Origin: Candidatus Woesearchaeota archaeon
GTDB taxonomy: Archaea > Nanobdellota > Nanobdellia > Pacearchaeales > GW2011-AR1
Direction: 5' to 3'
NCBI GenBank assembly: GCA_964429545.1
Contig: CAYSCL010000003.1
Coordinates: 1 to 45,749 of the forward strand
Length of the DNA stretch: 45,749 bases
Shown here: positions 1-45,749 of the stretch, piece by piece
How positions within the stretch are numbered: the first letter of the stretch is position 1
Layout: every line of letters starts with the position of its first letter
Translations under genes and position numbers: made by a program
The notes under the pieces: model-generated
The model's input: the letters and a program-made list of their open reading frames with translations, nothing else
What the model was told of the DNA's origin: nothing
The model's database searches: none

Positions 1-1
1 T

Positions 2-691
2 GAGATTGATGGTGAGAAATTCAAAATAGTTGGTTTTTTGGAATCAATTGGGAACCCCCAAGATGATTCTCAATTATATATGGATAGTGAATATTTTGAA
101 GAATTATATCCCAACACAACTTCTTATATGCAAATAATGGCTGTTGCAGATATTGATAATCTTGATTGGACAGTTGAAAATATTGAAAAAAATTTAAGAA
201 AATCTAGAGATTTAGAGAAAGGGAAGGAAGATTTTTATGTGCAAACTTTTGAAGATATGATTGAATCTTTCTCTAGTACTTTGGACATAATAATTGGATT
301 TGTAATTTTAATTGCATTAATCTCAGTTATAGTTTCAGCGGTGAATACAGCGAACACTATGATTACTTCGGTTTTGGAAAGATATAAAGAAATTGGAATT
401 TTGAAAGCCATTGGTGCTAGGAATTCTGAGATATTTGGAATTTTCTTATTTGAATCTGCGTTCTTGGGGTTGGTTGCAGGTATTTTGGGAGTTTTGTTGG
501 GTTGGGGAATTTCAAGTCTTGCAGGAAATATTTTATTAGAATTAGGTTGGGGATTTTTGAAACCTTATTATTCTTCAACAATTTTTGGAGGGTTGATTTT
601 ATTTGCTGTTTTAACTGGAGCAATCTCTGGAGTTATCCCTGCTATTAGGGCAGCTAAGACAAATACTGTTGATGCATTGAGATATGAATAG
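2..691 (+). CDS. ABC-transporter permease, FtsX/MacB-type C-terminal domain (5' end cut by window edge)
   Basis: The frame is open from nt 2 with no stop before the listed ORF at 38. The translation shows a TM helix (IIIGFVILIALISVIVSAV), the FtsX linker motif RYKEIGILKAIGARNSEIF, two more TM helices, and the ending IPAIRAAKTNTVDALRYE. Confidence 0.8.
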   Translation, partial: EIDGEKFKIVGFLESIGNPQDDSQLYMDSEYFEELYPNTTSYMQIMAVADIDNLDWTVENIEKNLRKSRDLEKGKEDFYVQTFEDMIESFSSTLDIIIGFVILIALISVIVSAVNTANTMITSVLERYKEIGILKAIGARNSEIFGIFLFESAFLGLVAGILGVLLGWGISSLAGNILLELGWGFLKPYYSSTIFGGLILFAVLTGAISGVIPAIRAAKTNTVDALRYE

Positions 692-693
692 AA

Positions 694-1443
694 TTAATAT
701 GTTAACCAACCGCCATCAACTGCTAAATTATGTCCTGTTATAAAGTTAGAATCATTTGAAGCTAAAAAAACAGCTGCATCTGCTATGTTTTCAGGAGTTC
801 CAAATCTGTTTAAGGGTATATTTGAAAGTAATTCCTTCTTTTTCTTTTCATTTTTTAACATTTTTTCTGTTCTGTTTGTAGGTATTATGCCAGGCGCAAT
901 TCCGTTAACATTAATATTATTTGGAGAAAGTTCAATTGCAAGTTCTTTTGTTAAATTTACAACACCTCCTTTGGATGCGCAATAGGCAGAAGAATTCAAA
1001 AATCCAACTTCTCCTGCAACAGAATTAATGTTTATTATTTTTCCTTTCTTTTTCTTTACCATGTGATTTGAAACTTCTCTTGAGAATAAAAAAACTCCTT
1101 TCAAATTTGTATCAATTATATCATTCCATTCTTTTTCTCTAATTTTTGTTATAGGACTTGTTAAAGTTTTTCCTGCATTATTTACAAGAATATCGATTGC
1201 TTTGAATTTTTTTATTGTTTTTGAAACAACTTTTTTTACATCACTTTTTTTCGTAACATCACATTTCATTGAAATAGCTTCTGAACCCAAGTGATTTATT
1301 TGTTTTGCAATTTCTCTGCATTCTTTTGAGTTTATATCACAAATAACAATTTTTGCTCCTTGCTTTGCAAATTCTAAAGCTATTGCTTTTCCCATTTTTC
1401 CTGCTGAACCAGTAATTATCGCAATTTTATTTTTTAATTTCAT
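694..1443 (-). CDS. Classical short-chain dehydrogenase/reductase (FabG-like), active-site motifs complete
   Basis: 249 aa. Motifs present: TGSAGKMG (TGxxxGxG), NNAG, catalytic Ser in NINSVAG, YCASK (YxxxK), and APG after the active site. Confidence 0.85.
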   Translation of the reverse strand: MKLKNKIAIITGSAGKMGKAIALEFAKQGAKIVICDINSKECREIAKQINHLGSEAISMKCDVTKKSDVKKVVSKTIKKFKAIDILVNNAGKTLTSPITKIREKEWNDIIDTNLKGVFLFSREVSNHMVKKKKGKIININSVAGEVGFLNSSAYCASKGGVVNLTKELAIELSPNNINVNGIAPGIIPTNRTEKMLKNEKKKKELLSNIPLNRFGTPENIADAAVFLASNDSNFITGHNLAVDGGWLTY

Positions 1444-2193
1444 TTAATATGTTAACCAACCTCCATCTACTGCCAAATTGTGTCCTGTTATATAATCTGA
1501 TTTATTTGATGCGAGGAAAACGGCTGCTTTTGCAACATCTTTTGGTTTTCCAAGTTTTCTTAAAGGGATATGTTCGATTAAATCTTTTTTTACTTTTTTA
1601 TCTTCTATTGCACTTTCTTCAATTGCCATGGGGAAAACTCCCGAAATTATCCCATTTACATTTATGTTATATTCAGCTAATTCCATTGCAATTTCTTTTG
1701 TTAAATTAATTATTCCTGCTTTTGAAGCTCCGAATGCTGAAGCATACATGAAACCAACATCTCCGGCAATAGATGAAATTGATATTATTTTTCCTCTGTC
1801 TTGTTCAACCATTTTTTCACTTATCATTCTTGTTGGGAGAAACATTCCTTTTAGATTGGTATTTATTGTCGAATCCCAATCTTCCTGTGTTGTTTTTAGA
1901 AAAGGTTTTACGGTGTCTTCACTTGCCGCATTCACTAAAATATCAATTGTTTGGTATTTTTTTAGAACTTGTTTTAACATTTTTTCTATATCTTTTTTAT
2001 TTGTTATATCGCATTCAATTGGGAGAGCATCATACCCTTTTTCTTTTATCTCATCTGCGACTATTTCACAATTATCTATATCAATATCACAAAGAATTAC
2101 TTTTGCACCTTCATTCGCCATTTCTATTGCAATTGCTTTTCCGATACCTTTTGCAGAACCAGTAATTATAGCAATTTTATTTCTTAATTCCAT
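1444..2193 (-). CDS. SDR paralogue with degenerate catalytic motifs (Tyr->Phe)
   Basis: 249 aa, directly abutting the previous SDR. The cofactor motif TGSAKGIG is kept, but NNAG->NAAS, YxxxK->FGASK (codon ttc confirmed on the reverse strand) and PG->SG. The last 15 aa (ITGHNLAVDGGWLTY) are identical to the neighbour. Confidence 0.8.
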   Translation of the reverse strand: MELRNKIAIITGSAKGIGKAIAIEMANEGAKVILCDIDIDNCEIVADEIKEKGYDALPIECDITNKKDIEKMLKQVLKKYQTIDILVNAASEDTVKPFLKTTQEDWDSTINTNLKGMFLPTRMISEKMVEQDRGKIISISSIAGDVGFMYASAFGASKAGIINLTKEIAMELAEYNINVNGIISGVFPMAIEESAIEDKKVKKDLIEHIPLRKLGKPKDVAKAAVFLASNKSDYITGHNLAVDGGWLTY

Positions 2194-2226
2194 TTTACCT
2201 CTTAATATTATAACTTGATTATTTCT

Positions 2227-3543
2227 TTATATATTTTGCGAGGATTTCTTATGGTAAAGAAAATAATAAATCAAAACTATTATGATTGTAAAAAGTGTTC
2301 CTAATAAAATATTAATTGTTTCAAGATTTATTAAAAGAAATAATGAAATTAAAATTCCGAAAACAGGAAATATTGGAAATTTTCCTATTGAAAAAGGTAT
2401 TTTGAATTTTCTTATTGTGTGGGGTTGTTTATACCTTAATCTTATTAGGGACAAATTAATTATAATAAATGTTGCAAAAACCATGAAATTAGTAAATCCT
2501 GCAACTATTGAAATGTCTTCGAAGAATAAAAATGAAATTGCTATTATTGATGTTATTACTATCGCTCTTGTTGGGGTTTCTCTCATTCCAATTTTGGAGA
2601 AAAATTTGAATTTTTTGAATATTTCGCCTAGGCCATAAAATCCTCTTGAAGAAGAAAGTATTCCCATTAAAATTGTATTAGCTGCTGAAAGCAATGCGAT
2701 TATTCCTAAAAGTAGGAATGCTTTATTTCCTAAAACATGTGCAGCAACATCTGCCAAAGGTGCTGAAGATTTTGCTAAAATTTCCCAAGGTAAAACTTTT
2801 ACTGCTGCAATTGCTACTGCAATATAAACTACTGTAGAAATTATGATTGACAAAAGAATGGCTTTGGGAATAGTTTTTCTTGCATTTTTTGTTTCTTCTG
2901 ATAATTTAACTATTCCTTCGAATCCCAGATAAGCGAAGAAAATTAAAGATGCACCTTTTATTACTCCAAAAATTCCTTCAGGCATTGCCAAATAATTTGT
3001 TGGTTCGCCTTTGAAAAAAGCAAGTGCTACAATTATTAATAAACCTACAATTGAAGCAATGGTACAAACTAAATTTATTATTGAAACTTTTTTTACACTT
3101 AACCAGTTTAGGAATGAAAATAAAATTATTATTGAAAAAGCTATTAATAAAGTGTTTTCAATTCCAGTTAATGCCCCAAAATATCCTGCAAATCCTAAAG
3201 AAACTGTCGCTATTCCTGTTGTTAGTGCAAGAATTATAGAAATATATGAAAAAAATCCAAATCCTTTCCCCAAGCCTTCATTTGCATAAACATATTCACT
3301 TGCATTTACTGGAAAAATTGATGAAAGTTCTGCATAACTTAATCCTGAAAAAATTGCTGCTAGTGCAGCTAAAACAAAAGATAACCAAATTGCTGTTCCT
3401 GAAAGTTCTGCTACTGCTCCAATTAAAACATAAATTCCGGCTCCAAGAATGAAACCTACCCCAGCCATTGTAGTTTCAAATAATCTTAAATTTCTCTTTA
3501 AATGAAATACTGGGTCTTTTATTATGGGACGAAATATAGACAT
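2227..3543 (-). CDS. Amino acid/polyamine permease (APC superfamily)
   Basis: 438 aa with about 12 predicted TM helices, an N-terminal GAGIYVLIG motif and a hydrophobic profile typical of APC transporters. Confidence 0.75.
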   Translation of the reverse strand: MSIFRPIIKDPVFHLKRNLRLFETTMAGVGFILGAGIYVLIGAVAELSGTAIWLSFVLAALAAIFSGLSYAELSSIFPVNASEYVYANEGLGKGFGFFSYISIILALTTGIATVSLGFAGYFGALTGIENTLLIAFSIIILFSFLNWLSVKKVSIINLVCTIASIVGLLIIVALAFFKGEPTNYLAMPEGIFGVIKGASLIFFAYLGFEGIVKLSEETKNARKTIPKAILLSIIISTVVYIAVAIAAVKVLPWEILAKSSAPLADVAAHVLGNKAFLLLGIIALLSAANTILMGILSSSRGFYGLGEIFKKFKFFSKIGMRETPTRAIVITSIIAISFLFFEDISIVAGFTNFMVFATFIIINLSLIRLRYKQPHTIRKFKIPFSIGKFPIFPVFGILISLFLLINLETINILLGTLFTIIIVLIYYFLYHKKSSQNI

Positions 3544-3641
3544 AAATATTCATATTTTACATTCTTTATAAATTTCTCTGATTGTTAAAAATTATTTTTA
3601 TTTCTAAAAAGATTTAAAAATGAATATTGTTTATTTATTGT

Positions 3642-4508
3642 ATGAAAAAGAGGCAACTTGGATTTATTTTTGTATTAATTTTTATTTTTAGTTTTGCTAA
3701 CATTTCTGCTTCATGTGATTTGGATATTTCTTTAATTAATCAAGATCCTTATCCAGCAATTCCAGGAGATTATGTTAAATTAGTTTTCCAAATTGATGGG
3801 ATAGATAATCCTGAATGTAAAACTGTTGATTTTGAATTACTTGAACAATATCCTTTGGTTTTTGATCCTAATGAACAACCAAGATATTCTGTTAATTCAG
3901 GGGTTTATAGTAGAGATTATAGATCTTATTTACTTGCAACATACAAGGTTAGAGTTGATGAAAATGCATTAGAAGGAGACAATCCTATTGAAGTGCAATA
4001 TCGTTTTGGAGGAAATATTGGTTTTGAATCTAAACAATTTGATTTGAATGTTGAAGATACAAGAGCAGATTTTGAAATTTATGTTAAAGATTATGATGTT
4101 TCTAGTCAGACACTTACTCTAGAAATTTTAAATATTGCTGAAGCTGATATTGAAGCTTTAACTTTGGAAATTCCAAATCAAAACAATGTTCAAATTAAAG
4201 GTTCTAAAGTAAATATTTTGGGTGATTTGGATTCTAATGATTATACAACTGCTGATTTCGAAGCAGTTCCAAAGGCTGGAGAATTCGATATAAAAATTTC
4301 TTATACTGATTCTACTGGAGCTAGAAGAGTTTTAGAAAAAGCAGTATTATACGAATCTGAATATTTTGAAAATAGAGCTGAAGATCAAAAACAAAAATCT
4401 CCTTGGACAGTTGTAATCTGGCTTGCAGTTATGTTATTAATCGCTTATTATTTTTGGAGAAGACACAAAAAAAAGAAAGCTTTGAAGAAAAAATTGAGTA
4501 AGAAATAA
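3642..4508 (+). CDS. Exported cell-surface protein with C-terminal TM anchor (COG1361/CARDB-like beta-rich ectodomain)
   Basis: The ATG at 3642 (MKKRQLGFIFVLIFIFSFANISA) gives a signal peptide. The ectodomain begins DPYPAIPGDYVKLVFQIDG. The C-terminus has a TM helix (WTVVIWLAVMLLIAYYFW) plus an RRHKKKK tail. The family assignment is from memory only. Confidence 0.55.
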   Translation: MKKRQLGFIFVLIFIFSFANISASCDLDISLINQDPYPAIPGDYVKLVFQIDGIDNPECKTVDFELLEQYPLVFDPNEQPRYSVNSGVYSRDYRSYLLATYKVRVDENALEGDNPIEVQYRFGGNIGFESKQFDLNVEDTRADFEIYVKDYDVSSQTLTLEILNIAEADIEALTLEIPNQNNVQIKGSKVNILGDLDSNDYTTADFEAVPKAGEFDIKISYTDSTGARRVLEKAVLYESEYFENRAEDQKQKSPWTVVIWLAVMLLIAYYFWRRHKKKKALKKKLSKK

Positions 4509-4736
4509 ACATTTGTCTTCAAATAAATTAAAATTGTTTGCTTTCGCAAATTATTATATTATAATTATCGCTTCTGGCGAAGACATTGGTTGAGATTAGA
4601 TTTTTGTGAATATTAAAAATTTTTAATGGAAGTTTTAATTAATTGGATTATGGGTTTGTGGGTTAACTCGAACATGAATGAAATAAACGAATATATTTGT
4701 CCTTGGTATTATTAATTTGATTTTCTAAATTGTTTT

Positions 4737-4982
4737 ATGAAAAATGAAGGTTTATTAGATAGAATTTTGAGATTGATTTTAGGAATAGGATCTTTTTTTA
4801 TTGGGTTTTATTATTTTGATAATTCTTGGCAATATTTATTTTATGTAATTGGTTTGGTTTTATTGGTGACTGCAATTACAGGATATTGTGGAATCTATAA
4901 ATTATTCGGCATTTCTACAGTGAAGAAAAAAAGTAGGGGAAGTAAAAAATTTATTCCTGAAAAAAAAGAAACTGAAATGTGA
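4737..4982 (+). CDS. DUF2892 (YgaP C-terminal-like) small membrane protein
   Basis: 81 aa with LDRILRLILGI...two TM helices...TGYCGIYKLFGIST, the family signature as I recall it. Confidence 0.7.
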   Translation: MKNEGLLDRILRLILGIGSFFIGFYYFDNSWQYLFYVIGLVLLVTAITGYCGIYKLFGISTVKKKSRGSKKFIPEKKETEM

Positions 4983-6728
4983 TTACATTCCCCATTCGGG
5001 ATTGGTTTTTCTTTTTAGTTCTGCAATTTCTTTTAATACTTGCATATCTGAACCTGTTAGTAAATCTTTATTTTTTTTGAAATCTTTGAATTGAGATTCT
5101 CCTAAATTTGTATATAGAAATTTTTTGTTTTTTAATTGCCTATCATAAGTCACATTTGGCATAGAAATTGCGACTTCCATTCCTTCATTTGCTTCTTGAA
5201 CTGATTTTTGTTCTGATTGGATGTTTTTTACATTTCCTACTTTTTCATCGTTTTCATTAATCATAGATAAACCAGAAATTAATTTTCCTCCAGCTATTTT
5301 TACTCCAAATATTGCAGGTTTTGTATTCCTAAATACAAATTGTGGTAGAAGTTCTAATTTACAAATTGCAGAAAGACCCATTAATCTTTTCTTTTCTATT
5401 TCTTTTTGTTTGTTTTGTCTCCATTCAACTAAGTCTTCAATTAATTTATAGACTACATCATTTGTGATAATTTTTATTTTTGAAGAAATCTCTTTTACTT
5501 CATCATCGACTTTTACATTAAAACCCACAATAACTGAATCTAATTCGTTTAATTCTAAATTTGCTTTAGCATTTATTCCATCACTTTTGTTTATTTTACC
5601 AATTCCTGCTTTTACAACAGGTATGTTGTGTTGTTTTAATAAGACTAATAATGCTTCTAAACTTCCTAATGAATCTGCTTTTGCTATTATCCCTTGTTTT
5701 TCAGTTTTTATTGATTCTCCTAATTGTTTTTTGAATTGTTCTTTTATTTCTTCATAGTTATTTTTGAATTTTACAAAAGGCATTCCGGGGAGAATTTCTG
5801 TTTTCTCAATCAATTGCATCCTAATTCCTGTTGATGCTTTTACTTTTTCTTTTGTTTTGAATTTTGCACAAAGCGGTTCTATTTCTTCTAGGATTCTTAT
5901 TTTTGTTATTATCGGCTCTCCATCAAATGATGCAACAGCAATTTCATCTGTTCTGTTTAATTCACCATCATACAATATTGATTCTATATATTGGGTTGAT
6001 TTATCTTTCTTTATTTCTAACATTACCCCCTTTGGATCTTCCCCCAGGGTCAATCTCTTTTCTAAGAATTTCTGTGATAAACCACACATCATCATTATTA
6101 ATTCTGGAATTCCTTCTAGTGTTTGTGCTGAAGTTGGAACCATTGCTATTTTTTTTGTATAGTCATTTATGTTGTAAAATAAATCTGCATCTAATCCATG
6201 TGATTGTAATGCGCCAACTAAAGTCATATATCTTTCCATGAAAACTTGTTTTACTTGTTCTCTTTGGTCTTCAACGGATTCTTTTAGTGATTTTCCTCCT
6301 TCTGGAGGCCTCCATCCAGTTATTTTGTCAATTTTGTTTAATGCTATGATAAAAGGTGTTTTGTTCATTTTTAGTATTTGAATAACTTCTGCAGTTTGGG
6401 GCTTTATTCCTTCTGAAATATCTATTACCAATACTGCTAAATCTGCAAGCGAACCCCCTCTTTTTCTTAAATTTGTGAATGCTGCGTGTCCAGGCGTATC
6501 TATTAATAAAAATCCTGGAATGTTTAATTTTATTCCCGATTGTTCAATTAAAGGACAGGCTTTTTTTAGTTGATTTATTGGATATGATGTAAAAGAAATT
6601 TTCTGTGTTATTCCTCCTGCTTCACCTTCTTGCACACATGAGCTTCTAAGACAATCTAAAATTGAAGTTTTTCCGTGATCTACATGTCCAACAACGGTTA
6701 CGATTGGTTGACGAATTTTCTTTTCCAT
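4983..6728 (-). CDS. infB: Translation initiation factor aIF5B (archaeal IF-2 GTPase)
   Basis: 581 aa. GTPase motifs are VVGHVDHGKTSILD (G1), DTPGHAAF (G3) and NKIDK (G4). Length and domain order are of the archaeal/eukaryal IF5B type. Confidence 0.95.
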   Translation of the reverse strand: MEKKIRQPIVTVVGHVDHGKTSILDCLRSSCVQEGEAGGITQKISFTSYPINQLKKACPLIEQSGIKLNIPGFLLIDTPGHAAFTNLRKRGGSLADLAVLVIDISEGIKPQTAEVIQILKMNKTPFIIALNKIDKITGWRPPEGGKSLKESVEDQREQVKQVFMERYMTLVGALQSHGLDADLFYNINDYTKKIAMVPTSAQTLEGIPELIMMMCGLSQKFLEKRLTLGEDPKGVMLEIKKDKSTQYIESILYDGELNRTDEIAVASFDGEPIITKIRILEEIEPLCAKFKTKEKVKASTGIRMQLIEKTEILPGMPFVKFKNNYEEIKEQFKKQLGESIKTEKQGIIAKADSLGSLEALLVLLKQHNIPVVKAGIGKINKSDGINAKANLELNELDSVIVGFNVKVDDEVKEISSKIKIITNDVVYKLIEDLVEWRQNKQKEIEKKRLMGLSAICKLELLPQFVFRNTKPAIFGVKIAGGKLISGLSMINENDEKVGNVKNIQSEQKSVQEANEGMEVAISMPNVTYDRQLKNKKFLYTNLGESQFKDFKKNKDLLTGSDMQVLKEIAELKRKTNPEWGM

Positions 6729-6780
6729 GATTAGAATTAGTTATTTTATTTTTTAAAGGTAGTGATGGATATTTTCCTTG

Positions 6781-6809
6781 AATATATTCGTCTTTGGGAT
6801 TAAATAGTT
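6781..6809 (+). promoter_or_regulatory. Conserved upstream block (copy A) with TATA-like AATATATT
   Basis: aatatattcgtctttg-N4-ttaaatagtt lies about 47 nt before the ATG at 6828. The same 16-mer and 10-mer recur at 19009..19037. Confidence 0.45.
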
Positions 6810-6827
6810 TTTTTTGTTGATTTGGTT

Positions 6828-7751
6828 ATGGTTATTAACAATCTTGTGTTAGCTTTTGTATTGATTTTTATTTCAATTTTAATTGCCTCTCCCCTTGTAT
6901 TTTCTCAAGAAATTGTTTCTGATATTTATGAAGTTGATTCTTATAATTTGGGAATTTCAGGAGGGGAAGACACTGATAATCTAACTAGATCAATTTTGTT
7001 AGCTGAACCTGGAACAATTTTCGTTCAAAATGAATATGGAGGAGAAGAATACAGATATCCAGAAGATATTTTGATTATTGAAGGAACTTCTTCTGATGGG
7101 AGCGGATCAGGTGGTGGAGGGGGTGGCGGAGCAGGAGGTGGCGGAGGATGTATAACTAGTTTAGATTGTGAAAATGGTTTGCATTGTTTAAATGGTGTTT
7201 GTTTAAGATTATTTAATTTAACCATAAATAGAATTAATTCTCCAATTGAAAAGAATGGCTCATTTGAAGTGGTTTATGAAATTGAACCTTTATTCAATCC
7301 GGTTGAAGAAATATATGTTCAGGGATTAGTTTTTGATACAGGAGAAAATGTAATTTCTTTGGCTGAAGAAAATTTGTCTTTGAATAGGAATGAAGCTGTT
7401 GAATTGGTGAAAAAAATACCTGTCCCTTTGAATATAGAATCTGGGCCCCACAATTTTAGTATTAGAGCAATTTATTTGAATTTGTCTCAAAGTGATCAGA
7501 AAAATTATTTTTTAAGTGTCAGGGATGAAAATATTAGAGTTCGTAAACAAAGAGATTTAGATTTAATTATTGGATTTACAATTTTTTCTATTTTTATCTT
7601 GGTTGGTTTAGCATATTTAATAAGTTACTATATTAAAAATAAAGATGAAATTGTTTTCAAATTGGCATCATTTTTTAGTAATTTAGGTGAAAAAATAAAA
7701 ATTAAATGGAGGGAATTTATTTTATGGATAAGAAGAAAATTATCGTTGTGA
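6828..7751 (+). CDS. Exported Gly-run/Cys-containing protein with C-terminal TM anchor (first gene of surface operon)
   Basis: N-terminal hydrophobic signal (VLAFVLIFISILIASPLVFS), the GSGSGGGGGGGAGGGGG linker, a CITSLDCENGLHCLNGVC knot, then a beta-rich domain and the TM helix LIIGFTIFSIFILVGLAYLISYYI. Confidence 0.6.
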   Translation: MVINNLVLAFVLIFISILIASPLVFSQEIVSDIYEVDSYNLGISGGEDTDNLTRSILLAEPGTIFVQNEYGGEEYRYPEDILIIEGTSSDGSGSGGGGGGGAGGGGGCITSLDCENGLHCLNGVCLRLFNLTINRINSPIEKNGSFEVVYEIEPLFNPVEEIYVQGLVFDTGENVISLAEENLSLNRNEAVELVKKIPVPLNIESGPHNFSIRAIYLNLSQSDQKNYFLSVRDENIRVRKQRDLDLIIGFTIFSIFILVGLAYLISYYIKNKDEIVFKLASFFSNLGEKIKIKWREFILWIRRKLSL

Positions 7752-8356
7752 TTTTTTTTATTTTGATTTTTATTGGAGTTTTCATATCTGCACAAGAAAC
7801 AGAGGATTATATTAGTTCATTTGTGGAAAAACAAGGAATAGAAAAAAATTCTATAAAAAATATTTCTGAAATAAATAGAAGCAGTTTTCCTAAACAAATC
7901 TTGATTTCAAATATCGAGGAGAATAATGTTGGGATTTATGAAGTTGAATATTCTGAAGAGGGGATTGATAGAAATTTATTTGTTCTTAGTTATGGCACTC
8001 AAGAAATTGAAGAAGCAGAAACAAGTTTTATGGAAGGGAATTATAATTATTTAACTTTTGAAGGCCAAGAAGGAATTATTGGAGAATATTTAATGGTGGA
8101 TTATGGAAGCATAGTTGGTTTTTCAAGTTCTGTTTCTTTTTCGGGAGTTGGAAAAGTTGGAATTGAAATATACAAAAATGGAAATCCTCTTGGTTTATTG
8201 AATGAAATTTATTCAGAAGGAACGAATTATGATTATGAATTGCAATCAGAAAATATTAATCTTTTCTACCCTGGCGACATAATTTCTGTTTTTGTAAATT
8301 CTAATAATTTAAATATTCAGGAGGTGAATTCTATTGTCAAAGTCAAAATTTATTAA
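7724..8356 (+). CDS. Exported hypothetical protein
   Basis: The ATG at 7724 is preceded by a ggaggg SD-like sequence. Signal peptide MDKKKIIVVIFFILIFIGVFISA. It overlaps the end of the upstream gene. No recognisable family. Confidence 0.55.
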   Translation: MDKKKIIVVIFFILIFIGVFISAQETEDYISSFVEKQGIEKNSIKNISEINRSSFPKQILISNIEENNVGIYEVEYSEEGIDRNLFVLSYGTQEIEEAETSFMEGNYNYLTFEGQEGIIGEYLMVDYGSIVGFSSSVSFSGVGKVGIEIYKNGNPLGLLNEIYSEGTNYDYELQSENINLFYPGDIISVFVNSNNLNIQEVNSIVKVKIY

Positions 8357-9149
8357 AAAAAATTATACTTGGATACTTTTTTTTATTGCAATAGTTTTGA
8401 TAATTTTTGTTTTTTATCAGAATAATTTAACAGGAAGAATCGTTCAGGAAATTTGTAATAAGACAGAAGTTTGTGAAAATGTAACTGTTTTGGAATGTGA
8501 TGAATCTTGTGAAGAAGTTTGTGAAAATGTAACTGAAGAGGTTTGTTCTATTGAAATTGTTGAGACTTGTAACGAGGAATGTGTTGAAGAAAACAATGAA
8601 ACCATTTGTGGAGATGTTTGTTTTGAAGAAGAAATTGAAAATTGTAGTGAACAAACAATTGAAGTTTGTGAAAACGTTTGTGTGGAAGTCAATTGCACTG
8701 AAAGTATTATTGAAAATTGTAGTTTCCAAGAAATTTGTTATGAGGTTGAAATTAATGTTACTAATGAAACAATTAGTGAACCTATTCAAGAACCTGAAGA
8801 AGAGCCATCTCCTTCTCTTGAAGATACATTTAGGGAGGAAGTAACAGGAATACAAGAGATAAGAAAGCCAGAGGGAGAAGAAACAATAAGTTTAACTCAA
8901 CAAGAAATTTTTAACTTAGTTGCAGAAACTGGAGAGGGCGAAGTTAGAGTTACAAAATCTGAAGTGAAAGGCCGTCTTCTTATTTTAAGATTTGAAATTG
9001 GAAATTATTGGGTGGAAAAAGCTTATTATTATCCTCAAGAAAATTTAAATCAAAAAATTGAAAATGATAAAGTTGAATGGGTTAGAAAAATAATTGGAAT
9101 TAATAATCGTGAAATTCAAATAGTTAAAAAAGAGGAATTTTTGACATAA
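8334..9149 (+). CDS. Exported acidic Cys-rich repeat protein (E-[VI]-C / CENV repeats)
   Basis: The TTG start is 7 nt after a perfect aggaggtg SD. An N-terminal TM helix is followed by 16 Cys in about 105 aa, nearly all in an E/V/I-C context, with many N-x-T/S sequons. The DNA repeat gtttgtgaaaatgtaactg occurs twice. Confidence 0.65.
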   Translation: MSKSKFIKKNYTWILFFIAIVLIIFVFYQNNLTGRIVQEICNKTEVCENVTVLECDESCEEVCENVTEEVCSIEIVETCNEECVEENNETICGDVCFEEEIENCSEQTIEVCENVCVEVNCTESIIENCSFQEICYEVEINVTNETISEPIQEPEEEPSPSLEDTFREEVTGIQEIRKPEGEETISLTQQEIFNLVAETGEGEVRVTKSEVKGRLLILRFEIGNYWVEKAYYYPQENLNQKIENDKVEWVRKIIGINNREIQIVKKEEFLT

Positions 9150-9889
9150 TGAAATTGAAATTGTTTTTTATTTTGGTTTTGTTATTTGTTTCTTTGATTA
9201 GTGCAAACACAAATATTGCATTATCAGATCAAGGAACTGGCGTTAGAGTTAAAGCTACTGGGGCAATAGTTTCATCTGGCGAAATAACAATTTCAATTTA
9301 TGATAATTTGACTGGAGGTAATTTGATTTATTCTGAAACTTTTAATAATGGAATTAGGAATGGTAGGTGGAATGTTATGTTGGGTGAAAATCCGAATTTT
9401 CCTTTGAGACTAATTTTTGGTAAAAAATATTTTAGGGATTATTCAATAAATGGGGTTGATATAGATTTTAGGGATTATTCTGGTGCCGTGGTTGAAAGAC
9501 AATTTTTTTATTCTCCTTTGGGAAGTTTGGCAGATAGTAAAATTGTTGGAACTACAAATTCTACACATTCTGGAAATATAAGTAATGGATCTTTGGTTGG
9601 TTATTCGGCAGCAAATAAAATTTGTAATGATGAATATCCTGGAAGTCATTTTTGTTTAAAATCTGAAATACTCTCTACAATTGCTGCAGGCGATTATAAT
9701 TATTCGGGATATCCTTGGTTCCAAAATGGCCCTCCTGGTTATACTGCTAATTCAAATGATTGTAATGGTTGGACAAGTTCTAGTGGAGATTATTTGGGAC
9801 CATTTTGGAATTGGGAATTGAATGCACAAGCGGGAGCTGCTTTTTTGACTCCATGTAGTCAAGTAAAAGATTTGATGTGTTGTGGTTAA
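9149..9889 (+). CDS. Exported protein with C-terminal endostatin/DUF1554-like (C-type-lectin-fold-like) 4-Cys domain
   Basis: TAATG overlap with the upstream gene and a signal peptide. The C-terminal pattern GYSAANKIC..GSHFCLKSEI ... NDCNGWTSSSG ... PCSQVKDLMCC resembles the Cys spacing of endostatin/DUF1554. This is from memory, not searched. Confidence 0.5.
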   Translation: MKLKLFFILVLLFVSLISANTNIALSDQGTGVRVKATGAIVSSGEITISIYDNLTGGNLIYSETFNNGIRNGRWNVMLGENPNFPLRLIFGKKYFRDYSINGVDIDFRDYSGAVVERQFFYSPLGSLADSKIVGTTNSTHSGNISNGSLVGYSAANKICNDEYPGSHFCLKSEILSTIAAGDYNYSGYPWFQNGPPGYTANSNDCNGWTSSSGDYLGPFWNWELNAQAGAAFLTPCSQVKDLMCCG

Positions 9890-9890
9890 A

Positions 9891-12800
9891 ATGATAAAAA
9901 AAATATTATTAATTTTTGGAATTGTTCTTCTTACTTTTAGTTTTGTTAGTTCTGCAACTCTTTTAGTTAATGATCCAGTTTCTTGTCCTAGTGCAGATGA
10001 CACTGTTTTTCCAGGTGTTTCTTGTGCACCGGATGACATTTGTGGTGATGATGGTGGTAGCCCCCTTTGTTTAGATACTTCTGCAATTTCTGTTCCTTCT
10101 CCTGCAACAACGACCTCTAATCCTGGCTTACCTAGTCCTGGTTTTGGAGTTGATTGTTATAATGTTGGTAGCTCATGTGCAAGTAATATTCTTTGTCAAA
10201 GAGATTCTGCTTGTTATAATGTTAATAGATTGACACAATGTACTGATTGGGGGGTTTCTCAATGTGAAAATTGTATTTCTGGATATACTTATTGTGATGG
10301 AAGTTTTACAGATGGGAATGGTTGTGAAATTGATATTGGAACAACTTCTTACCCAGGAGAATCTAGTGCAGTTTATGATGCAGTTTGTTCGCCACAGTGT
10401 TCCTCTGGTTATTTAGATTGTGATGCGGATTTGGGAACTTCTGGTACAGGTTGTGAAATTCAAATAGGAGTTACTTCATTTGGAACAGCGAATGCAGTTT
10501 ATTCTACTTGTACAACTGCGATATGTGAATCTGGTTGGATGGCTTGTGAAGGCGATACAGCAACAGCGGATGGATGTAATTATCAAATTAGTTCTTCTTG
10601 TACAACAGCGGATGGAAAGCCGGGAACTTGGCAATCTGGATGTTCTTGTCAGGAATTAGCTCAGGAAAATTTTGTTACAAATACTTTAGCAAAAGGTTGG
10701 GGAGATTATTTGTTATGGGGAGAGCAGTGGAATCCGAATGGTTGGTTAATGAATTTAACTACAATAAATGGTAATTCCATTGGAATTGATAATGAAAGTT
10801 GTATTGTTTTTTCTGATGGTAGTCGTCAATGTAACGGTTCTTATGTTTCAGGAGGGGTTTCTTCTGATTCTGTTAATTTTTCTAATTATACTAATTGGTG
10901 GGCAGGAGTTTCTGGTTGGTCAAATAATTGGTTTATACAAAATGGCGATAATTTGGATTTCAATTCAACTAGGTTGGATCAACTTTATGTTCAACAGGGA
11001 GGAGATAATATTACGGGAAGATACACTTTTGATGGTAGTTGGATTAATGGAGGAGTTAGTATAGATTCTGGAGATATTTTTGCTCAGAGATTGTATGTAT
11101 ATAATGTAACTTCTTTGGCCGTAAATAATCTCAATATTAATGGTAGCTTGATTCCTCAAGTAGGTTTTGATGATACTTTTGATATAGGTTCTCCAAGTTT
11201 AAGATGGTCCAATGGATATTTTGCAAATGATATTTATATTGGTGGAGAAAGTATAGAAACTAGATTAAGTGCAATGAATTATAATTTTTCAAATGGTTTG
11301 TCTGAAAATGGAGGAACTGTTGAGTTGGGAGGAGAAGTTTCAGGATATGAAATTCTGAATAATGCAACCAACAATTACTTACAAATAAATAATTATCAAG
11401 ATAAGGGCCATGCATTTTATTCAATAATTAGTGATTATTATGATGGGAGAATTGCTCAATTTGATATTCAGGATAGTTTAATTAATTTTCAAACTGAATT
11501 AAGTCCTAATGAAATAGCAACGATTCAGTTAGATGGGGGATCTTTGGGTTTAACTACAGAGAATTATTCTCTTGGTTTTTCTCCATCCAGCGGAGCCATT
11601 TTTCTAGATAAGAATAGTGTTACCTTAGGCATACAGTATTTTTCAGATTATTCATCAAATTATACTAATCGTTCATTGGTTGATAAGGAATATGTTGATT
11701 TGGCTGTTTCTACTTCGTTAGGAGGATTAGAATTTGTCCCATATACTGGTGCAACACAAAATGTTGATTTGGGATCAAATGCAATAATTGCAAAAAATTT
11801 TGATGTTTCAGATAATAATAATCTGAAGATTGGAGCTGATGCAGGATATCAGAATACAGGAAATTATATGACTGCAGTGGGTTTTAATGCAGGACGTTCA
11901 AATTCTGGATTGCATTTAACAGCTTATGGTCAAGCTGCTGGTTATTTAAATTCAGGAGATAATATTTTAGCTATAGGCTCAAATGCAGCTCAACAAAATC
12001 AAGGAGAATTTTCTTCATTTTTTGGGAGATATTCAGGTTATTTGAATCAAGGAAATGGTTCTGTGGGTATCGGTGAAGGTTCTTTAAGGAGTAATTCTGG
12101 AAACAATGTTATTGGTATCGGATATGAAGCTGGAAGAGATAACACTTTGTCTAATCAATTTATCGTTAGACAAAATAATGTTAATTCTGTCCCTTTAATT
12201 CAAGGCGATTTTGCAACAGGCCAAATTAATGCAACTGATTTTTGTACTTATTCAGGGAATTGTTTGAGTAATGTTAGTGGTGGAGAAGATACTTCTAATT
12301 TAGTTCCTTATACTGGCGCAACACAGGATGTTGATTTAGGAAATAGAATAATTAATTCTGGAAATATTTATACAAGCAACCTTTTTGCAGAAATTAATGC
12401 AGTTGTTTCTATTGGGTATAATGCAGGAAATAATAATCTTGGTTCATCTTCTACAATGGTGGGAGCCCTTTCTGGATTAAATAATAAAGGTATAGCTTTA
12501 ACAGCTTTTGGTCTTGATTCGGGTTCTGAGAATGAAGGGAATTGGTCTACTTTTATTGGGGCAACTGCAGGACAGTTCAACAAAGGAAATAGTGTGGTTG
12601 CTTTGGGTTATGATGTTGGAATTAATAATTTAGCAAATAATTCAATATACCTTGGAAATAATGTTGGGCAAGATAATTCTATAAGTAATAGATTGATGAT
12701 AGATATTGAAAATACTAGTATTCCCCTAATTGATGGAAGATTTGATGCAGATATTTTAACAATTAATGGTGATTTGAATGCGACAGGGGATATTTGTATT

Positions 12801-14717
12801 ACTGGGGGAAATTGTTTGAGTGATGTTAGCAGCAGCGGCGATACTTCTAATTTAGTTCCTTATACTGGTGCAACACAGGATGTTGATTTGGGAAATAATA
12901 ATTTTGAGGCAAATAATTTTTATACAAGTGAAAGCAATTTATCCGTATATGTTGGAAATTTAATCACTCCTTCTTTGGAATTTAATGGAGTTACTGCAGT
13001 TGGATATTGGGCGGGAGGAAGCAATACAGCTGGTTTGGTAACTGCAGTTGGAGCAACTGCAGGATTAAATAATCAGGGAGGGGGTTTGACTTCTTTGGGT
13101 TATGCTGCGGGATCTCAAAATACAGGAGAAAATGTTATTGCGGTTGGATCAAGGGCTGGACAATTCAATGATGGAAATAGTGGCGTTTTTGTTGGAACAG
13201 ATTCTGGATGGAATAGTTCTGGGCTTGGAGTTACGGCAATAGGGCACGAATCTGGATATTATAATAGTGAAAGATTACTAACTGCCGTTGGAACTCAAGC
13301 AGGATATGAAAATTCTGGAGATAGAGTTGATGTTTTTGGAGTTTCTGCAGGAGGAAATAACATTGGAGATTATGTGGTATCCATTGGTGCAAACTCAGGT
13401 ATTTTTAATGAAGGTAATAATTCTGTCTTTGTTGGAAGTCTTGCAGGCCAATCGAATTTAGGAAATGATAATGTATTTATTGGAGCATTTAGTGGTTCTT
13501 CCTTGGCGGGTAACTATAATATTGGAATTGGCTCTTATGCATATAATATAGTTTCTGGAAATTATAATATAGGTATAGGATATAGCGCACTAACCTCAAG
13601 TACGGGAAGTAGAAATATTGGAATTGGTGGGCAAGCACTTTATAATAACGGAGGAGACAATGTAACTGCAATTGGAGATAATGCAGGATATGAAAATGCT
13701 GGAACTGGAGATAGGAATGTTTTTATTGGAAATGGTGCAGGATATCAAAATACTGCTGGAGATATTGTTGCTATTGGTTATTTTGCAGGAAGAGGCAATT
13801 CTGGATATCAAAGCACTTTAATTGGAAATAATGTTGGTTATAATAGTGATGGTTATGGATTAACAGCTGTTGGTTATCAGTCAGCTTATAATAGTAGTTG
13901 GTCAGATAATTTGGTTGCAATTGGACATGATGCAGCTTATGGAAACTCTGGAACAACTACAACTGCTGTAGGATATTGGTCAGCAAGAGGAAATAAAGGT
14001 GATGCTTTTACAGGTTTAGGTTATTATGCAGGTTGGAACAATCAAGGTAATTCTAGTACTTTTGTTGGATCAAATGCTGGATTAGGAAATACAAGAAATG
14101 ATGTAACTTCTGTTGGTTATAATGCAGGATATAACAATATCGGTGTTGCTTTAACCTCTTTAGGAAATGAAGCAGGATATAGTCAAGAAGGAGACAATAA
14201 TATTTTTATTGGTAGTGAAACAGGATGGATAAATGAAGGAGACAATGTAATTGCAATAGGGGATGGAGCAGGCTATGGAAATGCAGGCAATGATTTAATT
14301 TTGATTGGTAATGGAGTGGTTAATCAGAATAATGTGGGAAATAATTCTATCTTTATTGGGCATGATTCAGGAGTTAATAGTGAAGTTGATAGGGTTTTAG
14401 CTATAGGTTGGGAAGTTGCATTAGATATGGAAGGAACAAATAATATAGCTATTGGGGATCGTTCTGGATGGTTTAGTCTTGCTAATGATTCTATTTATAT
14501 TGGCCCATATTCTGGAACAGGTAATACAATTAATGAAAGATTAATGATTGATAATATTGATACAAACACTCCCCTAATTGATGGAAGATTTGATGCAGAT
14601 ATTTTAACAATTAATGGTGATTTGAATGTTACTGGTAATTTAAATGTTACAGGCAACATATATTTAGCTGGATGTATTGTAATTGAAGGCAATCAAACGT
14701 TGGGAACTTGTGTTTAG
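9891..14717 (+). CDS. Giant (1,608 aa) exported modular protein: Cys-rich N-domain plus three G-x-x-A-G-x-x-N-x-G solenoid modules with tail-fibre-like junctions
   Basis: The ATG lies 2 nt after the upstream stop, followed by the signal peptide MIKKILLIFGIVLLTFSFVSSA. The Cys-rich region has repeated C.SGY..CD....G.GCEI.IG.TS units. Long arrays follow, e.g. AVGFNAGRSNSG/AYGQAAGYLNSG. The junction motifs VPYTGATQ(D/N)VDLG (x3) and PLIDGRFDADILTINGDLN (x2, plus one degenerate copy) recur. Confidence 0.8.
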   Translation: MIKKILLIFGIVLLTFSFVSSATLLVNDPVSCPSADDTVFPGVSCAPDDICGDDGGSPLCLDTSAISVPSPATTTSNPGLPSPGFGVDCYNVGSSCASNILCQRDSACYNVNRLTQCTDWGVSQCENCISGYTYCDGSFTDGNGCEIDIGTTSYPGESSAVYDAVCSPQCSSGYLDCDADLGTSGTGCEIQIGVTSFGTANAVYSTCTTAICESGWMACEGDTATADGCNYQISSSCTTADGKPGTWQSGCSCQELAQENFVTNTLAKGWGDYLLWGEQWNPNGWLMNLTTINGNSIGIDNESCIVFSDGSRQCNGSYVSGGVSSDSVNFSNYTNWWAGVSGWSNNWFIQNGDNLDFNSTRLDQLYVQQGGDNITGRYTFDGSWINGGVSIDSGDIFAQRLYVYNVTSLAVNNLNINGSLIPQVGFDDTFDIGSPSLRWSNGYFANDIYIGGESIETRLSAMNYNFSNGLSENGGTVELGGEVSGYEILNNATNNYLQINNYQDKGHAFYSIISDYYDGRIAQFDIQDSLINFQTELSPNEIATIQLDGGSLGLTTENYSLGFSPSSGAIFLDKNSVTLGIQYFSDYSSNYTNRSLVDKEYVDLAVSTSLGGLEFVPYTGATQNVDLGSNAIIAKNFDVSDNNNLKIGADAGYQNTGNYMTAVGFNAGRSNSGLHLTAYGQAAGYLNSGDNILAIGSNAAQQNQGEFSSFFGRYSGYLNQGNGSVGIGEGSLRSNSGNNVIGIGYEAGRDNTLSNQFIVRQNNVNSVPLIQGDFATGQINATDFCTYSGNCLSNVSGGEDTSNLVPYTGATQDVDLGNRIINSGNIYTSNLFAEINAVVSIGYNAGNNNLGSSSTMVGALSGLNNKGIALTAFGLDSGSENEGNWSTFIGATAGQFNKGNSVVALGYDVGINNLANNSIYLGNNVGQDNSISNRLMIDIENTSIPLIDGRFDADILTINGDLNATGDICITGGNCLSDVSSSGDTSNLVPYTGATQDVDLGNNNFEANNFYTSESNLSVYVGNLITPSLEFNGVTAVGYWAGGSNTAGLVTAVGATAGLNNQGGGLTSLGYAAGSQNTGENVIAVGSRAGQFNDGNSGVFVGTDSGWNSSGLGVTAIGHESGYYNSERLLTAVGTQAGYENSGDRVDVFGVSAGGNNIGDYVVSIGANSGIFNEGNNSVFVGSLAGQSNLGNDNVFIGAFSGSSLAGNYNIGIGSYAYNIVSGNYNIGIGYSALTSSTGSRNIGIGGQALYNNGGDNVTAIGDNAGYENAGTGDRNVFIGNGAGYQNTAGDIVAIGYFAGRGNSGYQSTLIGNNVGYNSDGYGLTAVGYQSAYNSSWSDNLVAIGHDAAYGNSGTTTTAVGYWSARGNKGDAFTGLGYYAGWNNQGNSSTFVGSNAGLGNTRNDVTSVGYNAGYNNIGVALTSLGNEAGYSQEGDNNIFIGSETGWINEGDNVIAIGDGAGYGNAGNDLILIGNGVVNQNNVGNNSIFIGHDSGVNSEVDRVLAIGWEVALDMEGTNNIAIGDRSGWFSLANDSIYIGPYSGTGNTINERLMIDNIDTNTPLIDGRFDADILTINGDLNVTGNLNVTGNIYLAGCIVIEGNQTLGTCV
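12288..12344 (+). repeat. Module-junction DNA repeat, copy 1 (encodes DTSNLVPYTGATQDVDLGN)
   Basis: 55 of 57 nt are identical to 12840..12896 by manual alignment. Confidence 0.85.
12722..12780 (+). repeat. Module-end DNA repeat, copy 1 (encodes PLIDGRFDADILTINGDLN)
   Basis: 59 nt are identical to 14570..14628 by manual comparison. Confidence 0.85.
12840..12896 (+). repeat. Module-junction DNA repeat, copy 2
   Basis: Partner of 12288..12344. The two differences are synonymous third positions (ggc/ggt, tta/ttg). Confidence 0.85.
14570..14628 (+). repeat. Module-end DNA repeat, copy 2
   Basis: Partner of 12722..12780. Confidence 0.85.
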
Positions 14718-14852
14718 GATAAAATAATTTTTTATTTATCATTTTAAATTTTCTTTTATGTTTTTTTCTAAATAATTATTAATAATAAAATATTGTAATT
14801 AATATTGTCTTTAACGTTGGAATATAATCGTTCGTAAAAAGATATAAAAAAG

Positions 14853-15506
14853 ATGGATGGAAACAATTTAATAATGCTTAATCTGGATTTGGATATTCCA
14901 AATCTATGGGAAAATAATTTAGTTCAGAATTTTCCAGATACAAAATTTATAATTAGGCATGCCAATGTTTATTCCGATAATTTTATTTCTGGTTTGTTGA
15001 AGCTTGAAAATGAAAATTTTCAAAGAATTAGAAGATTTATGAGAAAAAATTACCCCAAAATTTCTTTTGATGTTTTTCACAAAAACTCTAATTTATATTA
15101 TTATTTGGCTCCGGATAAATTAATACCAAAAATCATTAAAAATTCTCGGGCAATTTTAAGTTGGCCGGTTGAATTTCTTGAAAAAGATAAACGATTAAAA
15201 TTTATTTTGAGGGATATTGATATTGAAAAGGTTATGGAACCAATAGAAGAAGAAGGAATAGATATTACAAAGTTTTCTAAAATTAAAGTTGATTTTAATT
15301 TGGATGAAATTTTAACTCCTAAACAAAAAGAAATTTTGGAACCTTCATTGAAACATGGATATTATGAATTTCCAAAGAAAATTAATTTAAATGAATTATC
15401 TAGAAAAATAGGTGTTAGTCCAAGTACACTTTGTGTTCATTTACAAAAAATTGAAAGTAAGATTTTAAATTCCAATTATAGGGAACTATTTTTTAAAATA
15501 ATCTAA
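14853..15506 (+). CDS. Bat-type (HTH_10) transcriptional regulator
   Basis: The C-terminal LTPKQKEILEPSLKHGYYEFPKKINLNELSRKIGVSPSTLCVHLQKIESKIL matches the bacterio-opsin-activator HTH_10 consensus (LT.rQ.e.L..A...GY...PR...l.eLA..lgiS.st...HLR.ae.K). Confidence 0.7.
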   Translation: MDGNNLIMLNLDLDIPNLWENNLVQNFPDTKFIIRHANVYSDNFISGLLKLENENFQRIRRFMRKNYPKISFDVFHKNSNLYYYLAPDKLIPKIIKNSRAILSWPVEFLEKDKRLKFILRDIDIEKVMEPIEEEGIDITKFSKIKVDFNLDEILTPKQKEILEPSLKHGYYEFPKKINLNELSRKIGVSPSTLCVHLQKIESKILNSNYRELFFKII

Positions 15507-18078
15507 ATCTTTTAATAAAATTAAAAAGTTTTTGAAATAAGTTTAATATTTTTTGAAAGAAAGTTATTTTTGGTTCTCCTATTTCTATAGTTTTATTTGT
15601 TTGTTCTTCAAACAAATGCTTTATTGCAATTGTTTCATTTATTTCTTTCATAAAAATATCTGCTTTTTCATTTTCGATTGATAAAAGAATTATTTCTAAA
15701 TCATATGTTTTGTCATTGTCTAGATTTATCTTTCTTGATTGATATTGATATAGTATAATGTTTATTGGAGTGCTGTATATGGTTATGTTTGCTTTGTTTG
15801 TGTTTAGTGAATGCAATTTTAATTGATGGTTATTATTTTTTATTTTAAATGAAGTTATTGTATTTTGATCTATATTTTTTGTTGTACCTTCAATTATTTC
15901 TTGTCCTGTTATTTCTATTGTTTTTTGGATTGTTGAAGATGTTGGAGTAGAACTTGAACTTCCTCCGCCGTTGTTTTCAACTACTTCTGTATAAATTGTT
16001 AATTTGTAAGTTGCTGAGGTATTAGTGTTATTTGCTAAATCTGTGCAAGTGACATTCCAATGATAAATCCCGTTAGAAAGTGTTTGTGTAAAAGAAGAAT
16101 ATTTTTGGTTATTTATTGTAAGGTTACAATAATCTTTGTTTGATTCAGTTTGATTATATTGGAATGTATGTGTTTTTGTTTGAGTTCTTGTGTTGTTTGT
16201 TGGTGAAGTTAAATTTATTTTTGGTTTAGTTATATCATAGGTTATTGTATTGTTTTTTGTTTGATGTTGTTCTGAAAGGTTGTTTATTGCAAGGCAATTA
16301 TATTTGTAAGTTGTTTCATTAGTTAAATTGTAATTAAAAATTGAATAATTTAGATTTCCTGAAGTGTTTTTAGTTTCATTGTGAATAAGGGTGTTATTTT
16401 CATAGATGAACAAAGTCATATTAGATAATTCTTTTGTAGTTTCTGCTGAACAATTAAATTCTGTTTCATTTTGGTTTGTATATGTGTTGTTTTCTGGACT
16501 TATAATTTGTGTTTGAATTGGTGATGAAGTTAAAAAAAAAGTTTTTGTTTGTGCGTTTGAATTATTGTCTTTTGCTATACAGGACCAATTGTAAACTTGA
16601 TCTATTGTTGTGTTTATGTATGTTGTGAGTGAGGTTTGATTTGCTGATATGTTTTTTACAAGTGATGTTAAATTGTAAATTTCAATTGTTAAATTTGCAA
16701 ATTGTAATAAGTCAGTTGCATTGCAAGTGAAAGATTGATTTTGAGGTTCTCTTAATGAATTATTTGGTGGAGACATGTAGGTTATGTTTGGGGCTTGTTC
16801 GTCAGCGTAGAGGATTGTTTGATAAATTTGTATTTTTGAAAAGTTTTCATTTGTTTCACCCGTATCATTGATTGGTTTTCCAGCATTTATTAAAATGGTT
16901 TCGATTTCATTTGGAGTTAAAGTTTTATTTGATTCTAACTTTTTATATTGATTTAAGATTGCTATTGTCCCAGAAACGTGGGGAGTAGACATAGAGGTTC
17001 CCGATACATCACAGTAGTCTGTCCCCGTTCCACATTCAGATAATATGTTTCCAGAAGGATTTTGAATCATTGTCGAATTTATATTTGTTCCTGGTGCTGA
17101 AATAATGTCTAAAAAATTCTGGTGCCTAAATGCATAGGAAGCATATGATTCATCTTTATTTATTGCAGTAACCCTTATTGAATTTTCAATACATGCTGGA
17201 CTAGCTATTCCTGCTATTGGATTTGTATAAATTGTATTATCTGTATTTCCAGTTGCTGTTGCAACTGAGATGTTTTGATTAACTGCATTATTAATACTTG
17301 AAGATAAATAATCTCCATTACAATAGTTTGAATATTGGCCTCCTCCCAAACTCATAGATATTACAGAGATATTGTAATTTTCTTGATTATTTATACACCA
17401 TTGAATTCCTGCTTCTATGTCGTTATCCCAACAACCACTTGTGTTACAAACAGTAACTGAAGCAATTTTTGCTCCAGGTGCTACTCCTTTAATTGAGCCA
17501 TTTGCAGCCACAATTCCTGCAACATGGGTTCCATGTCCATTATTATCCCCTAAAGAACAATTTGAAAAACAATTTGCTCCGGAAATACAATCGATGTTAC
17601 ATGTTACATTCTGTCCTTGCAAATCAGGATGAGTAAAATCTACACCTGTGTCTAAAACGCATATTGTTTGGCCTTTCCCAGTTAAATTTTGGTTATTTAT
17701 TTGTATTTGTTGCGCCTCTGTTCCGTTAATTAAAGGAACCGATTCTTGAAGAAATAAATATTTTTTTTCAATAATTTCAACAGATTCAACTTCGAGATTA
17801 TTTTCCAATTCCATTATTTCTTCTTCTGTCAATGTTGCTGAAAATTTTCCCTCGAATTGATGTCTTATTTTTTCTTTAGGAATTATTTGCGTTTTAGTAG
17901 AAAACAATTCTTTTTGATTTTCTTCTTTGTATTTTATCATCACTCGAACAGATTCTGATTTTTCTAATTCATTTATTATTTTTTTATCTATTTTTGGATG
18001 TTTATCTTCGGTAGTCGAAATAAAAGTTATGGAAAAAATTATCAATAAAATAACTAAGTAATATATGCCTCTTTTCAT
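15493..18078 (-). CDS. Secreted subtilisin-like serine protease (S8) with propeptide and three Ig-like, sequon-dense C-terminal repeats
   Basis: Signal peptide and an I9-like propeptide. Catalytic triad contexts are VLDTGVD, HGTHVAGIV and SGTSMSTPHVSG. Three repeats of about 90 aa follow (P.I....P.N....F.C.A....N.T..IY...Y.W.C.A.D), then a GGGSSSSTPTSS linker. Confidence 0.9.
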   Translation of the reverse strand: MKRGIYYLVILLIIFSITFISTTEDKHPKIDKKIINELEKSESVRVMIKYKEENQKELFSTKTQIIPKEKIRHQFEGKFSATLTEEEIMELENNLEVESVEIIEKKYLFLQESVPLINGTEAQQIQINNQNLTGKGQTICVLDTGVDFTHPDLQGQNVTCNIDCISGANCFSNCSLGDNNGHGTHVAGIVAANGSIKGVAPGAKIASVTVCNTSGCWDNDIEAGIQWCINNQENYNISVISMSLGGGQYSNYCNGDYLSSSINNAVNQNISVATATGNTDNTIYTNPIAGIASPACIENSIRVTAINKDESYASYAFRHQNFLDIISAPGTNINSTMIQNPSGNILSECGTGTDYCDVSGTSMSTPHVSGTIAILNQYKKLESNKTLTPNEIETILINAGKPINDTGETNENFSKIQIYQTILYADEQAPNITYMSPPNNSLREPQNQSFTCNATDLLQFANLTIEIYNLTSLVKNISANQTSLTTYINTTIDQVYNWSCIAKDNNSNAQTKTFFLTSSPIQTQIISPENNTYTNQNETEFNCSAETTKELSNMTLFIYENNTLIHNETKNTSGNLNYSIFNYNLTNETTYKYNCLAINNLSEQHQTKNNTITYDITKPKINLTSPTNNTRTQTKTHTFQYNQTESNKDYCNLTINNQKYSSFTQTLSNGIYHWNVTCTDLANNTNTSATYKLTIYTEVVENNGGGSSSSTPTSSTIQKTIEITGQEIIEGTTKNIDQNTITSFKIKNNNHQLKLHSLNTNKANITIYSTPINIILYQYQSRKINLDNDKTYDLEIILLSIENEKADIFMKEINETIAIKHLFEEQTNKTIEIGEPKITFFQKILNLFQKLFNFIKRFRLF

Positions 18079-18174
18079 GATATATAGAATTATATTTGGT
18101 TCTTAAATTTTAGGGAGAATTGATTTGTTTTAGTTTTAGCAAAAATTTATAATTGGGGAATTGTATTTTAAATT

Positions 18175-18468
18175 ATGAAAGAATGGAAGCTTGAAGATTT
18201 GAATGAAGAGTATAATTTAGATTTTGATAAAATTGTAAATTTGATTCAGGAAGAGAAAGCTAAAAGGGTTTTATTGCAATTTCCTGATGGTTTGAAACAG
18301 TATTCTAAAGCTATTGTTGATTATTTGAAAGAAAAAACTTCTGCTGAATTTATTATCTATTTGGGAACTTGTTTTGGTGCTTGCGATACTCCATTGGGAA
18401 TGGAAGACAAGGTTGATTTGATGATTCAGCTTGGACATAATTCTCTTATGCCTAATTATTTGAACTGA
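18175..18468 (+). pseudogene. dph2: Truncated dph2 (diphthamide synthesis radical-SAM enzyme), N-terminal ~97 aa only
   Basis: AKRVLLQFPDGLKQYSKAIVDYLKE...YLGTCFGACDTP...DLMIQLGHNS aligns with the N-terminus of archaeal Dph2 as I recall it. A stop follows at aa 97, and a minus-strand gene begins 32 nt later. No continuation appears in any + frame. Confidence 0.65.
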
Positions 18469-18499
18469 AATATTTTTTATTTTAACGGAGGGTTTTTTA

Positions 18500-18970
18500 T
18501 TAGGAATGTTCTGGTTTTTTGAATTTTATTTTTCTTTTTTCTAAAGATTTTTTGAAATTAATTCTATCAAACAAAAATTCCCCTATAAAAGCAAAAGGTA
18601 TTGCTATTAGTGTGGCAGTTAAAATAATATTAGAAGTTATTTGATCCCCTATTGAAAAATGAAAAGCTATTATATCTTCAACAACCCCCAAAATAATTCC
18701 AAAAATTAAAAATTCTGAAAAAATTTCTATTTTTCTATATTTCTTTTTTAATTTGAATATTTTTAAAAAATCTATTTTATCTATAACATATTCTCCTAAA
18801 AATGCAAAGGGTAAAGTTATTAAAAAAATTATTAAAAAAATATATGGGGTTATTGTTTGATTACTGACAATTTTTATTAAAATTATATCTTCCAATATTC
18901 CAAAGATTATCCCTCCAATTAAAAATTCTAAAAAAACGAAAACTCTTTTATTCATTGTTTTTTCAAACAT
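18500..18970 (-). CDS. Internally duplicated 4-TM membrane protein (two ~70-aa halves)
   Basis: The halves FLEFLIGGIIFGILEDIILI...ITLPFAFLGEYVIDKIDF and FSEFLIFGIILGVVEDIIAF...IAIPFAFIGEFLFDRINF are clearly homologous. Confidence 0.6.
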   Translation of the reverse strand: MFEKTMNKRVFVFLEFLIGGIIFGILEDIILIKIVSNQTITPYIFLIIFLITLPFAFLGEYVIDKIDFLKIFKLKKKYRKIEIFSEFLIFGIILGVVEDIIAFHFSIGDQITSNIILTATLIAIPFAFIGEFLFDRINFKKSLEKRKIKFKKPEHS

Positions 18971-19008
18971 ACTTGATTGACAAAATTAGTTTTGTAATAA
19001 TTTATGCA

Positions 19009-19037
19009 AATATATTCGTCTTTGTCGTTAAATAGTT
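19009..19037 (+). promoter_or_regulatory. Conserved upstream block (copy B)
   Basis: aatatattcgtctttg-N4-ttaaatagtt lies about 47 nt before the ATG at 19056. Same block as 6781..6809. Confidence 0.45.
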
Positions 19038-19055
19038 CTTTTGATTTTTTATTTT

Positions 19056-19139
19056 ATGAAAAAGTGTAAAAAATGTGGGAAAGAACTTTGTAAAAAATGT
19101 GGGGGCGGATGTAAATGTGCTCCTTGTAAATGTAAATAG
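19056..19139 (+). CDS. Cys-rich micro-protein (27 aa, 8 Cys), metallothionein-/zinc-knuckle-like
   Basis: ATG..TAG reads MKKCKKCGKELCKKCGGGCKCAPCKCK. It is below the ORF-track cutoff and is paralogous to the next ORF. Confidence 0.5.
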   Translation: MKKCKKCGKELCKKCGGGCKCAPCKCK

Positions 19140-19148
19140 TTAATAAAA

Positions 19149-19322
19149 ATGGATGAAGATAAAAAAACAAATAAGCCGGAAGGCTATTGTGTAGAATGTG
19201 GCCACATATTATGTCCTAATTGTGGAAAATGTTGCCATTGTGGATCATGTAATTGTAATCATTGCCATCCTAAAGAAGAAAGTGATGAAACTGAAGAAGA
19301 AATACCCGTTAATTATGCTTGA
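19149..19322 (+). CDS. Cys/His-rich micro-protein (57 aa, 10 Cys, 4 His) with acidic tail
   Basis: MDEDKKTNKPEGYCVECGHILCPNCGKCCHCGSCNCNHCHPKEESDETEEEIPVNYA. It shares C-x2-C-G-x3-C-x2-C-G-x2-C-x-C-x2-C-x-C with the 27-aa ORF. Confidence 0.55.
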   Translation: MDEDKKTNKPEGYCVECGHILCPNCGKCCHCGSCNCNHCHPKEESDETEEEIPVNYA

Positions 19323-19327
19323 TATTT

Positions 19328-20032
19328 TCACAACCAACCATTAAGTAAAGCTACTCCTACCAAGAATAATAAAATTCCTGCGATTAAGTGTAATTTCTTT
19401 ATGTTTCTTTCTTTCCAACCTGAAACTTCATCTACTTTGCTAAATCCAAAATAGACCAAGAGAACTATTGCAAGCATTGGTATTATAAACAATAAATTAT
19501 AATATGCTAACCATGGAAGTGCCCCCAATATTCCTAATTCAGCTAATAAACCTGAAGCTATAATGTATGGTCCCATTGTACAAGGCAGTAAGAAAAGTGT
19601 AACAACAAAACCAATTATGAATGCTCCACTTGGTGAAGTTATTTTTTTTATTATTTTTTTTACTTTTGGTCTCATAAATAAAGGCATTTCTGTTGCGAAG
19701 GATCCTTTTTTGTAATTAAAATAATCTTTTATATTTAATCCTCCTAAAACCATCGCCAATATTGCTAGTCCTTTGTAAACATAAATTGAATTTTCTCTTA
19801 AGAAATTAGCAAATATTTTGAAGAATTGAATAATAATTGTGCCATATACTAAATATCCAATATATATTGAAGAAATAAAGGCTAATCCTGCAAAAAGAAC
19901 ATTCTTTTTTTTCTTAGGATTTTCAATTAAAATAGAAACCAAAACCATTGTTAGAACTGCTATTGCGCAAGGGTTTACTGAATCTGCTAGAGCCAAAGCA
20001 GTTATTCTCCCAAAACTCAAAATGTCTGCCAT
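19328..20032 (-). CDS. ccdA: CcdA/DsbD-family transmembrane thiol-disulfide electron transporter
   Basis: A 6-TM profile with the two hallmark membrane-embedded Cys motifs, DSVNPCAIAVL and LLPCTMGPY. Confidence 0.7.
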   Translation of the reverse strand: MADILSFGRITALALADSVNPCAIAVLTMVLVSILIENPKKKKNVLFAGLAFISSIYIGYLVYGTIIIQFFKIFANFLRENSIYVYKGLAILAMVLGGLNIKDYFNYKKGSFATEMPLFMRPKVKKIIKKITSPSGAFIIGFVVTLFLLPCTMGPYIIASGLLAELGILGALPWLAYYNLLFIIPMLAIVLLVYFGFSKVDEVSGWKERNIKKLHLIAGILLFLVGVALLNGWL

Positions 20033-20033
20033 T

Positions 20034-20375
20034 TTAACAATTAGTTAACTCCTTTAATTTATTTATTGATTTGACTCCAGTGTATTGTTTTTCTTTTATT
20101 ATCCACGTTGGAGTTGCTAAAATTCCTTCACATTTTTCAGTTTCATAAAAACAATCCACCATTTCTATATATTTTATGTTTTCTCCAAACAACTCTTCTT
20201 GTGTTTTACAGTGGGAACAACCTAATTGAGTGTAAAGTGTTGCTTGTTCTCCAATGCATTGAACTATTTCTTCATCTGTTTCTGGAGAAGGTTTTGTTAA
20301 TGAAAAAAATGAAATTAAAATTATTCCTAAAATAATTATAGACATTACAATTCTGTTTTTTGTCACCGCTTTCAT
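20034..20375 (-). CDS. Membrane-anchored extracytoplasmic thioredoxin-like protein (CxxC)
   Basis: N-terminal TM anchor. YTQLGCSHCKTQEELFG...TPTWII resembles the Trx-like domain fused to bacterial VKOR (WCPHC..QKELFG...YPTW). It lies 1 nt from ccdA. Confidence 0.7.
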   Translation of the reverse strand: MKAVTKNRIVMSIIILGIILISFFSLTKPSPETDEEIVQCIGEQATLYTQLGCSHCKTQEELFGENIKYIEMVDCFYETEKCEGILATPTWIIKEKQYTGVKSINKLKELTNC

Positions 20376-20382
20376 TTTAATT

Positions 20383-20661
20383 TTAATCTTTGTTTATTTT
20401 TATAGATTTCCCATTTACAATTGCATTTGAAACTTTTTTTATTGCAGATGTTAATATTCTGGATAAAGTTGGTTGTGAAACTTCCATTTTTTTAGCTGCT
20501 TCATTTTGAGGTAAATTTTTTGTATAAATTAATCTCAGTGCTTCAAATTCTGGCATTTCTAATTCAATTTCTTCTAAATCAGATGCAGGAATTCCTGCTG
20601 GCTTAAAATGATTTGTATTTGGTTTTCCCCTTACTCTTCTGTTTTTACATGGCCTTGGCAT
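20383..20661 (-). CDS. DUF134 (UPF0251) putative DNA-binding protein
   Basis: MPRPCKNRRVRGKPNTNHFKPAGIP...EALRLIYTKNLPQNEAAKKMEVSQPTLSRIL is the family N-terminal signature plus a sigma-70-region-4-like HTH. Confidence 0.85.
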   Translation of the reverse strand: MPRPCKNRRVRGKPNTNHFKPAGIPASDLEEIELEMPEFEALRLIYTKNLPQNEAAKKMEVSQPTLSRILTSAIKKVSNAIVNGKSIKINKD

Positions 20662-20696
20662 AAAATAATAAAAATAAAAATAATTTATAAATGTTT

Positions 20697-20710
20697 TGAA
20701 TGTGTATTCA
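20697..20710. promoter_or_regulatory. Palindrome TGAAT-N4-ATTCA, copy 1 (candidate operator)
   Basis: tgaatgtgtattca sits just upstream of the TATA-like tttataaa (20684..20691) of the DUF134 gene. Confidence 0.4.
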
Positions 20711-20711
20711 T

Positions 20712-20870
20712 TTAATCACAATTTCTTCTTCTACAGCCCCGCTTACCAAAGCCTCTTCCTTGGCCTCTTCCTCTTGGAAGTTCTTGTGGTTCTTTTCCTT
20801 CACAGTTCCCCATTTGTCTTCCTGTTTTTGGGCCGTTTCCGTTTGGTCCTGTTCCGTCTTTATTTGGCAT
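20712..20870 (-). CDS. DUF5320-family small protein (52 aa)
   Basis: The internal Met gives MPNKDGTGPNGNGPKTGRQMGNCEG...RGRGQGRGFGKRG, matching the MPxxDGTGPxGxGPxTGR signature. The listed 97-aa ORF adds an implausible AT-rich N-extension. Confidence 0.7.
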   Translation of the reverse strand: MPNKDGTGPNGNGPKTGRQMGNCEGKEPQELPRGRGQGRGFGKRGCRRRNCD

Positions 20871-20895
20871 TTTTTGTTTTTCTCCTAATTTAATT

Positions 20896-20911
20896 ATGAA
20901 TAAGTATTCAT
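20896..20911. promoter_or_regulatory. Palindrome ATGAAT-N4-ATTCAT, copy 2
   Basis: atgaataagtattcat lies between a TATA-like element (about 20917..20924) and the DUF5320 start. Confidence 0.4.
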
Positions 20912-20928
20912 TATACTTTATAAATGTT

Positions 20929-20944
20929 ATGAATTTGTATTCAT
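20929..20944. promoter_or_regulatory. Palindrome ATGAAT-N4-ATTCAT, copy 3
   Basis: atgaatttgtattcat. The context tataaatgtt(a/t)tgaat(t/g)tgtattcat is repeated at 20687..20711. Confidence 0.4.
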
Positions 20945-21119
20945 AATTATTTAATTCATTTTGTTCGTAATTGATAATTAAATTATCTGTTCTGCTGTAG
21001 AGCATTGAGAATTGGAGAGTTGTGAAAGGGAGTTAATAAAAAACTAACAATAATTATTTATTTCATTAAGAATATAAAAATAAAAATAAAAAATAAGAAG
21101 TAAAAATTTAATGACTTTA

Positions 21120-21443
21120 TTAGTAATCAGGTAGTTCTTCTTTTGAAGGTGCTTCGGCTTTTTGTTCTTCTGCTTGCGCATCAGCCATTGCTGCTTCATC
21201 TAGAGTTTTTTGATCTTCTGGGAGTGCTTCTTTCATGTCTTCATCGTTGACAGAATTAATCATTTCCTTGAATTTTTGCCAATCTTTAGCTAAAATTCTT
21301 ACACCTGATTTTGTAAATCCTGTGTATCTATCAGAAGTCACAAATTCTCTAATTGTGAATCCCCGTTTATCTGCAAAGTCATCGATTCTAAGTACGATTT
21401 CTGTTGTATCGTTTTTTGGTAGTTTTCCGATGTCTTTTTCCAT
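21120..21443 (-). CDS. PC4/YdbC-like single-stranded DNA-binding protein with acidic C-terminal tail
   Basis: GFTIREFVTSDRYTGFTKSGVRILAKDWQKFKEMINSVND aligns with the PC4 core (IDIREYW....KPGRKGISL..EQW..L...I..ID). The tail ends EELPDY. Confidence 0.55.
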   Translation of the reverse strand: MEKDIGKLPKNDTTEIVLRIDDFADKRGFTIREFVTSDRYTGFTKSGVRILAKDWQKFKEMINSVNDEDMKEALPEDQKTLDEAAMADAQAEEQKAEAPSKEELPDY

Positions 21444-21517
21444 GTTGGTTAGAATTAGTTTAGTTATTTAAAGGTTTTGTAGGTTTATGGATAGAAATGA
21501 ATTTTAAGATGGATAAA

Positions 21518-22633
21518 TTAATTCTCGTAATTATATAGCACAGTAATATTATAATGGCTATCTCTTACGCTTGCATGAGGAACCAACACATTTCCTCTTT
21601 GTATTTCAATTTCAGTCTCAAAATTCTTCATTTTTTCTTCTTCAAAAATCTCGTTATATTGTCTTCTTTCAATTAATTTGTCAAAATCATCCAATGATTC
21701 CAATAAAAGCAAATCCATATTATACTCTGAATTGAAAATAATTTTTATATTGACAGGATAATTATACTCAAAACCTGCAGGATATAATTCATAAGGAATA
21801 AAATAATCTTCATTTAATTGATCATTTATTTTCAATTCCAAATTCCCAAAAACTGCAACAGTATAACAAATAATTCCTTCAATATTTTCTTTACATGATA
21901 CCCCAACACCAACACTTTCCCATAAAATTGGTTTATCTGGATCAAGCACTGTTGAACGATGACCTGGACTTGAAATCCAACCTTCTACAACATCAGACAC
22001 AAATTCTTCCTCGCTATAAAAATAATTTTGTGATAAAACCTCAGAAGCAGAAAAATAAAAAATTTCTTTTTCTTCAAATCTTCTACTTAAATCATAGCCT
22101 TCTTCAGGGGTATGTGCAAATAAATCGGTTTCTTTAATGTTTTCCGCATAATCTTGTGCAATTCCATCTAAAAATTCATTTCTTTTTACTTTTTCTATCC
22201 AATTTTCTTTTCTTTTCGTATTTATTAAATCAAAAATCTCATTCCGAATATTTTTTTCATTAATATTGGCTAAATCTAATTGTGAAGAAATAATGTCTTC
22301 TTCACTGAAAGTAAAAGTTAAATAATAAGAATCATAATCTGCTTCATACATATCATAATTAATCGAATAATTTTTCCCTTCATTATCTATGCCTACAAAT
22401 ATTAATTTTCCTGGACCTAATTTTTTTTCAGCAATTTTTATTAATCCATTATCTGTAGAACCCATAAAAATATCATTAAAATATATGTCCCCCTCTACTA
22501 AAAATTCATCATTCAAATAAAATTCAAGTTCATATTTTACGGGAATTAAAGTTATTATTAATCCTATAAATAGTAACCCCACAAAAATCATGCCTGCATA
22601 CATAAAAATTTTTTCAAATTTCTTCTTCATCAA
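21518..22633 (-). CDS. Membrane-anchored CAP/SCP/PR-1-like domain protein
   Basis: N-terminal TM helix. The CAP signature is GWISSPGHRSTVLDP...WESVGVGVSC. Confidence 0.7.
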   Translation of the reverse strand: MMKKKFEKIFMYAGMIFVGLLFIGLIITLIPVKYELEFYLNDEFLVEGDIYFNDIFMGSTDNGLIKIAEKKLGPGKLIFVGIDNEGKNYSINYDMYEADYDSYYLTFTFSEEDIISSQLDLANINEKNIRNEIFDLINTKRKENWIEKVKRNEFLDGIAQDYAENIKETDLFAHTPEEGYDLSRRFEEKEIFYFSASEVLSQNYFYSEEEFVSDVVEGWISSPGHRSTVLDPDKPILWESVGVGVSCKENIEGIICYTVAVFGNLELKINDQLNEDYFIPYELYPAGFEYNYPVNIKIIFNSEYNMDLLLLESLDDFDKLIERRQYNEIFEEEKMKNFETEIEIQRGNVLVPHASVRDSHYNITVLYNYEN

Positions 22634-22660
22634 ATAATATACATATTTTATTATTTAAAT

Positions 22661-24385
22661 CTACTTCTTCCCTTTCAAAAACTGGTTTAAGAATTTAAAA
22701 TATTCCTTGTTTTCTTTGTTGGCCATTTTTTCTACTATCAGTTCTGGTGTGGAGTGGGCGAGTTTTCCTAGAACTGGATTGTGGTTTACTATTAGTTCGA
22801 AGCTTTCTGTTAGTCCTGTTGCTTCTATTCCGTCTATTCTTGTTTTTTCTGGAAGTATTTTTTGTATTTCGTGTCCTAAATGTGTTGCGATTATTAGATA
22901 GCAGTTTTGTTTTATGTAGTAGTCTGTTGTTGCGGCTATTATGTTTCCGGCAACACCTGGTTCTGTTACTGCTTCTATTTCGTCTGCAAGAATTAATGTT
23001 TTATTTCCTGGTTTTATTTTTGACATTTGTGTTAGAAGTGTTTCGAATGCTCCTTTCAAGTTTGAACCTTTATTTTTTGCAAAATAATATATTTCTTCAA
23101 ATAATGGAAATTTGTTTTTTCCTGATTGTGGAAGACCTAATTGTGTTATAGTTATTAGTTGCAAAACATGTTCGATTAGTGTTGTTTTTCCACCGGAGTT
23201 CGCCCCTGTTAAAATTGATGCTTGTATATTTTCTGAAAGATTGAATGAAATTGGCTGAGGGTTTTCTAAGAAAACATTATTTGATTTTTGTATTGCTAGT
23301 TCGTGATTTATTTCTGGGAAGTGCATTTCTTTGTTTATGAATTTAGAAATTCCAGCTAAGAAGTCGAAGTATAGAATTAAATCGTTTAGGTCTTTTAGTT
23401 TTTCAGGAATTTTTTTTAATTTATCTGAGTTATCTTTTATTGTTTCTGCAAGTTCTGAAAATTCGTTTGCATTTTGATGTTGGATTAGTTTTTGAAGTTC
23501 TTCTTCGTCTAGTTTTAGTGGAATTCCAATTTCTAAAACTTGCCTTGGAATTTTTAATTCTTCAATTGTTTCTTCAATTGTTTTTTTTAATTCTTCTGGC
23601 AAGTCTCCTTTTGAAAGTATTTGGATTAGAGAATTTCCTGAAAGAGTTAGTTGTTTTATTTTTTCTTCAATTTTTTGATTTGCAGTTATTATTTTTGATT
23701 CTATTTCATCTGGATCAATTGAATTTGATTCTCCATCTTTTGTTAAATAAATTAAGGGCATTAATTCTTCTGTCAGTTCTTTTAGAGTTTTAATAGTTGG
23801 ATTTTGTTTTATTATTTCTAAATTGTTTGTGTGACCTGAAAATTCTTCTAGAAATCTTTCTAAATAAATTTCTTCAATATTTTTATAAAATACTGCTTGG
23901 GGCAAGGACTCTAAAGCTATTTGGAATTCTGGACAGTTAATTACTTGAACCACATCTTTTTCTTCCAATAGAACTGTGTCTTGTTCTGAGATTAACATTT
24001 GAACTGGACAATTCATCTTTTTTAATTTGTTATATGTTTCTGCGTCTTCTGTTACAACGCTCACATCATATCGCGGTTTCCACCAAGAACGGGGAGGAGC
24101 AAGGGATTCTAGGAAATTGTTTTCTAATTGAATGTTTTGTAAATTTGAGAAAAATAATTGCCTCTTTTTTATTTCTGTTACATCATTTGTAAATTTGAAG
24201 AAATTAAATATGTTTGAAGTTTCAGAAAAAATAAAATTTTCAGATATTTTTTGTAAAGTTCTGTTGTGGATTCTTTTTGCATCAGTTGTTTTGTAAATGG
24301 ATTTTAATGGCGAAAGGGAAGTTTTTGTTCGATTGAATGGTGAGAGGTTGTTTTCTCGGATAAATGAGAGTATTTCGGATTTCAT
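22661..24385 (-). CDS. MutS-family domain-V ATPase (MutS2-like, no recognisable mismatch-binding or Smr domain)
   Basis: Walker A LTGANSGGKTTLIEHV, Walker B LILADEIEAVTEPGVAG, and a long coiled-coil-like N-region. Confidence 0.75.
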   Translation of the reverse strand: MKSEILSFIRENNLSPFNRTKTSLSPLKSIYKTTDAKRIHNRTLQKISENFIFSETSNIFNFFKFTNDVTEIKKRQLFFSNLQNIQLENNFLESLAPPRSWWKPRYDVSVVTEDAETYNKLKKMNCPVQMLISEQDTVLLEEKDVVQVINCPEFQIALESLPQAVFYKNIEEIYLERFLEEFSGHTNNLEIIKQNPTIKTLKELTEELMPLIYLTKDGESNSIDPDEIESKIITANQKIEEKIKQLTLSGNSLIQILSKGDLPEELKKTIEETIEELKIPRQVLEIGIPLKLDEEELQKLIQHQNANEFSELAETIKDNSDKLKKIPEKLKDLNDLILYFDFLAGISKFINKEMHFPEINHELAIQKSNNVFLENPQPISFNLSENIQASILTGANSGGKTTLIEHVLQLITITQLGLPQSGKNKFPLFEEIYYFAKNKGSNLKGAFETLLTQMSKIKPGNKTLILADEIEAVTEPGVAGNIIAATTDYYIKQNCYLIIATHLGHEIQKILPEKTRIDGIEATGLTESFELIVNHNPVLGKLAHSTPELIVEKMANKENKEYFKFLNQFLKGKK

Positions 24386-24583
24386 AGGGGTTTAGAAATA
24401 TTGATTGATTTATTAATTTGATGTTATTACTTGGTGGGAAAGGGGGATTTTGTTAAAAAATTAGATTAAGGATTTATGGTAAAATTTAATATAATTAATA
24501 TATTCCTTGGTATGGTCTTTATGGCAATACCAGGCAGTTTTTATTTTCTTTAATTAAATCATTCATGTAAATATAGCTATTTT

Positions 24584-24739
24584 TTATCCGTTCCTTTTCA
24601 AAACTGATAGAATAATCATAATTATTCCTATCGCTATTAATGAGAAAAATATTTTATCATTTGTTAATCCAAAAATCACACCTATTGCTGTCAAACCAAT
24701 TCCTAAAGGAAACAAAACTTGTTTGATTTCTTTATTCAT
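24584..24739 (-). CDS. Possible 51-aa two-TM micro-protein
   Basis: ATG..TAA reads MNKEIKQVLFPLGIGLTAIGVIFGLTNDKIFFSLIAIGIIMIILSVLKRNG. It is below the track cutoff and has no other support. Confidence 0.3.
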   Translation of the reverse strand: MNKEIKQVLFPLGIGLTAIGVIFGLTNDKIFFSLIAIGIIMIILSVLKRNG

Positions 24740-24779
24740 AGTTAATATGATAAATCTTTTTTATATAAATGTTTGTAAA

Positions 24780-24836
24780 GGATAAAATCCAATAACTTCA
24801 ACCAAATTCGAACCCTTCGCATTATTTATAAAATAT
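24780..24836 (+). promoter_or_regulatory. Conserved ~55-nt upstream block with TATA box (copy A)
   Basis: ggataaa..aataacttcaa..att.gaac.cttcgcattatttata. The 16-mer cttcgcattatttata and the 11-mer aataacttcaa are identical to 26465..26519. Confidence 0.45.
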
Positions 24837-24853
24837 ATTTTCTTGTTTTGTTT

Positions 24854-25492
24854 ATGTCAGATGATAAGTTTATTATGATGTCTATGGAGGACAGTAAGAC
24901 CAAAAGTCTTGCGGATGTTTTAGGTAGTAAAACTTGTAAGAAAATTATTGATTATTTGGTTGATCATGATGAGGCTTCGCAGAAGGATTTGTCAGATGCT
25001 TTGAATATTCCAATGAATACTATGGATTATAATATGAAAAAATTATTGGCTAGTGGCCTTGTTCAAAAGAGGAAGAATTTTTTCTGGAGTAAGAAGGGGA
25101 AAAAGATTGCAATGTATGAGTTAAGTAACAAGTCTATTGTTATTTCGCCTAAAAGAGGGTTTGGAGATAAGATGAAAACTTTGATTCCAGGATTTATGTT
25201 GGCTGCTGTTGGAACTTTTGCTGTTTGGGTTTATGATAGAATTAGGTGGGGAGTTGGAAATTTGGAAGTTGGAAGTGGAGAGATTATGATGGAAAAATCT
25301 GCAGATGTTGCTGTGCCTTCAATGGCAAATAGTTTATACTCTGCTGGAGCAAGTGATGGGGTTAAAGATATAATGATAACTCACGCTCCTGAAATGTTCA
25401 GTTCATCTCCTAGCTTGATTTGGATGTGGTTTTTGGCTGGGGCTTTACTAATATTATTCGCATATTCAATTATAAATTGGAAGAAATTGTAA
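24854..25492 (+). CDS. Membrane-tethered ArsR-type winged-helix regulator
   Basis: CKKIIDYLVDHDEASQKDLSDALNIPMNTMDYNMKKLLASGLVQKR is an ArsR-like wHTH. Two TM segments follow (LIPGFMLAAVGTFAVWVY and LIWMWFLAGALLILFAYSII). The start could instead be the TTG at 24848. Confidence 0.65.
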   Translation: MSDDKFIMMSMEDSKTKSLADVLGSKTCKKIIDYLVDHDEASQKDLSDALNIPMNTMDYNMKKLLASGLVQKRKNFFWSKKGKKIAMYELSNKSIVISPKRGFGDKMKTLIPGFMLAAVGTFAVWVYDRIRWGVGNLEVGSGEIMMEKSADVAVPSMANSLYSAGASDGVKDIMITHAPEMFSSSPSLIWMWFLAGALLILFAYSIINWKKL

Positions 25493-25557
25493 ATTGTTAC
25501 CTTTTTGTAATAATTACAATTAGAAATATTTATAAATTTTAATTTTGATATATTTTT

Positions 25558-26451
25558 ATGTTTAAGAAGTTTTGGAATAAGCTAAAAGAAGAATGGGAAA
25601 AAGAAAATAAGGTTATTTCTGAAGGAAGAAAAAGATTGAAAGAATTAGAAAAAGAGGAAAAACAAAGAGAAGAAGAGGCAAATAAACTATTGAAAGAATT
25701 AGATATTGAGAAGAAGATCAAGGAAGTTATTGATGTTCATCAAAAAGTTATTGACTCTTATAAATTAAACGGGATCAATGTTCATCCATTAAATTTGGGT
25801 GTTGCTTCTCAGGAAAAATTGCAGGAAATTCAATATGGTAAAAAGAAAACATCTAATAATTATATTAACGGTATGTGTGTTTCTGGATTAAATTCAATTA
25901 TTTTGGATGAAGATTTTATTAAAAATGGAAATATTTCTTATATTAAACATGTAATTGCTCATGAATATGGCCATGACATAAGTGATAGATTTAGAAATTC
26001 AATTTATTTGAATAAAAAGTATGGATTTTCTGATTCTGGATTTATTAGGTTGCCTGAATCTACAAAAGATTCAAATTTAATTGATAAAGTATTGGAAGGT
26101 GCACCTAAACTAAAACCTTCTTTAACTAAAATAGAAAAAAGAAGAGAAGAATTTAAAGAATATTTTGAAGAGATGTTTGTTGATTCTATGGCTATGTATG
26201 TTAATGAGGTTATTGATGGGGAAGAGAGATTCTTTTCTTATTCGAAAATTCGTCAAGGAGAAATTTTAAAAGAAGATCCCGAATTTATGGATATTATGGA
26301 ATCAAAATTATATGAAGTATTTTATGATAGGATGTTTACAAAAGGTTTGAAACAAGTTGTAGCAGAATTACCTATCTCTTTTGTTACTGCAATGAAAACT
26401 TTTGAAAAAAGATATAGACCAATTCTTGAAAAGAAACCTATTGCTTTGTAG
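25558..26451 (+). CDS. Hypothetical protein with HExxH zincin motif and N-terminal charged coiled coil
   Basis: HVIAHEYGHDISD is the only recognisable motif. No signal peptide. Confidence 0.45.
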   Translation: MFKKFWNKLKEEWEKENKVISEGRKRLKELEKEEKQREEEANKLLKELDIEKKIKEVIDVHQKVIDSYKLNGINVHPLNLGVASQEKLQEIQYGKKKTSNNYINGMCVSGLNSIILDEDFIKNGNISYIKHVIAHEYGHDISDRFRNSIYLNKKYGFSDSGFIRLPESTKDSNLIDKVLEGAPKLKPSLTKIEKRREEFKEYFEEMFVDSMAMYVNEVIDGEERFFSYSKIRQGEILKEDPEFMDIMESKLYEVFYDRMFTKGLKQVVAELPISFVTAMKTFEKRYRPILEKKPIAL

Positions 26452-26464
26452 ATCTAATATACCT

Positions 26465-26519
26465 GGATAAATAATAACTTCAATTTTATTAGAACTCTTC
26501 GCATTATTTATATATAATA
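26465..26519 (+). promoter_or_regulatory. Conserved ~55-nt upstream block with TATA box (copy B)
   Basis: See 24780..24836. It precedes the SIMPL gene. Confidence 0.45.
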
Positions 26520-26572
26520 AAATTCAATATATTTTATGGAAAATGAATATAAGGCAAAAAGGAGGATATAAA

Positions 26573-27331
26573 ATGAAAAAACAAAATAATGCTATTGTTG
26601 TAACTTCGATTATTTCGGGTGTTGTTCTAGTTATAGCTTTGATTGCACTTTTTTCTTTTAACCGTGTTACTTCTGGATATGGGGGCGATACTGTAAATGT
26701 TCAAGGAATTGCAAGTGTTGATGCTATGCCTGATTTAATTACAGTTTATTTCAATATTGAAACTAAAGGAGAAACAACAACTGAGGCTAAAGATGCCAAT
26801 TCTGAAATTTTGAATGATTTGATTGATTCATTAGTTTTGGAAGGATTTGAAAGAAAAGAAATTATCACTGAAAATTTTAATATCTATGAGAACTGTGAAT
26901 GGGCGGACGGAAGTAGAGAATGTGATGGTTACAAAGCAACTCATTCGGTTAAAGTTGAATTATCAATTGATGAGCAAGATTTAATTGGTACAGTTGTTGA
27001 TGTAGGTGTTGATGCTGGAGCGGGAATTAGCTATATTAATTTTGAGTTGACTCGTGAATCTCAAAATATGTATAAAGCTGAAGCTATGAAACTTGCTGCA
27101 AAGGATGCCACAATTAAAGCTGAAGCTGTTGCTGAAGGTTTTGATAAAAAAGTTGGTAAACTTGTTTCAGTACAAGTTAATGAATTTGGTTATTATCCTT
27201 GGAATGTTTATTCTTCTAGAGCCGGTGGAGTTATGGAAGATGCTGCTCTTGCAAAAGAAGCGGTTTCTAATATACAACCTGGTGAAAAAGAAGTGACTGC
27301 AACTGTTAGTGCTAGTTTCAAACTGAAATAA
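26573..27331 (+). CDS. SIMPL/DUF541 family exported protein
   Basis: The ATG at 26573 follows an aaaggagga SD. There is a TM/signal segment. The signatures are GIASVDAMPDLITVYFNIETKG...ATHSVKVEL...IQPGEKEVTATVSASFKL. Confidence 0.75.
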   Translation: MKKQNNAIVVTSIISGVVLVIALIALFSFNRVTSGYGGDTVNVQGIASVDAMPDLITVYFNIETKGETTTEAKDANSEILNDLIDSLVLEGFERKEIITENFNIYENCEWADGSRECDGYKATHSVKVELSIDEQDLIGTVVDVGVDAGAGISYINFELTRESQNMYKAEAMKLAAKDATIKAEAVAEGFDKKVGKLVSVQVNEFGYYPWNVYSSRAGGVMEDAALAKEAVSNIQPGEKEVTATVSASFKLK

Positions 27332-27357
27332 ATTTATTTTTTTATTTTTTTTATTTT

Positions 27358-28173
27358 TTATTGATTGAATTTTTTCATTAATTCATAGTAGATCATTGAT
27401 TCGTCTTCAATGTATTGAGATTTTAAATTTGTTAAGTATTCTCTTGCATAAACTAATCTATCTGGTCCTGTTAAAGTTCTCCTTGCTAAACCTTGTAAGG
27501 GAGGATAGGGTATATTGTTTCCTTCTAAAGAAATGATAGGAACTTTTACTTGATATCCCAACCCCATCAAAAACAAAGCATTTTTATCATGTTTTTTTCC
27601 GTTTTCATAATTTACAACAATTATATCATATTTGTTAGGTATTTCTTCTAAATTTTGTCCAATGTCAAAAATTGAAACTTTTTTATTATATCTAGCAACT
27701 TGTTCATGCAATAATTCATCAATTTGTTTATTTATATCTCCTGCAAATAAAATAGAATTGTATGGTTCTCTTGATTTTGTTTTATCAATTTCAGGAATTG
27801 AATTTTGATTAGAAATTAATTTCGGATTTTTAGACAAAAAATCATAGCATTCTTCTTTTGTGTTGAATTTATATGATGCTACTTTATCCAATATCAAATC
27901 TTTAATTTCATTTTCATCTACTGCAATTATCGGTCTTGCTGTTGCTCTTCCACCCCCTAATTCAGAATAAGACATTGTTCCTAATCTTGTTTCTTCTTTG
28001 ATATAAGCTAAAGAGGGTTTATTTGATGCTGCACCCATATCATCAGTTATTAGTCTTGCATTTGAAGATTGATTGTTATTTATCGGGTTAATAAATTTTG
28101 TATTTGGTAAAGCATTTATGAAATCTTTCCTCCAACCTGTGAATCCTCCGATTAAATAAATCTCATTTTCCAT
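27358..28173 (-). CDS. Hypothetical protein; two halves loosely resembling nucleoside 2-deoxyribosyltransferase-like (NDT/TIR-fold) domains
   Basis: N-terminal IYLIGGFTGWRKDF ... SELGGGRATARPIIAV, and a second half ILFAGDINK ... LFLMGLGYQVKVPIISL. The resemblance is weak. Confidence 0.35.
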   Translation of the reverse strand: MENEIYLIGGFTGWRKDFINALPNTKFINPINNNQSSNARLITDDMGAASNKPSLAYIKEETRLGTMSYSELGGGRATARPIIAVDENEIKDLILDKVASYKFNTKEECYDFLSKNPKLISNQNSIPEIDKTKSREPYNSILFAGDINKQIDELLHEQVARYNKKVSIFDIGQNLEEIPNKYDIIVVNYENGKKHDKNALFLMGLGYQVKVPIISLEGNNIPYPPLQGLARRTLTGPDRLVYAREYLTNLKSQYIEDESMIYYELMKKFNQ

Positions 28174-28226
28174 GTTTTAGGAAAATTTTCTACTTTTTTA
28201 AAGAAATATGTTTTAGAAAATATATT

Positions 28227-28343
28227 AGATTAAATTGCAGGACAATCTAAAGATACCAGCCAATTAAATCAAAGATTAAATTGCAGGAAGCCACCTCCTC
28301 AAGACTGATTAGACAACGTCCTGCATAAGAATAAAAATTTTTA
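28227..28343 (+). ncRNA. Candidate small structured RNA in a GC-rich intergenic island (strand tentative)
   Basis: A TATA-like aaaatatatt lies at 28217..28226. A 16-nt direct repeat agattaaattgcagga occurs at 28227 and 28273. An 8-bp long-range stem pairs tgcaggac (28236..28243) with gtcctgca (28318..28325). CCACCTCCTC is at 28291..28300, and a T-run at 28338..28342 follows. Confidence 0.25.
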
Positions 28344-28369
28344 TGATTATAGAAGTTTTTACGAATATA

Positions 28370-28717
28370 TTATTCTCTTAAGAAATATTGTCTTATTAAT
28401 TTATGGTATTTATTTTTTAATTCTTCAGGATTTTTGATGTTTTCTTCTCCTGGATGAATTTGTGCATCCACGTATAAATTTCCATTTTTATGATATTTTA
28501 TTCCTATTAATAATTTATTATTTGCTTCTCCCGGACTTGGGCTGGGAGTAATTTCAAATTCTTTTAAATTTTTATTATAGTCATTTATTGAATCTATTGA
28601 AGGCAAAGGAGCAGTTACAAACAAACCTATTTCTTTATATGTTTTAATGAATTTTTCTAAATCATTTTCTTTCAATTTTCCGTAAAGAATTTTTGTGTTT
28701 GGTATTTGTCCATTCAT
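28370..28717 (-). CDS. Hypothetical protein (115 aa)
   Basis: A long ORF with a 4-nt ATGA overlap with the upstream gene. No family recognised. Confidence 0.55.
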   Translation of the reverse strand: MNGQIPNTKILYGKLKENDLEKFIKTYKEIGLFVTAPLPSIDSINDYNKNLKEFEITPSPSPGEANNKLLIGIKYHKNGNLYVDAQIHPGEENIKNPEELKNKYHKLIRQYFLRE

Positions 28718-29037
28718 TTTAATTGATTGTATAACAAATCTGCAAGTGTTTTTTGTTTTTCTAAAGAAAATGTTTGTTCTAAATAAACAGCGCCATTTTC
28801 TTTTTGCAATCTAAATGCAAAGTCATTTTTTCTTAAATTTTTGAAATAAATTGGTTTTGATAAATCTGGATTTAATTCTTTTATTTTGTCTGATAATTCA
28901 AGTAATGAAGAATATCCTTTTTCTTTCCAATCAAATTGTTTTCCTTCAGAAGATAATTTTTCTAAAACATAAGTTGTTTTTTCATGTCCTGGAAAATATA
29001 TTTGATAAATATTGAATTTTAAAATTGATTCTGCCAT
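28714..29037 (-). CDS. Hypothetical protein (107 aa)
   Basis: A long ORF that starts 1 nt after the cyclophilin stop. No family recognised. Confidence 0.55.
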   Translation of the reverse strand: MAESILKFNIYQIYFPGHEKTTYVLEKLSSEGKQFDWKEKGYSSLLELSDKIKELNPDLSKPIYFKNLRKNDFAFRLQKENGAVYLEQTFSLEKQKTLADLLYNQLK

Positions 29038-29038
29038 T

Positions 29039-29500
29039 TTATAAAATTTCTCCCTTTATTATCTTAACTTCTTTAAGGGGCCTATCGTTTTGGTCCGTTG
29101 GGACTTTTGCTATTTCATCAATAACATCCATCCCTTCGATTACTTTTCCAAAAGCAGGATGTTTAGAATCAAGAAAATTATTATCAACTAAATTTATGAA
29201 AAATTGTGATGAGCCTGTATTTGGTCCTGCATTTGCCATGGAGATTGTTCCCCGATTATTCTTGTTTCCGCCTGCATGGGTGAATTCATCTTGTATATTG
29301 GGAATTTTTGGATCGCCATAGCCAGTTCCTGTTGGATCTCCTGCTTGAATCATGAAATCTGGAATAATTCTATGAGAAATTGTATTGTCATACGTTCCTT
29401 GTTTTACTAAATTAAGAAAATTTTCAGTTGTTATTGGCATATCTTTGTAAAGATTAATGGTTATTTCTCCATGTGTTGTAGTTAATTTTACTCTTGTCAT
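29039..29500 (-). CDS. Cyclophilin-type peptidyl-prolyl cis-trans isomerase (cytosolic form)
   Basis: HRIIPDFMIQAGDPTGTG...GTISMANAGPNTGSSQFFINL...HPAFGKVIEGMDVIDEI. Confidence 0.9.
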   Translation of the reverse strand: MTRVKLTTTHGEITINLYKDMPITTENFLNLVKQGTYDNTISHRIIPDFMIQAGDPTGTGYGDPKIPNIQDEFTHAGGNKNNRGTISMANAGPNTGSSQFFINLVDNNFLDSKHPAFGKVIEGMDVIDEIAKVPTDQNDRPLKEVKIIKGEIL

Positions 29501-29524
29501 ATTTTAGGATAATTTGTCTATTTT

Positions 29525-29932
29525 TTAAAAGTATTCTTTTTCTAAAAGCTGGCATAAATGATTTAAATTATTAAATTCAATTATTTTTTCTGCTTCTGCC
29601 CTATATTCTGGAAAATCTAATTCTTTCTTTATTGCTAAAATATATTTTTGATTAATTTCTATTGCTTTTTCAAATTCCATCTTCATGCCATTACTTTCAT
29701 CCCCGGATTTTATTAATCCTAAACAAATATCGCTGCCTTCTTGTATTTCCAAACATTTTCTATAGATTTCTTCATTTGAAAAATTATTTTCAATAAAATA
29801 TTTTTCTAATTTCATTGAATGGAAAACTTCATACCCTTTTTTTGAAAGAACTTTTTCTAATTTATTTAGAAGAATATTCAATTTTTTTGGTTCTTCTCCA
29901 GTATATCTATAAGAAATAAATATTTTTTCCAT
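29525..29932 (-). CDS. Small NDT/TIR-fold-like protein (nucleoside 2-deoxyribosyltransferase-like)
   Basis: The IFISYRYTGE start is typical of TIR/NDT-like Rossmannoid domains. SGDESNGMKMEFEKAIEINQKYILAI resembles the D.G...E.G.A...GK motif of the NDT family. Confidence 0.4.
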   Translation of the reverse strand: MEKIFISYRYTGEEPKKLNILLNKLEKVLSKKGYEVFHSMKLEKYFIENNFSNEEIYRKCLEIQEGSDICLGLIKSGDESNGMKMEFEKAIEINQKYILAIKKELDFPEYRAEAEKIIEFNNLNHLCQLLEKEYF

Positions 29933-30013
29933 AATTTTTTATGGAATTGAAGATATTTAATCATTATTATTTATTACAATTATTAATTTAAAGCTAGATT
30001 TTTTTAATTATTT

Positions 30014-30655
30014 ATGAAACTGAAAGAAATTTCAGAAGGAATATTTTATATTGGGTTTAAGAAGCGTGAAAAAATAGCAAACACTTTCATGAAACTTCAT
30101 GGGTATTACGAAAATCCAAAGTTTAAAGGCAAAATTTTTAGTGAAAAACAATTTGAAAGGTGGTTTAGATTACATACTTCTATGGGAAAAGAATATGAAT
30201 TAAGATTTAGAGACATTGCAGGAGGATTTAACATTCCAGACTATAATTTTAAACCTTTCATACAGGGAAAATTTGATTTGATTAAAGAAGAAAAAGAGTT
30301 AATAGAAAAAATTTCTGAAATTGATAAAAATAAATTTATTATAATTAGTTCAATCATTGGGGAAGAAGAATTCTTTAAACATGAATTAGCACATGCATAT
30401 TTTTATATGAAAAAAAATTATAAAGAAGAGATAATTGGTTATTTCAAATCAATACCCAAGACTAAATTAAGAAATATGGAAAAAGTATTGGAATGTCATG
30501 AAGTTTATCACCCCTCAAGATTTATTGATGAAATGCAAGCAAATTTGTTAACCAAACACAATACGTTTTTATTCAATAAAAGATTGGATGAAAATTTTTT
30601 GAGGGAAGCAAACAAAAACATCCAACAAATTTTTAATAAATATAATTTATATTAA
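30014..30655 (+). CDS. Hypothetical protein with HELAH (HExxH) motif, possibly SprT-like minimal zincin
   Basis: EEFFKHELAHAYFYM is the only motif recognised. Confidence 0.4.
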   Translation: MKLKEISEGIFYIGFKKREKIANTFMKLHGYYENPKFKGKIFSEKQFERWFRLHTSMGKEYELRFRDIAGGFNIPDYNFKPFIQGKFDLIKEEKELIEKISEIDKNKFIIISSIIGEEEFFKHELAHAYFYMKKNYKEEIIGYFKSIPKTKLRNMEKVLECHEVYHPSRFIDEMQANLLTKHNTFLFNKRLDENFLREANKNIQQIFNKYNLY

Positions 30656-31234
30656 TTCAATCTTTTCTATCACAATTTCTTTAACAGGCCAGTTTGGCAT
30701 TCCATTTTTTGTTGTTGTTTGTGATTTTTCTATTTCATCCACAATTTCAAATCCATCAATAACTTTTCCAAATACTGCATAACCTTGATCTCTAACTCCA
30801 TAATCTAAAAAAGTATTGTTTGCTGTGTTTATGAAAAACTGTGATGTTGCTGAATTTGAATTTTTTGTTCTCGCCATTGCTAGGGTGTATTTTTCATTTG
30901 ATAAGCCATTATCTGATTCTAAAACTATTGGATTGTGTGTTTGTTTTTGTATACCCATTTCTGTAAAGCCTCCACCTTGAATCATGAATCCTGGGATTAC
31001 TCTATGAAAAACTGTTCCATGATAGAAATCTTCTTCTACATATGTTTTGAAATTTTCTACTGTAATTGGTGCTTTATTGGGATACAACTCCACAATTATG
31101 TCTCCTTTTGAAGTTTGAATTTTCACTTCATTTTTTAGTGTTGGAAGAATAATTAGAAATAAAGTAGTTATTATTGCTACAAATATAATAACCATCATCA
31201 TTGTTTCCTTTTTTGTCAATTTTCTATTTTTCAT
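30647..31234 (-). CDS. Cyclophilin-type PPIase with N-terminal membrane anchor/signal (exported form)
   Basis: The TM helix MMMVIIFVAIITTLFLIILP is followed by FHRVIPGFMIQGGGF...YTLAMARTKNSNSATSQFFIN...YAVFGKVIDGFEIVDEI. Confidence 0.9.
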   Translation of the reverse strand: MKNRKLTKKETMMMVIIFVAIITTLFLIILPTLKNEVKIQTSKGDIIVELYPNKAPITVENFKTYVEEDFYHGTVFHRVIPGFMIQGGGFTEMGIQKQTHNPIVLESDNGLSNEKYTLAMARTKNSNSATSQFFINTANNTFLDYGVRDQGYAVFGKVIDGFEIVDEIEKSQTTTKNGMPNWPVKEIVIEKIELI

Positions 31235-31308
31235 AAAGAATGTAGGGCATTTTTCTTTTTATAGTTTATCACTTAATTCTTTAAAAATTATGTTTTCAAA
31301 AGAAAGTT

Positions 31309-31632
31309 ATGAAATTTTATTCGCATAGAAAAGAGAAAAGAAAATTGGATGAAATAAAAATTTCTTTTTTAGAAAAATTTTTGATTAATATTCCAAATAT
31401 TGTTGACTATCCCAAGTTTAGATACATCGTATGGAAAAATGAAGCAACATTTGAATTAGATCCTTATTATTCGGAGGGTTTATGGAAAGGAATGGTTAAT
31501 TCTAGGATTGATGATTATAAGAGAATGATTATTGCTAAAAAAGATAATAAAAAAATTGAAGATGTTTTGACATTATATAAAAATACAAAGTGTGGGAATT
31601 TAATGATTTGTGTTTGTAAAAAATTTAATTGA
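31309..31632 (+). CDS. Hypothetical protein (107 aa)
   Basis: ORF only. Confidence 0.45.
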   Translation: MKFYSHRKEKRKLDEIKISFLEKFLINIPNIVDYPKFRYIVWKNEATFELDPYYSEGLWKGMVNSRIDDYKRMIIAKKDNKKIEDVLTLYKNTKCGNLMICVCKKFN

Positions 31633-32056
31633 TTATTTCATGGCCTAATTCGGTTAGTTTTTTTATGAATGGATATAATTTGTTATTTTGATATGCGGGA
31701 CATTTTCCAGAAATTTTTATTTTGTCTAAATGGACAAAAATTGGGAATTCATGACAAACCCTTGGTCTTTCGGGATTTTTGTGGATTGTGCATTTATTGT
31801 CTTTCAATGCGGGGCAACCTCCAAGACTATTTGCAAAATCTATTTGAAATTTTCCAGAGAAAGGGAATTCTTTTATTTTTCCTTCTTTTTCTAATATTTC
31901 TTCTTTTTGTTTTGTTGCAATTTGATTTAGTTGGTGTCTTCTTACCATAATATAACCTTTTTTACAACAATATGCTTTACATTCGTTAATACAGAAATCA
32001 GAAATGGCCCTTCTTGCCTCATCAGCAATCAACTCAGCTTCTTTAAATTTTGACAT
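31625..32056 (-). CDS. YkgJ/UPF0153 family Zn/Fe-chelating CxxCxxCC protein
   Basis: CINECKAYCCKKGYI plus GGCPALKDNKCTIHKNPERPRVCHEFP. Confidence 0.7.
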   Translation of the reverse strand: MSKFKEAELIADEARRAISDFCINECKAYCCKKGYIMVRRHQLNQIATKQKEEILEKEGKIKEFPFSGKFQIDFANSLGGCPALKDNKCTIHKNPERPRVCHEFPIFVHLDKIKISGKCPAYQNNKLYPFIKKLTELGHEIIN

Positions 32057-32119
32057 GGGGGTGATTTTGGCAAGCCAAAGATTAAAGATTGGAGTCTTTT
32101 TAGATTATAAATTTATGTT

Positions 32120-32875
32120 TTAGAAAAAAACCCTCAAAATAATAATTATTCCTAGGATAATGCTTGCTCCTGCAACAAAATATTTTAATCTCTTTGCTTT
32201 TGTTATTTTAACTCCAATGACTGCTAGGGGAGTTGAAATTAATCCTCCGATTAATAATGAAACTACTAGCCCCCAATTTGTATGGTTTATTCCATTTATA
32301 ATTAAATAAATCAAGAAACCTACTAAACTTACAACACCTTCGGATAATGCAGTTATTCCTACTGCATGTTTACTTTTCACTCCCGAGGATATTTGACCTC
32401 CCGCCAAGACTGGCCCGTATCCTCCTCCAGAAATTCCTTTATTGAAAGAAGCAAGGGAAGCAAAAACAATTAACCTCTTTTTTGAAAATTTCCTTTTTTT
32501 CTTAAATATGAAAATTGAAATTCCAATTATTACAATAAGTAATCCGATATATATTTTCAGAATTGTTTCTGGAATGTTTATTGCAACAAAGGCTCCAACG
32601 ACTATTGAAATTATTCCGAAGATGATTAGAATTGAAAGTATTTTTTTATTTTCTTTTGTGAAAAAATTTATGTTTTTGAATCCGTGATGCATTGATCCGG
32701 CAATTAAACTTAAAATTGCACTAGTTAATATTACTGCAGAAATTACCTCTAAAGGTGCAAAACCCATCAGTAATAAAATTGGAGTTAATGTTCCATACCC
32801 CATTCCTGCATATGCGTCAAAAAATTCTAAAATAAAAGCTGCAATTATTGCTGAAATGAATAATTGGAATATCAT
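32120..32875 (-). CDS. TauE/SafE (TSUP, DUF81) family anion exporter/permease
   Basis: 251 aa with about 8 TM helices and an internal repeat carrying G-rich motifs (AGMGYGTL, ISGGGYGPVLAGG). Confidence 0.75.
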   Translation of the reverse strand: MIFQLFISAIIAAFILEFFDAYAGMGYGTLTPILLLMGFAPLEVISAVILTSAILSLIAGSMHHGFKNINFFTKENKKILSILIIFGIISIVVGAFVAINIPETILKIYIGLLIVIIGISIFIFKKKRKFSKKRLIVFASLASFNKGISGGGYGPVLAGGQISSGVKSKHAVGITALSEGVVSLVGFLIYLIINGINHTNWGLVVSLLIGGLISTPLAVIGVKITKAKRLKYFVAGASIILGIIIILRVFF

Positions 32876-32974
32876 GTAGATAATATTATGTTTTGCCTTA
32901 TATTAACTTTATCTAATATATTCGGGTTAATTTAGTTAAATAAAAATTACTTTGTTGATTTAAGGAGGTGTAAA

Positions 32975-33112
32975 ATGGCGGTACCAAAAACATCAAAAGC
33001 AGCTGAAACTCAAATCAAGAGATTGGAAAAAAAGATTAAAGATTTGAAGAAACGAAAAGACATGCTTGAGAAAAAAGAGAAAGAAGAAAAGAAGAAAAAA
33101 GAAAAGAAATAA
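32975..33112 (+). CDS. Possible 45-aa Lys/Glu-rich coiled-coil micro-protein
   Basis: A perfect aggaggtg SD lies 4 nt before the ATG. The product is MAVPKTSKAAETQIKRLEKKIKDLKKRKDMLEKKEKEEKKKKEKK. It is below the track cutoff. Confidence 0.4.
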   Translation: MAVPKTSKAAETQIKRLEKKIKDLKKRKDMLEKKEKEEKKKKEKK

Positions 33113-33114
33113 AT

Positions 33115-35514
33115 TTAATTTTTAATTTTTAATTTTTTTTCTTGTTCTGCAATTTTAAAAGTTGTTTTAATTATTGTATCTGGATTTAGAGATATAGAAT
33201 CAATTCCTTGACGAACTAAAAATTGTGCGAAATCTGGAAAATCTGAAGGTGCTTGGCCACAAATCCCAATTTTCTTTTTATTTTTCTTTGCTTTTCTTAT
33301 AACTTCTGCAATAAAATCTGTAACTGCTTTATTTCTTTCATCATAAACATCCGCAACTATTTCTGAATCTCTGTCTACTCCAAGAGCTAATTGAGTTAGA
33401 TCATTTGAACCGATTGAAAAACCATCGAAAATTTTTGAAAATTCATCTGCTAAGATTACGTTTGATGGAACTTCACACATAACATATATTTCTAATCCAT
33501 CTTTTCCTCTTTTCAATCCATGTTTTGCCATAATCTTTTGAACTTTTTTACCTTCATCAATTGTTCTACAGAAAGGAATCATTATTTTTACATTTTTTAA
33601 TCCAAATTCATTTCTTACTTTTTTCAAAGCTTGACATTCTAATTCAAATCCTTTTCTAAATCCCTCTTTGTAATATCTTGAAGCACCTCTCCAACCAATC
33701 ATTGGATTATCTTCTTCTGGTTCATAAGCTTCACCACCAATTAGATTCTTATATTCATTTGTTTTAAAATCTGATAACCTCACAATTACATCTTTTGGAA
33801 AAAATGCTGCAGAAATCATTCCAATTCCTTCTGCTAATTTATCTACATAAAATTGTGATTTATCTTTATATCCAACTGTTAGGGAATCTATTTTTTTCTT
33901 TAATTTTCTATCCTTTAATTTATCATAATCGATTAATGCGTTTGGATGAATTTTGATATGTGAATTTATAATAAATTCTTCTCTTGCTAAACCAACCCCT
34001 TGATTTGGAATAAAACTTTGTTCGAATGCTTGTTCTGGAGTTGCCAAATTCATCATTATTTTAGTTTTTGTTTTTGGTATTTTTCCCAAATTATGTTTTT
34101 TAATGTCGTATTTTAATTTTCCTTTATACACAAAACCGCTTTCCCCTTCAGCACATGAAACTGTTACATCATCTCCTGTTTTCAATTTATCTGTTGCATC
34201 ATTTGTTCCAACAATACAAGGTATTCCTAATTCTCTTGAGATAATTGCAGCGTGGCATGTTCTTCCACCTTTGTTTGTTACAATGGCTCCAGCAATTTTC
34301 ATTATTGGTTCCCAATCAGGATCAGTCATTTCCGTTACTAAAACTTCTCCTTTTTTAAAAGAATGAATTCCCGATACATCTTGGATTACTCTTACTTTTC
34401 CTGAACCTATTTTTGAACCTACGCTTTTACCTTCAACCAAGATATCACTTTTATTTTTTAATACATACTCTTCTAATTTTGTTACGTCTTTTTGACTTTG
34501 GACTGTTTCTGGTCTTGCTTGAACTATGAAAAGTTTTCCTGTTTTTCCATCTTTTGCCCATTCCAGATCCATTGGTTTTTTATAATGGTCTTCTACAATT
34601 ACTGCCCATTTTGCTAATTTCAAAACTTCGTCATCTGTTATTGAAAATTCTTTTCTCATTGTTTCTGGAACTTCTATGTTTTTTACTGGACTTGTTCCAG
34701 ATTTTGAATAAATCATTTTTATTCTTTTGTTCCCAACTTTCTTAGAGATTATTGATCTGTAACCTTTTTTCAAAGTTGGTTTATGAACATAGAATTCATC
34801 AGGATTAACTTTTCCTTGAACTATATTTTCTCCTAATCCATAAATACTTGTTATGTAAACTGCATCTTGAAAACCTGATTCAGTGTCAATTGAAAACATT
34901 ACTCCAGAAGATGATAAATCGCTTCTTACCATGTTTTGCACTCCTATTGATAATGCTATATTGAAATGATCAAATCCTTTATCTTCTCTGTATGAGATTG
35001 CTCTATCTGTGAATAATGATGCAAAACATTTTTTACATGCTACCAAAAGGTCTTTTTCTCCACGGATATTCAAATATGTTTCTTGTTGTCCCGCGAATGA
35101 TGCATCGGGTAAATCTTCTGCTGTTGCCGATGAACGAACAGCTACATCAGTATAGGTTTCTTTGTAATCTTTTGACAATTTTTTATAATAAACTATTATT
35201 TCTTTTTTTATCTCTTCTGGAATTTCAGCTTTTAGAATTGTTTCTCTTACTTTTTTTCCTCTTTCCATTAAGTTTCTTGTGCTTTTTGTATTCAAGTCTT
35301 TTAGAATTTCTCGAATTCTTTTTTTTATTCCTGCTTTTTCAATAAAATAGTTGTATGCATATGCTGTAACTGCAAAACCATTTGGAACATTAACTCTTTT
35401 CCTTTTTAGTTCTCGGTACATTTCACCTAGAGAAGCATTTTTACCTCCAACGATTGGAACATCTTCTATTCCTAGTTTGGAAAATGGAATTACAAAATCA
35501 GTTTTTTTATTCAT
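33115..35514 (-). CDS. ppsA: Phosphoenolpyruvate synthase (pyruvate, water dikinase)
   Basis: 799 aa with an N-terminal ATP-grasp region (GGKNASLGEM), the phospho-His swivel motif GGRTCHAAIISRELGIPCIVG and a C-terminal PEP/pyruvate domain (GSNDLTQL). Confidence 0.95.
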   Translation of the reverse strand: MNKKTDFVIPFSKLGIEDVPIVGGKNASLGEMYRELKRKRVNVPNGFAVTAYAYNYFIEKAGIKKRIREILKDLNTKSTRNLMERGKKVRETILKAEIPEEIKKEIIVYYKKLSKDYKETYTDVAVRSSATAEDLPDASFAGQQETYLNIRGEKDLLVACKKCFASLFTDRAISYREDKGFDHFNIALSIGVQNMVRSDLSSSGVMFSIDTESGFQDAVYITSIYGLGENIVQGKVNPDEFYVHKPTLKKGYRSIISKKVGNKRIKMIYSKSGTSPVKNIEVPETMRKEFSITDDEVLKLAKWAVIVEDHYKKPMDLEWAKDGKTGKLFIVQARPETVQSQKDVTKLEEYVLKNKSDILVEGKSVGSKIGSGKVRVIQDVSGIHSFKKGEVLVTEMTDPDWEPIMKIAGAIVTNKGGRTCHAAIISRELGIPCIVGTNDATDKLKTGDDVTVSCAEGESGFVYKGKLKYDIKKHNLGKIPKTKTKIMMNLATPEQAFEQSFIPNQGVGLAREEFIINSHIKIHPNALIDYDKLKDRKLKKKIDSLTVGYKDKSQFYVDKLAEGIGMISAAFFPKDVIVRLSDFKTNEYKNLIGGEAYEPEEDNPMIGWRGASRYYKEGFRKGFELECQALKKVRNEFGLKNVKIMIPFCRTIDEGKKVQKIMAKHGLKRGKDGLEIYVMCEVPSNVILADEFSKIFDGFSIGSNDLTQLALGVDRDSEIVADVYDERNKAVTDFIAEVIRKAKKNKKKIGICGQAPSDFPDFAQFLVRQGIDSISLNPDTIIKTTFKIAEQEKKLKIKN

Positions 35515-35568
35515 TTTATCAACTCTTTTAATGTAATTAGAAGTCTTTTATTTATAAGGGTTTTGTGA

Positions 35569-35976
35569 TTAAATGAAATGTTTATTCCAAACATCTTTTG
35601 CTGCTTCAAAATTTTTTCTTTCTAAAATTTTTCTTAAGTTTCTTTTTAATTCGGTTATAACAAAATAATCATTTTCATGAGAATTTATTACATAACCAAA
35701 TCTTGAAAGATATCCTGCACAATAATGGGGACCTTTTTGTTCAAAAAATTTGTAAGGGTCAAAAACAGTTCCAAAATCTTTTTTTTCTTTTCCATCATTG
35801 AAAGAATTAATTATTTGTATTAATCCATATCTTGGATGATTTTTTGTTAATTTTTCTTCTTTTTTTTGTAGCCGGAGTAGTGAACCATCATGAATTGATT
35901 CAAGAAATTCTTTTTTAATTTTGGGATCTATTAAACTTAAATATTTTACAATATTTTTTGATTTTCCTTTTGTCAT
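35569..35976 (-). CDS. Hypothetical protein (135 aa)
   Basis: ORF with a shared 17-nt upstream element (35998..36014). Confidence 0.55.
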   Translation of the reverse strand: MTKGKSKNIVKYLSLIDPKIKKEFLESIHDGSLLRLQKKEEKLTKNHPRYGLIQIINSFNDGKEKKDFGTVFDPYKFFEQKGPHYCAGYLSRFGYVINSHENDYFVITELKRNLRKILERKNFEAAKDVWNKHFI

Positions 35977-35997
35977 GGATTAATTAAAGAAATAGTA

Positions 35998-36014
35998 TTT
36001 TTTAAGAATTATTG
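35998..36014 (-). promoter_or_regulatory. 17-nt repeated upstream element, copy 1
   Basis: ttttttaagaattattg (+ strand) lies 22 nt upstream of the start at 35976 and is identical to 36323..36339. Confidence 0.35.
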
Positions 36015-36302
36015 TGTGTTATTTTTCATAAAAGTTGATTCTATTTCATCACATAGTGAATCTAAATTTAATTTTTTATTTTTCTCTAATTTCAAAATAT
36101 TTTTCCAATACTTTTCTACTTTATCTTTTCCGAATCTTTGTGTTGTAAATGTCCAAAGCTCTTCTTTATATTTTTTATTTCCCCAATAAATAAACATTGT
36201 AGAAGGATCTTCTCCCCCACAAAAATTGTAAGACAAAATAACTGGAACATTATCTTCATCATTAAAAATGATGTTTGTTTTTTCTGGTTTGTATGGTTTC
36301 AT
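36009..36302 (-). CDS. Hypothetical protein (97 aa)
   Basis: ORF with the same 17-nt element 21 nt upstream. Confidence 0.55.
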   Translation of the reverse strand: MKPYKPEKTNIIFNDEDNVPVILSYNFCGGEDPSTMFIYWGNKKYKEELWTFTTQRFGKDKVEKYWKNILKLEKNKKLNLDSLCDEIESTFMKNNTQ

Positions 36303-36322
36303 TAAATAATAAGTGAAACATG

Positions 36323-36339
36323 TTTTTTAAGAATTATTG
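36323..36339 (-). promoter_or_regulatory. 17-nt repeated upstream element, copy 2
   Basis: Identical 17-mer at equivalent spacing to the downstream start codon. Confidence 0.35.
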
Positions 36340-36342
36340 AAA

Positions 36343-36651
36343 TCAATCTTTCATTTCAATTTTAATATTAACTGATTTTGGCACCTTCATCCTCATGATG
36401 TGGTGTAAAACCTTTTCGTTTGCTGGAATATCGATTAATCTTTTATGAATTCTCATTTCAAACCGGTCAAAAGTAGCTGTTCCGTCCCCACAAGGCGATT
36501 TCCTTGTTGTTACTTTCAACTTTTTTGTTGGAAGTGGAACTGGTCCTGAAATTGCGATTCCAGATTTTTTTGCTAAATCTTTAATTGAATTACAGATTTC
36601 ATTAAGCATTTCTATGTCCGGTGAGTTCAATTTTATTCTTACCTTTGCCAT
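36343..36651 (-). CDS. rps10: 30S ribosomal protein uS10
   Basis: RIKLNSPDIEMLNEIC...SGPVPLPTKKLKVTTRKSPCGDGTATFDRFEMRIHKRLIDI is the archaeal uS10 pattern. Confidence 0.95.
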   Translation of the reverse strand: MAKVRIKLNSPDIEMLNEICNSIKDLAKKSGIAISGPVPLPTKKLKVTTRKSPCGDGTATFDRFEMRIHKRLIDIPANEKVLHHIMRMKVPKSVNIKIEMKD

Positions 36652-36781
36652 TATAATGAATTATGTTTGCATTGGTTTAAAAACCTTTTCGTTGGGTTTA
36701 ATTTTTGTATTGGGATTTGTATAAATAACAGGTGAAACATTTTTATAGGCTATTACCATTATTTAACAAAGAGGGTGAAGA

Positions 36782-38488
36782 ATGGAAGAAGTTTTTATTA
36801 ATTTAAGTCTGATTTTAGCTATTGCTGTATGTGTTTCTGCATTAATGAGATTTTTAAAACAACCATTAATCATTGGATATATCTTTTCAGGAATTTTAGT
36901 TGGGCCCTATTTTTTGAACCTTCTTTCTGAGAGTGCAACCCTTGGAACTTTTTCTCAAATGGGTGTAGCGCTTTTGCTATTTACTGTAGGTTTACATTTG
37001 AATCCAAAAGTTATCAAAGAAGTTGGAAAAGTTTCATTAATTACCGGGGTTGGACAAGTTCTTTTTACTTCGGTTGTAGGTTTCTTGATTTCTTTAACGC
37101 TTGGATTTTCTTTAATTTCTTCAATTTACATAGCAATTGCATTAACATTTAGTAGTACAATTATAATTATGAAATTAATTTCTGACAAGGGCGACATGGA
37201 TAGTGTTTATGGAAAAATTGCAATTGGTTTTTTGATTGTCCAGGATTTGATTGCAGTGTTTATATTGATGATTGTATCTTCTAGTTCTGGAGGTATGACT
37301 TTTTCAAGTTTTGTTTTCGAAACTTTATTGTATGGGGGACTTAGTATTTTGGGATTGTTTTTGGTTAGTTGGAAACTATTGCCTTTGATTTTGAAAAAAG
37401 TTGCAAAATCCCAGGAATTTTTGTTTTTGTTTTCTATTGGTTGGTGTCTTCTTTTAGCTAGTTGGTTTAGTTTTTTGAATTTCTCCTTGGAAATTGGTGC
37501 TTTGTTAGCAGGTATTGCTTTGTCTACTACTCCCTATTCTAATGAAATTAGTTCAAAAATGAAACCTTTGAGGGATTTTTTCATAGTTCTTTTCTTTATG
37601 ATAATTGGTTCTCAAATGATTATCTCAGATGTTGCTTCAAACATCGTCCCGATAATTGTATTTTCTGTATTTATTTTAATTGGAAACCCATTAATTGTTC
37701 TAATTTTAATGGGATCAATGGGTTACACCAAAAGAAATAGTTTTTTGGCCGGATTAACTGTTGCACAGATAAGTGAATTTTCAATTATTCTTGTTTCTTT
37801 AGGATTTTCAGTTGGCCATTTAACTTCTGAAGTGCTGTCTTTAGTAACTGTGGTTGGTTTAATTACAATTGCAGGTTCAACTTATATGATAACTTATTCA
37901 AATTGGATTTATTCTAAAATTTATAAGAGGCTAAAAATATTTGAGAAAAAAAGGACTAAGGAGAAAAAGAAATTAAAGAAAAAATATGATACTATTCTAT
38001 TTGGATATAATAGGATTGGATTTAGTATTTTAAATTCTTTGAAAAAATTGAGTAAAAAATATTTGGTTATTGATTTTAATCCAGAGACAATAAATAGTTT
38101 GAATAAATTTGGTGTTCCAGCTCTTTATGGGGATGTTTATGATTTAGAGTTATTGGAGGAATTGCCTTTGGAAAAATTGGATTTGGCAATTTCTACAATT
38201 CCAGAATTAGAAACTAATGAATTGTTAATTGATGCTATTAGAGAAAAAAATAAGAAAGCGATTATTATTTTGAGGGCGCACACAATAGAGGATGCATTGA
38301 AACTATATGAAGCTGGAGCTAATTATGTTTTAACACCACATTTCTTAGGAGGAGAATATGTTGCTAAAATGATTAAGCATTCTAAAACAGGGGATGAAGA
38401 TTATTCTCAAGAAAGAGATAAACATATTAAAATGCTTAAGAATATGTTAGAGAGAGGGGATGAACATCCTAATGTTGAAAGAAATTAA
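36782..38488 (+). CDS. CPA2-family K+(Na+)/H+ antiporter (Kef-type) with C-terminal RCK/TrkA-N domain
   Basis: A membrane domain of about 380 aa (PLIIGYIFSGILVGP) is followed by a soluble Rossmann-like domain (ILFGYNRIGFSILNSL). Confidence 0.85.
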   Translation: MEEVFINLSLILAIAVCVSALMRFLKQPLIIGYIFSGILVGPYFLNLLSESATLGTFSQMGVALLLFTVGLHLNPKVIKEVGKVSLITGVGQVLFTSVVGFLISLTLGFSLISSIYIAIALTFSSTIIIMKLISDKGDMDSVYGKIAIGFLIVQDLIAVFILMIVSSSSGGMTFSSFVFETLLYGGLSILGLFLVSWKLLPLILKKVAKSQEFLFLFSIGWCLLLASWFSFLNFSLEIGALLAGIALSTTPYSNEISSKMKPLRDFFIVLFFMIIGSQMIISDVASNIVPIIVFSVFILIGNPLIVLILMGSMGYTKRNSFLAGLTVAQISEFSIILVSLGFSVGHLTSEVLSLVTVVGLITIAGSTYMITYSNWIYSKIYKRLKIFEKKRTKEKKKLKKKYDTILFGYNRIGFSILNSLKKLSKKYLVIDFNPETINSLNKFGVPALYGDVYDLELLEELPLEKLDLAISTIPELETNELLIDAIREKNKKAIIILRAHTIEDALKLYEAGANYVLTPHFLGGEYVAKMIKHSKTGDEDYSQERDKHIKMLKNMLERGDEHPNVERN

Positions 38489-39480
38489 AAAATTTGATGT
38501 TTCTTTTTCCATTCTAAAAATTCTCTTTTTTGTTTTTTTGTTTCTAGTTCTGAAAGATAATAATGCTTTGTAAATTCTCCACAAGAACTCCCAACATCTC
38601 GTCCAGGGGGATTGTAAAGAATTATTGGTAGATTGGGGAATGAGGATTGTAATTCAGATATCCATAGTTTTTCTTTTTTACTCTTTTTTAATTTTCCAAG
38701 AGGATTAAAAGATAAAATTTTGAAAGGAATTTGAAAATCATTTAATATTTTTTTTACTTCTTCTAGATGTTGTTTTGAATCGTTCTTGTTTTTTATCAAT
38801 GTGTAATGTATTTCAATTGGATCAGGATAATAGTGATTTGAACCCAAGTTTGCATTAATTGAATAATTATCTTTTATGCTTTTTCTATATTCGGAAAGAA
38901 TATTCAGTGAATTTTTTAAATTAATATTTGAATTTGGAATCAATAAATTTCTCTCATTGTCGAAGGGAGAATGCATTGAAAAATGGACTTTCAAAGGAAA
39001 ATTGTTTTTATTCCCGTATGAAATTATTTTTTCTAAATTTTTATTTGGCATCATTGTGGATAATGCATAAGTTAGATTTTTGTATCCTGTTTCTTTTTTT
39101 AGTGTGTTTTCGTTTTCAAAAATATTTTGAATTAAATCTAAATTTAATAAGGGTTCTCCAACACCCATATAAGATAAAAGCAGATTATTGTTTTTTGTTC
39201 TACCCACTTTTTCATACAAATTAGTATTTTTAATTATTGAACTCATCAATTCCTTTGGATTAATTTTTAACATTGGTTTTTTGTATCCTTCTTTTGTTAA
39301 GTGGCACATTTTGCATCCAAGATTGCAATAATAATGAGTGGGCACACAGAGAACATCTAAATCTAGGTCAGATTTATTTTGAATTAAGCTCATTTCGATA
39401 TAACCCTTATCATTTTTATATACTGATTTTTTCGTTAAATCTTCAAAACTTTGAAAAGTTCCGATATATTTTGTTTTCAT
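38485..39480 (-). CDS. RlmN/Cfr-family radical SAM methyltransferase-like protein
   Basis: VLCVPTHYYCNLGCKMCHL carries the Cx3Cx2C cluster plus an upstream Cys. Other matches are YMGVGEPLLN, HFSMHSP, IEIHYTLIKNKNDS, ILSFNPLG and the C-terminal GRDVGSSCGEF (compare AACGQL). Confidence 0.7.
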   Translation of the reverse strand: MKTKYIGTFQSFEDLTKKSVYKNDKGYIEMSLIQNKSDLDLDVLCVPTHYYCNLGCKMCHLTKEGYKKPMLKINPKELMSSIIKNTNLYEKVGRTKNNNLLLSYMGVGEPLLNLDLIQNIFENENTLKKETGYKNLTYALSTMMPNKNLEKIISYGNKNNFPLKVHFSMHSPFDNERNLLIPNSNINLKNSLNILSEYRKSIKDNYSINANLGSNHYYPDPIEIHYTLIKNKNDSKQHLEEVKKILNDFQIPFKILSFNPLGKLKKSKKEKLWISELQSSFPNLPIILYNPPGRDVGSSCGEFTKHYYLSELETKKQKREFLEWKKKHQIF

Positions 39481-39546
39481 ATTTCTATGAAATTCAAAAA
39501 TGTTATTAACCTAAGGTTTAATAAATATTAAACTTTTTAGTTTATT

Positions 39547-40368
39547 ATGGCATTTGATTTAGTTATTCCAGATCTAAACAAGATTAAATCTTCCAAAGAT
39601 TTTATCATCTCTGTCTTAATACATGATTGGCCTTTGAGTTTAAAGGAAATCCATAATTGCCTAAGAAAAAATTACAAATTTGGTGGAACATATCAATCTG
39701 TGTTTAAAGCAGTTAGTGAACTTTTAGATAAAAAAGTTTTAATTAAGAAAGAGGGCAAATATGAAATTAACATTTCGTGGGTTAAAAAATTACAAAGTTT
39801 CACTGACATTGTTGAAACTAATTATTATGCCGAAAGTAAAACGAGGGATCAATTCGGAAAAAAAGGAGAGGATCTTGTAATTCTAAACTTTTCTTCTGTT
39901 TTTGATGCTGAAAAATATTTATATTATTTTGTTAAAAATGAGTTGAAAAAAATGAAGAATGAAAAAGTTTTCTATGAATTGGATAATTTATGGAAGGCAT
40001 TATTTTATTATCGTGCTGAATATAATTATTACACTAAACTAAGAAAGCTTGGACATAAATTTTATTTTCTTTTTTCAGGTAAAAGTCAAATTGAAAATAA
40101 AGCTATCTCATTTTATAGAAAAATTGGAGTGAATATAAGAAGGAAAAAAGGTGAAAGTTCAACTGATGCAATAATTTTTGGAAGTTATTACATTCAGATA
40201 TTTATTCCTGAAAATATAAAGAAAAAAATTATTTGTTTTTTGAACGAGGGCAAAGATTATGAATTATTAAAAATTTTAGATGAAGAAAATGATTCGATTA
40301 GAGTTATTATTCATAGAGATAAAAAATTATCTGATGGTTTAAAGGTTAAATTAGAGAAGAAATTCTAG
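39547..40368 (+). CDS. Hypothetical protein, possible N-terminal winged-helix domain
   Basis: LSLKEIHNCLRKNYKFGGTYQSVFKAVSELLDKKVLIKKEGKYEIN is wHTH-like. The rest is unassigned. Confidence 0.45.
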   Translation: MAFDLVIPDLNKIKSSKDFIISVLIHDWPLSLKEIHNCLRKNYKFGGTYQSVFKAVSELLDKKVLIKKEGKYEINISWVKKLQSFTDIVETNYYAESKTRDQFGKKGEDLVILNFSSVFDAEKYLYYFVKNELKKMKNEKVFYELDNLWKALFYYRAEYNYYTKLRKLGHKFYFLFSGKSQIENKAISFYRKIGVNIRRKKGESSTDAIIFGSYYIQIFIPENIKKKIICFLNEGKDYELLKILDEENDSIRVIIHRDKKLSDGLKVKLEKKF

Positions 40369-40370
40369 AT

Positions 40371-41051
40371 TTATGATGAAGAGGATTCTTTTTCTTCTTT
40401 TTTTTCTTCTTCCTCTTCTTCATCATACAGCCCAGATGCTGTAAAAACAACTTCCAAAGTCCTTAGAATAAATTCTATTACCATGATGAACAATAAATAT
40501 ATTGCTATGTGGTTGAAGAAACTAGGAATTGCAAATACTTGGGAAATTATTTTTTCGAAACTGAATGCCGTTGTCTGTGTTATTGAAACACCAAGTAATG
40601 TGAAGGGTAATAGTTTTGCTAAATCTTTTGAAAGATCTTCTTTGTAATATGCTGTCATCCTTATTGCTACAATTATTGTTGCGGATATTATCAACATTGT
40701 TTGCAAAGGAATATTTTCTGTTAATAGCATTAGAAAAATTGTAAATGCACAAAACCAAATGAAAACTACCAGGGGTAAAATTACTATGTATTCTAAAAAA
40801 TAGAAAATTCCTGCAAAAGATTTTGCCAAGAATTCGTATTTTGATCTACTATATTTTTTTAGATTTAATTCTAAAAGGTCTTTTTTTGCAATCCATCTAT
40901 AGAATTTCCAAATAAATATTGCGTAAATTACAATTACTAATGATATTAAGAATAAATTGATAAAATTTTGTGCCCAGAATGGTAGGAAACCTATGAATTC
41001 TTTATATACAAGAATCAATGATGAGCCAAAGTTTTCAAACACCCCTACCAT
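40371..41051 (-). CDS. Multi-pass membrane protein with poly-Glu/Lys/Ser C-terminal tail
   Basis: About 5 TM helices, ending YDEEEEEEKKEEKESSSS. Confidence 0.55.
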   Translation of the reverse strand: MVGVFENFGSSLILVYKEFIGFLPFWAQNFINLFLISLVIVIYAIFIWKFYRWIAKKDLLELNLKKYSRSKYEFLAKSFAGIFYFLEYIVILPLVVFIWFCAFTIFLMLLTENIPLQTMLIISATIIVAIRMTAYYKEDLSKDLAKLLPFTLLGVSITQTTAFSFEKIISQVFAIPSFFNHIAIYLLFIMVIEFILRTLEVVFTASGLYDEEEEEEKKEEKESSSS

Positions 41052-41212
41052 TAAATTTAATGGGAATTATTATTTTTAAATATTGGGATTAGAATGGGAT
41101 AATTTGGATAGTAGAAATTTGGGGTTGGGAAGTGGGAAGGAAGAATTGGATGTTGAAAAAAAGAATACTGGAAATTCCTAAAATTTATATAGTTACAAAA
41201 GTTTAGTTTTTT

Positions 41213-42499
41213 ATGATAGATATCAATTTGATTAGGGAGAATCCGGATCTTGTGCGTGAGAATATTAAAAAGAAGTTCCAGGATGAAAAATTGCTTTTAG
41301 TTGATAAAGTTCTTGAATTGGATGAGAAATGGAGAAAATTCAAATTTGATGAGGACGAATTGAGAAGTCAAAGAAATAAGTTTTCTAAGGAAATTGGCCT
41401 GTTGATGAAAAATAAAGAGAAGAACAAAGCCGATAAATTAAAAGCTAAAGCTAAAGAAATTCCTAAAAAAATTGAAAATATTGAGGAAAAGAGAAAAGAA
41501 TTGGAAACGGAAATTAAGAATATTATGTATAAAATTCCTCAAATTATTCATGATTCTGTTCCGCTTGGAAAGGATGATAGTGAAAATGTTGAACTGGAAA
41601 AAATTGGGGAACCCCAGGTTCCAAAATATGAAATCTTCAATCACGCTGAGTTGGCTTTGAAATTGGGAGGGGTTGATTTTGATAATGCTCGTAAAAATTC
41701 TGGTAATGGATTTTATTTTTTGAAAGGAGACATTGCTAGATTGCATAATGCTATGTTGTCTTATGCTAGAGATTATATGATTGAAAAAGGATTTGAATTA
41801 ATTGTTACTCCTTATTTGATACGTTCTGAAGTTGTTGATGGGGTTATGAGTTTTGAAGAAAAAGATGCTATGATGTATAATATTGAAGGAGAGGATTTGT
41901 ATTTGATTGGTACTAGTGAGCATTCTTTAATTGGGATGTTTAAAGATAAGAAATTGAATGGAAAGGATTTGCCTTATAGATACACTGCTTATTCTGCTTG
42001 TTTTAGAAAGGAAGTTGGAGCGCACGGTATTGAAGAGAAGGGATTTTATAGGGTTCATCAATTTGAAAAACAGGAAATGGTTGTTGTTTGTTTGCCAGAA
42101 GAGAGTTATGAATTTTATGATAAAATGTTGAATTACACTGTTGATGTTTTTAGGAATCTGGATATTCCTGTTCGTAAGTTGGAGTGCTGTAGTGGAGATT
42201 TGGCTGATTTGAAAGCTAAGAGTGCGGATGTTGAAGCTTGGAGCCCCAGACAGAAAAAATATTTTGAAGTTGGTTCTTGTACTAATATGGAGGATGCCCA
42301 AGCAAGGAGATTGGATATTAGATATGAATTAGGAGGAGAAATTAAGTTTGCCCATACTTTGAATAATACTGTTATTGCTAGCCCTAGGGCATTGATTGCT
42401 TTGATGGAAAATAATCAATTAGAGGATGGAAGCATTGTTATTCCAGAAGTTTTGAGAAAATATATGGGTGGTCAACGCAAAATTGAGGTGAAAAAGTGA
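41213..42499 (+). CDS. serS: Seryl-tRNA synthetase
   Basis: An N-terminal coiled-coil arm is followed by a class II core (FRKEVGAHG..GFYRVHQFEKQE; TLNNTVIASPRALIALMEN). Confidence 0.95.
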   Translation: MIDINLIRENPDLVRENIKKKFQDEKLLLVDKVLELDEKWRKFKFDEDELRSQRNKFSKEIGLLMKNKEKNKADKLKAKAKEIPKKIENIEEKRKELETEIKNIMYKIPQIIHDSVPLGKDDSENVELEKIGEPQVPKYEIFNHAELALKLGGVDFDNARKNSGNGFYFLKGDIARLHNAMLSYARDYMIEKGFELIVTPYLIRSEVVDGVMSFEEKDAMMYNIEGEDLYLIGTSEHSLIGMFKDKKLNGKDLPYRYTAYSACFRKEVGAHGIEEKGFYRVHQFEKQEMVVVCLPEESYEFYDKMLNYTVDVFRNLDIPVRKLECCSGDLADLKAKSADVEAWSPRQKKYFEVGSCTNMEDAQARRLDIRYELGGEIKFAHTLNNTVIASPRALIALMENNQLEDGSIVIPEVLRKYMGGQRKIEVKK

Positions 42500-42696
42500 G
42501 AAGAAAAATATCTTTTATTTCGGCAGGCATATTTGCTTTGTTGGGGGTTTTTTTTCTTGTTAGTCAGGCTCTTGGAATGACTGGAAGGGTTGTTGGGGGA
42601 GTTTCTGATTTTAATTATGGGATTTTGATTGCAGAGGGATTATTTATTGTTTCTTTATTATTGTTTCAATTGAATAAAAAGAAGAAATTAAAATGA
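42496..42696 (+). CDS. Small 2-TM membrane protein, translationally coupled to serS
   Basis: GTG start in a GTGA overlap with the serS stop, with a gaggtga SD 5 nt upstream. Confidence 0.5.
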   Translation: MRRKISFISAGIFALLGVFFLVSQALGMTGRVVGGVSDFNYGILIAEGLFIVSLLLFQLNKKKKLK

Positions 42697-42926
42697 ATTG
42701 GGATAAATTTTTTAGTTTAAATTTGAAGAGACTTGGCCTGATTGTTTTGGCTTGGTTTGTTTCTGTTGTTTTGCATAATTTTATCAGCAGTATTTTTGGG
42801 TTTGAGGAACCTGTGTTTTTTATTTTGGCAGTTATTGTTATTCCCATTTATTTCTTTGTTAGTGTTTTTTACACTCTAGGAAAATGGATTAAAAGTGGAG
42901 GGATGAAAGAATTCTTGGGAAAATAA
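42693..42926 (+). CDS. Small 2-TM membrane protein
   Basis: ATGA overlap with the previous ORF. Confidence 0.5.
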   Translation: MNWDKFFSLNLKRLGLIVLAWFVSVVLHNFISSIFGFEEPVFFILAVIVIPIYFFVSVFYTLGKWIKSGGMKEFLGK

Positions 42927-43000
42927 GTTATTAATTGACTATAATAAAAAATATAATACAATATAATAAAGGTTATAAATCCTAAATTTCATTTTTTAAT

Positions 43001-43135
43001 ATGATGAATAAAAATTACGAGAAAAAACTCCAAGAGCTGCAATTTGCTTTGAAAACTAAGGGCATTCTCAAAACAAAGGATGAAGTTTTCAATATAATGG
43101 TTGAATTGTTCAAAAGAGAATTCAAAAATAAGTGA
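43001..43135 (+). CDS. Possible 44-aa helical micro-protein
   Basis: ATG..TGA reads MMNKNYEKKLQELQFALKTKGILKTKDEVFNIMVELFKREFKNK. No SD and no other support. Confidence 0.25.
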   Translation: MMNKNYEKKLQELQFALKTKGILKTKDEVFNIMVELFKREFKNK

Positions 43136-43181
43136 AGATATTCTTGAATAAATTTATAAATTCTATTTGTATTCTATCTTT

Positions 43182-43451
43182 ATGAATCGGAATTTTGTGA
43201 AATATTTTGTTGATATTGGAATGCTTCTTTCTTTTTTGGCAGTGGCAATTACTGGGGTTTTGAAATTTAGATCTTTCTTGGGCTTTTTTGGAGTTGAGTT
43301 GGATTATGCTTCTATGAATATGAGATTAATGAGTAGGGTTCATGATTGGACGGGAATTTTGATAGTTGTTTTTGTTTTAATTCATTTGATTCTTAATTGG
43401 TCCTGGATTGTTTCTACTACAAAGCAACTTTTTTGTAGAGAAGTTGAATAA
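43182..43451 (+). CDS. DUF4405-like small membrane protein
   Basis: The pattern FVKYFVDIGMLLSFLAVAITGVLKF ... HDWTGILIVVFVLIHLILNWSW resembles DUF4405. The ATG at 43182 is preferred to the TTG at 43167. Confidence 0.45.
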   Translation: MNRNFVKYFVDIGMLLSFLAVAITGVLKFRSFLGFFGVELDYASMNMRLMSRVHDWTGILIVVFVLIHLILNWSWIVSTTKQLFCREVE

Positions 43452-43551
43452 TAATTTATCCCAAAAACTTGACAAATTTTAAAATAAAATATTAGTTATA
43501 TTCTTTATTCGACGAAAGGTAATTTAGACATGAACTTTCTTGAATGCTATT

Positions 43552-43601
43552 GTCCCTTTTCGGGGCTAGCCAATTGGGGCCTTCGGGTCCCTTTTATTTT
43601 T
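43552..43601 (+). terminator. Two tandem GC-rich hairpins followed by a T-run between convergent genes (terminator or small RNA)
   Basis: The hairpins are gtccc-ttttc-ggggc (43552..43566) and ggggcc-ttcg-ggtccc (43576..43591, UUCG loop), followed by ttttattttt. Confidence 0.35.
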
Positions 43602-43935
43602 AGAAGAATTTTAGATATACAAAGCCTACTGCGAAAAATATTGCATATGCTATTCCTAAACTAGGCCAGAAGTCTAGTTTTTTTATCAAAAGTGAGAATA
43701 CTAGTATGAACATTACTAGTAGGGCTACGGATAGAATGGTTGAACTTGCTACATCTTGAACTGTTTTTCTTGATGAGCCTAGGAAAATGAAAATTACTGC
43801 GATTGTGAATTGGGCGGGTAGCACATATAGTAGTGAAGCTGCTTTTGGTCCAACGAATTTTGTTAAAAGAGTCATTCCTAAAATTACACCTCCACCTATT
43901 ATGAATTGTATGGCGTAATAGAGAATAGAATTCAT
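43600..43935 (-). CDS. Small 4-TM membrane protein, translationally coupled to the GNAT gene
   Basis: ATGA overlap with the upstream GNAT gene. Hydrophobic throughout. Confidence 0.55.
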   Translation of the reverse strand: MNSILYYAIQFIIGGGVILGMTLLTKFVGPKAASLLYVLPAQFTIAVIFIFLGSSRKTVQDVASSTILSVALLVMFILVFSLLIKKLDFWPSLGIAYAIFFAVGFVYLKFF

Positions 43936-44372
43936 TTTAGTTTCTTTTCGAAAACAACCCCGGTGTCCTTAAATTTCTTTTTCTTGTAAAAGTTCCTTGT
44001 TTTTTTTCTAACTAAATCTGTGTGCAATCTAATCATGTTGCATTTTTCTTTATTTGTTCTTTCTAGAAATTTTACAATTCTTGAACCAATTCCTTTTCCT
44101 CGGATGTTTTTTTCTACAACGATTTCGTCTACATAGCATATTGGCCCGAATTCAAAATCTTTTTCATATTTGTATGAAGTATAACCTACAATTTCTCCAT
44201 CTAATTTTAATAAGAACATTTTGTATCTTGGGGATCTTAATCTATATAGAAAATATTTTTTTGTTCGTTTTTTATCAATGGTTCTTCCTTCCCAAAGTTG
44301 TTGTAAGAAATGATATACGGTGGGAAAATGTTTACGTTTAATTTTAATAAATTCTTCTTCCCCTTTTTTCAT
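43932..44372 (-). CDS. GNAT-family N-acetyltransferase
   Basis: The acetyl-CoA motif is VDEIVVEKNIRGKGIGSRIVKFLE (R/QxxGxG). Confidence 0.8.
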   Translation of the reverse strand: MKKGEEEFIKIKRKHFPTVYHFLQQLWEGRTIDKKRTKKYFLYRLRSPRYKMFLLKLDGEIVGYTSYKYEKDFEFGPICYVDEIVVEKNIRGKGIGSRIVKFLERTNKEKCNMIRLHTDLVRKKTRNFYKKKKFKDTGVVFEKKLK

Positions 44373-44451
44373 ATTTGTTGTAGGGAAATGTTACTTATAA
44401 GTTTTTTGGGATTTTACATAGTATTAAATAGTCGATGAATTTAATTTTGCT

Positions 44452-44610
44452 ATGGCGAAGAGAAGATTGAAAAGAAATAAGAAGCAAGGAATGAATAGGC
44501 GGAAAGCTGGAGCAAAAAAACCTATGAGTACCGAAGAGAAAGAGAGACGGAAAAAGGTTCGTGAAGCACAAAGTGCTGCGGATAAAGCTAGACTTTCAAA
44601 AAAAGAGTAA
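44452..44610 (+). CDS. Possible 52-aa highly basic micro-protein
   Basis: MAKRRLKRNKKQGMNRRKAGAKKPMSTEEKERRKKVREAQSAADKARLSKKE. The locally higher GC and a sensible composition contrast with the low-complexity antisense ORF listed in the track. Confidence 0.4.
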   Translation: MAKRRLKRNKKQGMNRRKAGAKKPMSTEEKERRKKVREAQSAADKARLSKKE

Positions 44611-44660
44611 TTATTTCTTGAAATATTTTTAGAATTGTAATGCATAAGTATTGGAAATTA

Positions 44661-44780
44661 GAGATTAGGAGTTAGGGATTGGGAGTTGGGAGTTAGAGAT
44701 TGGGGATTAGGAATTGGGAGTTGGGAAGTGGAGATTAGGAATTGGGAGTTAGAGATTAGGAGTTAGGGATTGGGAAATTG
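44661..44780 (+). repeat. Heptanucleotide G-rich minisatellite (about 17 units, consensus GGRRTTR)
   Basis: gagatta ggagtta gggattg ggagttg ggagtta gagattg gggatta ggaattg ggagttg ggaagtg ... A 24-nt higher-order repeat occurs at both ends (44661.. and 44752..). Stops occur in all frames. Confidence 0.85.
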
Positions 44781-45027
44781 TTAATAGAAAAAATTGATAA
44801 AGTAATTATCCGTTGCGCTGCAGGGCATTGGGAAATGATGGAGTTGTGGAATAAAATATTTTGAATTTATGAAGAAAAAATTCAGTTTGCTTCGCCCATA
44901 GTTTATCATAAAATAAAATCTAAACTGGATTTATGTCTTGCATTGTGCATTAACTTGGATTTACTCATTCTGAAACTTTCTTTAGCAATTTATTTTAGAG
45001 ATTATGTACTAAAATTCAAAGAAAAAT

Positions 45028-45282
45028 TTAATCATTTTCAAACCAGTTTAGTTTTTCTTTTCTGGGCAGTTGTTTGATTTGGTATTCGAATTTGGATGCT
45101 TGGGATTTGTCTTTGCAGGGTTTTGCGTAGAGAAGTTTTTTGAATCCTTTCGTGTAGACGTATTTGCTTCCTTTTCCTTCGAGATGGGCTTTCATTCGTT
45201 TGTCTATGTTTGTTGTGATGCCGGTGTAATATGATCCATCTTGACATTCTAGAATATAGATGAACCAATTTTGTGTTTTCAT
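45028..45282 (-). CDS. GIY-YIG nuclease-superfamily small protein (UPF0213/YhbQ-like)
   Basis: WFIYILECQDGSYYTGITTNIDKRMKAH..G.GSKYVYTKG ... FEYQIKQLPRKEK. Confidence 0.85.
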   Translation of the reverse strand: MKTQNWFIYILECQDGSYYTGITTNIDKRMKAHLEGKGSKYVYTKGFKKLLYAKPCKDKSQASKFEYQIKQLPRKEKLNWFEND

Positions 45283-45472
45283 TAAATTTAGAGAAAGAAA
45301 GATTACTTAAATAATTGGTAAAAAATGATGAATTAACTAAGGCAGTTGGATTAACTATCCTACTAGGTAATATAAAGTTTTGAGGAATTTTGAAAGAAAG
45401 AGAAATTAAAATAAGATTGAAAAATAATAAAAATAATTACTTAATTGTTTGTAAATTTTGTAGAATTTAAGC

Positions 45473-45664
45473 TTACGCTTTTTTTACTTTTACTGCTTTT
45501 GGGCCTTTGTCGCCTTGAGCTACTTCAAATTCAACTGAGTCTCCTTCGCCTAAAGAATTGTCTTCTGATAGTTCTGAACTATGTACAAAAACATCTTTAC
45601 CTTCTTCAGTTGTAATAAATCCAAAACCTTTTTGATCATTGAAAAATTTTACTGTTCCTTTCAT
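45473..45664 (-). CDS. csp: Cold-shock protein (CspA family, OB fold)
   Basis: [18 protein letters not shown] (RNP1), DVFVHSS (RNP2), and a gggaggt SD 7 nt upstream. Confidence 0.9.
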
Positions 45665-45720
45665 TTTTTAACCTCCCGTGTGTATTTCATGTAATATATT
45701 GTAAATTAGGGTTTATAATA

Positions 45721-45749
45721 GGTTGTAAGTTGGGGGTTGGAGGTTGGGG
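45721..45749 (+). repeat. G-rich TTGGGG-like tract running into the window edge
   Basis: ggttgtaagttgggggttggaggttgggg uses the same vocabulary as the 44661..44780 minisatellite. Confidence 0.4.

Follow-up and report, generated by a model that had tools for sequence, protein, structure and literature searches.

How DPANN archaea recognise and hold their partners is poorly understood, and molecular candidates are all but lacking for the uncultivated Pacearchaeota and Woesearchaeota. In a 45,749-nucleotide stretch of DNA (the window), a sequence-only reading had singled out five consecutive genes, here called g1 to g5, as a candidate apparatus for host or partner contact in a small-genome archaeon. 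Relatives of the locus agree with that view of the organism, placing it among DPANN archaea of the Pacearchaeota/Woesearchaeota type (Nanoarchaeia). The locus raises the question of whether these genes belong to the cell or to a virus, which of them form a conserved unit, and what kind of surface structure their products might build.

Five coupled genes encode proteins with predicted export signals

The five open reading frames were confirmed on the + strand at 6828-14717 and, as the sequence-only reading had described, are joined by overlaps or tiny gaps: g1 and g2 overlap by 28 nt (7724-7751) and g2 and g3 by 23 nt (8334-8356), g3 and g4 share a TAATG, and the stop codon of g4 at 9889 is followed by the ATG of g5 at 9891. 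Shine-Dalgarno-like motifs lie ahead of g2 (GGAGGG), g3 (GGAGGTGA, 7 nt upstream of a TTG start) and g4 (AGAGGA), and none lies upstream of g1, as one expects of the gene that opens an archaeal operon. In the operon, g1 is promoter-proximal and lacks such a motif, and the four genes behind it are tightly coupled. All five products begin with a hydrophobic segment, which Kyte-Doolittle windows and cleavage motifs inspected by eye predict to be a signal peptide or membrane anchor, again as had been claimed. None of the five matches a family in Pfam or NCBIfam, consistent with the earlier statement that the combination fits no named system, and we found no operon of this kind described in the literature.

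The first gene, g1 (6828..7751, + strand), encodes a 307-aa protein that, judging from hydropathy, is a type-I membrane protein. Its parts are, in order, a signal peptide, an N-domain, a Gly run (residues 91-107), a four-Cys knot, a beta-rich domain, a second hydrophobic segment forming a predicted transmembrane helix (residues 242-270) and a basic cytoplasmic tail, an architecture that matches its initial description as a Gly-run/Cys-knot anchored protein. Homologues are 35% identical in the syntenic locus L001 and 27% in L007, and a g1 HMM also matches the gene upstream of a g4-like gene in L006 and L013.

The second product, g2 (7724..8356, + strand; 210 aa), is predicted to be exported, has the cleavage motif ISA|QE and is 45-46% identical to its counterparts in L001 and L007. 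A search of 1.84 billion proteins gathered a g2 family of 102 clusters at 50% identity, a 50-sequence profile of which matched nothing meaningful in Pfam or the PDB. The product of g3 (8334..9149, + strand; 271 aa) has a predicted N-terminal anchor, and our counts of 16 Cys and 60 D+E in 271 aa uphold its portrayal as an extremely acidic 16-Cys protein. The cysteines fall in a very acidic region at residues 41-135 (32 D+E against 1 K+R over residues 39-140), and a C-terminal domain of about 100 aa is conserved. Homologues of g3 were found in L001, L007, L008, L009, L015 and L019; both g2 and g3 are restricted to one clade.

The giant g5 protein joins a Cys-rich head to tail-fibre-type shaft repeats

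The sequence-only reading had depicted the 1,608-aa g5 protein as a Cys-rich head followed by three repeat solenoids, with a LVDKEYVD junction motif, and all of these parts could be located. From the open reading frame and its homologues, we delineated a predicted signal peptide (residues 1-22) and a head (residues 23-324; together 9891..10862, + strand). Of the 32 Cys in the protein, 24 fall within residues 32-253, and the head contains three C-x-SG(Y/W)-x-x-C-x(7-10)-GC(E/N) units. A search with full-length g5 returned at least 5 homologues. Head homologues include P0001, P0003, P0004 and P0093-98, with the head N-terminal in every case, and a search for phage relatives of the head found none. 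The head is followed by beta-rich middle domains (residues 325-605; 10863..11705, + strand), which contain a TGRYTFDGSW...DIGS..RW block and end in NRSLVDKEYVD, the only LVDKEYVD in the protein; a block of P0002 shares 57% identity with residues 363-454 and also occurs in P0005.

The remainder of g5 is a shaft of 16-residue repeats (a period of 48 nt) divided into three modules on the + strand. Module 1 (residues 606-795; 11706..12275) starts with VPYTGATQNVDLG and ends in PLIQGDF...C-x5-C; module 2 (residues 796-980; 12276..12830) was modelled with AlphaFold 2; and module 3 (residues 981-1608; 12831..14717) comprises about 35 repeats and a terminal C-x11-C loop directly before the stop codon. 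The sequence PYTGATQ(D/N)VDLG starts three times, at residues 617, 806 and 990. The model of module 2 has a mean pLDDT of 58, with values of 71-88 in the repeat core, a strand about every 16 residues and junctions below 50, and a Foldseek search with it found no solved fold below E ~7. Profile searches against PHROG matched the shaft over residues 1202-1319 (phrog_6002, 1e-12; phrog_4636, tail spike, 1e-9), and in tblastn 24 phage records of tail-fibre and tailspike genes aligned with 30-37% identity, the lowest E-value being 5e-19. Judged by these alignments, the shaft repeats are homologous to those of phage tail fibres, which bears out the tail-fibre likeness first proposed from motifs. Of the Pfam families to which the earlier reading had also pointed, Hep_Hag/YadA, Peptidase_S74 and DUF1554 gave no match in the operon. 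In addition, we recognised no membrane or cell-wall anchor segment in g5, and its attachment to the cell is therefore assumed.

We also compared g5 with known fibres and surface proteins. Phage tail fibres and tailspikes, such as the endosialidase type and the 'chlorovirus glyco repeat' protein of Tenacibaculum phage pT24, share with it the G/N-rich 16-residue shaft repeats and a modular order of N-terminal anchor, shaft and tip. In endosialidase-type tailspikes, a C-terminal Peptidase_S74 domain acts as an intramolecular chaperone, and the same domain ends the giant head-bearing relatives of g5 in L006, L012 and L013 and is also found in P0004. By contrast, g5 itself lacks Peptidase_S74 and is chromosomal, with a predicted Sec signal peptide and a Cys-rich head. 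Trimeric autotransporter adhesins (YadA/Hep_Hag) are likewise fibrous, with short Gly/Asn/Ala-rich beta repeats, but their repeat period is 14 residues rather than 16, and g5 possesses neither a C-terminal beta-barrel anchor nor a C-terminal hydrophobic segment; to our knowledge, archaea have no outer membrane that could take such a barrel. Since g5 has no YadA_head/Hep_Hag (PF05658/PF05662), stalk or anchor match in Pfam at E<=0.1, membership of this family was ruled out; among the homologues, only P0005 and P0079 contain YadA_head (PF05658).

The SPEARE proteins of Nanohaloarchaeota resemble g5 in being very large, mostly extracytoplasmic DPANN proteins with a proposed role in host attachment, and combine laminin-G, serine-protease and (type III) restriction-endonuclease domains with a transmembrane anchor (PMC6642349). 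Pfam and hydropathy analyses identified none of these domains in g5, and no such anchor. A further comparison is with the S-layer of Sulfolobales, in which SlaA is held by the membrane stalk SlaB. Here too, one operon encodes both a membrane-anchored stalk protein and a large exported partner lacking its own anchor; however, we found no sequence relationship, and the relatives of g5 exchange modules and differ in length by a factor of about ten.

The g4 protein combines two modules that also occur in other proteins

The gene preceding g5, g4 (9149..9889, + strand), encodes a 246-aa two-domain protein with a predicted signal peptide, which AlphaFold 2 models with a pLDDT of 92.2. The model suggests an Ig-like beta-sandwich for the first domain (N-module; 9212-9526, + strand), and an alignment of homologues defines the second (C-module; 9542-9886, + strand), in which six Cys are invariant, correcting an earlier count of four. 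Among 87 homologues of g4, the N-module is present in 57, the C-module in 61 and both in 31. The N-module also begins many other fibre proteins, and the C-module also caps both collagen-repeat proteins (P0044, P0090) and proteins made of N-module and shaft (P0026, P0030). In the fusion protein P0096, a head at the N-terminus and a C-module at the C-terminus lie in one chain.

The sequence-only reading had likened the C-terminal domain to the endostatin/DUF1554 lectin fold. With the whole two-domain model as query, Foldseek matched endostatin (1koe, probability 0.98, TM 0.44; 1dy1, 0.94), a Leptospira structure (6oe6, 0.95) and 1ixx (0.89), all at E-values of 0.03-0.2, with 0.1-0.2 for the matches of probability 0.94-0.98, and snake C-type lectins were also matched with weak E-values. 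At the sequence level, there was no Pfam match to DUF1554 (PF07588) in g4 or in 86 homologues, a C-module profile found nothing in the PDB, and hhalign against human endostatin (its sequence confirmed against 1bnl) was insignificant, with a probability of 0.25%. The structural model thus weakly suggests an endostatin/DUF1554/C-type-lectin-like fold for the C-module, and the sequence comparisons were negative. Leptospiral endostatin-like (Len) proteins are adhesins (PMC2387172). The C-module closes P0044 and P0090 much as endostatin closes collagen XVIII; its pattern of six invariant Cys, on the other hand, is particular to it. Small phage beta-sandwich proteins match g4 at E 5e-4. We also considered whether g4 or g5 might be a DGR target, which was ruled out: there are no template/variable repeat pairs with the g4/g5 termini and no reverse transcriptase among the scanned open reading frames, and the C-module is highly conserved.

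The g4-g5 pair is the conserved unit

The order of all five genes recurs in L001/L008 and L007, where g4 is 48-81% identical (48% in L007). Beyond that clade, the g4-g5 core persists and g2 and g3 do not. Each of the 11 distinct lineages has a C-module gene directly ahead of a head gene; most of the contigs behind this count are short, and some of the loci scored with the head HMM had also served to build it. The two genes often have overlapping stop and start codons, and in some lineages they lie beside core housekeeping genes such as that for EF-2. The conserved unit is thus the g4-g5 pair, which is smaller than five genes. Membrane anchors resembling g1 are frequent across the lineages that have the pair; g2 and g3 are missing from most of them, and the five genes may therefore not be one machine.

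Sequence divergence is uneven across the locus. In L001, g1, g2 and g3 are 35%, 46% and 45% identical, respectively, against 87% for aIF5B and 81% for the downstream HTH_10 regulator, suggesting that g1-g3 change at surface-protein-like rates. The g5 protein measures 1608 aa here and 1381 aa in a close relative, and head-bearing proteins as a whole range from 449 to 5501 aa. Several paralogous fibre genes are found per genome. Among the relatives of g5, some end in Peptidase_S74 and others carry LVIVD, discoidin or YadA_head domains. In these architectures, N-module, head, shafts and C-terminal modules (C-module, Peptidase_S74, discoidin) are freely recombined across lineages.

A chromosomal operon for a predicted surface fibre

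The locus is cellular, as had been supposed. Within the 45.7 kb we found no capsid, portal, terminase, integrase, baseplate or sheath gene, the synteny with aIF5B and HTH_10 is kept in relatives, and a scan of IMG/VR with a close C-module motif gave no match. The non-viral flanks, this empty scan and a head without phage relatives led us to reject a provirus or viral origin. That the operon is what remains of a prophage's tail-fibre module, or else a system of tailocin-like or decoy type whose exposed fibres interfere with viruses, is very improbable, even though its shaft repeats match tail-fibre, tailspike and virion structural proteins of phages and relatives of g5 carry the Peptidase_S74 domain typical of tail fibres. 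Against it also stand the predicted Sec-type signal peptides and, for the head, g1-g4 and the C-module, phage relatives that are absent or, for the C-module, none by the motif scan.

On balance, we favour the reading that this is a vertically inherited chromosomal DPANN operon whose products form a disulfide-rich fibre system exported to the cell surface. The structure would be an anchor-shaft-tip fibre, probably used for attachment or adhesion and arranged like phage fibres, proximal at its N-terminus and distal at its C-terminus. The type-I membrane protein g1 and the anchored, acidic, Cys-rich g3 may hold the assembly to the membrane or organise it there, g4 and g5 would work together, and the fibre on display would bind a ligand carried by a partner cell or a particle. 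The g5 protein may form trimers and have a role in adhesion and host contact.

The same products could instead form an envelope scaffold that is mainly structural or protective, with g5 as an S-layer-like or sheath component on a g1 stalk and g2-g4 as accessories. The stalk topology of g1 (signal peptide, beta-rich ectodomain, C-terminal transmembrane segment), the predicted export of all products and the SlaA/SlaB analogy fit such a scaffold, and the proximity of the g4-g5 pair, in some lineages, to the gene for EF-2 and other core housekeeping genes suggests constitutive use. We nevertheless regard it as unlikely, given shaft repeats of tail-fibre type, several paralogous fibre genes in each genome, and head proteins whose range of lengths and swapped shafts and tips are unlike those of lattice-forming S-layer proteins. 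A different role for g4, as a dedicated extracytoplasmic chaperone or cap that would bind the disulfide-rich head while g5 folds or trimerises and come off afterwards, would account for the strict adjacency of C-module and head genes and their often overlapping stop and start codons; it is common for phage fibres to depend on a chaperone of their own, whose gene adjoins that of the fibre. This too seems quite unlikely: the N-module of g4 begins many other fibre proteins, and since the C-module ends long fibres and is fused in cis to a head in P0096, a structural terminal domain fits better than an assembly factor.

Within the favoured surface-fibre reading, we tentatively raise a more specific and rather doubtful possibility, that C-module and head form a plug-and-socket joint. 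In such a joint, g4 would be a cell-proximal adaptor: the Ig-like N-module would sit at the envelope, perhaps bound to g1, and the C-module would dock the head encoded by the next gene. The system would then be a counterpart, specific to DPANN archaea and independent of viruses, to the tail-fibre joint of phages, and would serve to recognise a host or partner. If so, Pacearchaeota/Woesearchaeota could display interchangeable fibres, from 450 to over 5,000 residues long, on a common socket, and proteins with both ends (P0096) could polymerise head to tail. Should the fibre prove structural, or have nothing to do with partner contact, the locus would represent one more modular archaeal surface protein family. 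It adds four unannotated domain families (head, N-module, C-module and g2), and documents tail-fibre-type shaft repeats in cellular use together with a prokaryotic collagen-plus-endostatin-like arrangement. The strictly conserved g4-g5 pair provides a search handle across MAGs.

Flanking genes and candidate regulatory elements

The operon is flanked by aIF5B and, downstream, by a gene for a 217-aa HTH_10 transcription regulator (14853..15506, + strand; PF04967 at E 3.4e-16, residues 154-205), with Dph, SDRs, a permease and similar genes further out. The initial description of this regulator as Bat-type holds for its C-terminal HTH_10 domain, which it has in common with Bat (bacterio-opsin activator) proteins, but not for the N-terminal sensor domains of Bat proper: there was no PAS or GAF match, only a weak HVO_0513_N-like one (E 0.049). 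The homologue in L001 also lies downstream of the operon; one that is 62% identical lies upstream of it in L007. The adjacent HTH_10 protein is a candidate regulator of the operon. A secreted S8 protease reported to adjoin the module is indeed present in the window, on the minus strand and convergent with the HTH_10 gene, but it is missing from L001, in which a Dph fragment comes straight after HTH_10. Its membership of the module was therefore ruled out, and the gene is an unlinked insertion, not a conserved neighbour.

Immediately 3' of g5 lies a T-rich stretch (TTTTTTATTT...TTTTCTTTTATGTTTTTTTC; 14718..14790, + strand). Archaeal transcription terminates at oligo-T, and this stretch is probably the end of the operon. 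At the other end, a promoter-like element (6781..6830, + strand) contains the palindrome GAATATATTC, some 45 nt ahead of the start codon of g1, and may serve as the promoter; the g1 homologue in L001 is preceded by the same element. It forms part of a 50-nt repeat (D10), copies of which also lie upstream of a YgaP-like gene (4690) and a small Cys-rich open reading frame (19009), and a 16-mer of it occurs 11 times, against 2.8 expected.

Results

The five plus-strand genes at 6828-14717 (here g1 to g5) are joined as tightly as the sequence-only reading had described: g1 (6828-7751, 307 aa) overlaps g2 (7724-8356, 210 aa) by 28 nt, g2 overlaps g3 (8334-9149, 271 aa, with a TTG start) by 23 nt, g3 and g4 (9149-9889, 246 aa) overlap at a TAATG junction, and one spacer base lies between g4 and g5 (9891-14717, 1608 aa). 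Across the window, G+C content is 26-36%. SD-like motifs precede g2, g3 and g4; g1 lacks one. Upstream of g1 lies a 50-nt promoter-like element that contains the palindrome GAATATATTC; a related genome has this element in front of its g1 homologue as well. Together with the T-rich tract that follows g5, these features give the layout expected for a single archaeal operon. An exact 16-mer found 5' of g1, AATATATTCGTCTTTG, also lies 5' of two tiny, extremely Cys-rich ORFs (19009-19250) that have this promoter type in common with the operon; the first (27 aa, MKKCKKCGKELCKKCGGGCKCAPCKCK, ATG at 19056) and the second (~57 aa, with CxxC motifs) may encode metal-binding peptides.

All five products carry an N-terminal hydrophobic segment by hydropathy, from which we infer, as first proposed, that all are exported. 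Cleavage motifs of the classic (I/V)S(A/S)A type occur in g2, g4 and g5, the N-terminus of g3 looks like an uncleaved anchor, and in g1 a basic tail comes after an extra TM segment (residues 242-270). The compositions reported earlier were also recovered: g1 contains a Gly run followed by four Cys, g3 is acidic (D+E = 22%) with 16 Cys, and g5 has 32 Cys, mainly within its first ~320 residues (the region of the head), together with three modules of 16-aa (48-nt) repeats (the shaft). Each module opens with VPYTGATQ(D/N)VDLG and ends in PLI(D/Q)G..F...C-x5-C, with C-x11-C instead where the protein terminates. A short Cys-closed loop (C-x9-12-C, e.g. GCIVIEGNQTLGTCV) ends many fibre proteins (g5, P0001, P0002, P0003, P0079, P0083 and P0095), and a related C-x5-C loop (GNCLS) closes the internal g5 modules; these may represent a common cap motif. 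None of the five products reached a Pfam or NCBIfam model, no known relative was found for the g2 family (about 100 clusters), and we found no description of this operon in the literature, in agreement with the initial impression that it matches no named system.

The tail-fibre-like character ascribed to g5 holds for its shaft, which matches PHROG virion-structural and tail-spike profiles. In tblastn, the shaft matched 24 phage records that were 30-37% identical, the best at E 5e-19. These include "chlorovirus glyco repeat" proteins of Tenacibaculum phages, tailspikes annotated as endo-N-acetylneuraminidase, tail-fibre proteins of Roseobacter and Pelagibacter phages, one Halorubrum tailed virus and one Methanosarcinales virus. 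The first 565 residues had no phage match. An AF2 model of the second solenoid module has a moderately confident repeat core (pLDDT 71-88) in which strands recur roughly every 16 residues, and its junctions are disordered. Since the model matched no solved fold, we describe the shaft as a predicted beta-solenoid and leave its class unassigned.

Homologues of g4 (n = 87) resolve into two independently distributed modules, with the N-module present in 57 proteins, the C-module in 61 and both in 31. The AF2 model of g4 is confident (pLDDT 92.2) and predicts an Ig-like beta-sandwich for the N-module, to which, among viral models, uncharacterised phage proteins of ~115 aa come closest (E 5e-4). The C-module, which has six invariant Cys, had been likened to the endostatin/DUF1554 lectin fold. 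Foldseek returned endostatin (probability 0.98), the Leptospira protein 6oe6 (0.95) and snake C-type lectins at E-values of 0.03-0.2, and sequence-profile comparisons with the PDB and with endostatin were negative, leaving an endostatin/C-type-lectin-like fold as a plausible but tentative assignment. In P0044 and P0090, two g4 homologues, collagen triple-helix repeats precede the six-Cys C-module, a parallel to collagen XVIII, which ends in endostatin, if the fold assignment holds. Two N-module proteins (P0067 and P0073) carry the NCBI label 'Patescibacteria group bacterium'; either the N-module is common to CPR bacteria and DPANN archaea, or these bins are mislabelled.

The gene order is kept in relatives. 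On a 222-kb contig of a close relative (L001/L008), the order aIF5B-(147 aa)-g1-g2-g3-g4-g5-HTH_10 is that of the window, with identities of 87% for aIF5B, 81% for HTH_10, 77% for g4, 68% for the g5 head, 46% for g2, 45% for g3 and 35% for g1, so that g1-g3 diverge much faster than their neighbours; g5 is 1381 aa long there, versus 1608 aa in the window. A more distant genome (L007; g4 48% identical) also retains g1-g2-g3-g4-g5, with HTH_10 (62% identical) upstream of the operon.

The conserved core is smaller than the five-gene unit originally put forward. HMMs made for g1, g2, g3, the N-module, the C-module and the head were used to scan 24 sequences, in which every C-module gene with downstream DNA to inspect was directly followed by one encoding a head-starting product. 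With C-modules clustered at 90% identity, this succession was seen in 11/11 lineages, including loci retrieved through C-module motifs alone (L010, L015-L018, L020 and L021), and the two genes generally overlap or abut. Head-bearing partners are between about 470 and 5501 aa long and differ in shaft and end: L006 and L013 have LVIVD with Peptidase_S74, and L014 has discoidin. In L012 the head is carried by a 584-aa protein of its own, and a 3600-aa LVIVD/S74 giant comes next. One protein, P0096, combines an N-terminal head with a C-terminal C-module. Literature searches returned no account of a C-module/head pair. In these sequences g2 and g3 were restricted to the window's clade; g1-like anchors precede the pair in L006 and L013 and, by eye, follow it in L014; and in L010, L016 and L017 the pair directly follows EF-2, without g1-g3. 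An ITG...(D)WIGG-like motif was noted by eye in L013, both just before the TM segment of g1-like proteins (8318-9996) and at the extreme C-terminus of a 3119-aa giant fibre (10930-20289); it might serve in sorting or docking.

The operon is flanked by ordinary cellular genes, namely tandem SDRs, an amino-acid permease, a YgaP-like protein, aIF5B, HTH_10, an S8 protease, a diphthamide-synthesis fragment, a DsbD-like protein, PPDK, SerRS (by eye, from translation) and others; no reverse transcriptase, integrase or virion gene was found in these flanks, and the cellular nature first proposed is upheld. Named relatives are MAGs of Nanoarchaeota/Nanoarchaeia, Pacearchaeota and Woesearchaeota. The HTH regulator and S8 protease noted beside the operon fared differently. 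HTH_10 is linked in two different arrangements, supporting a regulatory connection. The exported subtilase (861 aa, with Ig-like repeats; 15493-18078, minus strand), whose gene shares 14 nt with the end of the HTH_10 gene, is missing from L001, where the diphthamide-synthesis fragment directly follows HTH_10; it is thus not part of the module and represents an insertion or deletion difference between the two genomes.

That fragment, a 97-98-aa ORF (window 18175-18468; L001 14978-15274), matches only positions 1-60 of 302 of Pfam Diphthamide_syn and may represent a dph2 gene that is split or degenerate, as the same truncated length is kept in both. Near the operon, the window and L001 also both keep a 234-aa DsbD_2/SfLAP-like membrane protein and an adjoining 113-aa protein (19328-20375, minus strand; L001 20183-21254), which could provide thiol-disulfide exchange for the many exported Cys-rich proteins. 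Elsewhere in the window, two tandem 249-aa short-chain dehydrogenase genes (694-2193, minus strand) are 71-78% identical in DNA, pointing to recent duplication; a 371-aa, likely exported protein (21518-22633, minus strand) has a CAP (cysteine-rich secretory protein) domain (E 4e-9); and an intergenic G-rich degenerate tandem array of ~125 nt (44650-44796, also 41103-41158) has units of 7/14/21/35 nt, e.g. TTAGGGATTAGGAG, with no evident function.

Discussion

The locus encodes an exported modular fibre protein and a small two-domain protein, both conserved, in a cellular operon with membrane-anchored proteins and a linked regulator. The first reading therefore stands as to a cellular, exported, syntenic and tail-fibre-like system, with its core redrawn as the C-module/head pair and the protease set aside. 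We favour a surface fibre system, probably adhesive; a role in host contact is less certain. If the analogy with phage fibres and S74-terminated relatives holds, the cell-proximal attachment end would be the N-terminus (head or N-module), the C-terminal modules would be distal and ligand-binding, and g1 and g3 would tether or organise the assembly. Rapid divergence and the swapping of modules are in keeping with proteins exposed to other cells or viruses.

A physical interaction between g4 and g5 is suggested by the strict linkage of C-module and head and by their fusion in P0096. That g4 serves solely as an assembly chaperone seems doubtful, slightly more so than a structural envelope or S-layer-like role for the locus, itself unlikely. 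Phage tail fibres have the shaft repeats in common with g5, but g5 lacks an S74 domain and its locus is not viral; given the ordinary cellular flanks, free of integrase and virion genes, a viral remnant or anti-viral decoy is very improbable.

Among other systems, TAAs likewise have fibrous repeats, but g5 has no defining TAA domain; SPEARE proteins of Nanohaloarchaeota (PMC6642349) have an analogous proposed role but no domains in common with g5; and Len/DUF1554/endostatin proteins, of which the Len proteins are adhesins (PMC2387172), may resemble the g4 C-module, at the level of fold only. We class the locus among modular fibrous surface proteins, to which it adds a robust gene-pair signature and a number of domain families that lack annotation. 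In L003 (15705-25682, Nanoarchaeota MAG JAGQJT010000006.1) and L014 (1-9961), g5 relatives lie within arrays of additional giant exported proteins, including Laminin_G_3 and beta-helix proteins and a 7017-aa LamG protein, and surface proteins make up a large share of these small genomes.

Follow-up and report, generated by a model that had tools for sequence, protein, structure and literature searches.

Two adjacent, paralogous genes for cysteine-rich micro-proteins in a Nanoarchaeota chromosome probably encode metal-binding proteins of an undescribed family

The two small genes and their promoter block

The window, that is, the whole stretch of 45,749 nucleotides of a Candidatus Woesearchaeota archaeon analysed here, carries two short open reading frames, ORF1 and ORF2, whose positions and neighbours are listed in Table 1. 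An earlier note on this DNA had reported two Cys-rich ORFs of 27 and 57 aa, 9 nt apart on the forward strand, and these coordinates and lengths were reproduced. ORF1 encodes MKKCKKCGKELCKKCGGGCKCAPCKCK, a very basic peptide (net charge +9, pI 9.4), in which 8 of the 27 residues are Cys (29.6%, previously given as about 30%). In the ORF2 product, Cys accounts for 17.5% of all residues and for 10 of the 26 residues of the core, C-x2-C-x4-C-x2-C-G-x-CC-x-C-x2-C-x-C-x2-CHP, which follows the N-terminal MDEDKK and is itself followed by an acidic tail and the C-terminal NYA. Each window peptide contains two knuckles of the C(P)XCG type, CKKCG twice in ORF1 and CVECG and CPNCG in ORF2. In agreement with the earlier note, no signal peptide was found in either ORF. 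Both ORFs had been described as missed by gene calling. This was the case for ORF1, which is missing from all public gene sets examined, but ORF2 is already present in public records (NCBI/ENA/Logan) as the "hypothetical" protein P0001.

Table 1. Features at the ORF1/ORF2 locus and the second copy of the promoter block (positions in the window)
Feature	Position	Strand	Description
Promoter block, copy 2	6781-6830	+	exact box 1 at 6781-6794; box 2 at 6800-6806; 21 nt; ATG at 6828
dph2 N-terminal gene (split dph2)	18175-18468	+	97 aa; contains Dph2 domain 1 and its CFGACD cluster cysteine
Membrane-protein gene	18500-18970	-	156 aa; between dph2-N and ORF1/ORF2
Promoter block, copy 1	19009-19058	+	AATATATTCGTCTT-N5-TTAAATA-21 nt-ATG
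Box 1	19009-19022	+	AATATATTCGTCTT; 47 nt before the ORF1 ATG; candidate regulator-binding or promoter element
Box 2	19028-19034	+	TATA-like TTAAATA; ends 21 nt before the ORF1 ATG
ORF1	19056-19139	+	ATG to TAG; 27 aa; first cistron
Spacer between ORF1 stop and ORF2 ATG	19140-19148	+	9 nt, TTAATAAAA
ORF2	19149-19322	+	ATG to TGA; 57 aa, acidic (net charge -7), 10 Cys + His; second cistron
CcdA/DsbD_2-like gene	19328-20032	-	convergent with ORF2; 5 nt past the ORF2 end
Thioredoxin-like gene	20034-20375	-	membrane-anchored product with CSHC
DUF134 gene	20383-20661	-	HTH
DUF5320 gene	20712-21005	-	

In the window, ORF1 and ORF2 lie in one reading frame and are separated by a single TAG plus three codons, and the spacer contains neither a Shine-Dalgarno-like sequence nor a promoter box. 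The least used stop in the window is TAG, which ends 6 of 48 ORFs, five other normal genes among them. An assembly error at this TAG was ruled out because the DNA at 18971-19327 is identical across three independent assemblies of the same population.

As the earlier note had observed, the promoter block upstream of ORF1 is shared with a Cys-rich operon elsewhere in the window. The second copy is identical to 19005-19050 at 34 of 46 positions and heads an operon (6822-14717) of unannotated, partly Cys-rich proteins, for which no significant Pfam match was found; one DsbA_N match lay below the cutoff. Among the lineages compared (designated by L numbers), L006 and L012 carry box 1 at an equal distance upstream of ORF1, and L012, L015 and L005, the last of these twice, carry it at that distance upstream of ORF2; L008/L010 have variants of it. 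At the position of box 2, most aligned lineages carry an A/T box (TTAAATA, TTAAATT, TTATATT or ATATATT), and its distance to the ATG is fixed at 21 nt across lineages and at the second window gene. Where ORF1 lies directly upstream, ORF2 has no promoter box of its own. This geometry predicts a leaderless or near-leaderless archaeal mRNA. Box 1 as a palindromic operator (CGAA-N4-TTCG) was not supported, with 10 one-mismatch matches against 6.6 expected and no perfect site. A sigma-70 promoter and terminator scan, the model of which is not applicable to archaea, showed no enrichment, and Rfam and tRNA scans of the window gave no matches.

Paralogy and conservation

ORF1 and ORF2 are true paralogues, as had been proposed from a gap-free alignment on an 8-Cys core. 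Aligned in this way, they share 11 identities over 25 positions. Shuffling (permutation) gave P = 4e-4 to 1e-3, and the profile-profile comparison of the ORF1 family with the ORF2 family in hhalign gave a probability of 97% and E = 1.1e-10.

A word-index search with ORF2 alone returned only ORF2 itself, and the family was recovered by an exhaustive HMMER search. It comprises 22 protein clusters of 52-79 aa, all annotated as "hypothetical", from Nanoarchaeota, Nanoarchaeia or an "archaeon" where the source names an organism. M1, D4, C14, C17, C22, C25, C28, C29, C31, C34, C36, C39 and H40 are invariant, and G12, L21, N24, G26, P41, E43, E47, N55 and Y56 are near-invariant. The signature of the family is ten Cys plus His40, the CHP motif and a C-terminal NY[SA]. 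At the Cys columns, the codons TGT and TGC interchange synonymously, and the median pN/pS of ORF2 is 0.44. Strong conservation extends to features other than Cys, namely the MDEDKK N-terminus, CHPKE, the acidic tail and the C-terminal NY[SA], and these would point to a specific partner rather than to a simple metal buffer. The Gly of the second knuckle is conserved within each family, whereas that of the first knuckle is conserved in neither. The two families also differ in charge, ORF1 homologues ranging from +4 to +9 and the ORF2 family mostly from -3 to -8.

The gene neighbourhood of P0013, a distant relative with two modules, gave no clue. The long proteins P0004, P0012 and P0014, which the HMMER search also returned, were rejected as family members, as they contain generic zinc-ribbon-like CxxCG knuckle repeats. 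No relatives were found on viral contigs; for this reason, and because the window is a housekeeping chromosome, a viral or mobile origin was also rejected. The relatives form one tight clade, in which the CcdA-like proteins are 69-94% identical.

ORF1 is present in five lineages, with homologues of 26-29 aa in L006/L007, L011, L012 and L017/L018, and was not found in most ORF2-bearing lineages. A merged profile of ORF1 and ORF2 found no ORF1-like protein in the protein database. In four lineages ORF1 is located directly upstream of ORF2, from which it is separated by 5 nt in L006/L007 and by 1 nt in L011 and L017; in these same loci the frame of ORF1 differs from that of ORF2, and its stop is TAA. 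In L012, the two lie 3.3 kb apart, and ORF1 stands under a promoter box of its own at the head of different genes. ORF1 is therefore a separate cistron, and read-through or fusion over the TAG was rejected on these grounds and because TAG also ends the five other genes in the window. The earlier note had described the two ORFs as maintained in frame; each ORF is singly intact in relatives, but only in the window do both share a frame. Upstream of the ATG at 19056 the encoded residues are not conserved among relatives, and this ATG, not the TTG at 19041, was therefore taken as the start of ORF1.

The earlier note had also proposed a check for conservation, intact frames and purifying selection, and the outcome was in line with its expectation. 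Compared with ORF1 of L006 by the Nei-Gojobori method, ORF1 shows 8.5 synonymous differences in 12.7 sites and 3.5 non-synonymous differences in 65.3 sites. Its dN/dS is about 0.03 against L006, its nearest relative, and 0.23-0.28 for other, more distant pairs. On this comparative evidence ORF1 and ORF2 are both real genes. They are paralogous, conserved and under purifying selection, their Cys and His ligands are invariant, and the geometry of their promoter is conserved.

Candidate functions of the two products

Neither ORF1 nor ORF2 had a match above cutoff in Pfam, NCBIfam, PHROGs or PADLOC. Metallothionein models did not match either ORF at E <= 1 in Pfam (Metallothio_Pro included), and none matched in NCBIfam. 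In a PDB sequence search with ORF2, the only resemblances were to L40e (E = 0.085) and L37e (E = 0.56), and the best hit of the ORF2 model in Foldseek against the PDB had an E of 1.7; none of these is significant. The only faint similarities were to Zn-knuckle proteins (L40e/L37e, B-box, Siva, RING, rubredoxin and DksA). The ferredoxin-type motif CxxCxxCxxxCP is absent from both ORFs, with no ferredoxin match in Pfam or NCBIfam. For a Cys-rich RiPP precursor of the SCIFF type there was no NCBIfam or Pfam match, and no maturase gene lies beside the pair in any locus examined. The only radical-SAM-like ORF in the window lies 19 kb from the pair. The core of ORF2 was modelled by AF2 with moderate confidence (pLDDT 76-81) and without regular secondary structure; compared with a zinc ribbon, in which two CxxC knuckles sit on beta-hairpins of a three-stranded sheet, this moderate-confidence model has no beta-strands and one short helix. 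A core lacking secondary structure would be as expected of a fold held together by metal.

The earlier note had drawn attention to a metallothionein-like Cys density, and this impression held: CxxC, CC and CxC all occur, and the Cys are denser than in an ordinary zinc finger. Both products are within the size and composition of metallothioneins (below about 10 kDa, about 15-30% Cys, CxC/CC/CxxC motifs). Metallothioneins are expected to have few or no aromatic residues; ORF1 contains none, and in ORF2 a variable aromatic occupies position 13 and Tyr56 is near-invariant. Both also belong to the C(P)XCG micro-proteins, which are a class of motif and not a homologous family. Neither "archaeal metallothionein" nor "metallothioneins in archaea" occurs as a phrase in the literature searched, which is consistent with the earlier remark that such proteins are essentially undescribed in archaea.

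ORF1 and ORF2 probably encode metal-binding mini-proteins of an undescribed family. We tentatively regard them as a new family of metal-thiolate micro-proteins that form a co-transcribed basic and acidic pair for cytoplasmic metal handling. Both ORFs would be carried on one leaderless or near-leaderless bicistronic mRNA, transcribed from a single promoter on this Nanoarchaeota/DPANN chromosome, and would be translated separately; the spacing of 1-9 nt may couple their translation, by coupling proper or by re-initiation. ORF1 may be seen as a free-standing copy of the Cys core of ORF2. Because both peptides are too short and have too few hydrophobic residues to fold unaided, each would most likely fold around metal ions held by cysteine thiolates, with zinc as the default guess. 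ORF1 offers 8 Cys in 23 residues and ORF2 10 Cys and 1 His in 27 residues as potential ligands, a density that would be more in keeping with a multi-metal thiolate cluster or with two interleaved sites than with one zinc finger. The opposite charges suggest that the two products act as a basic/acidic pair, and the conserved N-terminus and C-terminal NY[SA] of ORF2 might dock onto a further partner. The pair could then serve as a cytoplasmic metal store, buffer or chaperone. A metallothionein-like role is plausible, and that these would be the first metallothionein-type proteins described in archaea is possible but doubtful. Metal binding, metal identity, pairing and physiological role are all inferred.

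Several observations stand against a metal-thiolate pair. The sequences are compatible with Zn, Fe, Cu, Ni, Co or disulfides alike, and no match in sequence or fold to any metallothionein or metallochaperone was found in Pfam, NCBIfam, the PDB or Foldseek. The conserved termini and near-invariant Tyr56 of ORF2 set it apart from classical metallothioneins. Most ORF2 lineages lack ORF1, and therefore the pair is not obligatory. In favour of a metal role, genes near ORF2 homologues hint at metal handling, namely DUF134/DUF5320, a NifX-like gene near ORF2 in L020, and a Fur-family gene that takes the place of DUF134 and adjoins a ZIP permease in L019, the only lineage with Fur/ZIP. These neighbours may be inherited context because the relatives belong to one tight clade. 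Among the loci compared, only L006 shares the 156-aa membrane-protein gene of the window, at 82% identity.

The two products may instead be structural zinc-finger micro-proteins with a regulatory role, the basic ORF1 binding nucleic acid and the acidic ORF2 modulating it or binding protein. Their two C(P)XCG-type knuckles, their length below 70 aa and the charge of +9 and pI of 9.4 of ORF1 agree with this, and the conserved non-Cys motifs of ORF2 imply a specific partner. There is also precedent in the many archaeal C(P)XCG micro-proteins (PMC11241148) and in Brz/Brb (PMC3184054), a zinc-finger protein and a co-transcribed partner, small and basic, with which it cooperates. However, CC/CxC runs with 8-11 ligands in 23-27 residues are far denser than two-knuckle fingers, both families lack a conserved Gly in the first knuckle, an acidic ORF2 is an unlikely nucleic-acid binder, and searches of Pfam, NCBIfam and the PDB gave no homology to any described zinc-finger micro-protein. 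We consider this explanation rather unlikely.

The gene neighbourhood suggests a further possibility, in which ORF2 is an iron or Fe-S redox partner of the split Dph2, functionally analogous to eukaryotic Dph3/Kti11, and would donate electrons or iron to the [4Fe-4S] cluster that has to form across the two separately encoded halves. The 97-aa dph2-N product matches Dph2 enzymes (327-337 aa) over their residues 4-87. It was not regarded as a pseudogene product, as it corresponds to the N-terminal gene of the split Dph1/2 described in DPANN archaea (PMC6143161) and is conserved at 94-99 aa. The earlier note had passed over this gene, the more consistent upstream neighbour. ORF2-family genes have dph2-N as their upstream neighbour more often than any other gene; it is located directly upstream on the same strand at 44-238 nt in L004, L005, L014, L019 and L020/L021, and in L005 it is flanked by two ORF2 paralogues. 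We know of no Dph3 homologue described in archaea. Dph3 is, as ORF2 would be, a small Cys-ligated metal protein, and it supplies Dph1-Dph2 with electrons and iron (PMC8251694). On the other hand, ORF2 has no Pfam match, and none of the 22 ORF2-family members matched the CSL zinc-finger model of Dph3/Kti11 in Pfam at E <= 1. A separate promoter box also precedes ORF2. In the window, L006 and L012, dph2-N is close to ORF2 but no longer adjacent to it, and dph2-N is absent from the 6 kb upstream of ORF2 in L015/L016. The C-terminal half of Dph2 is not near ORF2 in any locus examined, and in such closely related genomes the adjacency may be inherited. A redox partner of the split Dph2 is therefore improbable, and slightly more so is the wider proposal that the ORF2 family is the missing small metal partner of archaeal Dph2, not homologous to Dph3/Kti11 and recruited in Nanoarchaeota where Dph2 is split, with ORF1 as a minimal paralogue modulating ORF2.

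The products might also be thiol-redox proteins, acting as cytoplasmic dithiol/disulfide carriers for the adjacent CcdA-like transporter and its extracytoplasmic thioredoxin-like partner. The earlier note had placed the pair beside a CcdA-thioredoxin-DUF134 string. This arrangement recurs downstream of ORF2 homologues in L004, L006, L012, L014, L015, L019 and L020, and the convergent CcdA-like/thioredoxin-like pair is near ORF2 in at least seven loci. The CcdA-like protein has two membrane-embedded Cys motifs, NPC and LPC, and the thioredoxin-like protein a CSHC motif. The genes are, however, convergent and not co-transcribed, and the string is often separated from the ORF2 homologues by one or two unrelated genes. 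Ten invariant Cys and an invariant His in CxxC, CC and CxC spacing are the signature of metal ligands, not of a redox relay, and to our knowledge the known CcdA donors are thioredoxins. The string proved a weak functional pointer, since all relatives belong to one tight clade and share a partly inherited context, which makes synteny weak evidence of function here. We regard thiol-redox carriers as very improbable.

It is highly improbable, and largely refuted by the comparative data, that ORF1 is non-functional as a protein, be it a Cys-rich leader peptide that tunes the translation of ORF2, the N-terminal module of an 88-aa read-through protein or a decaying duplicate: the shared frame in the window, its interruption by the rare TAG and the position of ORF1 immediately upstream of ORF2 in four lineages would fit, but the different frames and TAA stops of relatives, the normal genes ending in TAG, the separate L012 gene under its own promoter and a peptide conserved beyond its Cys content (dN/dS about 0.03-0.28) would not.

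Micro-proteins of less than 60 aa are systematically missed or recorded as "hypothetical", and DPANN archaea are uncultured and rich in unknown genes. ORF1 provides a clean case of comparative genomics, a 27-codon ORF unseen by gene callers yet a gene under selection, and ORF2 defines a new Cys-rich family by a precise signature (10 Cys + His, CHP, C-terminal NY[SA]). Should metal binding be confirmed, the pair would represent a compact new metal-thiolate module, maybe the first archaeal metallothionein-like protein. If the link with split dph2 is functional, it would bear on the reduction or repair of archaeal Dph2. The immediate impact is modest because this small family occurs in a single clade, and because small Cys-rich metal-binding proteins are familiar as a kind.

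Comparison with known systems

Among the zinc-ribbon ribosomal proteins L40e/L37e, C22-x2-C25 ... C36-x2-C39-H of ORF2 aligns with the knuckles of L40e. These proteins have four Cys against the ten of ORF2, and at the E values given above neither resemblance is significant. Dph3/Kti11, the CSL zinc finger, is likewise a small Cys-ligated metal protein, and the ORF2 gene adjoins a Dph2 gene fragment. ORF2 is not homologous to it, has ten Cys as against four, and is linked to it by gene adjacency within one clade alone.

The metallothionein SmtA has about 56 aa and a Zn4Cys9His2 cluster. ORF1 and ORF2 resemble the SmtA/BmtA metallothioneins (Metallothio_Pro) in size, high Cys content, CxC motifs and a cytoplasmic location, and the eleven potential ligands of ORF2 (10 Cys + 1 His) equal the Cys9His2 count of SmtA. 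They differ from SmtA/BmtA in that the Pfam model does not match, the Cys spacing is different, and ORF2 has strongly conserved non-ligand termini and an invariant Tyr. Furthermore, no metal-sensor gene is consistently located beside ORF2, Fur being found in L019 only.

The C(P)XCG micro-proteins, such as HVO_2753 and HVO_0758 of Haloferax volcanii and Brz/Brb of Halobacterium, are likewise archaeal, shorter than 70 aa and cytoplasmic, with CxxCG knuckles. Some of the haloarchaeal proteins work together with a small, basic partner that is co-transcribed with them (PMC11241148, PMC10716476, PMC3184054). They were zinc-bound, bound to another metal or metal-free, AlphaFold2 could not tell these states apart, and the C(P)XCG motif alone does not predict zinc binding (PMC11241148). 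ORF1 and ORF2 have no sequence homology to them. C(P)XCG proteins have two or four well-separated knuckles, whereas ORF1 and ORF2 have 8 or 10+1 ligands in 23-27 residues, with CC/CxC runs. In addition, the two partners described here are paralogous to each other, and their host belongs to a Nanoarchaeota clade and is not a haloarchaeon.

Two paralogous cysteine-rich genes in the window

As the table shows, two neighbouring cysteine-rich ORFs reported in the earlier note are present on the forward strand of the AT-rich window (29% G+C), ORF1 with 8 cysteines in 27 residues and ORF2 with 10 in 57. The two genes are real, conserved, paralogous and separately terminated, and lie behind one conserved promoter. 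The gap-free alignment of an 8-Cys core was reproduced, with 11 of 25 positions identical, a value matched by composition-preserving shuffles at P = 4e-4 to 1e-3. Profile-profile comparison of the ORF1 (A4) and ORF2 (A3) family alignments confirmed the paralogy (probability 97%, E = 1.1e-10) and placed ORF1 residues 2-26 on ORF2 residues 12-36 without gaps. ORF1 is the ORF2 core minus the MDEDKK N-terminal segment, Cys28, C39-H40-P41, the acidic tail and the NY[SA] end. Seven Cys columns were invariant throughout the merged alignment (28 rows, both modules of the distant relative P0013 included).

Features of the two genes, their homologues and their surroundings
Feature	Locus	Position	Strand	Description
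ORF1	window	19056-19139	+	ATG to TAG; MKKCKKCGKELCKKCGGGCKCAPCKCK
ORF2	window	19149-19322	+	ATG to TGA; MDEDKKTNKPEGYCVECGHILCPNCGKCCHCGSCNCNHCHPKEESDETEEEIPVNYA
Promoter box 1	window	19009-19022	+	AATATATTCGTCTT; 5 nt before TATA-like box
TATA-like box	window	19028-19034	+	TTAAATA; 21 nt before ORF1 ATG; block spans 19009-19058
Second block copy	window	6781-6830	+	heads operon 6822-14717
Exact 11-mer copies	window	4687; 28361	-	no obvious downstream gene
dph2-N	window	18175-18468	+	97 aa
PF03692 gene	window	31625-32056	-	143 aa, 5.6% Cys
TauE/SafE-type exporter gene	window	32120-32875	-	adjoins PF03692 gene
ORF1 homologue	L006/L007			MKKCKKCGKEICKKCGGCKCTPCRCK; 26 aa; TAA; 5-nt spacer to ORF2
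ORF1 homologue	L011			MKKTCEVCKEKVCPKCGGCKCKPCKCK; 27 aa; TAA; 1-nt spacer to ORF2
ORF1 homologue	L017/L018	331-417 (L017)		MENKCKKCGSDLCSGCGNCSKCGTCKCK; 28 aa; TAA; 1-nt spacer to ORF2
ORF1 homologue	L012			MKECKCKKCCEVCCSKCGQGCKCKPCKCK; 29 aa; TAA; 3.3 kb upstream of ORF2, two genes between
Genes headed by ORF1	L012	2615-5947		two unannotated genes, 884 and 174 aa
ORF2 paralogues	L005	4867-5037; 6001-6174		flanking dph2-N at 5536-5835
P0013	L022	555-914		119 aa; two tandem Cys modules
Fur/ZIP neighbourhood	L019	7237-8447		Fur-family regulator in place of DUF134

The two ORFs share a frame in the window because their starts are 93 nt apart, and they are parted by one TAG plus three sense codons. 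TAG ends six of the 48 tabulated window ORFs (TAA, 33; TGA, 9) and terminates five other large ones, and is therefore an ordinary stop here. An assembly error at the in-frame TAG was ruled out, since the DNA at 18971-19327 is identical in two further assemblies, one of a sister sample (L002) and one from Logan (L003); both come from the same population as the window (metagenome scaffold MUDA16-1_SAMN06140901 scaffold_246), so this identity is uninformative on evolutionary conservation. Compared with the ENA copy of this scaffold (L001), the window showed nineteen single-base differences at 12270-12287, 17341 and 23948-24104, clustered in the repeat region of a 1611-aa gene and in a 574-aa MutS_V-like gene. 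They probably reflect strain variation or another version of the assembly, and none touches the ORF1/ORF2 finding. Of the two ORFs described as missed by annotation, only ORF1 was: its span holds no gene in public gene calls that do list the 57-aa ORF2, which is the called protein P0001 in NCBI, ENA and Logan, nameless and without a Pfam domain.

Loci from genome and metagenome collections and from exact-protein look-ups were scanned in six frames for ORF1, and intact homologues were identified. Nei-Gojobori comparison of ORF1 from the window and L006 gave 8.5 synonymous differences (12.7 sites) against 3.5 non-synonymous ones (65.3 sites), a dN/dS of ~0.03; more distant pairs gave 0.23-0.28, with dS saturated. 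The conservation and purifying selection that the earlier note had proposed as a check were thus found. The start was placed at ATG 19056 rather than TTG 19041 because residues 5' of the ATG were not conserved. Since the ORF1 and ORF2 frames differ in every adjacent case outside the window, it is incidental that the two share a frame in the window; a read-through fusion was rejected as not conserved. No ORF1 homologue was found in the examined flanks of L004, L005, L008-L010, L014, L015/16, L019 and L020, so ORF1 is an accessory paralogue and not an obligatory partner. At L017, the public call (353-592) runs the ORF2 homologue upstream, out of frame, across the ORF1 homologue. The resulting 79-aa P0024 is an artefact, its false 22-residue N-terminal extension hiding the real 28-aa gene. 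Judged from these comparisons, ORF1 is a genuine gene, translated on its own and absent from all public gene sets examined.

The ORF2 family

A word-index search with ORF2 returned only itself. When 1.84 billion representatives were scanned exhaustively with HMMER, nine full-length relatives emerged (52-61 aa; 55-64% identity; E = 2.5e-13 to 1.5e-9), along with P0013 and some repeat proteins of a generic kind that carry zinc-ribbon-like CxxCG knuckles. After profile search the family held 22 clusters, every one 'hypothetical' and, where the source names an organism, assigned to Nanoarchaeota, Nanoarchaeia or 'archaeon'; it is confined to one clade. No relative was found in viral contigs. L004 (JAFGUD010000169.1, 3090 bp) is binned in a 'Bacteroidales bacterium' MAG. 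It carries dph2-N (the N-terminal gene of a split dph2) together with an ORF2 homologue and a CcdA-like gene sharing 82% identity with that of the window, and the contig almost certainly belongs to Nanoarchaeota and was mis-binned.

In the 22-sequence alignment, M1, D4, C14, C17, C22, C25, C28, C29, C31, C34, C36, C39 and H40 were invariant and G12, L21, N24, G26, P41, E43, E47, N55 and Y56 nearly so. The signature is MDxDKK ... C-x2-C-x4-C-x2-C-G-x-CC-x-C-x2-C-x-C-x2-CHP-K-E, followed by an acidic tail and a C-terminal NY[SA]. Codons at the invariant Cys columns alternate between TGT and TGC, and median pN/pS was 0.44 (91 pairs, pS near saturation), which indicates that selection acts on the protein. 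The family duplicates repeatedly, as L005, a Nanoarchaeota MAG locus, holds two paralogues, and a promoter block precedes each of them. P0013 is very acidic, has a GPNY motif near its C-terminus and lies on L022, a 2.5-kb contig whose ORFs are small and unannotated; the Cys module therefore exists beyond the Nanoarchaeota clade and can duplicate inside one polypeptide.

Promoter block and genomic setting

The same promoter block precedes ORF1 in L006 and L012, at distances equal to those in the window. Where ORF1 is absent or unlinked, the block precedes ORF2 instead (L012, both L005 paralogues and L015, with variants in L008/L010 and L017); ORF2 genes with ORF1 directly upstream have neither the block nor a Shine-Dalgarno-like sequence. 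In archaeal promoters, a fixed 21-nt distance from TATA-like box to ATG is the geometry expected of leaderless mRNAs. The mRNA of ORF1 and ORF2 is accordingly predicted to be leaderless, and translation of ORF2, the second cistron, would be tightly coupled. Within box 1 a CG dinucleotide, uncommon in this genome, is conserved, and a regulator might bind here; a test of the box as a palindromic operator gave no support.

The block was correctly said to be shared with another operon: the two copies in the window match at 34 of 46 positions. The second copy (6781-6806) is followed, after exactly 21 nt, by an in-frame ATG at 6828, which this geometry implies to be the true start of the 6822 ORF, and its operon encodes unannotated proteins, one of 1611 aa. 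At L012, the two genes behind ORF1 encode proteins with signal-peptide-like N-termini; in the 884-aa protein, this N-terminus shares 36% identity over 108 aa with window 9149-9460, which falls in this other operon.

The window is ordinary chromosome, with genes for ribosomal protein S10, seryl-tRNA synthetase, aIF5B, PEP synthase, cyclophilins, short-chain dehydrogenases and transporters. It also encodes, next to the exporter gene, a protein whose CxxCxxCC domain (PF03692) is a putative zinc or iron chelator.

Possible functions of the two proteins

No above-cutoff match to ORF1 or ORF2 was found in Pfam, NCBIfam, PHROGs or PADLOC; weak sub-threshold matches (Siva, B-box, a homing-endonuclease model) were all to Cys-knuckle regions. 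A PDB sequence search returned only L40e (E = 0.085) and L37e (E = 0.56). AlphaFold2, run with the 22-sequence alignment, gave a mean pLDDT of 66 and 76-81 for core residues 11-40, which are almost without regular secondary structure, and Foldseek against PDB gave nothing significant (best E 1.7, weak matches all Zn-knuckle domains). Such results are what a fold held by metal ligation would produce. Metal binding cannot be established by AF2, and archaeal C(P)XCG micro-proteins may be zinc-bound, other-metal-bound or metal-free (PMC11241148). The invariant Cys ligands, with His, strongly suggest that both proteins fold around metal. ORF1 peptides are strongly basic (net +4 to +9, pI 8.7-9.5) and ORF2 proteins mostly acidic (net -3 to -8), and we tentatively propose that they are metal-handling micro-proteins acting as a basic/acidic pair. 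The main alternative, structural or regulatory zinc-finger micro-proteins, is unlikely though serious, as the ligand density (8 in 23 residues for ORF1, 11 in 27 for ORF2) and the CC and CxC runs are more metallothionein-like than those of a canonical zinc finger.

A Dph3-like partner of split Dph2 would fit the commonest upstream neighbour of the ORF2 family, dph2-N (94-99 aa), which matches only residues 4-87 of archaeal Dph2 (327-337 aa), domain 1 with the CFGACD cysteine. A split Dph1/2 N-terminal gene is known from DPANN archaea (PMC6143161), and by this match the window gene is such an N-terminal half; the window lacks the C-terminal one. The gene lies directly upstream of ORF2 at L004, L005, L014, L019 and L020/21. 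However, inserted genes part the two in the window, L006 and L012, dph2-N was not found in the 6 kb upstream examined at L015/16, and neighbour identity across loci is high (CcdA-like, 69-94%; 574-aa protein, 61-88%), so that all loci form one tight clade and much synteny is simply inherited; this role is improbable. More doubtful still is a thiol-redox role with the genes convergent on ORF2, which encode a CcdA/DsbD_2-like membrane protein, a membrane-anchored thioredoxin-like protein (CSHC), DUF134 (HTH) and DUF5320. This string recurs at L004, L006, L012, L014, L015/16, L019 and L020, but one or two unrelated genes often intervene, and the inherited synteny weighs here too. At L019, a Fur-family regulator replaces DUF134 and stands beside the CcdA-like/Trx-like pair and a divergent ZIP metal permease, the only direct metal-homeostasis neighbour seen among the compared loci; L020 also has a NifX-like gene. 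That ORF1 acts other than as a protein, or as part of a fusion, is hardly credible given the differing frames of adjacent pairs.

The observation in the earlier note was borne out, and its metallothionein-like interpretation was supported in part only. Small Cys-rich metal-binding archaeal micro-proteins are already known as a general kind; for this family no Pfam or NCBIfam model, solved relative or paper was found. The terms 'archaeal metallothionein' and 'metallothioneins in archaea' were absent from the literature searched, in line with the note's remark. As a possible metal-handling pair, ORF1 and ORF2 stand closer in ligand density to metallothionein clusters than to canonical zinc fingers, but the conserved termini of ORF2 argue for a specific partner more than for a passive metal buffer.
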